From Geosiphon pyriformis uo1 (taxonomy: Eukaryota > Fungi > Glomeromycota): a stretch of DNA of 64,000 nucleotides. A program made the position numbers and the translations under genes. Under the pieces are notes generated by a model that saw only the letters and a program-made list of their open reading frames with translations, was not told the DNA's origin and did not search any database. The DNA is taken from the NCBI GenBank assembly GCA_016748015.1, contig JAAOMT010000135.1:1-64000 (forward strand), read 5' to 3'. Below are positions 1 to 64,000 of the stretch, piece by piece (the first letter of the stretch is position 1; each line of letters starts with the position of its first letter).

Positions 1-662
1 GTAAATCTCTAGCCAAAGTCTCAACAGACTTTGAGCAGAAATGGGATATCTTTATTCCATCAGTGTTACTAGCATACAGAACACTAAAACAAGATATTAC
101 AAAACACACACCATTTGATTTAACTTATGGAAGGACAGCAACATTACCAATTAATTTCACAGTAAAAACATACCCTGTGCAACTAATTAATGAAGAGAAC
201 TTTCAAGAAACACTCCAAAGAAGGACTTACACTCTTCTTAGTACACTGGAAGTAAAAAGAAGAATAACAGCAACTCATATTGAACATTCCCAAGCTCAAC
301 AAAAAGAAAGACATAACAACAAATTATCACCCATAACCAACGAATTTAAAATAAGAAATAAAGTTCTTTTACACAGAACTAAGGCTGAAAAACAATGGAG
401 TGGAAAATTTGAACATAAATGGGATGAACCATTTTATATTCACGAAATTCTAGGCAATGGATCATACAAGTTAAGACTTAATGATAAAATACTAGCAAAA
501 ATTGTACATGGAAACAGATTGAAACACTATCATTCCAGAAACAATCCTGAAACATTAATTCCACAAATTGGTACACATTCTCCTTTAATTAATTCTGAAG
601 ATATTCCCCAAAATATAGAACCAATAATTATAATAGAACAACAACCAAACTTGAACACTTAA
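1..662 (+). pseudogene. pol: Family A Pol, integrase C-terminus (GPY/F module)
   Basis: ORF 63..662: LAYRT...TPFDLTYGR, GKFEHKWDEPFYIHEILGNGSYKL, VHGNRLKHY; no chromodomain follows. Confidence 0.92.
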
Positions 663-806
663 ATTTTACAATAATTCTTCAATAAAAACACAAAGACAAA
701 AAATAGTAAATAATTACAAAAACACCCAAACCCAAAAACAAATAAAAACCCCATATCCAAAAATAATTTTTTTTATTCTTCCTTTTTATAATTAGTCAAT
801 TTTATC

Positions 807-1514
807 ATGATTATTCCCTGAAATATTCAACAAATATCCCAAAAGTTAATGTTAGTCTTGAAAATACTTCCTGACTTATCCATAACGATTAATAGAAGTC
901 AAATTAATTACATTCAAAAAAAAACCACAGCCTCAGTAGTAAATCATTTACAGAACTATTACCCCTATAAAAGAAAAACAAAAAGTCACTCTGAAAATAG
1001 GTTACCAAGACTTTTGAAGCAAGCACTGGAAGAAAATCTTTTAATTGCCCTTATTGACATTCCACCAAATGCTACAATGTAACAAAAACTTCTACTATTT
1101 CTCAATGAACAAAACAATGAACACACTCCTATCTATAAATACTTTCACATTGAAAAGACACTTTATAAACGAAAACTGGAACTTGAAACAACAAATCTCA
1201 CTGCTGAAGCTATACAAAAACAAATTCATAATGAATTCAAAACAGCAGCTGGACCAACAAACACTCGCTACAAACTTAGAGCAGCTTTTAGACTCTATGA
1301 TTTGTTTAATACTTGTGAAAATATTCTACAAAATTTAATACTGTAACCAATAAAAGTCCAATACATTGGCAAACTCACAGAACTGAAATTTCAACAATTT
1401 TCAGACCAGATTACTTCAATTATTTTGGATTACTATCTCAATATCACAGATAGTGCTTGGACTTTGACAGAGCTCAGTCTTGAGGAAGAGATTATGTTAC
1501 CAGTAGAATTTTAG
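807..1514 (+). pseudogene. Family A accessory ORF3 (~235 aa, unknown function), runs through the PPT into the LTR
   Basis: One frame from ATG 807 to TAG 1512-1514, interrupted only by in-frame stops; matches 21440-22146; ends ...ELSLEEEIMLPVEF*. Confidence 0.85.
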
Positions 1515-2485
1515 CTATTAATTAGCATGAAATTACCCTTATAATTCTTATAATTAATTAGTATATTAATATCATTTCAAATTATCATTTATTATTTAAT
1601 CAATTATCACATATCACAATTTAATTAAATAATTCAATTAGTATAACAAAAAGTAGGATGATCAAATTACACAATACCCTGAACTTTGTAACATTTAAAA
1701 ATTCGCTGAAATTTACAGAAATTTGCCGAAATTTATAGAAATTTGCCGAAATTATAAATAGTTTATCCAAATTAATCAATAGTTCAACGAAATAACTTGT
1801 AGTTCATCAAAATGTATTTTTAGTTCACCAAAATTTGAGCAAAGAGAAAAAGTGCAAGTTCATAGACTAGTATTACAACAAGTTGTATAAAAAAAGAGCT
1901 TTTCTCTTCAAGAAAATATATCTTACTTTAGATTTATCACTTAGAACCATTCCTACACACACAAAAAAAAATAAATATCAAATAACTTAAAAAACCAAAT
2001 TCTTTAATTATTGCACTTGGAAAATTCCCAAAACCCAACTAATGTTTTAAAATTGATTAGCTACCAATTTCAGTAAACTGTTAGTGACTTCAGGCCTGAA
2101 TAAAAAACGTTTCCCTTAATAAAAGCCTATTTTTTTTACATTTTTTTTATTTTTTTTTTCTTTTCTTATTACAATCATTAGGGTAGCCTACAGACGAAAT
2201 TCCTGTAGAAGAGTTGACTTTTATAGCAAAGTAACTACACATTTTTTAGTGAGCTTCCAGACGAGCAATTCCTGAGAAAAAGTTGACGTTTACTACAATG
2301 TAACTACATAAAGTAACTGACAAAGAATTGGCTATTCCACGTATAAGCCCAGCAGTTCAAATTATAAGAGATAATTTGAAAATAAATTCAGTTATTGGAG
2401 GTTTAACTTCTTCTAGAAAACGTGAATTTGCAACCAACAGACATTTACAACATTCAAAAAAAGAGACCAAAAACCTCTGGTAACA
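1495..2485 (+). repeat. Family A 3' LTR (A1)
   Basis: TGTTACCAG...CTGGTAACA inverted termini, preceded by purine tract GAGGAAGAG; homologous to 13202-14175 and 22127-23127. Confidence 0.95.
1699..1754 (+). repeat. 10-bp tandem array in family A LTR (GAAATTYRCC-like); also at ~13407-13462 and ~22331-22398
   Basis: aaattcgctg aaatttacag aaatttgccg aaatttatag aaatttgccg aaatta. Confidence 0.85.
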
Positions 2486-3730
2486 CCGAAATTGAAAAAA
2501 AAACTATCTTATTTAACATGCACTTAGATATCCATTCAGGCCACTTTGAAAAAGAAGCAACTATTCAACATACAACTAGTCATTATTATTGGCCAAAAAT
2601 GCATTCAGATATTATCCAATACATAAAAAATTGTGACTTGCACCAATGAAAAAGAGGAACAAAAACAACAGAATCACTAAGACCCATAAAAGTTGGACAA
2701 CCATTTGATAAAATTGAAATTAATTTAGTTGGACCATTACCAATAACAGCAAAAAACAATTGTTATATTGCAATAGCAGTAGATTACCTCACTAAATGGC
2801 CAGAAGCCAGAGCCATTCAAACAGCTGATGCTATATTCATAGCCTACTTTGTACATGAAGATTTAATTTGCCACCATGGATGTCCACAAAAATTGTTGTC
2901 AGATCAAAGGACACATTTTGTAAACAGTACACTAAATGAGCTCAGCCAAAGATTTGGAATTAAATGACCACTATCATCATCATATCACCTTTAAACAAAT
3001 GAATTAGTTGAATGGTTTAACCATACACTATGTGAAGCATTAGCCAAAATCAGCAATGAACATGAAAAAGAATGGGATTTGTTCATACCAACAGTTTTAT
3101 TAACATATAGAACATTAAAACAAGATACTATAAAATTCACACTATTTGAATTGGTTTATAGAAGAAAGACCATATTACTAATAAAACTTACTATTTCAAC
3201 TTATCCAAATGAAATTATTACAGAAACAACATTCCATGAAACAATACTTAGAAGAATATATGAGTTAATGGAAATTTTGGAGAACAAAAGAAGAAAAGCA
3301 GCTCAAAATATTAAACAGTTACAAGCATAACAAAAAGTGAGACATGATAACCAATTACCAGATGATATAATTAGCTATAAAATAGGAGACAAAGTATTGT
3401 TGCATCATACTAAAGCAGAAAAGCAATAGAATAGAAAGTTTGATCACAAATGGAATAAACCATTCTATATTCATGAAATACTTGGCAATGGAGCATACAA
3501 GTTAAGACTGAATGAAAAATTTTTAAGAAAAGCAGCACATGGCAACTGGCTGAAATTATATTATAACAAACCAGTAATAATAATACAAACACTTAAAATT
3601 AGAACACAAATACCACTAGTATTACCAGATCAGATTCCACAAAATTTAGAACCAGTAGTTTTAATTGAACATTATATAAAAAGATAATTAATCTTAAATT
3701 ACACTAAGAAACAGTTAACAAAGCATAAAA

Positions 3731-4444
3731 ATGCATGCAAAAGAGTCCAAAAAGCAGTCAAGAATTAAAACAATAACATATATTCCAGAAAACATTAGTA
3801 AGTTAATCCAACAATTATGTCGAAGCTTACAACAATCAAATTCAGATTTGAAAATTACAATCAATAGTTTCAAGATATCATATAAAAAAATAATAATACC
3901 AAATTTTACGATAAATGAGAAACCTAGTTTTGTACCATATACTACTATTGCCAAAAACAGTAACAGCTTTATCAACAAAATCATTAAAAATTTAGGAATA
4001 GCATTGGACAATACATTGATAACAGAAGAAATAAACATAGTATAATTAATACCAAATATATTTGAACAGCTGAAAGAAAAATTCCCTATTAATTATTGTT
4101 ATTACCAATTAAGAAAACAATTAAATATACAAATATTATACTCAAAAGATTCAGTTAAAGTATTCAACAAAACAACGATACAATAATTAGAAAGTTTTAT
4201 TGGAAAAACCAACAATATACTTCATATAAAAGCTGTTTACAGAATTTTTAAGACTTTCAAAAACTGTCACAAAGTACTATTGAATCCAACTATGAATCTT
4301 ATAACAATTAATAGCATTGGACAATTAACCAATTTACAATTTTAAAATTTACAACAACAAATTAATAATACAGTATTAGATTATTATAGTAATATAGAAA
4401 TCAATGAAAAAATTAACTTTGATTTTGACAGAGCTTAATCTTGA
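3731..4444 (+). pseudogene. Family B accessory ORF3 (unknown function), homologous to A and C ORF3
   Basis: Single frame with in-frame stops: YIPENISKL...YCYYQLRKQL...IKAVYRIFKTF...SIGQLTNLQF...VLDYY; same 714-nt span as 9375-10088. Confidence 0.8.
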
Positions 4445-4552
4445 AAGAAAGAGATAATATTACAGTTTAAGAATTTAATAGGAATTATAAATAATATAAA
4501 TTAGCCAATCATGAAATAGCACAGCAACAATTTATAAAAAAAAATAATTTAC

Positions 4553-4690
4553 AAATAACAGCAAGCACTATTTTACAATAGCAGCAAACACTATTGTGTA
4601 ATAGCAACAAGCACTATTTTACAATAGCAGCAAGCACTATTGTGCAAAAGCAGCAAGCACTATTTTACAATAGCAGCAAGCACTATTTAG
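4553..4690 (+). repeat. 23-bp tandem array (~6 units, CAATAGCAGCAAGCACTATT-TTA/GTG) in family B LTR; also at ~9133-9265 and ~24233-24345
   Basis: Directly visible alternating units. Confidence 0.9.
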
Positions 4691-5323
4691 AAATAATGGA
4701 AATAGAATATTACAAGACGTTATTTTATAAAACAATAATTATGTATATATATAATAGTTTTAATAATAAAGAATCAAACAAGTTTTAACTAGAAGCAACA
4801 AATATTTAAATAAAATCTTATTCAAAAAAGAATTAATAAAAAAAAATAACAAATTGAATGAACATCACAATTACAAAATTAACAATAGATTTACATATCC
4901 TCTCTAGCAAATAAAACTATCATTCCATTTCTGAACTCTTTGGAAGAATAATCTCTGATCAAGATTATTCATGTGGTTACTAATTGAATTAAAAAAGCTT
5001 TATTATATACTTAAGGAAATCACAAAAAGGCCATTAACATTCCGTGTTTCTAAATTAGAAAAACACATCAGACAATTGCAAGGATAGCCTTAGAGAAGAC
5101 TCTAAACAGCAAGTAGATTTCAGATTAGCCTCTGGAAAGAAGTACACAACATACAAAAACAACTAGAATTAAAGAGAAGATTTACATTACAACATCAAGA
5201 AAAAACCTTCAGTACATTATCATTAATATTCAACACATAAAATAAAAGAACTTACGAGAGACTGATTGCAATTAAAACAGGAAATCAACAATTAAAATAT
5301 ACCAAGAAAACACTTCTGTAATA

Positions 5324-5659
5324 ACGTGGTTACTAATTAAATTGAAAAAGCTTTATAATATTCTTAGGAAAATTGTGAAAAAGCCATTAACATTCTATGT
5401 TTTTAGATTAGAGAAACACATTAGGCAATTACAAAGATAGTCTAACAGGTAAATTTCAGATTAGTCTTTGAGAAAGAGTACACAATATATAAAGACAACT
5501 AGAATTAAAAAGAAGACTTACATCACAACATCAAAAGAAAACCTTCAGTATATTATCATTATTATCTAACACATAAAATTAAAAAACTCACAAAAGACTG
5601 ATTGCAATTAAAATGGGAGATCAACAATTAAAATATACCAAGAAAACACTTCTATAACA
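5324..5659 (+). repeat. Remnant 3' part of an older family B LTR (B0), probably the target of B1
   Basis: Repeats ~4972-5323, ends ...CTATAACA, starts at ACGT; followed by ATAT and family C RT sequence. Confidence 0.75.
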
Positions 5660-6647
5660 ATATGTATCCACTTCCCAAAATTGATGCAATACTAGACAAA
5701 TTCAATAATGCTACTTTTTTCTTAACTATTAACTTAATTGCTGAATTCTGACAAGTAAAGATGGATCCAAAAAGCAGAAAAAAAACTGCCTTCATTATCA
5801 AGTATAGTACTTATGAATTCACAGTTATGCCTTTTGGTCTTACCAATATTCCTCTCACCTTTCAATGCCTAATAGACAAAGTGTTTGAATCAGTAAAAAA
5901 AACTTTGTTTTGGTTTACTTAAATGTATTTAAAAACCTAGAATAAACATCTTGAACACTTGTAAAAGGTTTTTGATTTTCTTAGAAATGCCAAGCTTAAA
6001 ATAAACCCAATCAAATTTTTTTTTGAACAACAATCCACCCAGTTTTTTGGTTATTTTATTACAAAAAATAGAATTTTTTCTGATCCAGCTAAAGTTAAAA
6101 AAGTCTAGAACATTAGACAATTAATGAATGTTCCTGAACTACACTTTTTTCTTGGTTTGACTTCTTATTATTACAAATTTATTAAGGATTTCTTCAAAAT
6201 TGCCTTTTCTCTCAATCAACTACTCAAAAAAAATATCAATTATTACTGGAGCATTTATCAACAAAAAGCTTTTAAAACTCTGAAAAAAAAACTTGTTACT
6301 AAATTAATTCTTAAGCAATCTGATTTGGACCAATCTTTCATTCTTCACACTGATGTATTTGGCTATGAACTTGGTGTTATTTTCTCACAAAAAAATAAAA
6401 ATAGCAGAAAACATGCTATAACATATGTCAGTAGAACTCTTACACCAGCAGAAAAGAACTATTTAGTTACTAAACAAGAATGCTTAACAATAGTTTAGGC
6501 TACTAGTTACTGGGATCAATATTTTTTTAACAGTAAATTCCTAGTGGTAACAGATTATTAAGCCTTAGTTTGGCTGCACAATAAAAAGAAGCTGAAACAC
6601 AAACAAATAACTTGCTGAATACTCCATCTGGATGAATTTAACTATAA
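5660..6647 (+). pseudogene. pol: Family C copy C0: RT/RNase H fragment
   Basis: MYPLPKIDA...YEFTVMPFGLTN; ORF 6124..6498 FLGLTSYY...FILHTDVFGYELG...AEKNY. Confidence 0.9.
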
Positions 6648-7330
6648 TGTTATAAGTTGAAGTAACAAACTAATGAGTAGTAAGGAAAAACAAGATTGTA
6701 AGATAATAAAAAAAATCAAAGAAAATTTAACTTCAAAAAGCAAATTAAATGAGTATAAATTTAATGTATAAAATTAATCTCATAAAATATCTTAGTTGTT
6801 ATACTTTTTAAAAAATAATCAGAGAATCTGAAAGTAGAAAGATAGTCTATACTGAAAACAAATGATTACATACTGGTATAATTTTATGTTTCATATTAGT
6901 GCTCTTAGAATTTAATATCAAATATCAGATATATTTTTCAGTCACATTTTATTCAATAATCTTCAAATGTTATAATTATATGTTTCAGAAAAAAGGTAGA
7001 AAATAACCAACAAATAATCTTTTATTCCAAAATGTTTTGGATACTTGAAGATAGAAAAAGAGAAATTAGTAATAAAAAAAGGATTGAGATGAAAGTTGTT
7101 ATTTTATTTATTTGATTTCTAATATGTCTTGTTTTCTAACATGTTTTTTTACAGCTAAGAAATTTATTGCTTATATAGTTATCAAAAAGTGATTAATGAT
7201 CAGATCAATAACTAGGTCAATAATCAAGTCAATAATCAGATCAATGATCAGGTCAATAATTAAGTCAATAATTACTATCTAAAAATAGGGTGGCTAATTA
7301 TATAAAATTAATGGCTAATACATATGATAA

Positions 7331-7987
7331 TTAATAAAAAATATGGATTTCAACCATAATATTACTCTCTTTAAAGAGATTGAGCTTCAGCAAAATCAAG
7401 CTATTCATGGAATAATTTATTTGAAGGATTTTGTTTAATTCAAAGCTAACTAGTTTATTGAAGTTTTTGGTAGATAAGATGTATAATATTTGAGATGAAA
7501 TAAGTTTTGTATCCAAAAAACCAAATTTTTGTATAAGAGTTTTGGCTCTTTTAGCAATAGTTAAAACTCTTGAGATATTTAATCATATAATGCCCAAAAT
7601 TTCTGCCTGTATTTCTGAAGTTGTTTTTTTTATTAGTTTTATGTCCTCTATAATTTTACCAAGACAACTATAGAGTTTTAATTGCCTTCCATATGACAAG
7701 TTTTTGTTTATGAGTAAGATTTCTTGGAGTGTTTTTCCAATTGTGCTGAAAGGTAGGAGTATAACTGCTGTTATACTTTCCAACAAATATTTATCCATTT
7801 TGCTACCAATTTTTTTTCTTCTGGTAATGGTTTTCTTGGGTTTAATAACAGTATATGTTCTACTGTTATCAGTTATGGTAGTCTGTTTTCTAATAGTTAG
7901 AGTAGTATTTAGATAGGTTTTGATCCAATACTTATGGAAAGTATAAAAGGCATTTTGAATGTTTTGATCCAAAAAATAATTATTCAT
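7331..7987 (-). pseudogene. Family C accessory ORF3 (C1)
   Basis: ORFs 7583..8083 and 7331..7516 are in one frame; MNNYFLDQNIQNAF...LKLYSCLGKII...ISSQILYILSTKNFNKL. Confidence 0.85.
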
Positions 7988-9374
7988 GTTGATTGAAGAT
8001 ACCTCTGTTTTGGAAATGATGTATTTATTTATACTTGATTTTTGCTGATAATTTGAGTCAGTTTTACTATAACAGGCAACCAATCAAGTTATTTATGATA
8101 TTTTTTGAGTTGTATATCATAAACAGGACAATTATTAAAGATTGTTTCAAATTGATCTTAAAGAATATAAGAACCATTGTTCAAAACTTTGTTGACTAAA
8201 AAGAATTTTTTTTATTGGCTAGAGAATTTATTACCATAGACATTGTTTTTGTCTAAATAATATTCTAATATTAAGTTATCAACACTTAAAAAAAGTGTTT
8301 TATAAGTTTTTTTTTTCTTAAGCTTTTCTTAGAACTGTTTTATTTTTTTAAAGACAATTATTTGTACTTTTACCAATGAGTTAAAAATGGTACCAAGTCT
8401 TTTTTGCAAAATGTTTTTATAATTTTCTATTGTGATTTCTTTAAAAAGTATTGTTTTAATATTAGTTTCTATTGGTAATGTTGCTATGTATCTATTGTTA
8501 TAAAGGTGTTTTCTTAGTATATTTTAATTGTTGATTTCCTGTTTTAATCACAATTAGTCTCTTGTGAGTTCCTCAATTTTATGTGTTGGATATTAATGAT
8601 AATGTACTGAAGGTTTTTTCTTGATGTTGTGATGTAAGTCTTCTCTTTAATTCTAGTTGTCTTTGTATGTTATGTACTCTTTCCCAAAGGCTAATCTAAA
8701 ATCTACCCACTGTTTGGGGTCTTCTCTAAGGCTATCCTTGCAATTGCCTGATGTGTTTCTCTAATTTAGAAACACAGAATATTAATGGCCTTTTCATGAT
8801 TTCCCTAAGTATATAATAAAGCTTTTTCAATTTAATTAGTAACTACATGAATAATCTTGATCAGAGATTATTCTTCTAAAGAGTTCAAAAATAGAATGAT
8901 AGTTTCATTTGCTAAAGAGGGTATATAAATTCTATTGTTAATCTTATAATTGTAATGTTCATTCAATTTATTATTTTTTTTTATTAATTATTTTTGAATA
9001 AGATTTTATTTAGATATTTGTTGTTTTTAGTTAAAGCTTGTTTGATTCTTCATCATTAAAACTATTGTATATATATATAATTATTGTTTTACAAAATAAC
9101 GTCTTGTAATACTCTATTTTTGTTATTTCTAAATAATACTTACTGTTATTGTAAAATAGTGCTTGCTGCTTTTGCACAATAGTGCTTGCTGCTATTGTAA
9201 AATAGTGCTTGCTGCTATTGCATAATAGTACTTGCTGCTATTGTAAAATAGTGCTTACTGTTATTTGTAAATCATTTTTTTTTATAAATTGTTGCTGTGC
9301 TATTTCATGATTGGCTAATTTATATTATTTATAATTCCTATTAAATTCTTGAACTATAATATTATTCTCTTCTT

Positions 9375-10088
9375 TCAAGATTGAGCTCTGTTGAAATCAA
9401 AGTTAATTTTTTTATTGATTTCTATATTACTATAATAATCTAATACTGTATTATTAATTTGTTGTTGTAAATTTTAAAATTGTAAATTGGTTAATTGTTT
9501 AATGCTATTAATTGTTATAAGATTCATAGTTGGATCTAATAATACTTTGTAACAGTTTTTGAAAGCCTTAAAAATTCTGTAAACAGCTTTTATATAAAGT
9601 ATATTGTTGGTTTTTCCAATAAAACTTTCCAATTGTTGTATTGTTGTTTTGCTGAATACTTTAACTCAATCTTTTAAGTATAATGTTTGTATGTTTAATT
9701 GTTTTCTTAATTGGTAATAACAATAATTAATAGGGAATTTTTCTTTCAGCTGTTTAAATATACTTGGTGTTAATTATACTATGTTTATTTTTTCTGTTGT
9801 CAATATATTGTTCAATGCTATTCCTAAATTTTTAATGGTTTTGTCAATAAAGCTGTTACTGTTTTTGGCAATAGTAATATATGATACAAAACTAAGTTTC
9901 TCATTTATTGTAGAATTTGGTATTATTTTTTTTTTATATGATATCTCAGAACTATTGATTGTAATTTTCAAATCTGAATTTGATTGTTGTAAGCTTCAAC
10001 ATAATTGTTGGGTTAGCTTACTAATGTTTTCTGGAATATATGTTATTGTTTTAATTCCTAACTGCTTTTTGGGCTTTTTTGCATGCAT
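9375..10088 (-). pseudogene. Family B accessory ORF3 (B2)
   Basis: Reverse-complement copy of 3731-4444; ORF 9774..9971. Confidence 0.8.
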
Positions 10089-10131
10089 TTTTTTGCTTTG
10101 TTAACTGTTTTTTGGTGTAATTTAAGATTAA

Positions 10132-11511
10132 TTATCTTTTTATATAATGTTCAATTAAAACTACTGGTTTTAAATTTTGTGAAATCTGATCTGATAATAC
10201 TAGTGGTATTTGTGTTTTAATTCTAAGTATTTGTGTTGTTATTACTGGTTTGTTGTAATATAATTTCAGCCAGTTGCTATGTGCTGTTTTTCTTAAAATT
10301 TTTTCATCCAGTCTTAACTTGTATGCTCTATTGCCAAGTATTTCATAAATATAGAATGGTTCATCCCACTTGTGGTCAAACTTTCCACTCCATTGCTTTT
10401 CTGCTTTAGTATGATGCAACAATACTTTGTTTTCTATTTTATAGCTAATTATATTATTTGATAACTGATTATCATGTCTTACTTTTTGTTGTGCTTGTGA
10501 CTATTTAATATTTTGAGCTGCTTTTCTTCTTTTGTTTTCCAAAATTTCCATTAACTCATATGTTTTTCTAAGTATTGTTTTGTGGAATGTTGTTTTTGTA
10601 ATAATTTCATTTGAATAAGTTGGAATAGTAAGTTTTATTAGTAATATGGTTTTTCTTCCATAAACCAATTCAAATGGTGTAAATTTTATAGTATCTTGTT
10701 TTAATGTCTTATATGTTAATAAAACTGCTGGTATGAACAAATCTCATTTTTTTTCATGTTTATTGCTAATTTTGGCTAATGTTTCATATAGTGTATGGTT
10801 AAACCATTCAACTAATTCATTTGTTTAAAGATGGTATGGTAATGATAGTGGTTGTTTAATTCCAAATCTTTGGCTGAGCTCATTTAGTGTACTGTTTACA
10901 AAATGTGTCCTTTGATCTGACAACAATTCTTGTAGACATTTATGATGACAAATTAAATTTTCATGTACAAAGTGGATTACAGATATAGCATCAGCTGTTT
11001 AAATGGCTCTGGCTTCTGGCTATTTAGTGAGGTAATCTACTGCTACTGCAATATAACAATTGTTTCTTGCTGTTATTAGTAATAGTTCAACTAAATCAAT
11101 TCCAATTCTATCAAATAGTTGTCCAACTTTTATGGGTTTTAGTGATTCTGTTGTTTTTGTTTCTCCTTTTCATTGGCACAGGTCACAATTTTTTATGTAT
11201 TGGATAATATCTGAGTGCATTTTTGGCCAATAATAATGACTAGTTGTATGTTGAATAGTTGCTTCTTTTTCAAAGTAGCCTAAATGGATATCTGAATGCA
11301 TGTTAAATAAGATGGTTTCTTTTTCATTTTCGGTTATAACTCTCAATAAATTATCTGGATTTTGTTGATTCTGGTAATAAAGTATGTGGTTTTGAATAAA
11401 ATAATGTTTTAATAATTTCTGGAACTTAATTAGTTTTTTTATTGGTGTGTCTTCATCTAGATGTAGTGTTCTTAAGTATTGGCTAAAATTTTTGTAAAGA
11501 TAATTGTCCAT
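10132..11511 (-). pseudogene. pol: Family B integrase (HHCC, DDE core, GPY/F)
   Basis: ORFs 11170..11511, 10501..10740 and 10132..10422. Confidence 0.92.
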
Positions 11512-11579
11512 TGTTTATGAATTGGTTGTTGTTTAATGGTTTTTATGTGTGTTTTATTCATAACAAGCAGTCAGTATTG

Positions 11580-13201
11580 GTAATATTTTCAGTTCTAGAT
11601 ACATTACCATTAATATTTCCGAGATTTAAGTTTTCTGATATATTAAGATAAGTTGGCTGGAAATTTGGGTAGTTTGGGTAGTTTGCGTTTGTTTGCTGAT
11701 TAGATCCTATGTGGTTTGGGTTTCTCTGAACCAACACATTTTAATTCTACATGGGCTGATTTCGGGGCTCAAGACACCAATTTTGGTTGGTTATCATGAG
11801 CTGTTGCTAATAAGTTCCTTGATTTTGGTATGTAGTGGGGTATTGACATGATATTGGTGTGTATTGATTCCTAGACATTTGAAGTGGTATGTAATAATTA
11901 TTCTCACATGCCTTGTGCATCATTCGTGTTTGACATTGACTAATCAAATGTTCTACGCATTTACAAAAATAACAGACATGTATTTCTGTTCTAAAGTCCT
12001 GGTATGACGAGCAATTATTTTGACTGCTGCTGAATTCTAGGTTGTGTCTCTGAAGTGGTTAGTATGTATTACTTCTTCCTGGGTCCAAGATGAAGTAACT
12101 TTCTATTTTCTTAGAAAGTTCCTCTCCTAATTGTGCTATTTTCTTCTCTAAAGTTTCTGTCTTGTTTTGCTTAATCACCATGTTAATTATTTGACTATAG
12201 TAAACTTTTTTTTCAGCCAATTCAAGGGCTCTGGCAAGCATAATGGCTTTTGGTAATGAATCAAAGTGGGCAGAACATACTCTTCCTAAAATTCTGCTTT
12301 TTAATCCTTTAATAAATTGATTTAAAACCTGAGGATTGGTATAGTATCTTTGCTCAATTGTTTCAATCTGATGGTGAATTCGATTGAATTGAACAAGATA
12401 TTGGGTAACAGTTTTATCTGTATCTTGCTTGATAGTATTGAATTTGTTCTGCAGTTGGATTACAGTGTTTGGGTCACTAAAATACTTTAAGAGTGTGTCT
12501 TTGAATTTGGCAAAGCTTGTGGGTTTTGTTTTCAAGCTTTAATACTATGAGTCAGCAGTGTCTTTTAGGAAGAAAAATAACATTTGGATTGCTCTTTGAT
12601 CATTCCAGTTATTTGTTTAGATGGCTTTTTGTGCTTCTCTGAGCCATGTGTGCACGTCCATTTTTTTTTCTTCTTCTCCTGAGAAATCTGTTAATCGTGC
12701 AATGTATGGTGTGGCCATTTTGTCATTGTTTCTTGCTGGTGGGTTTATTGGTCTAAGAGGAAATGGAATGATATTTCCTTGAGCATTACTAAAGATGACT
12801 TCTCTTATATTCAGTTTTTCTTCTTGATCATGAATTTCTTGGTTTCTGGACTGGCTGCTTGTTCCAATGACTGGTCTTGTGCTTGTTTTTTTACTGGTTT
12901 TTTCAGATTCTGATTCAGACTCCTTTTCATGGTTTTCAAATCTCGCTCTGAATTTTGGTTGAAAAAAGGGTTTTTGGAATAGTGATAAATATCCTTCTGT
13001 AATTGGTATATCTCCCCAATTGTGTTGTTTGAGCTTCTCAGTGTAATTAGGAGTTCTCGGCATTTGTGGGGTTGATATGGATGATGATGCAGCTTCTAAT
13101 GGGAGTTGGATTTTATTATCTAGGGAAAAATAGTAAGATCTTTCTTCTGGTGAATGAAAACATTGTTTCTTTACTAATTGTGTGACGTTTTTCTTGGGCA
13201 T
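11580..13201 (-). pseudogene. gag: Family B gag, 3' part (capsid-like region, CCHC knuckle, Q/N/P-rich tail); 5' part at 23128-23512
   Basis: ORFs 12617..13201 and 12059..12535 (FSGEEE...WLREAQKA; QFIKGL); ...LGTPTQ/PKKNVTQ joins across A2. Confidence 0.85.
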
Positions 13202-14177
13202 TGTTATCAGTAGAATTTTAGCTATTAATTAGCAGAAAAATTACCCTTATAATTCTTATAATTAATTAGTATATTAATATCATTTCAAATTATCATTTAT
13301 TATTTAATCAATTATTACATATTACAATTCAATTAAATAATCCAATTAGTATAACAGAAAGTAAGATGATCAAATTACACAATACTCTGAACTTTGTAAC
13401 ATTCTAAAATTTGCCAAAATTTACAGAAATTAGCCGAAATTTATAAGAAATTTGCCAAAATTATGAATAGTTTACCCAAATTAATCAATAGTTCAGCAAA
13501 ATAACTTGTAGTTCATCAAAATGTATCTTTAGTTTGCTGAAAGTTGAGCAAAAAGAAAAAGTGCAAGTTCATAGACTAGTACTACAACAAGTTATATAAA
13601 AGAAGAGCTTTTCTCTTCAAGAAAATGTATTTTACTTTAAATTTATTACTTAGAACCATTCCTATACACACAAAAAGAAATAAATATCAAATAATTTGAT
13701 AAACCAAATTTTTTAATTATTGCACTTGGAAAATCCCCAAAACCCAACTAATGTTTTGAAATTAATTAGCTATCAATTTCAGTAAACTGTTAATGACTCA
13801 GGCCTGGATAGAAAACATTTCCCTTGATAAAATCCTATTTCTTTTACATTTTTTTATTTATTACAATCATTAAGGTAGCCTACAGACAAGATTTCTGTAG
13901 AAAAGTTGACTTTCACAGCAAAGTAATTACACATTTTTAGTGAGCTTCTAGATGAGCAATTCCTGGGAAAGAGTTGACATTTACTACAACATAACTACAT
14001 AAAGTAACTGGCAAAGAATTGGCTATTCCACTATAAGCCCAGCAGTTCAAATTATAGGAGATAATTTGAAGATAAATTCAGTTATTGGAGGTTCAACTAC
14101 TTCTAGAAAATGTGAATTTGCAACCAACAGACAGTTACAACATTTAAAAAAAGAGACCAAAAACCTCTGGTAACATT

Positions 14178-14195
14178 TGGTGCTCTCCCATGGAA
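14178..14195 (+). promoter_or_regulatory. Primer-binding site of family A (TGGTGCTCTCCCATGG...)
   Basis: TGG two nt after the LTR end, complementary to a tRNA 3' CCA; tRNA identity not assigned. Confidence 0.8.
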
Positions 14196-14221
14196 ATAAC
14201 ACAACAACAACAAACTTCAAA

Positions 14222-17200
14222 ATGGTGACCACACCAGACACAACAACTCTAAAGTATTATCAGTCAATTTACACCCATTGCAAGCAAAGATTCAACATTC
14301 CAGACGGAATTGAAATTGTTAAAAAAACAATTTACCAATATATTGAAAACCATATCAATAATTATCTTCTTGGAAATTACAACATTTCAGAAGTAAGAAG
14401 CAATCTCTATAATAATCTAGTACACTATTCATGATTGGGAACTGAAGACCTTAACAGTAAAACACTTGCCACCTACTTTCAAGAACTTAATTACAACATT
14501 ATCAAGTATTGTGAAGAAAAATACCCACTACAGTCTAAATACTCTTTTGACTTTGAATCAGAAACAGAAACAGACAACAAAGGCAAACAAAAAGTGAAAC
14601 AACACTCAAAAACCACTCCAAACACTCCAATACTACCAAAAACAACTGCCAAATACTTGCAAACACCTGAACAAAGAACCAGTGTCAAATTACCACTTTC
14701 TATTACACCATTTCTAATTTCACTTGCTCAACTGCAAACACCAAATTTACCACTTAACCATTTCTCCAGACTAGAAGATTTTCAGTCACTTAGAAATTCT
14801 ACTCAACAGCAGGAACCTATATCAACAAGCACCAATATTATTGAATACTTGCAGGAAAACAAAAGTGATCATTCAAAAAATTTAAAAAGTGAAGAAACTG
14901 AATCAAAACAAGGAGAAGCCACAGAAAACAAAAAGGAAATGACAACTGCTTATATTGCAAAGATTCCAGAATTTATGGGTGAAGATAATGATACCAGTCC
15001 TCAAGAATAACTTGACAAAGTTCAAAAAGCAGAAGATACAAATGGTTGGATTGCAGCAAGAATGCTTAAAGCAATTCCCTACTTTTTCCAAGAAACAGCA
15101 GGAGAATGGTTTGAAAATTTAGAAAAACCATTTGGAAACTGACAAGCATTCAAAGATGCTTTTCTACAACAATTCATTGACAACAATACTTCTATTACTC
15201 TCAAAAACCGCTTTCACAATATCAAGCAAGAAACATCTGAAACTGTTATGACCTATCTTGGAAGATTTAACAAACTTCTCAGATGAATCTGACAATTGGA
15301 AACCAATGACTACTATTTTGATGCTCAAATTCTGGATCAGTTTATAGCAGAGTTAAAAGACAAACTGATTAAAAAAGTCCATTCACATGCTCCAGCAGAC
15401 TTAGCAACTGCTATTAGACATACAAAGAGCTATGAAATGGCAATGGAAAAAGCAAATCACACCAAGCTTGTAAACCTTGCAATTAGAAAAACCAGCTAAA
15501 AAGAAGATCAACTAACTCACAAAAAAGGTTGAAAGCTACTTCACAAACCAACAACAATAGCAACAACAACCACAAAAATATCAACCCTCACAATAACACA
15601 ACCAAAACAATTTTAGATTACCATTCAACAACCAATCTCAAAATTGTTACTATTGTGGAATTACAGGACACTGGAAACGAGATTGTAGGAAACTACAAAG
15701 AGACCAACAAAACAGAAGTAATCAATGTTACTCTTCACCACAACAATCTTATTACCAATCTCCACCACCAACCTATTATTCACCAAGACCACAAAATCAA
15801 AACAGTTACTATTCACCAGCTCCACAACCAATACAGCAACAATATCAGCAATCTTTACCAATTCAGCCATATCAGACACCATCCACTCAACAATATCAAG
15901 TACCAGCAAGAAGATTGGTTCAACATAACCAATTCACATCCCAAAATTAATTGCAGAGTAACAACAACAGAATCAATTCAAATAACTAGTTGGTTCTTCA
16001 AAATTCTGGTCAGCAAAGACCCAATCACTATCACACTCAACCCAGTTATCTTACAATACCAGAGGAATCAGATTTTCAACAAACTGTACTTTCTGAAGGT
16101 AAACTTGCAGCACCAAGATTAAACTCTTCTAACCATACCATTCCACCAGCTCAAATTGCCCAAAATGCCAATCTGTCAGATATATTTCCATTTGAATTTG
16201 AAGCAAATGAATCACCATTTCTGCTTAGTAATACAGCAGTCAATGAACAGAAAGCAATTACTGCTATGTACACAGAAGCTACAGTGGAAGGAAAACCCAT
16301 TCACTTAATTTTAGATAGTAGATTGGCTAGAAGTATCATTACTTACCAGCTGATGCAACAACTCAAACAAAACATAGACAGACCAGCTCAAACAGTTATT
16401 GTCACAGCTGATGGTATGAAGAAGACTCCAGTAGAAGAAATTAATAATTTCTCCTTTACAATTGATGGAATCACCATTCCAGTTAAAGTTCTTGTTATGG
16501 ATGCACCCCAATACCAAGCTCTAGTCGGAAATAATTGGCTTTTCAAGGCCAATGCAAACCTGAACTGGAAAACTCAAGAACTTAAAATCTCATACCAAAG
16601 ACAATATACTATAATACCTGCAACCTGTGGTACCTTTAACAAATGATCAGAAAAAGCTCCAGTATTTGAATTTAAAGAAAAGAAGGAAATAATACTCACT
16701 GAAACCTACATGGGTCTTAGATCACCATCCAATTGGGCTGAGGAAACAGAACAAGAGATTTTTAAAGAATCAAGGGGATAGAAGAAAGTTAAATATTTCA
16801 TACCAGAACCATAAAAAGAACCACTATACATTCCACTAAAATGCAAAGATTGCAAAAAGAAGCTTTCATCTATGGAAGCCTGTATTTCCCCAGAAGAAGA
16901 ATACAAAACTTGCACTTGCTACTTCTGCAAGGCATGTCATAGAGAATAATTTGGATCCCAAAAGAGAAGTGGAAAATGGGACAAAACTCTTTGCCTTACT
17001 TGTGGAGAAAGGCTACCAAAAGAATGCAATTAAATTAATGTAGCAATAAGAGAAAGAGTATGTGATCAAACTTGTTAATATGCTCTATCAATTTCGAAAA
17101 AAGTCAAAAGAGGAACACCATTTGATGCAGTATACAACAGTGCTTTCAATAAACTTTACCACTACTCTCATGATGCTAAAATGATTTTTGATCTAGCAAT

Positions 17201-20200
17201 GGCATTGATCAATAAAGCCACCCAAGAAGATGTCCACCAAATGAAAGAAGCTGAATACATTGAGTATATCATAGAATTAGCTGGATTTGATTATGAAGAT
17301 GAAGTAGAAACCTACTACCAAATTGCAAGCCACACATATCCGACCAAAGAAGCTCAAATTCAACAATTAGAGCAAATAAACATTTAATTGTGTGAAAAAT
17401 GTGTTATGTCTTGTGATGACCAATGGTGTTTAGAATGTTATGCTCTTAGCATTCCTCTGCCAGATGAGAATAATGAAAATGAAATCGAATTTGGAGTATT
17501 TGAACTAGTAGAAGAACTACCAACCACTCCCATCTATCTTCTTAAAAAGCAACCATCTCTACAACTTAAATATTTTGACAACTATGGCCAAGGAATTAGA
17601 CCAGAAAAAACACACGAAATTGATGCTAGATATGACCTAAGATACCCAGGAAAAAATACTTTGGTTCTCCAACCAAAGTTCTTGACAAAAATCAATCTTA
17701 AAATTGCTCTTGAAATTCCACCAGGAGCAATGGTTCAAATTGCCTTCAGATCATCATTGGCAAGCAAAGAAATCAATATTAGAGGAGGAGTTATAGATGC
17801 AAGATACACTGGAGACATTACCATCATGTTGCAGAATGAAACAGACAAACCATTTAAAATTGAACATGCTGAAAAAATTGCTCAAGCAATTTACTTACCC
17901 TTAATCAACATTTCGGGTTTACAATCAATAAACAACAGAGAACAATTGGAAAAAAGTGAAAGAGAAACTCAAAGTTTTGGTTCAACTGGACGATTTACAG
18001 TTCCAGTAAACATAGTTTTTAATACACAAAATGAATCTCACCAGATTCTTTAACTTCTCCAGCCAATTATTATTTCACTTTTTGGAGAACATCACGAAAT
18101 TTACACTTGCTCAAAACCCACCACTACACAACAAATCTTTGAATCCAATAAACAAATCTGTTTGAAGCATGAAATCTCAATTCCAAACGTTTATATTCCC
18201 AAAAGAATGAAAAAATTTCAAGTTACATTTTACAACCCCAATAATTATTCTATTGTCTTATTAAACAAAGTAGAAATTGGAATCATACACAGCAATATCT
18301 TTCAAAATGAAAACCCTCAAATTGTCTCTAATTTTATCGAAATTGTAAGGCACACTCTACTCCCAAATCCAAATATTATTTTCACTACTGAAAACTACCA
18401 CCTTTTGGAAAAAAAACTTGCTCGAATCAACATGGGTCCCTTAAAACCTCAACAACAAAGACAATTAAAACAATTGATAGCTGAATTTGCAGATATATTT
18501 GCAAAAGACAACAATGACCTGGGAAAAATGGATATTGTTCAACATCAGATTCATACAGAAGATGCTTCACCAAAACATTAGCAAGCTTACAGAGTGCTAC
18601 CTGTCAGCCACCAATTCATCAGAGAAGAAATCCAGAGAATGCTCAATAACAGATTGATTCAACTATCAAGAAGTTCTTGGGTCTTACCAGTAGTCTTTGT
18701 CAAAAAGAAAAATGGAAAAATCAGATTTTGTGTTGACTATCACCAATTGAACAGTGTGACAATTGGAGATGCCTACCCTCTTCCAAGAATTAATAACATG
18801 CTAGATGCTCTAGAAAAAGCCAAGTTTTTTTCAACTTTAGACTTGGAAAGTGGATACTGGCAAGTCAAAATGGACCCAAAAGACCGACCCAAAACAGCAT
18901 TTACCACCCAGGGAAGAAACTATGAGTTCAATATTATGCCTTTTGGACTCTGCAATACACCAGCAACATTCCAGCAACTCATGGATGTTGTATATGAAAG
19001 ACTCTTGTGGCAATCAGTAGTTGTCTATCTTGATGATACTGATGTATATTCACCAAACTTTAAGACTCATCTTATCCACCTACGAAAAGTTTTTCAACAA
19101 TTATGGAAAGCAGAATTGAAGTTAAACATTGAAAAATGTCACTTTGGAAAAACAAGCTTAATCTTCCTCAAACACATTGTTAGTAAAGATGGAGTCAAAC
19201 CAAATCCTGGAACAATCAGTGCTGTCAAAAACTTTCAAACTCCCAGAAATACCATGGAACTACGAAGATTTGTAGGATTAGCCTCTTACTATTGAAAATT
19301 TATAAAAGGATTCTCAAAAATTGCCAAACCACTTAATTATCTTACCAACAAAAACATACCATACAAATAAACTGAAGAACAACAAAAAGCTTTTGAAATT
19401 CTCAAAACAAAATTGACAACAGTGCCAGTTTTTGCTTACCCAGACTTCAACAAATGATTTCAATTAGCCACTGATGCTTTATATATAGCATTTGGTGCCA
19501 TCTTATCACAATTAGATGAAAATAACCAGGAACAAGTTATCGCCTATGCCAGTAGAACACTCAAGCCAACAGAACTTAAATATGGCTTAACTGAATTGGA
19601 AGCTGTTGCAATCATTTGAGTTCTCAAACACTTTCAACAATACCTAAAGAATGGAAAAAAATTTGACATAATAACTGACAATATTAGTCTCAAATAGCTC
19701 AATAAAAAAAAAACTGAACAAAGTGCCAAACAGTCTTGATGGAATGATTTTCTAGCAGACTACAGATATATTGTACACCACAAACCAAGAAAACTACATA
19801 CTAATGTTAATAGTCTCTCAAGAATGAGACAACATTAATACCAACAACAATTTCACCACAACTTACCAACCTACCAACAAAATAACCAAACAAAAATGGA
19901 TCCCAGAAAATTACAGCAATCTTAAAAATTATTTGGAGACTCTTACCATGCCAGAAAATTGGTCTCCAAGTGAAAAACATTATTTACAACACCAATCAAA
20001 GCAATATTTCATACATCACAACAAAATCTATTATAAAAATCACAGAAACCCAAACCAACCACTCAAATTAGTACAAGAGAATGAAAAAGAAACAATTTTA
20101 TATAACATACATACAGATCAATCTTCAGCACACTTGAAAAGAGATGGAACAATTCAAAAAACTCTGGAACATTATTTTTGGTCTCACATGCAGAAAGATA

Positions 20201-21282
20201 TTTGACAATATGTAGAATCTTGTGATAGTTGTCAAAGAAAAGGAGGAATTCACTCCACAGAACCTTTAAATCCAATCAAAGTTGGACAATCTTTTAACAG
20301 AGTTGGAATTGATTTAGTCAGACTATTACCTATCACAACCCAAGAAAATCATTATATTGCAATTGCAGTGGATTATCTTACCAAATAGCCTGAAACTAAA
20401 GTCATCTAAAGAGCAGATGCAAAATCAGTAGCAAATTTCATCTATGAAGACATTATTTGTAGACATGGATGTCCAATTGAACTTTTATCTGATCAAGGAA
20501 CACATTTTGTAAACAACTTGATACAAAAAATTTGTAAATGATTCAATGTTAAAAGATCTTTATTATCACCTTATTACCCTCAAACAAATGGACTTATAGA
20601 ATGTTTCAACAGAACATTGTGTGAATCTCTAGCCAAAGTCTTAACAGACTTTGAGCAGAAATAGGATATCTTTATTCCATCAGTGTTACTAGTATACAGA
20701 ACGCTAAAACAAAATACTATGAAACATACACCATTTGATCTTACTTATGGAAGGACAACAACATTACCAATTAATTTCACAGTGGAAACATATCCTGTGC
20801 AACCAATTAATGAAAAGAACTTGCAAGAAACACTCCAAAGAAGGGCCTATACTTTTTTTAGTACACTGGAAAGAAAGAAAAAAATCGCAGCAACTCATAT
20901 TGAACATTTCCAAGCTTAACAAAAAGAAAGACACAACAACAAATTACCACCTATAACCAACGAATTTAAAATAGGAAATAAAGTTCTCTTACACAGAACT
21001 AAGGCTGAAAAACAATGGAATGAGAAATTTGAAAACAAATGAGATGGACCATTTTATATTCATGAAATTCTAGGCAATGGATCATACAAGTTAAGACTTG
21101 ATGACAAAATACTAGCAAAAGTTGCACATAGAGACAGATTAAAATACTATCATTCCAGAAACAATCCTGAACCATTAATTTCACAAATTGGTACACATTC
21201 CCCTTTAATTAATCTTGAAAATATTCTCTGAAATTTAGAACCAATAATTATAATAGAACAACAACCAAACTTAAATACTTAA
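14222..21282 (+). pseudogene. pol: Family A Gag-Pol polyprotein (originally one ORF)
   Basis: CCHC knuckle CYYCGITGHWKRDC (15645) is in frame with protease ILDS (15990..16646), dUTPase and RT (18594..19295: RFCVDY, YPLPRI, MPFGL, VYLDD); RNase H and integrase follow. Confidence 0.93.
17590..17995 (+). pseudogene. dut: dUTPase domain inside family A Pol, between protease and RT
   Basis: ORF 17388..18053 contains degenerate dUTPase motifs I-V: ARYDL, RSSLA, GGVIDARYTGDITIML, EKIAQAI, RETQSFGSTG. Confidence 0.92.
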
Positions 21283-21439
21283 TTTAACATAATTTTACAA
21301 TAATCTTTAATAATACACAAAAGACAAAAATAATAAATAATTACAAAACACTTAAAACCCAAAAACAAATAAAACCCCAGACCCAAAAAAAAAAAAATTT
21401 TTTCTTTATTCTCTCTTTTCATAATTAGTCAATTTTACC

Positions 21440-22146
21440 ATGATTATTTCTCGAAATATTCAACAAATATCCCAAAGTTAATGTTAGCCTTGAAAATACT
21501 TCCTGACTTATTCATAACAATTAATGGAAGTCAAATTAATTACATTCAGAAAGAAACCACAGCCCCAGTAGTAAATCATGCACAGAACTATCACTCTTAT
21601 AGAAAAAATACAAGAAGTTACTCTGAAAATAGGTTATTAAGACTTTTGAAGCAAGCACTAGAAGAAAATCTTTTAATTGCCCCTATTAACATTTCACCAA
21701 ATACTACAATACAACAAAAACTTCTACTACTTTTCAATGAACAGGACAATGAACACACCCCTATCTATAAATACTTTCATATTGAAAAGACACTTTATGA
21801 ATGAAAACTGGAACTTGAAGCAACTAATTTTACTCCTGAAGCTATACAAAAACAAATTCACAATGAATTTAAAACAGCAGCTGGACCAACAAACACTTGC
21901 TATAAACTTAGAACAGCTTTTAGACTCTATAATTTGTTTAATACTTGTAAAAATATTCTACAAAATCCCATACTGCAACCAATGAAAGTCCAATACATTA
22001 GCAAACTTACAAAACTGAAATTTCAACAATTTTCAGACCAGATTACTTCAATTATTTTGGATCACTATTTCAATATTACAAATAGTGCTTGGACTTTGAC
22101 AGAGCTCAGTCTTAAGAAAGAGATTATGTTACCAGTAGAATTTTAG
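21440..22146 (+). pseudogene. Family A accessory ORF3 (A2)
   Basis: ORFs 21481..21804 and 21934..22146; copy of 807-1514. Confidence 0.85.
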
Positions 22147-23127
22147 CTATTAATTAACAGAAAAATTACCCTTATAATTCCTATAATTAATTAGTATATT
22201 AATATCATTTCAAATTATCATTTATTATTTAATCAATTATTACATATTACAATTCAATTAAATAATTCAATTAGTATAACAGAAAGTAGGATAATCAAAT
22301 TACACAATACCTTGAACTTTGTAACATTCAAAAATTCACCAAAATTTACAAAAATTCACCGAAATTTATAAAAAATTCACCGAAATTTGCCGAAATTATG
22401 AATAGTTCACCCAAATTAATCAATAGTTCAGCAAAATAACTTGTAGTTTATTAAAATGTATCTTTAATTTACCAAAAGTTGAGCAAAAAGAAAAAGTGCA
22501 AGTTCATAGACTAGTACTACAACAAGTTGTATAAAATAAAAGCTTTTTTCTTCAAGAAAATGTATCTTACATTAGATTTATCACTTAAAACCATTCCTAC
22601 ACACACAAAAAGAAATAAATATCAAATAATTTGATAAACCAAATTCTTTAATTATTGCACTTGGAAAATTCCCAAAACTCAACTAACGTTTTGAAATTGA
22701 TTAGCTACCAATTTCAGTAAACTGTTAGTGACTTCAGGCCTGGATAGAAAACGTTTCCCTTGATAAAATCCTATTTCTTTTATATTTCTTTTATTTTTCT
22801 TTTCTTTTCTTATTACAATCATTAAGGTAGCGTACAGACAAGATTTCTGTAGAAGAGTTGACTTTCACAGCAAAGTAACTACACATTTTTAGTGAGCTTC
22901 CAGATGAGCAATTTCTGAGAAAGAGTTGATGTTTACTACAACATAACTTCATAAAGTAACTGGCAAGGAATTGGTCATTCCACTTATAAGCCCAGCAGTT
23001 AAAATATAGAAGATAATTTGAAAATAAATTCAGTTATTAGAGGTTCAACTACTTCTAGAAAACGTGAATTTGCAACCAACAGATAGTTACAACATTCAAG
23101 AAAAGAGACCAAAAACCTTTGGTAACA

Positions 23128-23512
23128 GCGTTTGGGTGGGTGTTCCTAATTTTTGCTGATTTTCTTTGTAATTAATTTCTGAATTGTGGACGTGTTCTCT
23201 GGTGTTCTTTGTGGATATTAGATAATTTTTGTTGGCATATTGCTCAATTTCACAATGAATTTGAACAATAGTTGTGGCTAATGCTGTTGTTTTTTTTGTA
23301 GTAAATTGAGATAATTTTCTATATAATTGATGTTTTGTATCATTTGGTTCTTTTTTCCTTTTTATGTAATAATTTATTCTGGCATTAATATAATAAGTGA
23401 AAGCAGATTCTGTTGGACAACACCTTTTTGGCAATTTAAGATCATTTTGATTTTGTGTGTAAATAACATGGCAGAATTTAAGAACAGTAAGGGTAGGGAT
23501 TTTTGTTACCAC
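23128..23512 (-). pseudogene. gag: Family B gag N-terminal domain
   Basis: ORF 23096..23512; similar to the family A gag N-terminus (TLKYYQSIYT...YQYIENHINNYL vs VLKFCHVIYT...TYYINARINYYI). Confidence 0.8.
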
Positions 23513-25274
23513 TTTTGTTTCTTCCTTTTTAGCAATTAATTATTGTTAATTATTATTTTCTTTTTGATTTTCTTTCCTCATAGGGTTTACCAAATGTTAT
23601 GGAGGTGTTTTCTTGGTATATTTTAATTGTTGATCTTCTGTTTTAATTGCAATCAGTCTCTTGTAAGTTTTTCAATTTTATGTGTTGGATATTAATGATA
23701 ATGTACTGAAGGTTTTCTCTTGATGTTGTGATGTAAGTCTTTTCTTTAATTCTAGTTGTTTTTGTATGTTGTGTACTCCTTTCCAAAGACTAATCTGAAA
23801 TCTACTTGCTGTTTGGGGTCTTCTTTGAGGCTATTCTTACAATTGTCTGATGTGTTTCTCTAATCTAAAAACACGAAATATTAATGGCCTTTTCGCAATT
23901 TTTCTAAGTATATAATAAAGCTTTTTCAATTTAATTAGTAACCATGTAAATAATCTTGATCAGAAATTATTCTTCCAAAGAGTTCAGAGATGGAATGATA
24001 GTTTCATTCGCTAGAAAGGGTATGTAAATTCTATTGTTAATCTCATAATTGTGATGTTTATTTAATTTATTATTATTTTTTTATTAATTATTTTTAAATA
24101 AGATTTTATTTAGATATTTGTTGTTTTTAGTTGAAGCTTGTTTGATTCTTCATCATTAAAACTATTGTATATATATATAATTATTGTTTTACAAAATAAT
24201 GTCTTGTAATACTCTATTTCTATTATTTCTAAATAGTGCTTGCTGCTATTGTAAAATAGTGCTTGCTGCTTTTGCACAATAGTGCTTGCTGCTATTGCAC
24301 AATAGTGCTTACTGCTATTGTAAAATAGTGCTTGCTGTTATTTGTAAATCATTTTTTTTTATAAATTGTTGCTGTGCTATTTCATAATTGGCTAATTTAT
24401 ATTATTTATAATTTCTATTAAATTCTTGAACTATAACACCATAAAACAAATAAAAAGATTCATAACTTGTTATATCATGATTCACAGTTTTATAAGCAAA
24501 CAAAGCTAAAAGCAGTATTTTGTTCCATAAGTTTGTTTTTACAAAGTTTTTCAACCAGTGTACTGAGAAAAGCTTTTTCTCTATTGAATAGAAGTTTTTT
24601 GGGGCAGTTATGATGACAAATAATATTATTATAAATAAAATTGGCTATTAAGACTGCTGTTTGGTCTGAAGTGGCTTTTGCTTCTATCTACTCTGTAAGA
24701 TAATTAGTAGCTATGATAATGTATCTGTTGCCATCAGGAGTTATTCTTAAAGACCCAACAACATTTATACCAATTATGTTAAATAATTGGCCAACAGAGA
24801 TTGAATAGATATCTTCTTTTCGATTGGATTTGCCTTTTTTTTGGCAAATGTTACAGGTTTTGATGTACTCAGCAATGTTTTTTTCTAAGGTAAACCAATA
24901 ATAACAAGTTAAGGTTTTCTGAATTGTTTTTGTTTTACCAAAGTGTTCTACTAATGGATCAGTATGTATATTGTATATTACAATTTCAAAAACTTTTTTT
25001 TTCTTTGTCTATTACTACATAATTTACTATGTTTCAAATTTAGAAAATTAGTTTTTTGCAAAGACACCTTTAATTATAGTATACTTTATTATTATAACAG
25101 GCTAGATACACTATTTTTGATTCATTGGTAAAAACATGAATAATTGTGTAAAAAAACTTTTTTTTTCTCTTTAACTGCTACTACACAATTTATTATGTCT
25201 CAAATTTGGAAAATAAGTTTTTTGCAAAGAAATCTTTAATTATAATATATTATTACTATTATAAGAGACTTAAA

Positions 25275-27560
25275 AGTGTCTGACAACAACACCAACAGTG
25301 AAGTGACACTAGTCACACAAAGAAGTACAAATGTAGAGACTATTGACTATAAAAACCAAGTGGAAGGAAACAAAGCTTCTACTACAGAAAAATAAATAAA
25401 TAATACAACTCTATGAAATTCAATAACTGTAGAAACTGCAAGACTTACTATACTTTCATTTAAATTTGAAACTGTCAATAAACTATTTGGAAGTGTAAAT
25501 ACAAGTAGTGGAGATAACATGCCTTTCAGAATAGCTAACACATTGAAAAAAACAGCTCTATATAGGTAAGCAGCAGACTTTTCTTCAACAACAGCCAACA
25601 GACTGGAGAAAAAAACCAACAAAAAATACAGACACATTGGAAGAATAAGTGTAAAAAATTTAACTGAAAGATTGAACCAAATGATTAAAGAAGACTTATC
25701 TAAAAACACAACTGTTCAAACCAACAATTTGTTTTGTAACCAATGTTTAACAAAGGAGAAAATAGCAACAAATTCTAAATGGAAGCTTAAATTAGTAAAA
25801 AAGAAGTCTCAAAGTCCCTAAAAAAAATAAATAAACCTTTAAAAATACCTATAGAGATAGTAAAAGAGCTGTGCAAATAGAAGCAGCTTTGAGAAAATGC
25901 AACCCTGATATTTTGGACAGGATCAATAGTAGAAAGTCTGTATTAAAAATTGAGAAGCAAATAGACAATCCATTCATTGCAAACAAAAATAAAACTGATT
26001 TGGATGACACTATAGAAAACATGGAAAACTCTGAATTGGGCCTATTAAGCAGAATGGTAAGTCTGAATTTGGGCCAATATAATAGTAAATCACTTGACAA
26101 AAAATCCATGTTTGTGAACCCAAACCATAAAGAAGAATAGAAAACTGTAGTCCATGAAACCAAAAGACATGTGTTTTTTGTACAGGTATTAGATATACTA
26201 GAAAAAATCATGAGAAAAAAAGTAAGATAAATTTACAATCTTTTGGGAAATGTCAGTTACCTCTTGGAGACTGTAATGGTGAAAAACCAAAAAATCCGAG
26301 TGGATTTCTCCCAAGTAACTAGAAAAGATCAAGTCAGAGAAATTCTAACAAGTAAGGCAATTGAATTATTCTTAATGGCTACTAATGGCATTACCAATCA
26401 GATGGCTGGCCAAAAAAAAGTTCTGATGAGAAATATTTTTTTAGGCATCTCAAACAAAGAAGTAGGAGCTGCTATGAAAAAATTTGATAAAATAAAAAAA
26501 ATTCAAATTAAAGTGACTGGAAAATAGCAATTAGCAGTGATTGAATATAGCAACCAAGAAGAGGCAACCAGAACTGTAAACCAATGGTCAACTATGATCA
26601 GAAAAGATACAGTTAGAATTTACCCAATAATTAAAACCCAAAAGATTATTAAACAGAGAAAAATCTGGGAAGCCAAACTAATAGATTTGCTACAAAACTA
26701 TACTGAGCACCACTTTGGATCAGATCAAAGTTTGATCTTGCTTCATTTTAAGAACCAGCAAGAACTACACAAGAATGAGTTGTGCTTACATAGAATTTAA
26801 CAGTAAAACTAGTTGCAACAATGCTACCAAAAAGCTCTTGGTAATTGGAGATACACTGGTATACTGGATGTCTACTAATGTCAAAGAGTGCCATTTTTGT
26901 TACCAGATAGTGCATTTGGTCTCCAAATGTCCAATTCTACATAAGAAAAAAGAGGGAGATACCAAAAAAGTTACCAACAATATTAGATTGGCAAAACTGT
27001 ATATTAGGAGGAATGTTTTAAAGAAAACTGTCAAGGTCTTTGGTGGAAAATTATATGCCAAAATGGTTGTACTCAAACTGTCCCATAATTTGACCAACAC
27101 AAATTCAAACAAATTTCAAAAATCTGGTACACAAGTAAACAATAAAAAAAACCAACCAAAATAAGGGGTCAACTAATCATGAAAGACTGAAATTGATGAG
27201 TTGAGACAGCAGATTAATAAAATGGCTAAATTACTGAGTGCAGTAACTGCCAAATTTGAAGGAACAGTAGAAAAAAAAAAGATGTAATAGTTACTCAACA
27301 GCAAAGTTACATTTCAAAAGAAAAAAAAAAGATAAAAAATAGATTATCAAACCAGAATACTATATCTAAGTCTAACTTGATAGAAAAAAAAAAGACATAC
27401 AACCCAGAAATAGAAATCAATAAAATTAAAAAAACATTGGAACTTATTCTGAAGTTACTAAAGCAAGTAAAAAAACAGGATAACTGGAGCAGTCCTACTG
27501 TTGGAAAATCTAAATCTATGAAAACAGATAATGTGTAGCACATCTGATTCCAACACAAAA
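25275..27560 (+). pseudogene. LINE ORF1-like (RRM-like region, CX2CX4HX4C knuckle, coiled coil)
   Basis: ORFs 26243..26527, 26537..26800, 26775..27164 (CHFCYQIVHLVSKC); boundaries approximate. Confidence 0.75.
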
Positions 27561-27574
27561 CAGAACTACTTTAA

Positions 27575-29408
27575 TAACAATACTTGAAAAATTGGTACTA
27601 TTAATGTTAAAAGACTTAATAATTCTGATAAAGCTAAAGAGGTACTACAATAGATTATTAAAAAACAATTTGACTTTGTAATTATTACAGAAACTAAACT
27701 GATTCCACCCAAAAAAAAGAGTGTATTTTTGGCTTAAATAAATATCATGCCTTTTAGAAGTCAAGTGCTAAGAAACAAATAAGAACTGGAATTGGTATAT
27801 TGGTAAAAAAATGTTGGATGTATTATGTAGAAACAATCAGGGAATACCATAAAAGACTGTTATATTTGGTGTTAAAATTTAAAGATAGAATTAGTATGCA
27901 TATAGTTGGGCTGTATATGCCTGTTTCCAAATCATCTATTGAGAAAACAGTAGTTAAAGAAATCAAAAAACTGCTGGGAAACATTGTGCAAAACAAAGAG
28001 ATAATTATAGTAGCAGACAATTTGAATAAAGATCTAACATCCAAATCACTTGAAGAAATATTTGCTACAAACAGGGTCAAAGCATATCCCACTGTTACAA
28101 TATTACAACAGATGAATTTGGTAGATATACATGGAGTATATACAACAAACAATTCAAAAAGGCATGGATGTCAAATAGAATACAAAAAAAATTAGACTAT
28201 GTGTTTACTGATGCAGTTACAGTTTCACTAATTATAAATATTGGGGTAATTGATGTTAATAAATCATTTAGCACTGATCACAAAACAATGGTAATAATTA
28301 TTTAATTTGACAAGATCTTGGCAGGCACTAAGAAATCAAGATCTGAAAGAAAAAAGTGTAGTACAACTATGATTGATATTAAAAAAGCATTTGGGGTGCA
28401 ATAAGAGACTTATATAAGAGAACTAATTAATTAACAGATGAAGCACATAGAAAATCAATAGATAACAGCAATAATAATCTAAACCAAATGTGGTTTACAA
28501 TCAAAGAAACTGTGTTACAAGCTGCTGATTGCCTACTAAAAAGGAAAGTAGAAGCCCAATCTGTACACACAAAAAAAGAATGCATGAATTACAAGCTTCT
28601 TAAGATTGTTGCTAATATAATTAAACAAATAAGAGTAAATAATACAGATATCTATGATAACAATATTATACAGCTGTTGGCTAAATGGAAACAGTTGAAA
28701 CCTAAAACAGTAAATGCATATCTAATAACTTTTCTAACAGACAAGCTTATTATAGAATTACTTAGCATCAAGAAAAAATATAAATTAATACTGTACACTA
28801 GAATTAGGCTACAACAGCAGAGACAGATTGTAGAAAATATCATCAAAAGACAAAAAAACTTTAAATTAAACAAAGGAACAATGATTAAAAGCATTCTGAA
28901 CAGAAAAAGACAAAAAATAGTACTAAACCATGTTATTAAAGAAGGCAAATTTCATGATAATCCTAATGAAATCAAAAAGCTAATAAACAAAAAAGCTCAA
29001 GAGTAAACTAGAACAAAAATTCTTGAATCTGAACTATGAAAATGTTGGGAACACAGATTTAAGCCAATTAAAAGCATTTCAGACTATGTCTTTAATGATG
29101 TAATGACTGAAATAACAAATAAAAATTTGAACACATATTGAGCCACACATCCCATAACAAAGCTTCTGGCTCATTAGGCATTCAAGCTGAACTCTAAAGG
29201 AAGGCTGGGCCTAATACCAAGTCTAAACTAAAAACATTGCTTAATGCTTGCATAGAAGCAGCAAACATGCCAGAGAAGTAGAGAATAACACAAGTAATAT
29301 TGATTCCAAAGTCAAAAAAATAGGATGGCAATATTGATATTACCAGATAAATCACACTCATTGAAAGTACTAGAAAAATTTTAACAAAGATTCTAACTAC
29401 AAGAATAT
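27575..29408 (+). pseudogene. LINE ORF2: APE endonuclease, linker and RT N-terminus
   Basis: KIGTINVKRLN, IITETKL, GIGIL, IIVADNLN (GDFN-like), LDYVF, STDHK; then KASG..GI, VILIPK, ITLIESTRKILTKILTTRI. Confidence 0.85.
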
Positions 29409-32088
29409 TGTTATAGTAGAAACTTATACTTCTTATTAATTATCACATGTATTAGCCACTGATGTCATATAATTAGCCACTTTATTTTTAGAAAGTGATC
29501 ATTGACCTAATTAATGATCTAACCATTAACTTGATTATTGATCTGATTATTGATCTGATTAATAACCTGATCATTGACCTAATTATTGATTTTTTTTTAT
29601 AGCTATATAAGCAATGAATTTTTTAGCTGTAAAAAAGCATATCAGAAATCAAAAAAATAAAATAAATAAAATAACAACTTTCATCTCAATTCTTCTCTTA
29701 TTGCTAATTTTTTTTTCCCTACTTTCAAGTATCTGAACATTTAGGGATAAAAAATTATTTGTTGGTTATTTTTTACCTTTTTCCTAAAATATATAATTGC
29801 AATATTTGAAAATTATTAAATAAAATGTGACTAAAAAGTATATTTAATACCTAATATTGAATTTTAAGAGTACTAATGTAAGACATAGAATTATACCAGA
29901 CATGATTATTTGTTAACAGTATAAACTATCTCTCTATCTTCAAATTCTCCAGTTATCTTTTGAAAAGTATAGTGACTAAGATATTTTATGAGACTGATTT
30001 CGCACATTGAATCCTTATTCATTCAATTCACTCCTTAAAGTTGAAATTTTTTTGATTTCTATCACTCTATAATCCTGTTCTTCCTTGCTATTCATTAGCT
30101 TGTTACTCCAACCCATAACATAAAAATAGTGCTCTCTGTAAAATTGTCAAAATCTACTTTTGTTTTTTATTGTATGGATAATTATTTATACTTGCCACAA
30201 CAATCAGAAAAACACTTTGAAACACACAACAAAAACAATCTAGACTTTATTAAACTCAATTCTTTGCACTTCTGCTTGATTTGCTTCCCTATTGATGAAC
30301 AATCCAGTAGACAATTCCAAGATTTTTGAAACTGGTTTCTAAACAAACATTTAGCTGAAACTTACACAGTCTATACAACTTACTACTTTGACCAAGCTTA
30401 TCTTGAAGACAACTTTGAAGAAAAAAACAACAGCATTAACCAACTTTTATATTCAACAATCTTTAAACAACAGTCTTCTGATTTCGAATATTTGAATCAT
30501 CAAATCCACATCTGAATTGCTGCCCATCAATTAGTTGAGACTCTTCTTGAAACAAAAGAAGAAAGCTATCAAACTGCTTCTGTTTTTGATCTCTTTTCAA
30601 GTGAATCAGAACATTTTACACAAACAATTACTCTTAAACCAATGGCTAATGACCCCATGCAAGCAAATATTTTAGCTGCTCTCTAAGGTATACAAACTGC
30701 TTTAGAACAAAAAAACAACACTTCACTACTCTTATTTAGAGATGATGTACAAGATCCAATTAAATAGTTGGACAATTTTGAGAGAACAGCTATTACCAAC
30801 CAATATAACACTGAATACAAGTTCCAAATTGTTGGTGGTTACTTTCAAGACTCTCCTGTTACTTGGTTCTCACAAAAAACCAATGCTGGTACTCACCAAA
30901 GAATTATTAGATGAACACCAACAAATGCTAAAGAAAAAAATATTTTTTTCACTACTTGCTTTGAAAATAAATTCAGAACTTACATCTTAATCTCTAAATG
31001 GTGCATGGAACTAAAAAGAAGAACCCAAGATCCCAGTAAAGTGGTAACTGAATATGCCAAAGCCATCAGAAAGTTAATTAAAAGAGTAGACTCTGGAAGA
31101 AACTGGACAGAAGAGCAAAAAATTTATTCTTTTATAAAAGGATTGAGAACAGATCTGTCATATGCTCTTTGGCCTCTCCTGGTTTTAAAAAATAATCCCA
31201 CAATGAATATAGCTATTGAACTTGCCCAGAGAATAGAAGATGTACCTGGGATCTACCCTTCTAGTTTTTGCTTCTGCTCCTGTTATGGCTTCTGCTTCAC
31301 AAATGGCTGCTACTTTTTTTACCACCCAAACTCAAGATCCCAATAAACAGTTGATAGATAAACTTATAGCAAATTTTGCTTAATTATTAGAACCATTAGC
31401 CCAAGCAGTCAAAGACAACAAGCAACCACAAAAACTAAGATCTGAATCATGTTTTAATTAGCTTCAGCAGTCTTTTTACCAAAGACAGCAAAATTGTGGC
31501 CCACCTGTGTGCTACTGCTGTGGATTAACTGAACATTTTGCAAAAAATTGCAACAATTCTTTTTTGTCACCTTTAGCTCCTAAAAACAATGATAATTAAA
31601 ACAACAGAATTATCAACAACAATGTCTTTAATCAAAGACCCAATCATGTCAACATCAATTTCTTTGGAGAAGATCTCTTAGTTAAAACCATTGTTTATCA
31701 GCCTTTAAACTAGTAAGCACACTTCCAAAAAGTGAGAGTGCAAGCCAACCAAAAAAAAACCTCTTTTATGCTTTTAATCTAACTAATAATGATTATGACA
31801 TGGATGAACTAGCAATCAACACTTCTGAATTAACAAAAAAGAAAAAGAAAGCCAAGATTGATTTCATTTTGGATCTAAACAAAGCATTCAAATCAATTGC
31901 TAATAACAATAAACCACCAAAAGTTAAAGTTTTTAAAAATTTTCCAAAGTTGGAACCCCCAGAAATAGTACAAAAATTTGGTCACTATTCTGTTGTTAAA
32001 GATCTCATAGAAATTCCAGCACATATTACATTTGGCCAACTAATAACCCATCCACAATTCAGAAAAGATTTTCACAAATCATTAATAC
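29409..32088 (+). mobile_element. Family C copy C2, 5' part (LTR 29409-30120, decayed PBS, gag, frameshift site, start of pol)
   Basis: TGTTATAG...CATAACA LTR; gag/pol fragments 31005..31346 and 31800..32114 match C3. Confidence 0.9.
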
Positions 32089-32734
32089 TGTTACAGATTG
32101 GAGTAACAAGCTAATGGATAGCAAGGGAAAACAGGATTATAGAGTGATAAAAAAAATCAATGAAAATTCAACTTCAAAGAGTGAATTGAATAAGTATAGA
32201 TTCAATGTGTGAGATCAATCTCATAAAATATCTCAGTCACTATACTTTTCAAAAGATAACCAGAGAATTTGAAGATAAAGAAATAGTCTGTACTGTCAAC
32301 AAATAATCATGCATTGGTATAATTCTATGTCTTATGTTGGCACTCTTAGAATTCAATATCAAGTATCAAATGTACTCTTTAGTCATATTTTATTCAATAA
32401 TCTTCAAATGCTGCAATTACACATTTTAGGAAAAAAGTAAAAAATAACTAACAAGTAATCTTTTATCCCAAGATGTTCAGATACTTGAAAGTAGGAAAAG
32501 AGAAATTAGTGATAAAAGAATAATTGAGATGAAAGTTGTTATTTTATTTATTTGATTTATTTGATTTCCTTGATTTCTACATGCTTTTCTACAGCTAAAA
32601 GATTCATTGCTTATATAGCTATTAAAAGTGGTCAATGATCAGGTTAATGGTCAGGTCATTGATCAGGTCAATGATCTCTTTTTAAAAATAAAGTGGCTAA
32701 TTTATATGACATCAGTGGCTAATACATGTGATAA

Positions 32735-33391
32735 TTAATAAAAAGTATAAGTTTCAACCATAATATTATCCTCTTCAAAGAGATTGAGCTCTGACGAAAT
32801 CAAGCTATTTATATTGTAATCTATTTGAAGAGTTTTATCTAACTCAAAGCTAACTAGTTTGTTGAAGTTTTTTGTGAATAGAGTATATAATACTTGAAGT
32901 GAAAAGAGTTTTGTATCCAAGAGACCAAATCTTTGTATTAGAGTTTTGGCTCTTTTAGTAATAGTTAAAACTCTTGAGACATCTAACTGTATAATGCCCA
33001 AAATTTCTGCCTGTATTTTTGAAGTTGTTTTCTTCATGAGTTTCATATTCTCTATGATTTTACCAAGATGACTATAGAGTTCTAATTGCCTTCTATATAA
33101 CAAGTTTTTGTTTATGAGTAAGATTTATTGGAATGTTTTTCCAATTGTGTTAGAAAGTGGGAGTATAGCTGCTGTTATACTTTCTAATAGATACTTATCT
33201 ATTTTACTACCAATTTTTTTTCTTCTGATAATGGTTTTTTTTGGTCTAATAATAGTATGTGTTCTACTATTATCAGTTATGATGGTTTGTTTTCTAATAG
33301 TCAAAGTAGCATTTGGATAGTTCTTGATCTAATACTCATAGAGAGTATAGAAGACATTTTGAATGTTTTGATTCAGAAAATAATTGTTCAT
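32735..33391 (-). pseudogene. Family C accessory ORF3 (C4)
   Basis: ORF 32735..33103 plus upstream in-frame sequence from MNNYF. Confidence 0.85.
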
Positions 33392-34093
33392 GTCAATTGA
33401 AGATACATCTGTTTTGGGAATAGTGCATTTATTTATACTTGATTTTTGCTAATTATTTGAGTCAGTATTACCACAACAGACAACCAATTAGGTCGTTTAT
33501 AATATTTCTTGAGTTGTGTACTATAAACAAAATGATCATTGAAGATTGTTCCAGATTGATTTTGAAAAATATAAGAACCATTGTTTAAAACTTTGTTGAC
33601 TATAAAAGGTCTTTTCTACTGGCTAGAGAATTTATCATCATAAACATTGTCTCTGTCTGAATGGTATTCCAATATCAAGCCACCAACACTTAAAGAGAGT
33701 GTTTTATAGGTTTTCTTTTTCTTAAGCTTTTCTTGGAACTGTTTTATCTTTTTAAAAGCAATTATTCATGCTTCTATTAAGGAGTCAAGAATGGTACCAA
33801 GTTTTCTTTGCAAAATGTCTTTGTAATTTCTTATTGTAATTTTTTCAAAGAGTATTGTCTTAATATCAGTTTCTATTGGTAGTGTTCTCATGTGTTTATA
33901 GAGCAAATAAAAAGGTTTATAACTTGTTATGTTATGATTTACAGTTCTATAAGCAAACAAAGCTGAAGGCAGTACTTTGTCTCATAAGTTTGTTTCTTTA
34001 CTGGTTTTGGCTAAGGTTTCACATAGTGTTCTATTAAAATGTTGCACTAGGCTATTTGTTTAAGGGTAATAAGAAGAGAAAAGTTTATAATAT

Positions 34094-34738
34094 TGTTATA
34101 GTTGAAACCCATAGTTTTTATTAATTATCACATGTATTAGCCACTGATGTCATATAATTAGCCACTCTATTTTTAGATAGTAATCATTGACCTAGTTGTT
34201 GACCTAGTCATTGACTACTTTCATTAGCTATATAAGTGATGAGTCTCTTAGCTGTAGAAAATCATCTATCAGACAAGAATCAAATAAATAAAAATAACAA
34301 CTTTCATCTCAATCACTCTCTTATTGCTAATTTCCCTTTCTCTACCTTTAAGTATCTGAACATCTTAGGATAAAAAATTACTTGTTGGCCTTTTCCTGTT
34401 TAAATAATTGTAGTATTTGAAGACTATTTGTATAAACATAACTGAAGAGCACAAGTTGATACCTGATATTGAATTCTAAGAATGCCAACATGAAGACATA
34501 GAATTAATACCAGTGGTGATCAATTGTTAACAGTACAGACTATCTCTCTACCTTCAGATTTCCTTGTTATCTTTTGAAAAGAATAGTGACTAAGATATTT
34601 TATGAGACTAATCTTGCACATTGAATCCATACTCATTCAATTCGTTCTTTAAAGTTGAATTCTCTTTTGATTATTTTTATCACCCTACAATCCTGTTCTC
34701 CTTTGCTATCCATTAGCTTGTTACTCCAAGCCATAACA
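34094..34738 (+). repeat. Solo LTR of family C inside the C4 integrase
   Basis: TGTTATAG...CATAACA flanked by ATAT (34090-34093 and 34739-34742). Confidence 0.95.
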
Positions 34739-36409
34739 ATATATTCTCATTTTTCTACAAAGTTCTTCAACCAGTATACTGAGAAAAGCTTTTCCTCTAT
34801 TAGATAAAAGTTTTTTGGAGCAGCCATGATAGCAAATGATATCTTCATAAATAAAATTGACTATTGAAACTGCTGTTTGGTCTGAAGTGGCTCTTGCTTC
34901 TACCCACTTTGTAAGATAATCGGTAGCTGTGATAATATATTTGTTGCTATTAGGAGTTATTGTTAAAGGTCCAATAACATCTATACCAATTTTGTCAAAT
35001 GGTTAATTAACAGAAATTGGATGAATATCTTCTTTGCAATTAGGTTTGCCTTTTTTTTGGCAGATGTCACAGGTTTTGATGTATTCAGCAATGTTTTTTC
35101 CAAAGGTAGGCCAATAATAGCAAGCTAAAGTTTTTTGAATTGTTTTTGTTTTTTTAAAGTGTCCAACTAATAGATTAATGTGCATGTTGTATATTACAAT
35201 TTCTTTTTTTTCAAATCTGATAACTCTCTGAAAGTGGTCAGAATTTTTTCTGTTTCTTTTGTATAATTGGTTCTGGCAAATCAAATAGAAATTTGATTGT
35301 TTGTGTAAATGTTTTTTTTGTTGTCGAGTGTATTCTGGTGGGTATTGTCCTTTACCCAAAAATTTTATTAAGACAAAGTAGTTGTCCAAGTCCATTATTG
35401 TGTTTGTTTGTAAAGGAGTTACTAATAATTAAGTTGGTTTGGTTTGAGAAGTTGTACTATCACTGAATGGTAAGTTTAGAAAAAGCATCAGCATTTTGAT
35501 GATTTGCTTCTTTGTGGTGTTGAATATCATAATTGAATTCATCCAAGTGAAGTATTTAGTAAGTTATTTGTTTGTGTTCTAGCTTCTTTTTATTGTGCAG
35601 CCAAACCAAAGCTTAATGATCTGTTACTACTAAGAATTTTGTACCAAGAAGATATTAATTCCAATAATTAGTAGCCCAAACTACTGCTAAGCATTCCTGT
35701 TTAGTAACTGAATAGTTCTTTTCTGCTGGTGTAAGGAATTTACTAACATATGCTATAATATTGTTACAGGTTGGAATAACAAGCTAATGAATAGCAAGGG
35801 AGAACAGTATTGTATGGTGATAGAAATAAACAAAGAGGGAATTACAATAAGGAAGCGAATTGAATAAGTAGAAATTCAATGTGCGTGATCAGTCTCATAA
35901 AAATCACAGTTGCTAATCTTTTCTTAAATCTGAAGATAGAGGAATAGTCCATGTTTGTCAACAAGATAATACTGCTGCTATTATTCTATGCCACAACTCG
36001 GTGATTTTTAGAATCAATAACAGGTATTATTGTGCTTTTCAATCATTTCTTTATTCAATGAATTACAAGAGCAAGCCAATTGCTTCTCAGGCTAATTCTA
36101 ACAAATACAAATCAAGAAGTGGAAAAAATAAGGTATGTGAATGCCAACAAGTAGATACTTAAAGATAAGGAAAGGGGAATAAGCAATTATGAAAGGAAGT
36201 AATTGATATTCATTATTTGGTTACTTTGATCATGTTTTTCTACAGCTAAGGGAATCATCACTTATATAGCTATCTAAAGTGGTCAACGACCAGGTCAATG
36301 ATCAGGTCAATAATCAGGTCAACAGTTAGGTCATTAATTAGGTCAACGATCACTATCTAAAAATAGAGTGGTTAATTTATATGACATCAGTGGCTAATAC
36401 ATGTGATAA

Positions 36410-37066
36410 CTAATAAAAACTATGGGTTTCAACCATAACATCATCCTCTCCAAAGAAATTGAGCTCCGGCGAAATCAAGCTATTTATGAGATAGTCTATG
36501 TGAAGAGTTTTGTCTAACTCAAAATTAACTAGTTTGTTGAAGTTTTTTGTGGATAGAGTATATAATACTTGAGGTGAAATAAGTTTTGTATTCAAGGGAC
36601 CAAATCTTTGTATAAGAGTTCTGGCTCTTTTAGCAATGGTCAAAACTCTTGGGACATCTAATCATATAATGCCCAAAATTTCCCCTTGTATCTCTGAAGT
36701 TGTTTTCTTCATGAGCTTCATGTCTTCTATGATTTCACCAAGACAACCATAGAGTTCTAGTTGTCTTCCATATGACAAGTTTTTGTTTATGGGCAAGATT
36801 TCTTGTATCATTTTTCCAATTGTGCTGGAAGGTGAAAGTATCGCTGCTGTTATGCTTTTCAGCAGGTATTTATCCATTTTGCTACCAATTCTTTCTCTTC
36901 TGGTAGTTGTTTTCTTTGGTCTGATAACAGTGTGAGTTCCACTGTTGTCTGTTATGGTGGTTTGTTTTCCGATAGTCAGAGTAGCATTTGGATAGTTTTT
37001 GATCCAGTACTTATGGAGAGTATAGAAAGCATTTTGAATGTTTTGATCCAGGAAATAATTGTTCAT
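36410..37066 (-). pseudogene. Family C accessory ORF3 (C3, ~218 aa, one internal TGA), runs through the PPT into the LTR
   Basis: ORFs 36662..37162 and 36410..36643 are in one frame; ends ...ELNFFGEDDVMVETHSFY*. Confidence 0.88.
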
Positions 37067-37167
37067 GTCGATTGAAGATACCTCTGTTTTGGGAATGGTG
37101 CATTTATTTATATCTGATTTTTGCTGATTATTTGGGTTGGTATTACCACAACAGGTAACCAATCAGA

Positions 37168-40100
37168 TCATTTGTGATATTTCTTGAGTCGCGTGCCATA
37201 AACAAAGCGATCACTGAAGATTGTTCCATATTGATCTTGTAGGATATATGAACCATTGTTCAAAACTTTGTTGACTATAAAAGGTCTTTTCCAGCAGCTG
37301 GAGAATTTATCACCATAGACATTGTCTCTGTCTGAACAGTATTTCAAAACTAAGTTATCAACACTTAAGGAAAGTGTTTTATAGGTCTTTTTCTTTTTGA
37401 GCTTCTCTTGGAACTGTTTTATCTTTTCAAAGGCAATTATCCATGCTTCTACCAATGAGTCAAGAATGATACCAAGTCTTCTTTGCAAAATGTCCTTGTA
37501 ATCTTCTATTGTTATTTTTTCAAAAGGTATTGTTTCTATATTTGTTTCTATTGGTAGAGTTGCCATTCGTCCATAAAGCAGATAAAAGGGTTCATAACTT
37601 GTTATGTCATGATTCACAGTTTTGTAGGCAAACAAAACTGAAGGCAATACTTTGTCTTATAGGTTGGTTTTTTCACTGGTTTTGGCTAGGGTTTCACATA
37701 GTGTTCTATTAAAACGTTTCACTAGGCCATTTGTTTGGGGGTAATAAGAGGAAAAGAGTTTATGACGTATTCCCATTTTTCTGCAAAGTTTTTCAACCAG
37801 TGTACTGAGAAAAGCTCTTCCTCTATCAGATAAAAGTTCTTTGGAACAGCTGTGGTGACAGATAATATCTTCATAAATGAAATTGGCAATTAAGACTGCT
37901 GTTTGATCTGGAGTGGCTCTTGCTTCTACCCACTTTGTAAAATAGTTGGTAGCTGTGATAATGTATCTGTTGCCATCAGGAGTTATTGTTAAAGATCTAA
38001 CAACATCTATACCAATTCTGTCAAATGGTTGACCAACAGAGATCAGGTGGATATTTTTCTTGTGATTGGGTTTTTCTCTTCTTTGGCAGGTATCACAGGT
38101 TTTGATGTATTCAGCAATGTCTTTTCCCAAGGTAGGCAAATAATAGCAAGCTAAAGTTTTCTGGATTGTTTTTGTTTTTCCAAAGTGTTCAGCTAATGGA
38201 TCAGTGTGCATATTGTAGATCACAATTTCTCTTTCTTCAAATCTGATGACTCTCTGGGGGCAGTCAGGATCTTTTCTATTTCTTTTATATAACTGGTTCT
38301 GGCGAATTAAATAGAAATTTGATTGTTTGCACAAATGTTCTCTTTGTTGTCGAGTATAGTCTGGTGGGTATTGTCCTTTACCCAAAAATTCTATTAAGAC
38401 AGAGTAGTTGTTCAAGTCCATTATCGTGTTTGTTTGTGGGGGAGTTACAAATAATTAAGTTGGTTTGGTTTGAGAGGGTTTTACTATCACTAGATGATAA
38501 GTCTGGAGAGAGCGTCGGTGTTTTAATAATTAGCTCCTTTGCGGTGTTGAATGTTATAATTGAATTTATTCAAGTGGAGTATCCAGCGAGTTATCCGTTT
38601 ATGTTCCAGGTTTCTTTTGTTGCATAGCCAAACCAAAGCTTAATGATCTGTTACCACCAAAAATTTTACACTTTTAAGATATTTGTCTCAGTAACTGGTA
38701 GCCCAAACTACTGCTAAGCATTCTTGCTCTGTGACTGAGTAGTTCCTTTCTGCTGGTGTGAGAGTTCTACTGGTATATGCTATGGTGTGTTCTCTGTTAT
38801 CTTCATCTTTCTGGGAAAGAACAGCACCAAGTCCATAGCCAGATGCATCAGTATGAAGGATAAAAGGTTGATCCAGATTAGGTTGCATGAGGATAGGTTC
38901 TGTAACCAGCTTTTCCTTCAGAATTTTAAATGCTTTTTGTTGATGAGTGCCCCAGTGATAATTGATGTTTTTCCTAAGTAGCTGATTAAGAAGAGTGGCA
39001 ATTTTGGAGAAATCTTTGACAAACTTGCAGTAATAAGAGGCCAAACCAAGAAAAGAGCATAGTTCATGAACATTCATTGGTTGTCTAATGTTTTAAACTT
39101 TTTCAATTTTGGCTGGATCAGGGAAGATTCCATCTTTTGTAATAAAATGGCCAAGGAACTGAGTGGATTGACATCCAAAGAATGATTTAATTGGATTGAT
39201 CTTGAGGCCAGCATTTCTAAGGAGGTCAAAAACCTTTTGCAAATGTTCAAGGTGTTCATCTCAAGTTTTTGAGTATACTATTATGTCGTCCAAGTAAACT
39301 AGAACAAAGTTTTCTTTTACTAATTCAAATACTTTGTTTATTAAGCGTTGAAAGGTGGGAGGAGCATTTGTGAGACCAAAAGGCATGACTGTGAATTCGT
39401 AGGTGCCATACTTGGTGATAAAGACAGTTTTTTTTCTGCTTTCTGGATCCATCTCTACTTGCCAGAATCCAGCAGTTAAGTCAATGGTTGAGAAGAAAGC
39501 AGCACCATGGAATTGGTCTAGCATTGCATCAATCTTGGGAAGTGGGTACATGTCTCTTTCAGTAATGGCATTTAATTGGCGATAGTCAACACAAAAGCAT
39601 AGGGTTCCTCCTTTCTTGGATACCACTACAATTGGGAATGCCCATTCACTCTTGGTTTCCTGTATGAATCCAAGAGTTTTCATTCGGGTTATTTCCTTTT
39701 TAATAAACTCATCATTGCACCAGTTGGATTGATAGGGCTTCAAATGGATGGGGCAAGTTTCTTTGGTGATGATGGTGTGTTGTATTACATGTGTATGTCC
39801 AGGAGGTTCACCTTTTTTTGAGACAACTGGGCTGTTTCTAGTCAGCAGGTTTTCAATGTTTATCTTTTTTTCTTCTGGAGAGGGTTTTCTTTGTTCTACA
39901 ACCAGTAATTGGATTTCAGGTGGTTCATTTTCAAAGGACTTTTGGACTTCTTTTATTTCCTCACGGGGTATCAAGCTGATTGGTTCCCAATCTTTGTAAT
40001 AGATCAGGCAGGACATGCATTCATTGCTAGGAGAATACAATGGTTTGTCGTACCAGCACTGGACACAAGGACCATGCCACCAATAACTGTATTTGGCTTT

Positions 40101-41180
40101 CTTGCCTGGCTTTCTGTCAAAGGTTCTTCTGAGCATGTCATAATAAGGCCAGCAGATCAGCTTGCCATTGACAATGATTTTTTCTTTATCTGCCTTGACA
40201 TTATCTAGTGGTTTGTTATTGTTGGTAAAGATGGTATAGGCGAGTTCAGCAGTTTTTTCTTGTTCTTCTTGTTCTTCTTCTTCCTCACTTTCTTTATCAT
40301 CTGATTTGTCTGATTCATTTTCTTCTGGGCTCTGCTTGGGTACTAGGGGAGTTGTCCAATGGCGACACTTAACCACAATGGGTTTCTCACCACATCTGAT
40401 GGTTAGTTTACAGAGTTCATAATCAAGCAAAGCTTTTGCTTTCTTGAGCCATTCATTGCCAACAATGATGGTGTATTCTTTCACTTCAAATACTTCTATA
40501 TCAGTTTCAATGCTGATGCCATTGATGCAGACAGAAATAGCTTTGGTTATGCCAAGCTCTTTTTTCTTATTATCATGCACATTGGTCATTGGTCATATGG
40601 ATGGTTCATTAATTTTTCTGCCAATTGCTTCAAGAAAGTATTTGGCAATAACACTAACAGATGATTCACTGTCTAGGATCAAATCAATGAAGTAGCCAGC
40701 CACTTGGGCTTTGCAAATTAGAGGAGTGACATTGCTATTGTCAGTAAGTCCAGCTTGGCAAGGGTGTTTGTTGGTTTTGGGTGTCTTTTTCTTTGGAATC
40801 AGAGATTTGCAAAAATCTTTTCTGAATTGTTGATGGGTCATTAATTGGCCAAAGGTTATATGTGTTGGGGTTTCCATGAGATCTTTGACAACAGAATAAG
40901 GGCCGGATTTTTGTACTATTTCTGGGGGTTCTAACTTTGGAGGGTTCTTGAAAACTTTGGCTTTTGGGGGCTCATTGTTGTTAGCAGTTGATGTAGAAGC
41001 TTTATTGGGGTCCAGAACAAAATCAACTTTAGCTTTCTTCTTCTTTCTTGTGGATTCAGAGGGGTTGATTGCTAGTTCATCCATGTCATGGTCATCATCA
41101 GTTAAGTTAAAAGTGTAAAAAGAGTTTTCTTCTGGTTGGCTTATACTCTCACCCTTTGGAGGTGCGCCTACCAGTTTAAA
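37168..41180 (-). pseudogene. pol: Family C Pol (PR, acidic/Cys insert, RT, RNase H, integrase)
   Basis: LILDSES (DSG), CFCVDYRQLN, YPLPKID, VYLDD, LHTDASGYGLGAVL, IGIDVV...PQTNGLVKRFNRTL. Confidence 0.95.
41137..41180 (-). promoter_or_regulatory. -1 ribosomal frameshift signal (U UUA AAC plus downstream stem-loop) at the gag/pol junction of family C
   Basis: Sense CCT TTA AAC TGG TAG; pol continues in the -1 frame; heptamer kept at 31704-31710, 45885-45891 and 55352-55358. Confidence 0.8.
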
Positions 41181-42721
41181 GGCTGATAAACAGTGGCTTC
41201 AACTAGGGGATCCTCTCCAAAGAAGTTGATGTTGGCATGATTGGGTCTTTGGTTGGAAACATTGTTGTTGTTGGGTCTGTTGTTCTGGACATCATTGTTT
41301 CTGGGAACTGGTGGAGGTAGTGGAGGATTGTTGCAATCTCTTAAAAAGTGTCCAGTTAATCCACAGCGATAGCATACAAGTGGGCCACGATTTTGTTGTC
41401 TTTGATAAGGTGGTTGCTGAGACTGATTGAAGCATGGTTCAAATTTGGATCTTTGTGGTTGTTGATTTTCTCTGACTGCTTGGGCTATGGGTTCTAATAA
41501 CTGGGCAAGATTTGCTGTGAGTCTGTCTATTAACTGTTCATTTGGATCTTGAGTGTGAGTGGCAAAAGAAGTAGCAGCCATTTAAGGGACAGGAGCCATA
41601 ACAGAAGCAGGAGCAAAAACTGGTAGTGTAAATCCCAAGTGCATCTTTTGGTTATCTTCAATTCTTTGTGCTAATTTAATGGCCATATCCATGGTGGGGT
41701 TATCTTTTAGGGCTAGAAGGGGCCAAAGAGCATATGATAGATCAGTTCTCAATCCTTTTGTGAAGGAGTGAATTTTCTGCTCTTCTGTCCAATTTCTCCC
41801 AGAGTTTACACGTTTGATTAGTTTTCTAATAGCCTTGGCATATTTAGTCACTACTTCTCCAGGATCTTGGGTTCTTCTTTCCAATTCCATGCACCATTTG
41901 GATATTAATATTGGGGTTCTGAACTTGGCCTCAAATTGGGTAGTGAAAGAGGTATTTTTTTTTTCAGCATTGATTGGTGTCCATCTGATTATTCTGTGTT
42001 GAGCATTGGCATCTGTTTCTTGTAAGAACCAGATAGCAGGAGAGCCTTGGAGGTAGCCACCAACGATTTGGAACTTGTATTTTTCATTATACTGGTTGGC
42101 TGTGGCAGCTCTCTCAAAATCATCCAACCATTCAATTAAATCTTGTGCATCACCTCTAAATAGTGGTAGTGGGGTATTGTTTCTTCTTCCTAGAGCAGTT
42201 TGTATACCTTGAAGGGCGGCCAGAATGTTTGCTTGCATGGGGTCATTAGCCATTGGTTCAGGGATAACTGTTTGTGTAGACGAGTCTGATTCACTTGATA
42301 AAAGGTCAAAAACAGGGGCAGTTTGGTAACTTTCTTCTTCTGTTTCAAAGAGAGTTTCAGTTGCTTGATGGGCAGCAACCCAAATATGGATTTGATGATT
42401 CAGATATTCTAAATCAGAAGGCTGTTGTTCAAAAGTTGCAGAATATAAGAGTTGATTGATACTGTTGTTTCTTTCTTCAAAGTCATTTTCAAAATAAGCT
42501 TGGTCAAAGTAATAGGTCGTATAAGCTGTGTAGGTTTCAGCTGAATGCTCGTTCAGAAACCAGTTCCAAAAGTCTTGGAATTGTCTACTGGATTGTTCTT
42601 CAAGGGGGAAACAGATCAAGCAGGAGAGCAGAGAATTAAGTTCAATGAAATCTAGATCGTTTTTGTTGTGTACTGCAAAGTGTTCTTCTGATTGCTGTGG
42701 CAGATATGAGTAATTACCCAT
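41168..42721 (-). pseudogene. gag: Family C Gag (capsid-like region, CCHC knuckle CYRCGLTGHFLRDC)
   Basis: ORFs 41582..42721 and 41168..41581, separated by one stop. Confidence 0.93.
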
Positions 42722-42750
42722 ACAATGAGGAAATAAGTGAATTTTGACAA

Positions 42751-42767
42751 CCTCACAGGGAGCACCA
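42751..42767 (-). promoter_or_regulatory. Primer-binding site of family C (TGGTGCTCCCTGTGAGG), 6 nt from the LTR end
   Basis: Seen also at C4, C5 and C6 (62587 onward), and decayed at C2. Confidence 0.85.
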
Positions 42768-43292
42768 CTTTTATGTTATGGGTTGGAGTAACAAGCTAAC
42801 GGATAGCAAGGGAGAACAGTATTGTATGGTGATAGAAATAAACAAAGAGGGAATTACAATAAGGGAGCAAATTAAATAAGTAAGAATTCAATGTGTGTGA
42901 TCAGTCTCATAAAAATTACAGTCACTAATCTTTTCTTAAATCTGAAGGTAAAGGAATAGTCCATGATTGTCAACAAGATAACACTGCTGCTATTATTCTA
43001 TGCCTCAACTTGGCGATTCTTAGAATCAATAACAGGTATCATTGTGCTTTTCAATCATTTCTTTATTCAATGAATTACAAGAGCAAGCCAATTGCTTCTC
43101 AGACTAATTCTAACAAATACAAATTAAGAAGGGGAAAAGATAAGGTATGTGAATGCCAACAAGTAGATACTTGAAAGTAAGGAAAAGGGAATAAGCGATT
43201 ATGAGAGGAAGTAATTGATATTGTTTATTTCGTTACTTTGATCATGTCTTTCTACAGTTAAGGGAATCATTGCTTATATAGCTATCTAAAGT

Positions 43293-43423
43293 GGTCAACA
43301 ACCAGGTCAATGATCAGGTCAATGATCAGGTCAATGATTAAGTCAACAATCAGGTCATTGATTAGGTCAATGATTAGGTTAATGATCAGGCCAACGGTTA
43401 GGTCATTGATCAGGTCAACAATC
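43293..43423 (+). repeat. 12-bp tandem array (GGTCAAYGATCA) in family C U3; present in every C LTR that retains this region
   Basis: About 11 units here, about 6 at 36281-36352; also ~7192-7272, 29499-29590, 50513-50595, 56887-56958, 57112-57194. Followed in element sense by a GCTATATAAG TATA-like box. Confidence 0.92.
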
Positions 43424-46400
43424 ACTATCTAAAAATAGGGTGGCTAATTTATATGACATCAGTGGCTAATACATGTGATAACTAATAAAAACTATGGGTT
43501 TCAACCATAACAATATGTTCTCTGCTATTTTCATTTTTTTGTAAAAAGACAGCACCAAGTCTATAGCCAAATGTATTAGTGTGAAGAATGAAAGATTGGT
43601 CCAAATCAGATTGCTTGAGAGTTGGTTTAGTAACAAGTTTTTTTTTTAGAATTTCAAAAACTTTTTGTTGATGAGTACTTCAGTGATAATTGACATTTTT
43701 CTTGAGTAATTGATTAAAAGAAAAGGTGATTTTAGAGAAATCTTTGATAAATTTGTAATAGTAAGAAGCCAAACCAAAAAAAGAGCATAGTTTAGGAACA
43801 TTTATTGATTGTTTAATGTTTTAAACTTTTTCAACTTTAGCTGAGTCAGAGAAAATTTTGTCTTTTGTAATAAGATGACCAAGAAACTGGGTAGATTGGA
43901 ATCTAAAGAAAGATTTAATTGGGTTGATCATAAGACCAGTATTTCTGAGCAGGTCAAAAACCTTCAAGATGTTCATCCCAGATTTTTGAGTAGATCATTA
44001 TATTGTTTAAGTAGACTAGAACAAAGTTTTTTTTTACTGATTCAAATACTTTGTCAATTAGCCATTGAAAGATAGGAGGGGTATTGGTAAAACCAAAAAA
44101 CATGACTGTGAATTCATAGGTACCATACTTGGTGATAAAGGCAGTTTTCTTTCTGCTTTCTAAATTCATCTTTACTTGCCAAAATCCAGCAGTTAAGTCA
44201 ATGGTTGAGAAGAAAACAGCACTATTGAATTTATTTAACATTGTATTAATTTTGGGGAGTGGATACATGTCTTTTATAGTAATGGCATTTAATGAGTGAT
44301 AGTCAACATAGAAGCATAAGGTTCCACCTTTCTTGGATATCACTATAACTGAAAAAGCCCATTTACTCTTGGTTTTTTGTATGAATCCAAGATTTTTTAT
44401 CTGGTTTATTTCTTTCTTGATAAACTCATTATTGTGTTAATTGAATTAATAAGACTTCAAATGGATGGAATGAGTTTCTTTAGTGGTAATAGTGTGTTGT
44501 ATCATATGAGTTCATCCAGGAGTATCACCTTCTTTTGAAATAACTGGGCTATTTTTAGCCAACAGATTTTCAATGTTCATTTTTCTTTCTTCAAAGGAAG
44601 GTTTTCTTTGTTCTACAACTAGTGATTGGATTTCAAGTAGTTTATTCTCAAAGAACTTCTGTACTTTTTTTAGTTCTTCTCTGGGTATTAAACTAATTGG
44701 CTTCCAATCTTTGTAATAGATCAGACAGGACTTGTATTCATTACTAGAGAAATACAAAGATTTATTGCATTAGCATCTGGCACAAGGGCCATGTTACCAA
44801 TAACTGTATTTTGTTTTCTTGCCAGATTTTCTATCAAAGATTTTTCTGAGGATATTATAGTAGGGCCAGCAGATCAGCTTGCCATTTACCATAATTTCTT
44901 TTTTGTCAGCTTTAACATTATCCAGTGGCTTGCCATTGCTAGTGAAAATAGTATAGATGAGTTTAGCAGTTTCTTTTTGTTCTTCTTAATCTTCTTCTTT
45001 ATTGCTTTTATCATCATCTAATTCATCTGATCGTTCTTTTTCTTGATTCTGCTTGGATACTGGAGAAGTTGTCCAATGATAGCATTTAATTACAATGGGC
45101 TTTTCACCACATCTGATGGTTACAAAGTTCATAGTTAAGTAATGCTTTGGCTTTTTTAAGCCACTTATTGCCAACAATTATGGTATACTCTTTTGCTTTA
45201 AATACTTCTATGTCAGTTTTAATGCTGATGCTATTAATGTGAACAGGAACAGCTTTGGCTATGTCCAGATCTTTTTTTTTGTCACCATATACATTGTTTA
45301 TTGGTCTAGTTGAAGGTTTATCAATTTTTCTGCCTATTGCTTTAAGGAAATGTTTGGCTATAATGCTAACAGATAATTCACTGTCTAAAATCAGATCAAT
45401 AAAATAACCAGCTATTTGGGCTTTGCAGATTAAAGGAGTGACATTGCTGTTGTCAACAAGTCCAGCTTGGTGAGGGTGCTTGTTGATTTTTGGTGTCTTT
45501 TTCTTTGAAATCATGATTTATGAAGATTTTTTCTAAACTGTGGATGGGTTATTAACTGGCCAATAGTGATATGTGCTGGAGTTTCTATAAGATCTTTTAC
45601 AACAAAATAGGGTCCAGATTTTTGTACAATTTTTGGGAGTTCTAACTTTGAAGAATTCTTAAAAACTTTAGTCTTTGGTGGCTCATTGTTATCAGCAGTA
45701 GAAGTTGAGGCTTTGTTGAGATCTAGAATGAAATCAACATTGGCTTTTTTCTTCTTTTTTGTTAAGTCAGAAGTGTTAATTGCCAGTTCATTCATATCAT
45801 AGTCATTATCAGTTAGGTTAAAAGCATAAAAGAGATTTTCTTCTAATTGACTTGTACTCTCATCCTTTGAAGGTGCACCTACTAGTTTAAAGGCTAATAA
45901 ACAGTAGTTTCAACTAGGAGATTCTCTTTAAAGAAATTGATGTTGGTATAATTGGGTTTTTGATTAGGGATATTGTTGTTAATAGTTCTGTTGTTTTAAT
46001 TATCATTGTTTCTAAGAGCTGGAGGTGGCAAAGGAAAATTGTTGCAATCTCTTGAGAAATGTCCAGTTAATTCACAATGGTAGCACACAGATGGGCCATG
46101 ATTTTGCTGTCTTTGGTAAAAAAACTGCTGAGGCTGATTGAAATGTGGTTCAAATTTAGGTTTTTGTGGTTGCTAATTGTCTCTGACTGCTTGGACTAAT
46201 GGTTCTAATAGCCAAGCAAGATTTGTTGTAAGTCTATCTATCAATTGTTTATTGGGGTCTTGAGTTTGGGCAGCAAAAGAAGTAGCAGTCATTTGTGAAA
46301 CAGGAGCCATAACAGAAGCAAAAGCAAAAACTGGAAGAATAGATTCCAGATACATTCTTTGATTATCTTCTATTCTCTGAGCAAGTTCAATAGCCATATC

Positions 46401-47318
46401 CATTGTGAGATTTTTTTTAAGACCAGGAGAAACCAAAAAGCATATAACAGATCTGTTTTCAATTCTTTTATAATGGAATAAATTTTTTGCTCTTCTGTCT
46501 AGTTTCTTCCAAAGTCTACTCTTTTAATTAACTTTCTGATGGCTTTGACATATTTAATTACCACTTCATTAGGACTTTGGGTTCTTTTTTCTAATTCCAT
46601 ATGTCATTTGGATATTAAAATAGGAGTTCTAAATTTCATTTCAAACTGGGTAATAAAAGAGGTGTTATCTTCTTTAGCATTTGCCAGTGTCAATTTAATA
46701 ATTCTTTGCTGAGCATTGGCATTGGTTTCTTGTGAGAACCAAGTAGCAAAAGAGCCTTAAAAGTAGCCACCAATAATTTGGAACTTATATTCATTATCAT
46801 ATTGGTTGGTTGTGGCAGCTCTTTTAAAGTTATTCAACTATTCAATTGAATCTTATGCATTATCTCTGAATAAAAGTAGTGGGATATTATTTCTTTGCCT
46901 TAAAGCAGTTTATATGCCTTGGAGAGCAATTAGAATATTTTGTTGCATGGAGTAGCTGTTTGTGTGGAATGTTTTGATTCACTTGAGAAGAGATCAAAAA
47001 CAAAAGCAGTTTGATAGCTTTCTTCTTCTGTTTCAAAGAGTGTTTCAGTTAACTGATAGGCAGCAATCCAAATGTGAATTTAATGATTCAAGTATTCAGA
47101 ATTATGGGGCTGTTGTTCAAAAGTTGTGGAGTATAAAAGCTGATTGATGCTGTTGTTTCTTTCTTCAAAGTTGTTTTCAATATAAGCTTGGTCAAAGTAA
47201 TAGGTTGTATAAGCTGTATAGGTTTCAGCTGAATACTCATTCAAGAACCAGTTCCAAAAGTTTTAGAATTGTCTACTGAATTGTTTTTCAATAGAGAAGT
47301 AAAACAAACTGAAGAACA

Positions 47319-49627
47319 ACTCTTTCTCTCCCAAATTTTATGACCACAACTAGAGCTAAGAGTAAAAAAGTTGCAAACAGTACTTTTTTTATAGTAACTA
47401 ATAAAGTTTCAACACAAAAGTGTCTTTCTGTTATTAAAGCAGCTAGGCAAAATATTCTAGCTACATTTTTTTTAAAAAACATTAGTGAAAAGCTGTCTTT
47501 AGCAGTTTCTGGTTTATTTTTTTCTCCTTTGGCTGGTAGTTCTTCTCCAGTCAAAGTTCTTTCAAAAAGACATACTTGAGTTAGTCCCAGTGTTGTTTCT
47601 ACTACTTCAAAAAGCCCAAAAATTTTTAATAACAGACTAATCAATAAGTTTGTCTTTCCTGTTCTTAAAAAACACCAGCAAGCAGTTGCAACTGTTATGG
47701 TCACACCAAACCCCTTTGTGGTTCCAGATAAGATCTTGGGTAAGATCTCCACAGCAGCAGCCAGCCTTCTTCCTAATATGGATGGCAATGACTCAACTTT
47801 TAATATGAAGCAAGATCAACCACTGGCTGTATTGCCTAATATGGTAATCTTCAGCAGATTTTTCCTGCCATGGAAACAAAACAGTCTATCATTTCAGATG
47901 ATCTCAAAAATTGGGCTGATTAGATGGAAATGGAATCATCTACTCCTTCCCCAGTTTTTGGTATTGCTGATGAAAATGCTTAAATGAATGTGAATGGTTG
48001 ACAAAAGTTTTCTGGGAAAGTGGTCTCCACTCTTGTGCCTAGTGTCACATTCAAGATTAAGATGGCCTTTTTTAGTTCTTTGTTTCAGCTGCTGCCTGGT
48101 TGTATTGGGCTTAAGTCAGTTTCATGAAATGCTGTTAAGTTGTTTTGTGTGGAATTTGCATCTTAGAAGAGTCTAATTGGTGCCACCAAAATGGCCATTG
48201 GTGATGAGATTTTTTTGATCACTCTTAAGATTGCACAATCTTCTGGTGTGGCCTCTGTTTTTTCTCCTTCTCTGTTAGTTACACTACACAACGTATCTTT
48301 GGGTACTTCTTCTAATAACATCAAAACTGTTCTTGGCATTTTTGGTGTTGTCACATCTGTTAAGTTAAAGTCTGCAATATGCTGTGGTTAATTTTAAGGA
48401 CTCTTCTTCTGCTACTACTGCTCTCTCTTACTGGTCTGTTTTGGTCAGGAAAGACAGTGTTAGGATTCTTTCTATTGCCAACCAAAAAAAAGTTATCTCT
48501 TCAAAAGATGCTTTCAAAGTTAAGCTGGTAAATTTTCTATTTGGCTGTACTGCATTTGAAATAAGTAATCTGGTCTCTCAAGTTGGTGGCCATACATGTT
48601 TCATTCTCTGCTCTTTTGATTCCTATCAATGTTAATGCTTTGCTGTGATGATCTTTGATTTCTTAGAATTTTTAAATGCTGTTGTTTCAAAAACTGGTAC
48701 CTTGTATGGCTGCTACAGATGTTAAAGTTTAGATTATTTGGCTGTGGACTGCAAGGTGTTGCCACCCCTCCCTCCCAAACTTTCTTCTAATTTTGCTGGT
48801 GGTGCCAATATCTTCAAGTCATTTTTTGTTGGAGTTAAATCCTATGTCAAGGCTGCTGCTTCTGTGGTTCCTCCTATTGCTGCTGCTGCTGATATAGATC
48901 TGGCTTTCAGTTTCCCCCCCCCAAAGATATTGTGCTTCTGTTGCCTGTTGTCTCCTCTGGTTTAAATGTTGCTGTTAATGCTAAGTTGGCTTCTTTGGAA
49001 ATCCAACTTAGTGAACTGTCTTTGTTGATCAAATTTATAGTTGAGCCTGTGGGTTTTTTGGTTGTGTTGGTTACTAAATTATTGTCTACTCTACCTGTTA
49101 TAACAAAGGCAATGAAAAAAAGTATGGTTGGATTGAGAAACCAAATTAATGCTGTTCATGCTGTGGCTTCTGTGTTACAAAAGGAAGTGAGGGCCATCAA
49201 GTTGAGGAGTGGAAAGGTCTATTTTGACATATTTAATGATGAAAACATGGATAATAATAATGATAATGATAATAATGTTAAAGATTTTTTAATCTATGAT
49301 AACATATTTGATGTGATGATAGAATTATGGAAGGTTCAATCCTCTAATGTCAAATCTGATCTTGATCAGACTGCTAAATAGATGAGTGGTCTTATTAAAA
49401 GTAGTCATAAGCTTGTATGCATTATGGGTAAGATGTATGAATTAGATATGTTTAATACATTAGGTAGCAAAGATAATACTAATGTATAGTTAGGACTTTA
49501 TGCTTGTGGTTAGTCACATCTTGTGATTTTTGTATTATTGGGTGAGCTGGCTTTATGAAACCACTATATTACAGTGGGCTTAACTAATAAACGACCAGCA
49601 TGGCTACACATTAACAAAAAAAAAAAA
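47319..49627 (+). mobile_element. Family D copy D1: poly(A)-tailed ORF1-only retroposon inserted in C4 gag
   Basis: Starts ACTCTTTCTCTCCCAAATTT-ATG, ORF remnant 47340-49489, ends CATTAAC-A(n); degenerate ~30-bp duplicated flank 47289-47319 / 49628-49658. Confidence 0.88.
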
Positions 49628-50680
49628 CAATGGAGAAGCAAATCAAGCAGGAAGACAAAGAATTGAGTTTAATAAAGTTTAGATTGTTTTTGTTATGTAC
49701 TTTAAAGTGTTTTTCTGATTGTTGTGGCAGGTATAAATAATCATCTATACAATAAAAAACAAAGTGGATTTTGACAACCTTACAGGGAGCACCACTTTTA
49801 TGTTATAGGTTGGAGTAACAAGCTAACAGATAGCAAAGAAGAACAGAATTGTAGAGTGATAAAAGAAATTAAAGAGAATTTAACTTCAAAGAGTGAATTG
49901 AATAAGTATGAATTCAATGTGCAAGATCAGTCTCTTAGTTACTATACTTTTCAAAAGATAACCAGAGAATCTGAAGGTAGTGTTATGGGTTGGAGTAACA
50001 AGCTAACAGATAATAAGAGAAAACAGGATTGTAGAATGATAAAAATAATCAAAGAGAATTCAACTTCAAAAAGCAAATTGAATAAGTATATATTCAATGT
50101 GTAAGATCAGTCTTATAAAATATTTCAGTCACTATATTTTTCAAAGATAACCAGAGAATCTGAAGGTAGAGAGATAGTCTATATTGTCAATAAATGATTA
50201 CACACTGATATAATTCTATGTCTCACATTGGTGCTCTTAGAATTCAATATCAGATATCAGATGTACTCTTCAGTCATGTTTTATTCAATAATCTTCAAAT
50301 GCTGCAATTACATGTTTCAGGAAAAGGGTAAGGAATAACCAACAAGTAATCTTTTATTCCAAGATGTTCAGATACTTGAAAATAAGAAAAAGAGAAATTA
50401 GCAATAAGAGAATGATTGAGATGAAAGTTGTTATTTTATTTATTTGATTTCCTTGATTTTTACATGTTTTTCTACAGCTAAGAAATTCATTGCTTATATA
50501 ATTATCAAAAGTGGTCAATGATCAGGTCAACAACTAGGTCAATGATCAAGTCAATAATTAAGTCAACAGTCAGATTATTGATCAAATCAATGATCACTAT
50601 CTAAAAATAGAATGGCTAATTATATGACATTACTGGCTAATACATATGATAATTAATAAGAAGTATAGGTTATGTGATAA

Positions 50681-51304
50681 CTAATAAAAACTATGAGTTT
50701 CAACCATAATATCATCCTCTCCAAAGAAATTGAGCCTCAGCAAAATCAAGCTATTTATAGTGTAATCTATTTGAAGAGTTTTATTTAACTCAAAGCTAAC
50801 TAATTTATTCAAGTCTTTTATAGATAGAGTGTATAATACTTGAGACAAAATGAGTTTTGTATCTAAGAGACCAAATCTTTGTATTAGAGTTTTGGCTCTT
50901 CTAGCAATGGTTAAAACTCTTGCCTGTATCTCTGAAGTTGTTTTCTTCATGAGCTTTATGTCATCTATGATTTCACCAAGGTGACCATAGAGCTCTAGTT
51001 GTCTTCCATATGACAAGTTTTTGTTTATGGGTAAGATTTCTTTAATTGTTTTTCCAAGTGTGGTAGAAGGTACAAGTATCACTGCTGTTATACTTTCTAG
51101 CAGATATTTATCCATTTTGCTACCAATTTTTTCTCTTCTAGTAGTTGTTTTCTTTGGTCTAATAACAGTATGTGTTCCACTGTTATCAGTTATGGTGGTC
51201 TGTTTTTCAATGGTCAAAGTAGCATTTGGATAGTTTTTAATCCAATACTCATGGAGAGTATAAAAGGCATTTTGAATGTTTTGATCCAGAAAATAATTGT
51301 TCAT
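50681..51304 (-). CDS. Family C accessory ORF3 (C5), open frame with a short in-frame deletion relative to C3
   Basis: Uninterrupted ORF 50681..51400; likely start MNNYFLDQN at 51304. Confidence 0.8.
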   Translation of the reverse strand: MNNYFLDQNIQNAFYTLHEYWIKNYPNATLTIEKQTTITDNSGTHTVIRPKKTTTRREKIGSKMDKYLLESITAVILVPSTTLGKTIKEILPINKNLSYGRQLELYGHLGEIIDDIKLMKKTTSEIQARVLTIARRAKTLIQRFGLLDTKLILSQVLYTLSIKDLNKLVSFELNKTLQIDYTINSLILLRLNFFGEDDIMVETHSFY

Positions 51305-51405
51305 GTCGATTGAAGATACCTCTGTTTTGGAAATGATGCATTTATTTATACTTGATTTTTGTTGATTATTTGAGTCAGTATTACCACAACAGGCAACCAA
51401 TCAGG

Positions 51406-54400
51406 TCATTTGTGATATTTCTTGAGTCGTGTGCTATGAACAGGCCGATTATTAAAGATTGTTCCAGATTGATCTTGAAGAATATAAGAATCATTGTTCA
51501 AAACTTTGTTGACTATAAAGATTCCTTTCCACTGGCTAGAGAATTTATCACCATAGACATTGTCTCTGTTTGAATGGTATTCCAATACCAAGCCACCAAC
51601 ACTTAAAGAGAGTGTTTTATAGGTTTTCTTTTTCTTAAGCTTTTCTTAGAACTGTTTTATCTTTTCAAAAGCAACTATTTGTGCTTCTACCAATGAGTCA
51701 AGAATGGTACCAAGTAATTTGCTATTGTGATCTTTTTAAAGGGTATTGTCTCAATGTTAGTTTCTATTGGTAGTGTTGCCATGTGTCCATAGAGCAGATA
51801 AAAAGGTTCATAATTTGTTATGTCATGATTCACAGTTCTATAAGCAAACAAAGCTGAAGGCAGTACTTTGTCTCATAAGTTTGTTTCTTTACTTGTTTTG
51901 GCTAGAGTTTTACATAGTGTTCTATTAAAACGTTCCACTAGGCCATTTGTTTGGGGGTGATAAGGTGAGGAAAGTTTGTGACATATTCCCATTTTTCTAC
52001 AAAGTTCTTCAACCAGTGTACTGAGAAAAGCTTTTCTTCTGTCAGATAAAAGTTCTCTGGGGCAGCCATGACAGCAAATGATATTTTCATAAATAAAATT
52101 GGTTATTGAAACTGCTGTTTGATCTGGAGTAGCTTTTGCTTCTACCCACTTTATAAGATAGTCAGTAGCTGTGATAATGTATCTATTGCCATCAGGGGTT
52201 ATTGTTAAGGGTCCAAATAGTTGGCCAACAGAGATTAGATGGATATCTTTTTTTCTATTGGGTTTTCCTCTTCTTTGACAGATATCACAGGTTTTGATGT
52301 ACTCAGCAATGTCTTTTCCCAAGGTAGACCAATAATAGCAAACTAGAGTTTTCTGAATTGTTTTTGTTTTTCCAAAGTGTCCAGCTAATGGATCAGTATA
52401 CATGTTATAGATTACAATTTCTCTTTCTTCAAATCTTATAACTCTCTGGGGGCAGTCAGAATCTTTTCTGTTTCTTTTGTATAGTTGGTTCTGGCAGATC
52501 AAATAGAAATTTAATTGTTTGCGCAAATATTCTCTTTGCTGTCGATTGTATTCCTGTGAGTATTGTCCTTTACCCAAAAATTTCATTAAGACAGAGTAGT
52601 TGTCCAAGTTCATTATCATGTTTGGTTGTGAGAGAATTACTAATAATTAGGTTGGTTTGGTTTGAGGTAGTTGTACTGTCACTGGATGGTAAGTCTAGAG
52701 AGAGCATTGGCATTTTGATAATGTGCTCCTTTGTGATGTTGAATATCATAGTTGAATTCATCCAAGTGGAGTATCCAGTGAGTTATTTTTTTATGTTCCA
52801 GCTTCTTTTTGTTGCATAACCAAACCAAAGCTTGGTGATTTGTTACCACCAAAAACTTTACCCCCAGGAGATACTTATCTCAGTAACTGGTAGCCCAGAC
52901 TACTGTTAAGCATTCCTGCTCAGTAACTGAATAGTTCTGTTCTGCTGGTGTAAGGGTTCTACTGGCATATGCTATTGCATGTTCCCTGCTATCTTCATCT
53001 TTTTGTGACAGGACAGCACCAAGTTCATAACCAGATGCATCAGTATGAAGGATAAAAGGTTGATCCAGATCAGGTTGCTTGAGAATAGGTTCTGTAACCA
53101 ATTTTTCTTTGAGGGTTTCAAATGCTTTCTGCTGATGTGTACCCCAGTGGTAATTGACATTTTTCCTAAGTAGCTGATTGAGTGGAGAGGCGATTTTGGA
53201 GAAATCCTTGACAAATTTCTGATAATAAGAAGCCAAACCAAGGAAAGAGCACAGTTCATGAACATTCATTGGTTGTCTAATGTTCTGAACTTTTTCAACC
53301 TTGGCTGGGTCAGGAAAGATTCTATTCTTTGTAATAAGATGGCCAAGAAATTGGGTTGATTGCTGTCCAAAGAAAGATTTGATTGGATTTATCTTAAGGC
53401 CAGCATTTCTAAGAAGATCAAAAACCTTTTGCAAATGTTCAAGATGTTCATCCCAGGTTTTTGAGTACACCATTATGTCATCCAAATAAACCAGAACAAA
53501 ATTTTCTTTCACTGATTCAAATACTTTGTCCATTAAGCATTGAAAGGTGGGAGGAGCATTGGTAAGACCAAAAGGCAGGACTGTGAATTCATAGGTGCCA
53601 TACTTGGTTATAAAGGCAGTTTTTTTCCAACTTTCTGGATCTATCTCTACTTGCCAAAATCCAGCAGTTAGATCAATAGTTGAGAAGAAAGCAGCACTCT
53701 TGAATTGATCTAGCATTGCATCAATTTTGGAAAGTGGGTACATGTCTCTTTCAGTAATGGCATTTAATTGGTGATAATTGACACAGAAGTGCAGAGTTCC
53801 TCCTTTTTTGGATACCACTACAACTGGGAAAGCTCATTCACTCTTGGTCTCTTGTATGAATCCAAGATCTTTCATTTGTTTAATTTCTTTCTTGATGAAC
53901 TCATCATTGTGGCGATTGAATTGATATGGCTTTAGATGGATGGGGTGAGTTTCTCTGGTGGTGATGGTGTGTTGTATCACATGAGTTTGTCCAGGGGTAT
54001 CACCTTCTTTTGAGATAACTGGGCTGTTTTTAGCCAGCAGATTTTCAATGTCTATTTTTCTTTCTTCTGGAGAGGGTTCTCTTTGTTTTACTACTAATAA
54101 TTGGATCTCAGATGATTCATTCTCAAAGGACTTCTGTATTTCTTTTAATTCATCTCTTGGTATTAGGCTAATTGGTTCCCAATCTTTGTAATAGATCAGG
54201 GATGATTTGCATTCATCACTTGGAGAATACAAGGGTTGGTTGCACCAGCACTGGGCATAAGAACCATGCCACCAATAATGGTACTTGGCTTTTTTGCCAG
54301 GCTTTTGGTCAAAGGTTCTTCTAAGGATATCATAGTAGGGCCAGCAGATCAGCTTGCCATTCACAATGATTCCTTTTTTGTTAGCTTTGACATTGTCCAG

Positions 54401-55358
54401 TTGGTGAAGGTAGTGTATGTGAGTTCAGTGGTTTCTTCTTATTCCTCTTGTTCTTCTTCTTTATCACTCTCTTCATTATCTGATTTGTCTGATTGTTCTT
54501 CTTCTTGATCCTGTTTGTTTGCTGGGGGAGTTGCCCAATGGCAGCATTTAACCACTATGGGCTTCTTACCACATCTGATGGTTAATTCACACAGTTCATA
54601 GTCGAGTAAGGCTTTTGCTTTCTTGAACCACTCATTGCCAACAATGATGGTGTATTCTTTTGCTTCAGAAACCTCCATATCAGTTTCAATGCTGATGCCA
54701 TTGATGCGGACAGGAATAGCTTTGGCAATACCAAGACCTTTCTTTTTATCACCATGTACATTGGTCATAGGTCTGGTGGAAGGTTTGTCAATTTTTCTGC
54801 CAATTGCTTCTAAGAAATGTTTGGCAATGACACTTATGGATGATCCACTGTCTAGGATCAAGTTGATGAAATAACCAGCCACTTGGGCTTTGCAAATTAA
54901 AGAGGTAATGTTGCTGTTGTTAGCAAGTTCAGCTTGACAAGAGCATTTGTTGGTTTTTGGTATTTTCTTCTTGGGGATCAGAGATTTGCAAAGATTTTTT
55001 CTAAACTGTGGATGGGTTATCAGCTGGCCAAAGGTAATATGTGCTGGGGTTTCAATGAGATTTTTAACAACAGAATAAGATCCAAATTTTGTACTATTTT
55101 TGGGGGTTTTAGCTTTGGAGGATTCTTAAAAACTTTAGCCTTTGGTGGCTTATTATTATCAGCAGTTTATGTGGATGGTTTGTTTGGATCCAAAATGAAA
55201 TCAACTTTGGCTTTCTTCTTCTTCCTTGTTGATTCTGTGGTGTTAATTGCTAGTTCATCCATGTCATGGTCATCATCAGTTAAGTTAAAGGTGTAAAAGG
55301 GGTTTTCTTCTGGTTGGCTTGCACTCTCACCCTTTGGAGGTGCGCCTACCAGTTTAAA
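51406..55358 (-). pseudogene. pol: Family C Pol (C5)
   Basis: LILDSGS protease, VYLDD RT, RNase H and integrase in ORF-track fragments. Confidence 0.93.
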
Positions 55359-56237
55359 GACTGATAAACAGTGGCTTCAACTAGGGGATCCTCTCCAAAG
55401 AAATTGATATTAGCATGATTAGGTCTTTGATTGGGGCATTGTTGTTAATGATTCTGTTGTTTTGGTTATCATTGTTTCTGGGAGCTGGAGGGAGTAAGGG
55501 AAGATTGTTGCAATCTCTTGAAAAATGTCCAGTTAATCCACAGCGATAGCACACAGGTGGGTCACGATTTTGTTGTTTTTGATAAGGTGGTTGCTGAGGT
55601 TGATTGAAGCATAGTTCAAATCTGGGTCTTTGGGATTGCTGGTTATCTCTGACTGCTTGGGCTAATGGTTCTAATAGCTGAACAAGATTTGCTGTAAGTT
55701 TATCTATTAACTGTTCATTTGGGTCTTGAGTTTGGGCAGCAAAAGAAGTAGCAGCCATTTGAGGAGCAGGAGCCATGACAGGAACAGAAGCAAAAACTGG
55801 AAGTGTAGACCCCAAACGTATTCTTTGGTTGTCTTCAATTCGTTGGGCAAGTTCAATAGCCATGTCCATTATAGGGTTATCCTTCAGAGCCAAGAGAGGC
55901 CAAAGAGCATAAGATAAATCACTTCTCAGTCTTTTTGTAAAGAAATGAATTTTTTGCTCTTCTGTCCAATTCCTTCCAGAGTCTACATGTTTGATCAATT
56001 TTCTGATTGCTTTGGCATATTTAGTCACCACTTCTCCTGGGTCTTGGGTTTTTCTTTCTGATTCCATGCACCACTTGGATATCAAGATTGGAGTTCTGAA
56101 CTTGTTTTCAAACTGGGTTGTGAAAGAGGTGTTGTTTTCTCCAGCATTTGCTGGCATCCATCTAATGATTCTTTGATGGGCATTAGCATCAGTTTCCTGT
56201 GAGAACCATGTAGCAGGGGAGCCTTGGAGGTAGCCAC

Positions 56238-56256
56238 AGATGTGTATAAGAGACAG
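56238..56256 (+). other. Tn5/Nextera mosaic-end adaptor (library/assembly artefact)
   Basis: Exact 19-mer AGATGTGTATAAGAGACAG (translates to CLLYTS in ORF 56082..56306) at a junction lacking ~0.6 kb of gag. Confidence 0.97.
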
Positions 56257-57045
56257 GCTTCAAAGTGTTCTTCTGATTGTTGTGGCAGGTATGAATAATC
56301 ACCCATACAATAGGAAACAAAGTGGATTTTGACAACTTCACAGGAAGCACCACTTTTATGTTATGGGTTGGAGTAACAAGCTAATGGATAGCAAGGGAGA
56401 ACAGGATTGTAGGGTGATGGAAATAATCAAAGAGAATTCAACTTCAATGAGTGAATTGAATGAGTATGGATTCAATGTGTGAGATCAGTCTCATAAAATA
56501 TCTCAGTTGCTATTCTTTTCAAAAGGTAACAAGGGAATCTGAAGGTAGAGGGATAGTCCATACTGTCAACAATTGATAACTGCTGATATAATTCTATGTC
56601 TCACATTAGTGCTCTTAGAATTCAATATCAGGTATTAACTTGTGCTCTTCAGTCACATTTATTCAAATAATTTTCAAATACTGCAATTACACATTTCAGA
56701 AAAGTGCCAACAAGTAATCTTTTATCCAAAAGATGTTCAGATACTTGAAGGTAGGGAAAGGAAAATTAGTGATAAGAGAATGTTTAAGATGGAAGTTTGT
56801 TACTTTATTTCTTTGATTGTCTTGATTCCTTACATTGATATTTTTCTACAGCTAAGAGACTCATCACTTATATATCTATTGAAAGTGGTCAATGACCAGG
56901 TCAATGATCAGGTCAATGATCAGGTCAATGGTCAGGTCGTTGATTAGGTCAATGATCACTATTTAAAAATAGGGTGGCTAATTATATGACATCAGTGGCT
57001 AATACATGTGATAACTAATAAAAACTATGAGTTTCAACCATAACA

Positions 57046-57104
57046 GTATGATTAAACTAATAAAAGACCAGTGTGGCTACACATAAACAAAAAAAATAAA
57101 AAAT
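57046..57104 (+). mobile_element. Family D 3' remnant (D0) with poly(A)
   Basis: ...AACTAATAAAAGACCAGTGTGGCTACACATAAAC-A(n) matches the D1-D3 3' ends; followed by family C LTR sequence. Confidence 0.8.
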
Positions 57105-57497
57105 AGATAGTAATCATTGACCTGATCAATGATCTGACTGTTGACCTAATCATTGACCTGATTATTAACCTAGTCATTGATCTGATCATTGACCACTTTT
57201 GATAGCTATATAAGCAATAAATCTCTTAGCTGTAGAAAAACATGTAAGAATCAAAGAAATAAAATAACAACCTTTATCTTAATCATTCTCTTATCACTAA
57301 ATTTCTTTTTCTTACCTTCAAGTATCTGAACATCTTGGAATAAAAGATTACTTATTGGTTATTCCTTACTCTTTTCCTAAAATGTGTAATTGCAGCATTT
57401 GAAGATTATTGAATAAAATGTGACTGAAGAGTACATCTAATACCTGATATTGAATTCTAAGAGCACTGATGTAAGACATAGAAAATTGACATGAATA

Positions 57498-59906
57498 ACT
57501 CTTTCTTTCCCAAATTTCATGACCACAACTAGAGCTAAGAGTAAAAAAGTTGCAAACAGTACTTTTCCTATAGTAACTAATAAAGTTTTAATATGAGAGG
57601 GTCTCTCTGTTATTGAATCAGCTAAGCAAAACATTCTGACTACATTTTCTTTAAAAAACATTAGTGAAAAGCTGTCTTTAGCAGCTTTTGGTTTATTTTC
57701 TTTTCCTTTGGCTGGTAGTTTTTTTCCAGTCAAAGTTCCTTCAAAAAGACATACTTGGGTTAGTTCCAGTGTTGTCTCTACTATTTCAAAAAGCCCAAAA
57801 ATTTTTAATAACAAACCAGTCAACAAGTTGGTTTTTCCTGCTCTCACCACTTCTACTACTTCTGCTACTTCTGCTTCACAAATGGCCGCAAAAGCCAAAA
57901 ATTCCAAAAAACACCAGCAAGCAGGCACAACTGCTATGGTCACATTGAACCCTTTTGTGGTTTCAGATGAGATCTTGGGTAAGATCTCCACAGCAGCAGC
58001 CAGCTCTCTTCCTAATATGGATGGCAATAGCAATAGCTCAACTCCTAATATGAAGCAAGATCAACCACTGGCTGTGTTGCCTGATGTGGTGATCTTCAGT
58101 AGATTTTCTTCTGCCATGGAAGCAAAACAGTCCATTATTTTAGATGATCTCAAAGATTGGGCTGATCAGATGGAAATGGAATCATCTACTCCTCTCCCAG
58201 TTTTTGGTATTGCTGATGGAAGTGCTTGGATGAATGTGAATGGTCAACAAAGATTCTCTGGGTGGGTGGCCTCCACTCTTGTGCCTGGTGCCACATTCAA
58301 GATCAAGATGGCTCTTCTTAATTCCTTGTTTCAGCTGCTGCCTGGTTGTATTGGGCTTAAGTTAGTTTTACAAAATGCTGTTAAGTTGTTCTGCGTGGAA
58401 TTTGCATCTCAGGAAAGTCTAACTGGTGCCCATTGGTGATGAGATTTTTTTGACCACTCTTAAGATTGCATGATCTTCTGGTGTGGCCTCTGTTTCTTCT
58501 CCTTCTCTGTTAGTTGTACTGTGTGACATACCTTTGGGTACTTTTTCTGATAACATTAAAACTGCTTTTAGCATTTTTGGTGTTGTCACATCTGTTAAGT
58601 TAAAGTCTGCAATATGCTGTGGTTAATTTTAAGGACTCTTCTTCTGCTGCTACTACTTTCTCTTACTGGTCTGTTTTGGTCAGGAAAGACAGTGTTAGGA
58701 TTCTTCCTATTGTTAACCAAAAGAAGGTTATCTCCTTGAAAGATGCTTTTAAAGCTAAGCTGGTAAATCTTTCATTTGGCTGTACTGTATTTGAAATAAG
58801 TGATCTGGTCTTCCAAGTTGGTGGCCATACATGTTTCATTCCCTGTTCCCCTGATTTTTATTAACATCAACACTTTGCTGTAATGACCTTTGATTTCTTG
58901 GAATCTTTAAATGCTGCTGTTTCAAAAACTGGTATCTTGCATGGCTGCTATATCTGGTGGAAAACTCTTGGATGTTATCACTGCTACAGATGTCAAAGTT
59001 TAGATCATTTGGCTGTGAACTACAAGGTGTTGTCACCTCTTCCTCCCAAATTCTTTTCTAATTCTGCTGGTGGTGCCAATATCTTCAAGTTATTTTTGCT
59101 GGAATTAAATCCTATGCCAAGACTGCCACCTCTGTGGTTCTTTCTATTGCTACTGCTGCTGATATAGATCTGGCTTTTGGTTTCCTCCCCAAAGGTGTTG
59201 TGTCTCTGTTGTCTGTTGTCTTTTTTGGTTCAAATGTTGTTGTTAATGCTAGGTTGGCTTTTTTGGAAACCCAACTTAGTGAACTGTCTTTGTTGATCAA
59301 ATTTATAGTTGAACCTGTGGGTTCTTTGGTTGTGTTAGTTACTAAATTATTGTTTACTTCATCTGTTATAACAGAGGCAATGAAAAAAAGTGTGGTTGGA
59401 TTAAGAAACCAAATTAATGCTGTTTGTGCTGTGGCTTCTGTGCTACAAAAAGAAGTGGGGGCCATCAAGTTAAGGAGTGAAAAGATCACTTTGACATATT
59501 TGATGATGAAGACATGGATAATGATAATAATGATAATAATGATGTTAAAAATTTTTTAGTCTATGATGACACATTTGATGCAATAATAGAATTATGAGAG
59601 GTTCAATCCTCTAATGTCAAATCCGATCCTGATCAAACTGCTAAGTAGATAAGTGGTCTTGTTAAGAGTAGTCATGAACTTGTATGCATTATGGGTAAGA
59701 TGTATGAGTTAGATATGTTTAATATATTAGGTAGCAAAGATAGTACTAACATGTAGTTAGGGCTTTCCACTTGTGGTTAGCTGTATCTTGTAATTTTTGT
59801 ATTATTGGGTGAGCTGGCTTTATAAAACCACCACATTACTGTGGGCTTAACTAATAAATGACCAGCATGGCTACACATTAACAAAAAAAAAAAAAAAAAA
59901 AAAAAA
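57498..59906 (+). mobile_element. Family D copy D2 (ORF1-only retroposon; ORF remnant 57519-59756)
   Basis: 16-bp TSD GATGTRAGACATAGAA (57468-57483 / 59907-59922); long poly(A) tail. Confidence 0.93.
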
Positions 59907-59955
59907 GATGTGAGACATAGAATTATACCAATGTGTAAAAAAAAAAAAAAAAAAA

Positions 59956-62343
59956 ACTCTTTCTCTCTTAATTTTCATGACCATGAATAAAGCTAAGAGT
60001 AAAAAAGTTGCAAACGTTACTTTTCCTATAGTAGCTAATAAAGTTTCAACACGAAAAAATCTCTCTGTTATTGAAGCAGCTAAACAAAACATTTTGGCAA
60101 CATTTCTTTTAAAAAATATTAGTGAAAAGCTGCCTTTAGCAGCTTCTGGTTCATTTTCTTCTCCTTTGGCTGGAAGTTCTTTTCCAGTCAAGGTTCCTTC
60201 AAAAAGAAACACTCAGGTTAGTCCCAGTGTTGTCTTCACCACTTCAAAAAGCCCAAAGATTTTTAATAACAGACCAGTCAATACCACTTCCACCACTACT
60301 ACTACTACTGCTTCACAAATGGCCACAAAAGCAAAAAATTCCAAAAAACAGCAGCAGGCAGTCACAACTGTTATGGTCACACCAAACCCCTTTGTGGTTC
60401 CAGATGAGATCTTTGGTAAGATTTCCACAGTAGCAGCCAGCCCTCTTCCTAATATGGATGGCAACAGCAGCAGCACATCTCCCAAGATAGGCCAAGATCA
60501 ACCACTGACTGTGTTGCCTGATGTGGTACTCTCCAGCAGATCATTGCCAATTCCAGTAGCAAAACAGCCCATTAATTTAGATGATCTCAAAAATTGGGCT
60601 GATCAGATGGAAATGGAATCAACTGTTTCTCCCCCAGTTTCTGGTGCTGCTAATGGTAGTGTTTGGGAGAATGTGAATGGTTATCAGAGGTTTTCTAGTT
60701 GGGTGGCCTCCAATCTAGTATCTGGTACTACATTTAAGATCAAAATGGCCCTGCTTGGTTCTCTGTTTCAGTTGCTGCCTGGTTGTATTGGGCTTAAGTC
60801 AGTTTCATAAGATGCTGTTAAGTTGTTTTGTGTGGAATTTGCATCTCAGGAGAGCCTAAATGGTGCCACCAAAGTAGCCATCAGTGATAAAGTTTTTTGG
60901 CCACCCTTAAGATTGCATGGTCTTCTGGTGTGGCCTCTGTTTTTTCCTCTTCCTTGTCAGTTGTACTGTGTAATGTACCTTTGGATACCTCTTCTGATGA
61001 CATCAAAACTGCTCTTGGTGTTTTTGGTGTTGTCACTTCTGTTAAGTTGAAGCCTGCTGGCTTATGGCAATACACTGTGGTTAATTTTAAGGACATTTCT
61101 TCTACTGCTGCTGCTCTCTCTAACTGGTCTGTATTGGTTAGAAAAAATAGCATTAGGATTCTTCTTATTACTAACCAAAAGGAGGTTATCTCTTCAAGAG
61201 ATGCATTCAAAGCTAAATTGGTCAATCTTCTATTTGGCTGTACTGCCTTTGAAATAAGTGATTTGGTCTTCCAAGTTGGTGGCCATACATGTTTTATTCC
61301 TCATTCCCCTGAATCTTATTAACATCAATGCTTTGCTGTGGTTACCTTTGATTCTTTAGAATCTCTGAATATTACTGTGTCAAAAACTGGTACTTTGCAT
61401 GGTTGTTGCATCTAGTAGGAAACTCCTGGGTGTCACCACTGCTACAGATGTCAAGACTTGAATCATTTGGCTGTGGACTGTAAAAAGTTGCCTCTTCTCT
61501 CACCTAAACTCTCTTCCAACACCTTTGATGACCCCAAAAATTTCAAATCTTCATTTGTTGGATCTAAATCTTATGCCAAGGCTGCTGTTGCTGATATGAA
61601 CTTGGATATTGGTGGTCTTCCCAAAACTGTGACACCCATGTTGCCTGCTGTCCCTTCTGTTCCCAATTCTGCTGTTGAATCTTGGTTGGCTTTTCTTGAA
61701 TCCCACCTTAGTGAACTATCTGTGTTGATAAAGTCCTTAGTTAAACCTGTTGGTGCTCTGGTTGCATTGGTTACCAAATTGCTGTCTACTCCATCTGCCA
61801 TGGATGTGTCAGTTAATAAATGTGTGAATAGATTGGCTAAGCAAAATAAAGGCTTGGCTGCTGTTGCCATTGTGATGCAGAAAAGAATGACACACCTTGA
61901 GAAAATATGTGAACAGATCTGCTTGGAGAATAGATCAGATGTTGATGATATGGTTGATGATGTTGATAATGAAGATAATAAAGATAAAAATTTTTCAGTT
62001 TATGATAACAGCTTTGATGTTATGATGAATCTATGAAAAGATCAGCCTTCCAGAATCAAATTCAGTCCTGATCAGACTGCTAAGTGAATGAGTGGTATAG
62101 TTAAGAATAGTCATAAGCTTGTTAGTATTATGGGTAAGATGTATGAATTAGATATGTTTGATACATTAGGTAGCAAAAATAGTACTAGTGTGTAGTTAGG
62201 GTTTTCTGCTTGTGGTTAGCCACATCTTGTGATTTTTGTATTATTGGGTGAGCTGGCTTTGTAAAACTGCCACATTACTGTGGCTTAACTAATAAATGAC
62301 CAGTGTGACTACATGTTAACATAAATAAAAAAAATAAAAAAAA
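59956..62343 (+). mobile_element. Family D copy D3 (ORF1-only retroposon)
   Basis: Perfect 18-bp TSD AGAATTATACCAATGTGT (59919-59936 / 62344-62361); A-rich tail. Confidence 0.93.
59977..62195 (+). pseudogene. Family D single ORF (~740 aa): S/T/P-rich N-terminus, RRM-like region, CCHC knuckle, coiled coil, acidic tail; LINE ORF1p-like
   Basis: VVLCNVPLDTSSDDIKTALGVFGVVTSVKL...WSVLVRKNSIRI...KAKLVNL...CYRCQDLNHLAVDC aligns by eye with the LINE ORF1 at 26400-26940. Confidence 0.85.
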
Positions 62344-64000
62344 AGAATTATACCAATGTGTGATTATTTGTTGACAGTACAGACTATTTCTCTACTTTCA
62401 GATTCTCTGGTTATTTTTGAAAAGTATAACAACTGAAATATTTTATGAGACTGATCTCACATATTGAATCCATACTTATTCAATTTGCTTTTTGAAATTG
62501 AATTCCCTTTGATTCCTTTTATTACTCTATAATTCTGTTCTCTCTTGCTATCCATTAGCTTGTTACTTCAACCTATAACATAAAAGTGGTGCTCCCTGTA
62601 AGGTTGTCAAAATCCACTTTGTTTTCTATTGTATGGATGATTATTTATACCTGCCACAACAATTAGAAGAATACTTTGAAGCATACAACAAAAATAATTT
62701 AGACTTTATTGAACTCAATTCTTTGCTCTTCTGCTTGATTTGCTTTTCCATTGAAGAACAATCTAGTAGACAATTCTAAGACTTTTGAAACTGGTTCCTG
62801 AATGAACATTCAGCTGAAACCTATACAGCTTATACAACTTATTACTTTGACCAAGCTTATTTTGAAGACAACTTTGAAGAAAGAAATAACAGTATCAATT
62901 AGCTTTTATATTCAACAACCTTTAAACAACAGCCCCCTGATTTTGAATACCTGAATTACCAAATTCACATCTGGATTGCTGCCCATCAGTTATCTAAAAC
63001 CCCCTTTGAAACAGAAAAAAAAAGCTATCAAACTGCTCCTGTTTTTGATCTCTTCTTAAGTGAATCAAAACATTCCACAAAAACAGCTACTCCTGAACCA
63101 ATGGCTAATAATCCCATGCAACAAAACATTTTGATTGCCCTCCAGAGCATACAAACTGCTTTAGGGTAAAGAAATAACATCCTACTACCTTTATTCAGAG
63201 ATAATATACAAGATCTAATTAAATGATTAAATGACTTTAAAAGAGCTGCCACAGCCAACCAATATGATAATAAATATAAATTCCAAATCATTGGTGGTTA
63301 CCTCCAAGACTCTTCTGCTACTTGGTTCTCACAAGAAACCAATACTAATGCTTAGCAAAGAATTATTAGATGGACACCAGCAAATACTAGAGAAGATAAC
63401 ACCTCTTTTACTACCCAGTTTGAAATGAAATTTAGAACTTCTATCTTGATATCCAAATGGCATATGGAATTAAAAAGAAAAACCCAAGGTTCTGATGAAG
63501 TTGTAACTGAGTATGCCAAGCAAGTAGATTCTGGAAGGAACTGGACAGAAAAGCAAAAAATTTATTTTTTTACAAAAGGATTGAGAACTGATCTTTCCTA
63601 TGCTTTTTGGCTTCTCTTGGCACTGAAAGACAATCCCACAATGGATATGACCATTGAGAATAGAAGACAATCAAAGAATGCACCTAGAATCTACTCTTTC
63701 AGTTTTTGCTTCTGCTTCTATTATGGCTTCTGCTTTACAAATAGCTGCTATCTCTTTTGCTGCCCAAACTCAAGACCCCAATAAACAGTTGATAGATAAA
63801 CTTACAGCAAATTTTGCTCAGCTATTAAAACCATTAGCCCAAGCAGTTAGAGACAACCAGCAATTACAAAGATCTAGATTTGAACCACGTTTTAATCAGT
63901 CTTAGCAGCCCTCTTATCAAAGATAGCAAAATCATGGCTCACCTGTGTGCTATTGCTGTGGATTAACTGGACACTTTTCCAGAGATTGCAACAATCCTCT

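What the first reader, a model, noticed from the sequence alone, without database searches (positions are those of the whole stretch)
807..1514. A conserved accessory ORF3 in the env position of three divergent Gypsy families
Seen in sequence: every A, B and C copy with a 3' end (807-1514, 21440-22146; 3731-4444, 9375-10088; 7331-7987, 32735-33391, 36410-37066, 50681-51304) has a separate sense ORF of ~220-240 aa between integrase and the 3' LTR. The families look unrelated at DNA level, but the proteins align by eye. N-terminus: IIPxNIQQISQKL...PDLSITING / YIPENISKLIQQL...SDLKITINS / YFLDQNIQNAFYTL...PNATLTIGK. Core: YKYFHIEKTL...LRAAFRLYDLF...VQYIGKLTELKFQQF / YCYYQLRKQL...IKAVYRIFKTF...INSIGQLTNLQF / LELYGCLGEII...LTIARRAKTLIQRF...PQVLYTLSTKNFNKL. 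There is no signal peptide or transmembrane run, so it is not env-like, and it is not a chromodomain. Inference: an old, selected, mostly helical accessory protein. The Y-x-x-[IL]G...R-x-Y-x-x-F spacing loosely recalls DUF1016_N/YhcG-N-type helical nucleic-acid-binding modules (speculative).
Basis: partly seen in the sequence, partly recalled or inferred. Interest (0 to 1): 0.85.

Follow-up and report, generated by a model that had tools for sequence, protein, structure and literature searches.

The report
Unknown accessory gene of fungal retrotransposons
A lineage of jumping genes in what is likely the fungus Geosiphon carries, behind a separately encoded integrase, a conserved extra gene of no known family whose small soluble protein likely helps the element switch on its own promoter, although that function is untested.

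Summary
The gene is real. All eight copies lie between integrase and the 3' LTR, but 7 of 8 carry stops; intact copies exist elsewhere in Geosiphon pyriformis. A and B ORF3s are clearly homologous (hhalign 97.9%). C is only weakly linked: local tests fail, an end-to-end test gives z about 3-4, and its divergence tracks its integrase. In C, ORF3 is as constrained as integrase (0.38 vs 0.39); A and B pairs show neutral decay. A metagenome contig has the same layout with a 30%-identical ORF3. The three families are one lineage, in which integrase is also a separate cistron with its own ATG. There is no membrane segment and no significant Pfam, PDB or fold match. The DUF1016_N likeness stays below significance, and an HhH-glycosylase lead failed. 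Best guess (0.4): a DNA-binding activator or anti-silencer of the element's own LTR, which carries family-specific repeat arrays (CpG-decayed in A and C) in a CpG-stripped genome. Main rival (0.25): an RNA-level helper for the polycistronic transcript. This scan noted similar ORF3s and split integrases in other genomes; identity with this family is unconfirmed. Verdict: a new protein family in a known kind of slot.

The parts
807..1514 (+). ORF3, family A copy 1 (235 codons, 3 stops); runs through the PPT and ends 20 nt inside the 3' LTR
21440..22146 (+). ORF3, family A copy 2 (frameshift near start, 1 stop) in full-length element 13202-23127
3773..4438 (+). ORF3, family B copy 1 (probable start now ATA; 3 stops)
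9375..10046 (-). ORF3, family B copy 2 (4 stops)
7331..7987 (-). ORF3, family C copy 1 (1 stop)
32735..33391 (-). ORF3, family C copy 2 (2 stops)
36410..37066 (-). ORF3, family C copy 3 (1 stop); ends 31 nt inside the 3' LTR; element 35762-43512
50681..51304 (-). ORF3, family C copy 4 (open, 11-codon deletion)
663..806 (+). Integrase-ORF3 spacer of A1: 144 nt, 3 G, no ATG, pyrimidine tract and one AG just before the start (possible splice acceptor or promoter; inferred)
1482..1494 (+). Polypurine tract of A1, read in frame inside ORF3
1495..2485 (+). 3' LTR of A1 (TG...CA)
1699..1753 (+). A-family LTR tandem array (10/20-bp period); units vary CG/TG/CA at two positions, i.e. decayed CpGs; upstream of a TATA-like box
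4548..4688 (+). B-family LTR tandem array, 23 bp x 6
43293..43424 (-). C-family 5' LTR tandem array, 12 bp x about 10; units vary CG/TG/CA/TA
19839..19895 (+). G-free 57-nt spacer between RNase H stop and integrase ATG in A2
38422..38489 (-). Spacer between RNase H stop and integrase ATG in C3 (also C2 35396-35459, C4 52614-52678); integrase out of frame with RNase H
11512..11542 (-). G-free 31-nt spacer joining the end of gag directly to the integrase ATG in B2 (no PR-RT-RH)
17388..18053 (+). dUTPase domain in pol of element A2
   Evidence: Pfam E 2.4e-20

Best explanation
ORF3 is a conserved, soluble accessory gene of about 220-240 codons in one fungal Ty3/Gypsy lineage, kept under selection behind a separately encoded integrase, and its protein most likely enters the nucleus and binds the element's own LTR repeat array to activate or un-silence transcription (inferred, untested). 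Shown: the position, the A-B-metagenome homology, selection in C equal to that on integrase, the absence of a membrane segment, a basic patch at residues 37-74 in A, C and both full-length metagenome proteins, and a different tandem array in the LTR of each family. Predicted at low confidence: an N-terminal helix plus beta-hairpin, then a helical bundle. Inferred: expression from a subgenomic or spliced RNA, nuclear import, DNA binding, the arrays being its target, and counteraction of CpG methylation (works like VANC of VANDAL, or foamy-virus Tas, the latter recalled).
For: Homology and age: A-B hhalign 97.9%; 55 hits among 1.84 billion representatives; metagenome contig L001 has RT-RH, integrase, spacer and ORF3 crossing the PPT. 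Selection: observed/expected nonsynonymous change 0.38-0.75 in 6 of 6 C pairs; C3-C4 0.38 vs integrase 0.39 and PR-RT 0.34; shifted-frame controls 1.09-3.22. Between families, codon position 2 is the most conserved (0.54-0.57 vs 0.37-0.43 at position 3). ORF3 diverges faster than integrase but in the same order (16-32% vs 35-58%), as expected of a protein tracking a fast-changing target. The most basic 20-mer (net +5 to +7) starts at residues 37-55 in 6 of the 7 full-length proteins examined. LTR arrays are family-specific and lie upstream of a TATA-like box in all three; the A and C units show CpG decay. Window CpG observed/expected is 0.09. TEs in the related Rhizophagus are heavily CG-methylated (10.1101/2021.03.30.436303, passages). 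VANC targets evolve as tandem repeats (PMC8756742, passage).
Against: No known DNA-binding family matches: DUF1016_N scores 12.9 bits against a cut-off of 32.8, and the profile tests are borderline. Both AlphaFold models are poor (mean pLDDT 47.8 and 42.3). Tandem repeats in LTR U3 regions are common and usually serve host factors (own knowledge), so the arrays are weak support. The B array shows no CG/TG/CA alternation. B's most basic stretch lies elsewhere (residue 165). The acidic tail is partly a by-product of the PPT codons, so it is no evidence of an activation domain. A1-A2 and B1-B2 show no selection (1.16, 1.46), though their integrases do not either (0.95, 1.94). I first met the promoter-regulator idea in an earlier AI note, which is not independent support.
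Confidence: 0.4

Rival explanations
1. RNA-level trans-activator: ORF3 lets the polycistronic genomic RNA (gag-pol / integrase / ORF3) be translated by reinitiation, like caulimovirus TAV/P6, or exports the unspliced RNA, like Cer1 CERV or Rev.
For: Integrase follows a stop and has its own Met at a homologous position in A2, C2, C3, C4, B2 and L001 (6 of 6 junctions examined), with 24-68 nt G-poor spacers. Four of the six have no AG in the last 30 nt, so no splice acceptor lies there. ORF3 is the last cistron behind a 41-316 nt spacer, like TAV behind RT with its own promoter (PMC5902531, passages). CERV precedent: PMC10309623, abstract.
Against: No Pfam hit to any TAV-type family. Earlier AI notes describe split-integrase Gypsy elements explained by plain termination-reinitiation (unchecked). 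In A2 and L001 the spacer is in frame, so readthrough could also serve. A protein acting on the conserved ribosome might be expected to diverge more slowly than ORF3 does.
Confidence: 0.25
2. Integrase or particle cofactor: ORF3 joins the pre-integration complex for nuclear import or target choice, in place of the missing chromodomain.
For: The integrase ends in an SH3-type module with no chromodomain. Non-autonomous B2 keeps gag, integrase and ORF3 while lacking PR-RT-RH. ORF3 and integrase diverge in the same order.
Against: Co-retention follows from linkage to the 3' end and the PPT. The related Ginger1 transposase targets CCGG by itself (PMC2836005, passages). No interaction data exist.
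Confidence: 0.15
3. C ORF3 is an unrelated gene that occupies the same slot, so there are two accessory families, not one.
For: All local profile tests are null. No C protein is among the 55 hits of the A+B profile.
Against: End-to-end profile score: 0 of 300 column shuffles and 0 of 300 block shuffles reach it. The N-terminal third (0 and 2 of 300) and the helical core (1 and 9 of 300) support it separately, and it survives removal of the PPT-coded tail. C2 and C4 are the best non-A/B hits in a six-frame scan of the window (iE 0.008, 0.13). The predicted secondary structure has the same order.
Confidence: 0.2
4. Remnant of an envelope gene or a captured host enzyme (HhH DNA glycosylase-like).
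For: It sits in the env position. The ESM Atlas feature search for C gave HhH-bearing clusters at 0.90-0.93 (family on 17-23% of members, 137-161 shared features).
Against: No membrane segment. No HhH motif in 8 of 8 proteins; against 22 Ogg-HhH-type proteins, 132 and 17 of 150 shuffles reach the score.
Confidence: 0.04

Closest known systems
Sense additional ORFs between pol and 3' LTR (aORF-3S; plant Athila/Bagy2 env-like genes; PMC7264820)
   Same: Same slot and sense, present in all copies, conserved like the core genes.
   Different: Fungal host, no transmembrane segment, no sequence match; ends across the PPT inside the LTR; preceded by a separately encoded integrase.
VANC anti-silencing proteins of Arabidopsis VANDAL DNA transposons (PMC8756742)
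   Same: Proposed mode: element-encoded factor paired with family-specific tandem repeats in a methylating host.
   Different: Retroelement rather than DNA transposon; no sequence match found; binding and demethylation untested.
Caulimovirus TAV/P6 (PMC5902531) and Cer1 CERV (PMC10309623)
   Same: Accessory protein of a reverse-transcribing element; TAV is likewise the last cistron of a polycistronic RNA.
   Different: No homology detected; ORF3 is much smaller than TAV (size recalled); activity untested.
DUF1016_N / YhcG N-terminal domain (PF17761; PMC1189080)
   Same: Helical; similar spacing of Y-x-x-I-G and R-x-x-Y/F motifs; best Pfam hit of one A protein (E 0.12).
   Different: Far below the cut-off; profile tests borderline; no attached nuclease domain. 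The paper read calls this domain helical and of unknown structure, so even a link would not give a function.

Membership tests
Env / env-like ORF3 | Signal peptide or transmembrane segment | tested here: not met
   Highest 19-residue hydropathy 1.32 in 9 proteins
Env / env-like ORF3 | Match to a viral fusion or envelope family | tested here: not met
   No such family among Pfam hits at E up to 1 for 15 proteins
Chromovirus chromodomain | Chromodomain after integrase | tested here: not met
   No chromodomain hit in ORF3 or in 3 integrase tails
Sense additional ORF (aORF-3S) | Between pol and 3' LTR, same sense, in most copies | tested here: met
   8 of 8 window copies and L001
Sense additional ORF (aORF-3S) | Conserved like the core genes | tested here: met
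   C3-C4 0.38 vs integrase 0.39; codon-position pattern
Sense additional ORF (aORF-3S) | Expressed from a spliced or subgenomic RNA | not testable with these tools
DUF1016_N (PF17761) | Score above Pfam cut-off 32.8 bits | tested here: not met
   Best 12.9 bits, 1 of 15 proteins
DUF1016_N (PF17761) | Remote profile or fold relationship | tested here: inconclusive
   Core vs 71 YhcG N-domains: 3 of 300 column shuffles but 15 of 300 block shuffles; local 24 of 150; hhalign 0.46%; models too poor
HhH-GPD / Ogg-HhH glycosylase | HhH motif and profile similarity | tested here: not met
VANC-like anti-silencer | Family-specific tandem repeats in the element | tested here: met
   common in LTRs, so weak
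VANC-like anti-silencer | Sequence-specific binding and loss of methylation in trans | not testable with these tools
   Needs experiment
TAV-like reinitiation factor | Last cistron of an RNA with consecutive long ORFs | tested here: met
TAV-like reinitiation factor | Sequence homology to TAV/P6 | tested here: not met
   No such Pfam hit
TAV-like reinitiation factor | Trans-activation of downstream ORF translation | not testable with these tools
   Needs reporter assay

The most novel reading that the evidence does not exclude
A fungal Gypsy lineage is organised like a polycistronic pararetrovirus (gag-pol / integrase / ORF3) and encodes its own trans-activator of a new protein family. It is either the first retrotransposon-encoded, family-specific anti-methylation factor in fungi, binding CpG arrays in its LTR, or a TAV-like reinitiation factor that lets the separate integrase be made; either could explain how LTR elements came to cover 41% of the Geosiphon genome.
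Probability: 0.3. Interest if true: 0.85.

Novelty: new variant of a known kind. Interest (0 to 1): 0.52.

Why it matters
The function of most extra ORFs in LTR retrotransposons is an open question (PMC7264820), and none of my nine literature searches turned up one described in Glomeromycota. This family gives a small, soluble, testable protein, with intact copies and candidate target sequences per family, in a host whose genome is 41% LTR element (PMC11952901) and nearly stripped of CpG. It also reclassifies well over a hundred annotated Geosiphon 'hypothetical proteins' as transposon genes.

Tried and rejected
No whole genome was held, so genome-wide DNA and subfamily dN/dS were not possible. 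RNA runs: none was listed; this says nothing on expression. Fold searches with low-confidence models: best Z 6.3 and 6.1, none at 8 or more, among 48,161 chains; BFVD gave no match at E 0.001. PDB sequence profiles: 1 hit at E 1.4 and 0 hits. PHROGs best E 0.0012 to an unnamed family in 1 of 15 proteins; NCBIfam gave only scattered weak hits, the best FtsQ in 6 of 29 members, not followed. Viral contigs: no relative in 3 scans. Phage genomes: none convincing. 201 bacterial genomes: 2 partial hits at E 1.6e-4 and 9e-4, not examined. Homodimer prediction: no answer (score 0.00, alignment not used). ESM Atlas answered only for C; the A-type query could not be run. HhH glycosylase and env readings were rejected. 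A conserved splice acceptor before ORF3 was not supported: A has a pyrimidine tract plus AG, L001 has the tract but no AG in the last 30 nt. hhalign in global mode gave unstable scores and was not used.

Full report
Setting. The window is a stack of nested, decayed Ty3/Gypsy elements (gag, protease, RT, RNase H and integrase hits). All named homologues of the three ORF3s are annotated hypothetical proteins of the fungus Geosiphon pyriformis: 130 hits for C, 206 for A, 5 for B, with 120, 120 and 5 listed. The host is therefore likely G. pyriformis. CpG observed/expected is 0.09 in the window, and singleton changes among C copies are mostly C>T and G>A (65 of 105).

Observation. A sense frame lies between the integrase stop and the PPT at all eight places, but 7 of 8 carry 1-4 stops and the eighth has an 11-codon deletion. 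Intact copies exist elsewhere: 21 of the 120 listed C hits and 65 of the 120 listed A hits are full-length by a length-and-terminus rule (these are the annotator's gene models). B probably starts at 3773, where both window copies have ATA and relative P0244 has Met. In A, C and the metagenome copy the frame runs through the PPT and stops 20-32 nt inside the LTR (the LTR start in L001 is inferred by analogy). In B it stops at or before the PPT.

Homology. A and B align over 198 columns (prob 97.9, E 6e-13; up to 58 bits by HMM). An A+B profile against 1.84 billion representatives gave 55 hits. Of 20 mostly distant hits looked up, 17 are further Geosiphon proteins, forming at least two more subfamilies, and 3 are unnamed metagenome proteins. 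One of these lies on contig L001, which reads RT-RNase H, stop, integrase, a 316-nt spacer, then a 230-aa ORF3 crossing a PPT. Its integrase is 58% and its ORF3 30% identical to A, so the arrangement is older than these families; the host of L001 is unknown. C is the weak link. Local tests against A, B or the deeper non-C profile are null (10 of 150 shuffles), and no C protein is among the 55 hits. An end-to-end profile alignment written for this purpose scores above 300 of 300 column shuffles and 300 of 300 block shuffles (z 3.9 and 3.0; the A-B control gave 13 and 11). It holds without the PPT-coded tail (0 and 2 of 300) and separately for the N-terminal third (0 and 2) and the core (1 and 9). 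Five C copies score 0.7-10, against at most -8.9 for 34 unrelated window chunks. In a six-frame scan of the window, C2 and C4 are the best hits outside A and B. C is also the outlier in integrase (35-42% vs 50-58%; ORF3 16-23% vs 28-32%; the A ORF3 used there was copy A1). I put C's homology at about 0.8.

Selection. Using separate transition and transversion rates, observed/expected nonsynonymous change is 0.38-0.75 in all 6 C pairs. C3-C4 gives 0.38, against 0.39 for integrase and 0.34 for PR-RT; shifted frames give 1.09-3.22 in 4 controls. A1-A2 (1.16) and B1-B2 (1.46) show no constraint, as do their integrases (0.95, 1.94): these pairs differ only by decay after insertion. CpG hypermutation was not modelled. 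Between A, B and L001, identity by codon position is 0.39-0.49 / 0.54-0.57 / 0.37-0.43 against 0.28-0.34 from composition.

What the protein is. It has no membrane segment and a basic patch starting at residues 37-55 in 6 of 7 full-length proteins, B excepted. AlphaFold models are poor (pLDDT 47.8, 42.3), but both give the order helix, beta-hairpin, loop, then six or more helices, with only A residues 110-150 above 70. Pfam, PHROGs, NCBIfam, PDB sequence and fold searches gave no identification. Tested against 71 YhcG N-domains (74 of the 80 loci were sliced; 3 with stops were dropped), it is borderline: hhalign 0.46%, 4 of 60 nulls; 3 of 300 column but 15 of 300 block shuffles; 24 of 150 locally; null for C. 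The ESM Atlas lead to HhH glycosylases for C failed: no HhH motif and chance-level scores against 22 proteins.

The element around it. These are one lineage with an unusual layout. A stop follows RNase H within a few codons of the same motif, and the integrase has its own Met at a homologous position, in A2, C2, C3, C4 and L001. B2 goes from gag straight to that Met and has no PR-RT-RH. The spacers are 24-68 nt with 0-4 G; they are in frame in A2 and L001, so readthrough or a chance stop cannot be excluded there, but they are out of frame in C and B. The integrase ends in an SH3-type module without chromodomain, and A carries a dUTPase. Each family has its own tandem array in the LTR upstream of a TATA-like box: 10/20 bp in A, 23 bp in B, 12 bp in C. 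The units vary CG/TG/CA at two positions in A (9 units) and one in C (28 units), the mark of decayed CpGs; B shows no such variation.

Mechanism. I commit at 0.4 to a nuclear DNA-binding activator or anti-silencer of the element's own LTR. The basis is a soluble helical protein with a basic patch, diverging faster than integrase, alongside family-specific arrays in a host lineage that methylates its transposons (Rhizophagus), with VANC as precedent. Every functional step is inferred, and LTR arrays are commonplace. The main rival (0.25) is an RNA-level factor, because the RNA is polycistronic and ORF3 is its last cistron, as for TAV or, for export, CERV. An integrase cofactor gets 0.15.

Literature seen. 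PMC7264820: parts 1-2 of 3, the whole main text. Passages only: PMC11952901, PMC1189080, PMC2836005, 10.1101/2021.03.30.436303 (118), PMC8756742, PMC5902531, PMC13465315, PMC3248453. Abstract and outline: PMC10309623. Searches showed no description of this ORF in their listings. The Geosiphon genome papers did not appear in them, repeat databases could not be searched and no supplements were read, so an existing library annotation cannot be excluded. Foamy-virus Tas is recalled, not read.

Earlier scan notes (unchecked): similar soluble ORF3s after integrase in other genomes, one with the same promoter-regulator guess, and split integrases in other fungal Gypsy elements. Look-ups by sequence found no look-alike, so whether they are this family is open.

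Verdict. A real, selected, undescribed protein family in a known kind of slot, inside an unusual polycistronic Gypsy lineage; function unproven. New variant of a known kind, interest 0.52.

Noticed in passing
window 19839-19895, 35396-35459, 38422-38489, 52614-52678, 11512-11542; L001 775-798: Integrase is a separate cistron with its own ATG after a short G-poor spacer in all 6 junctions examined.
   Followed up: partly
window 8495-24436 (minus strand; A2 inserted at 13202-23127): Element B2 is non-autonomous: gag, integrase and ORF3, with no protease, RT or RNase H.
   Followed up: partly
window 17388-18053: dUTPase domain inside pol of family A, before RT.
   Followed up: no
   Followed up: partly
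window 47301-49627, 57494-59908, 59938-62332: Three copies of a 2.4-kb repeat, two of them ending in poly(A), with long decayed frames resembling the ORF1 part of a non-LTR element; not identified.
   Followed up: no
window 25100-29400: Decayed LINE-like stretch (ORF1, endonuclease-like and start of RT-like frames, judged by eye from translation).
   Followed up: no
window 14176-14200, 42750-42773, 23570-23594: Primer-binding sites differ between families (A and C share TGGTGCTC, B reads TGGTAAAC); tRNA not assigned.
   Followed up: no
L002 398-811: A 137-aa frame with no Pfam hit lies directly upstream of the ORF3 homologue instead of an integrase tail; possibly a second accessory ORF.
   Followed up: partly
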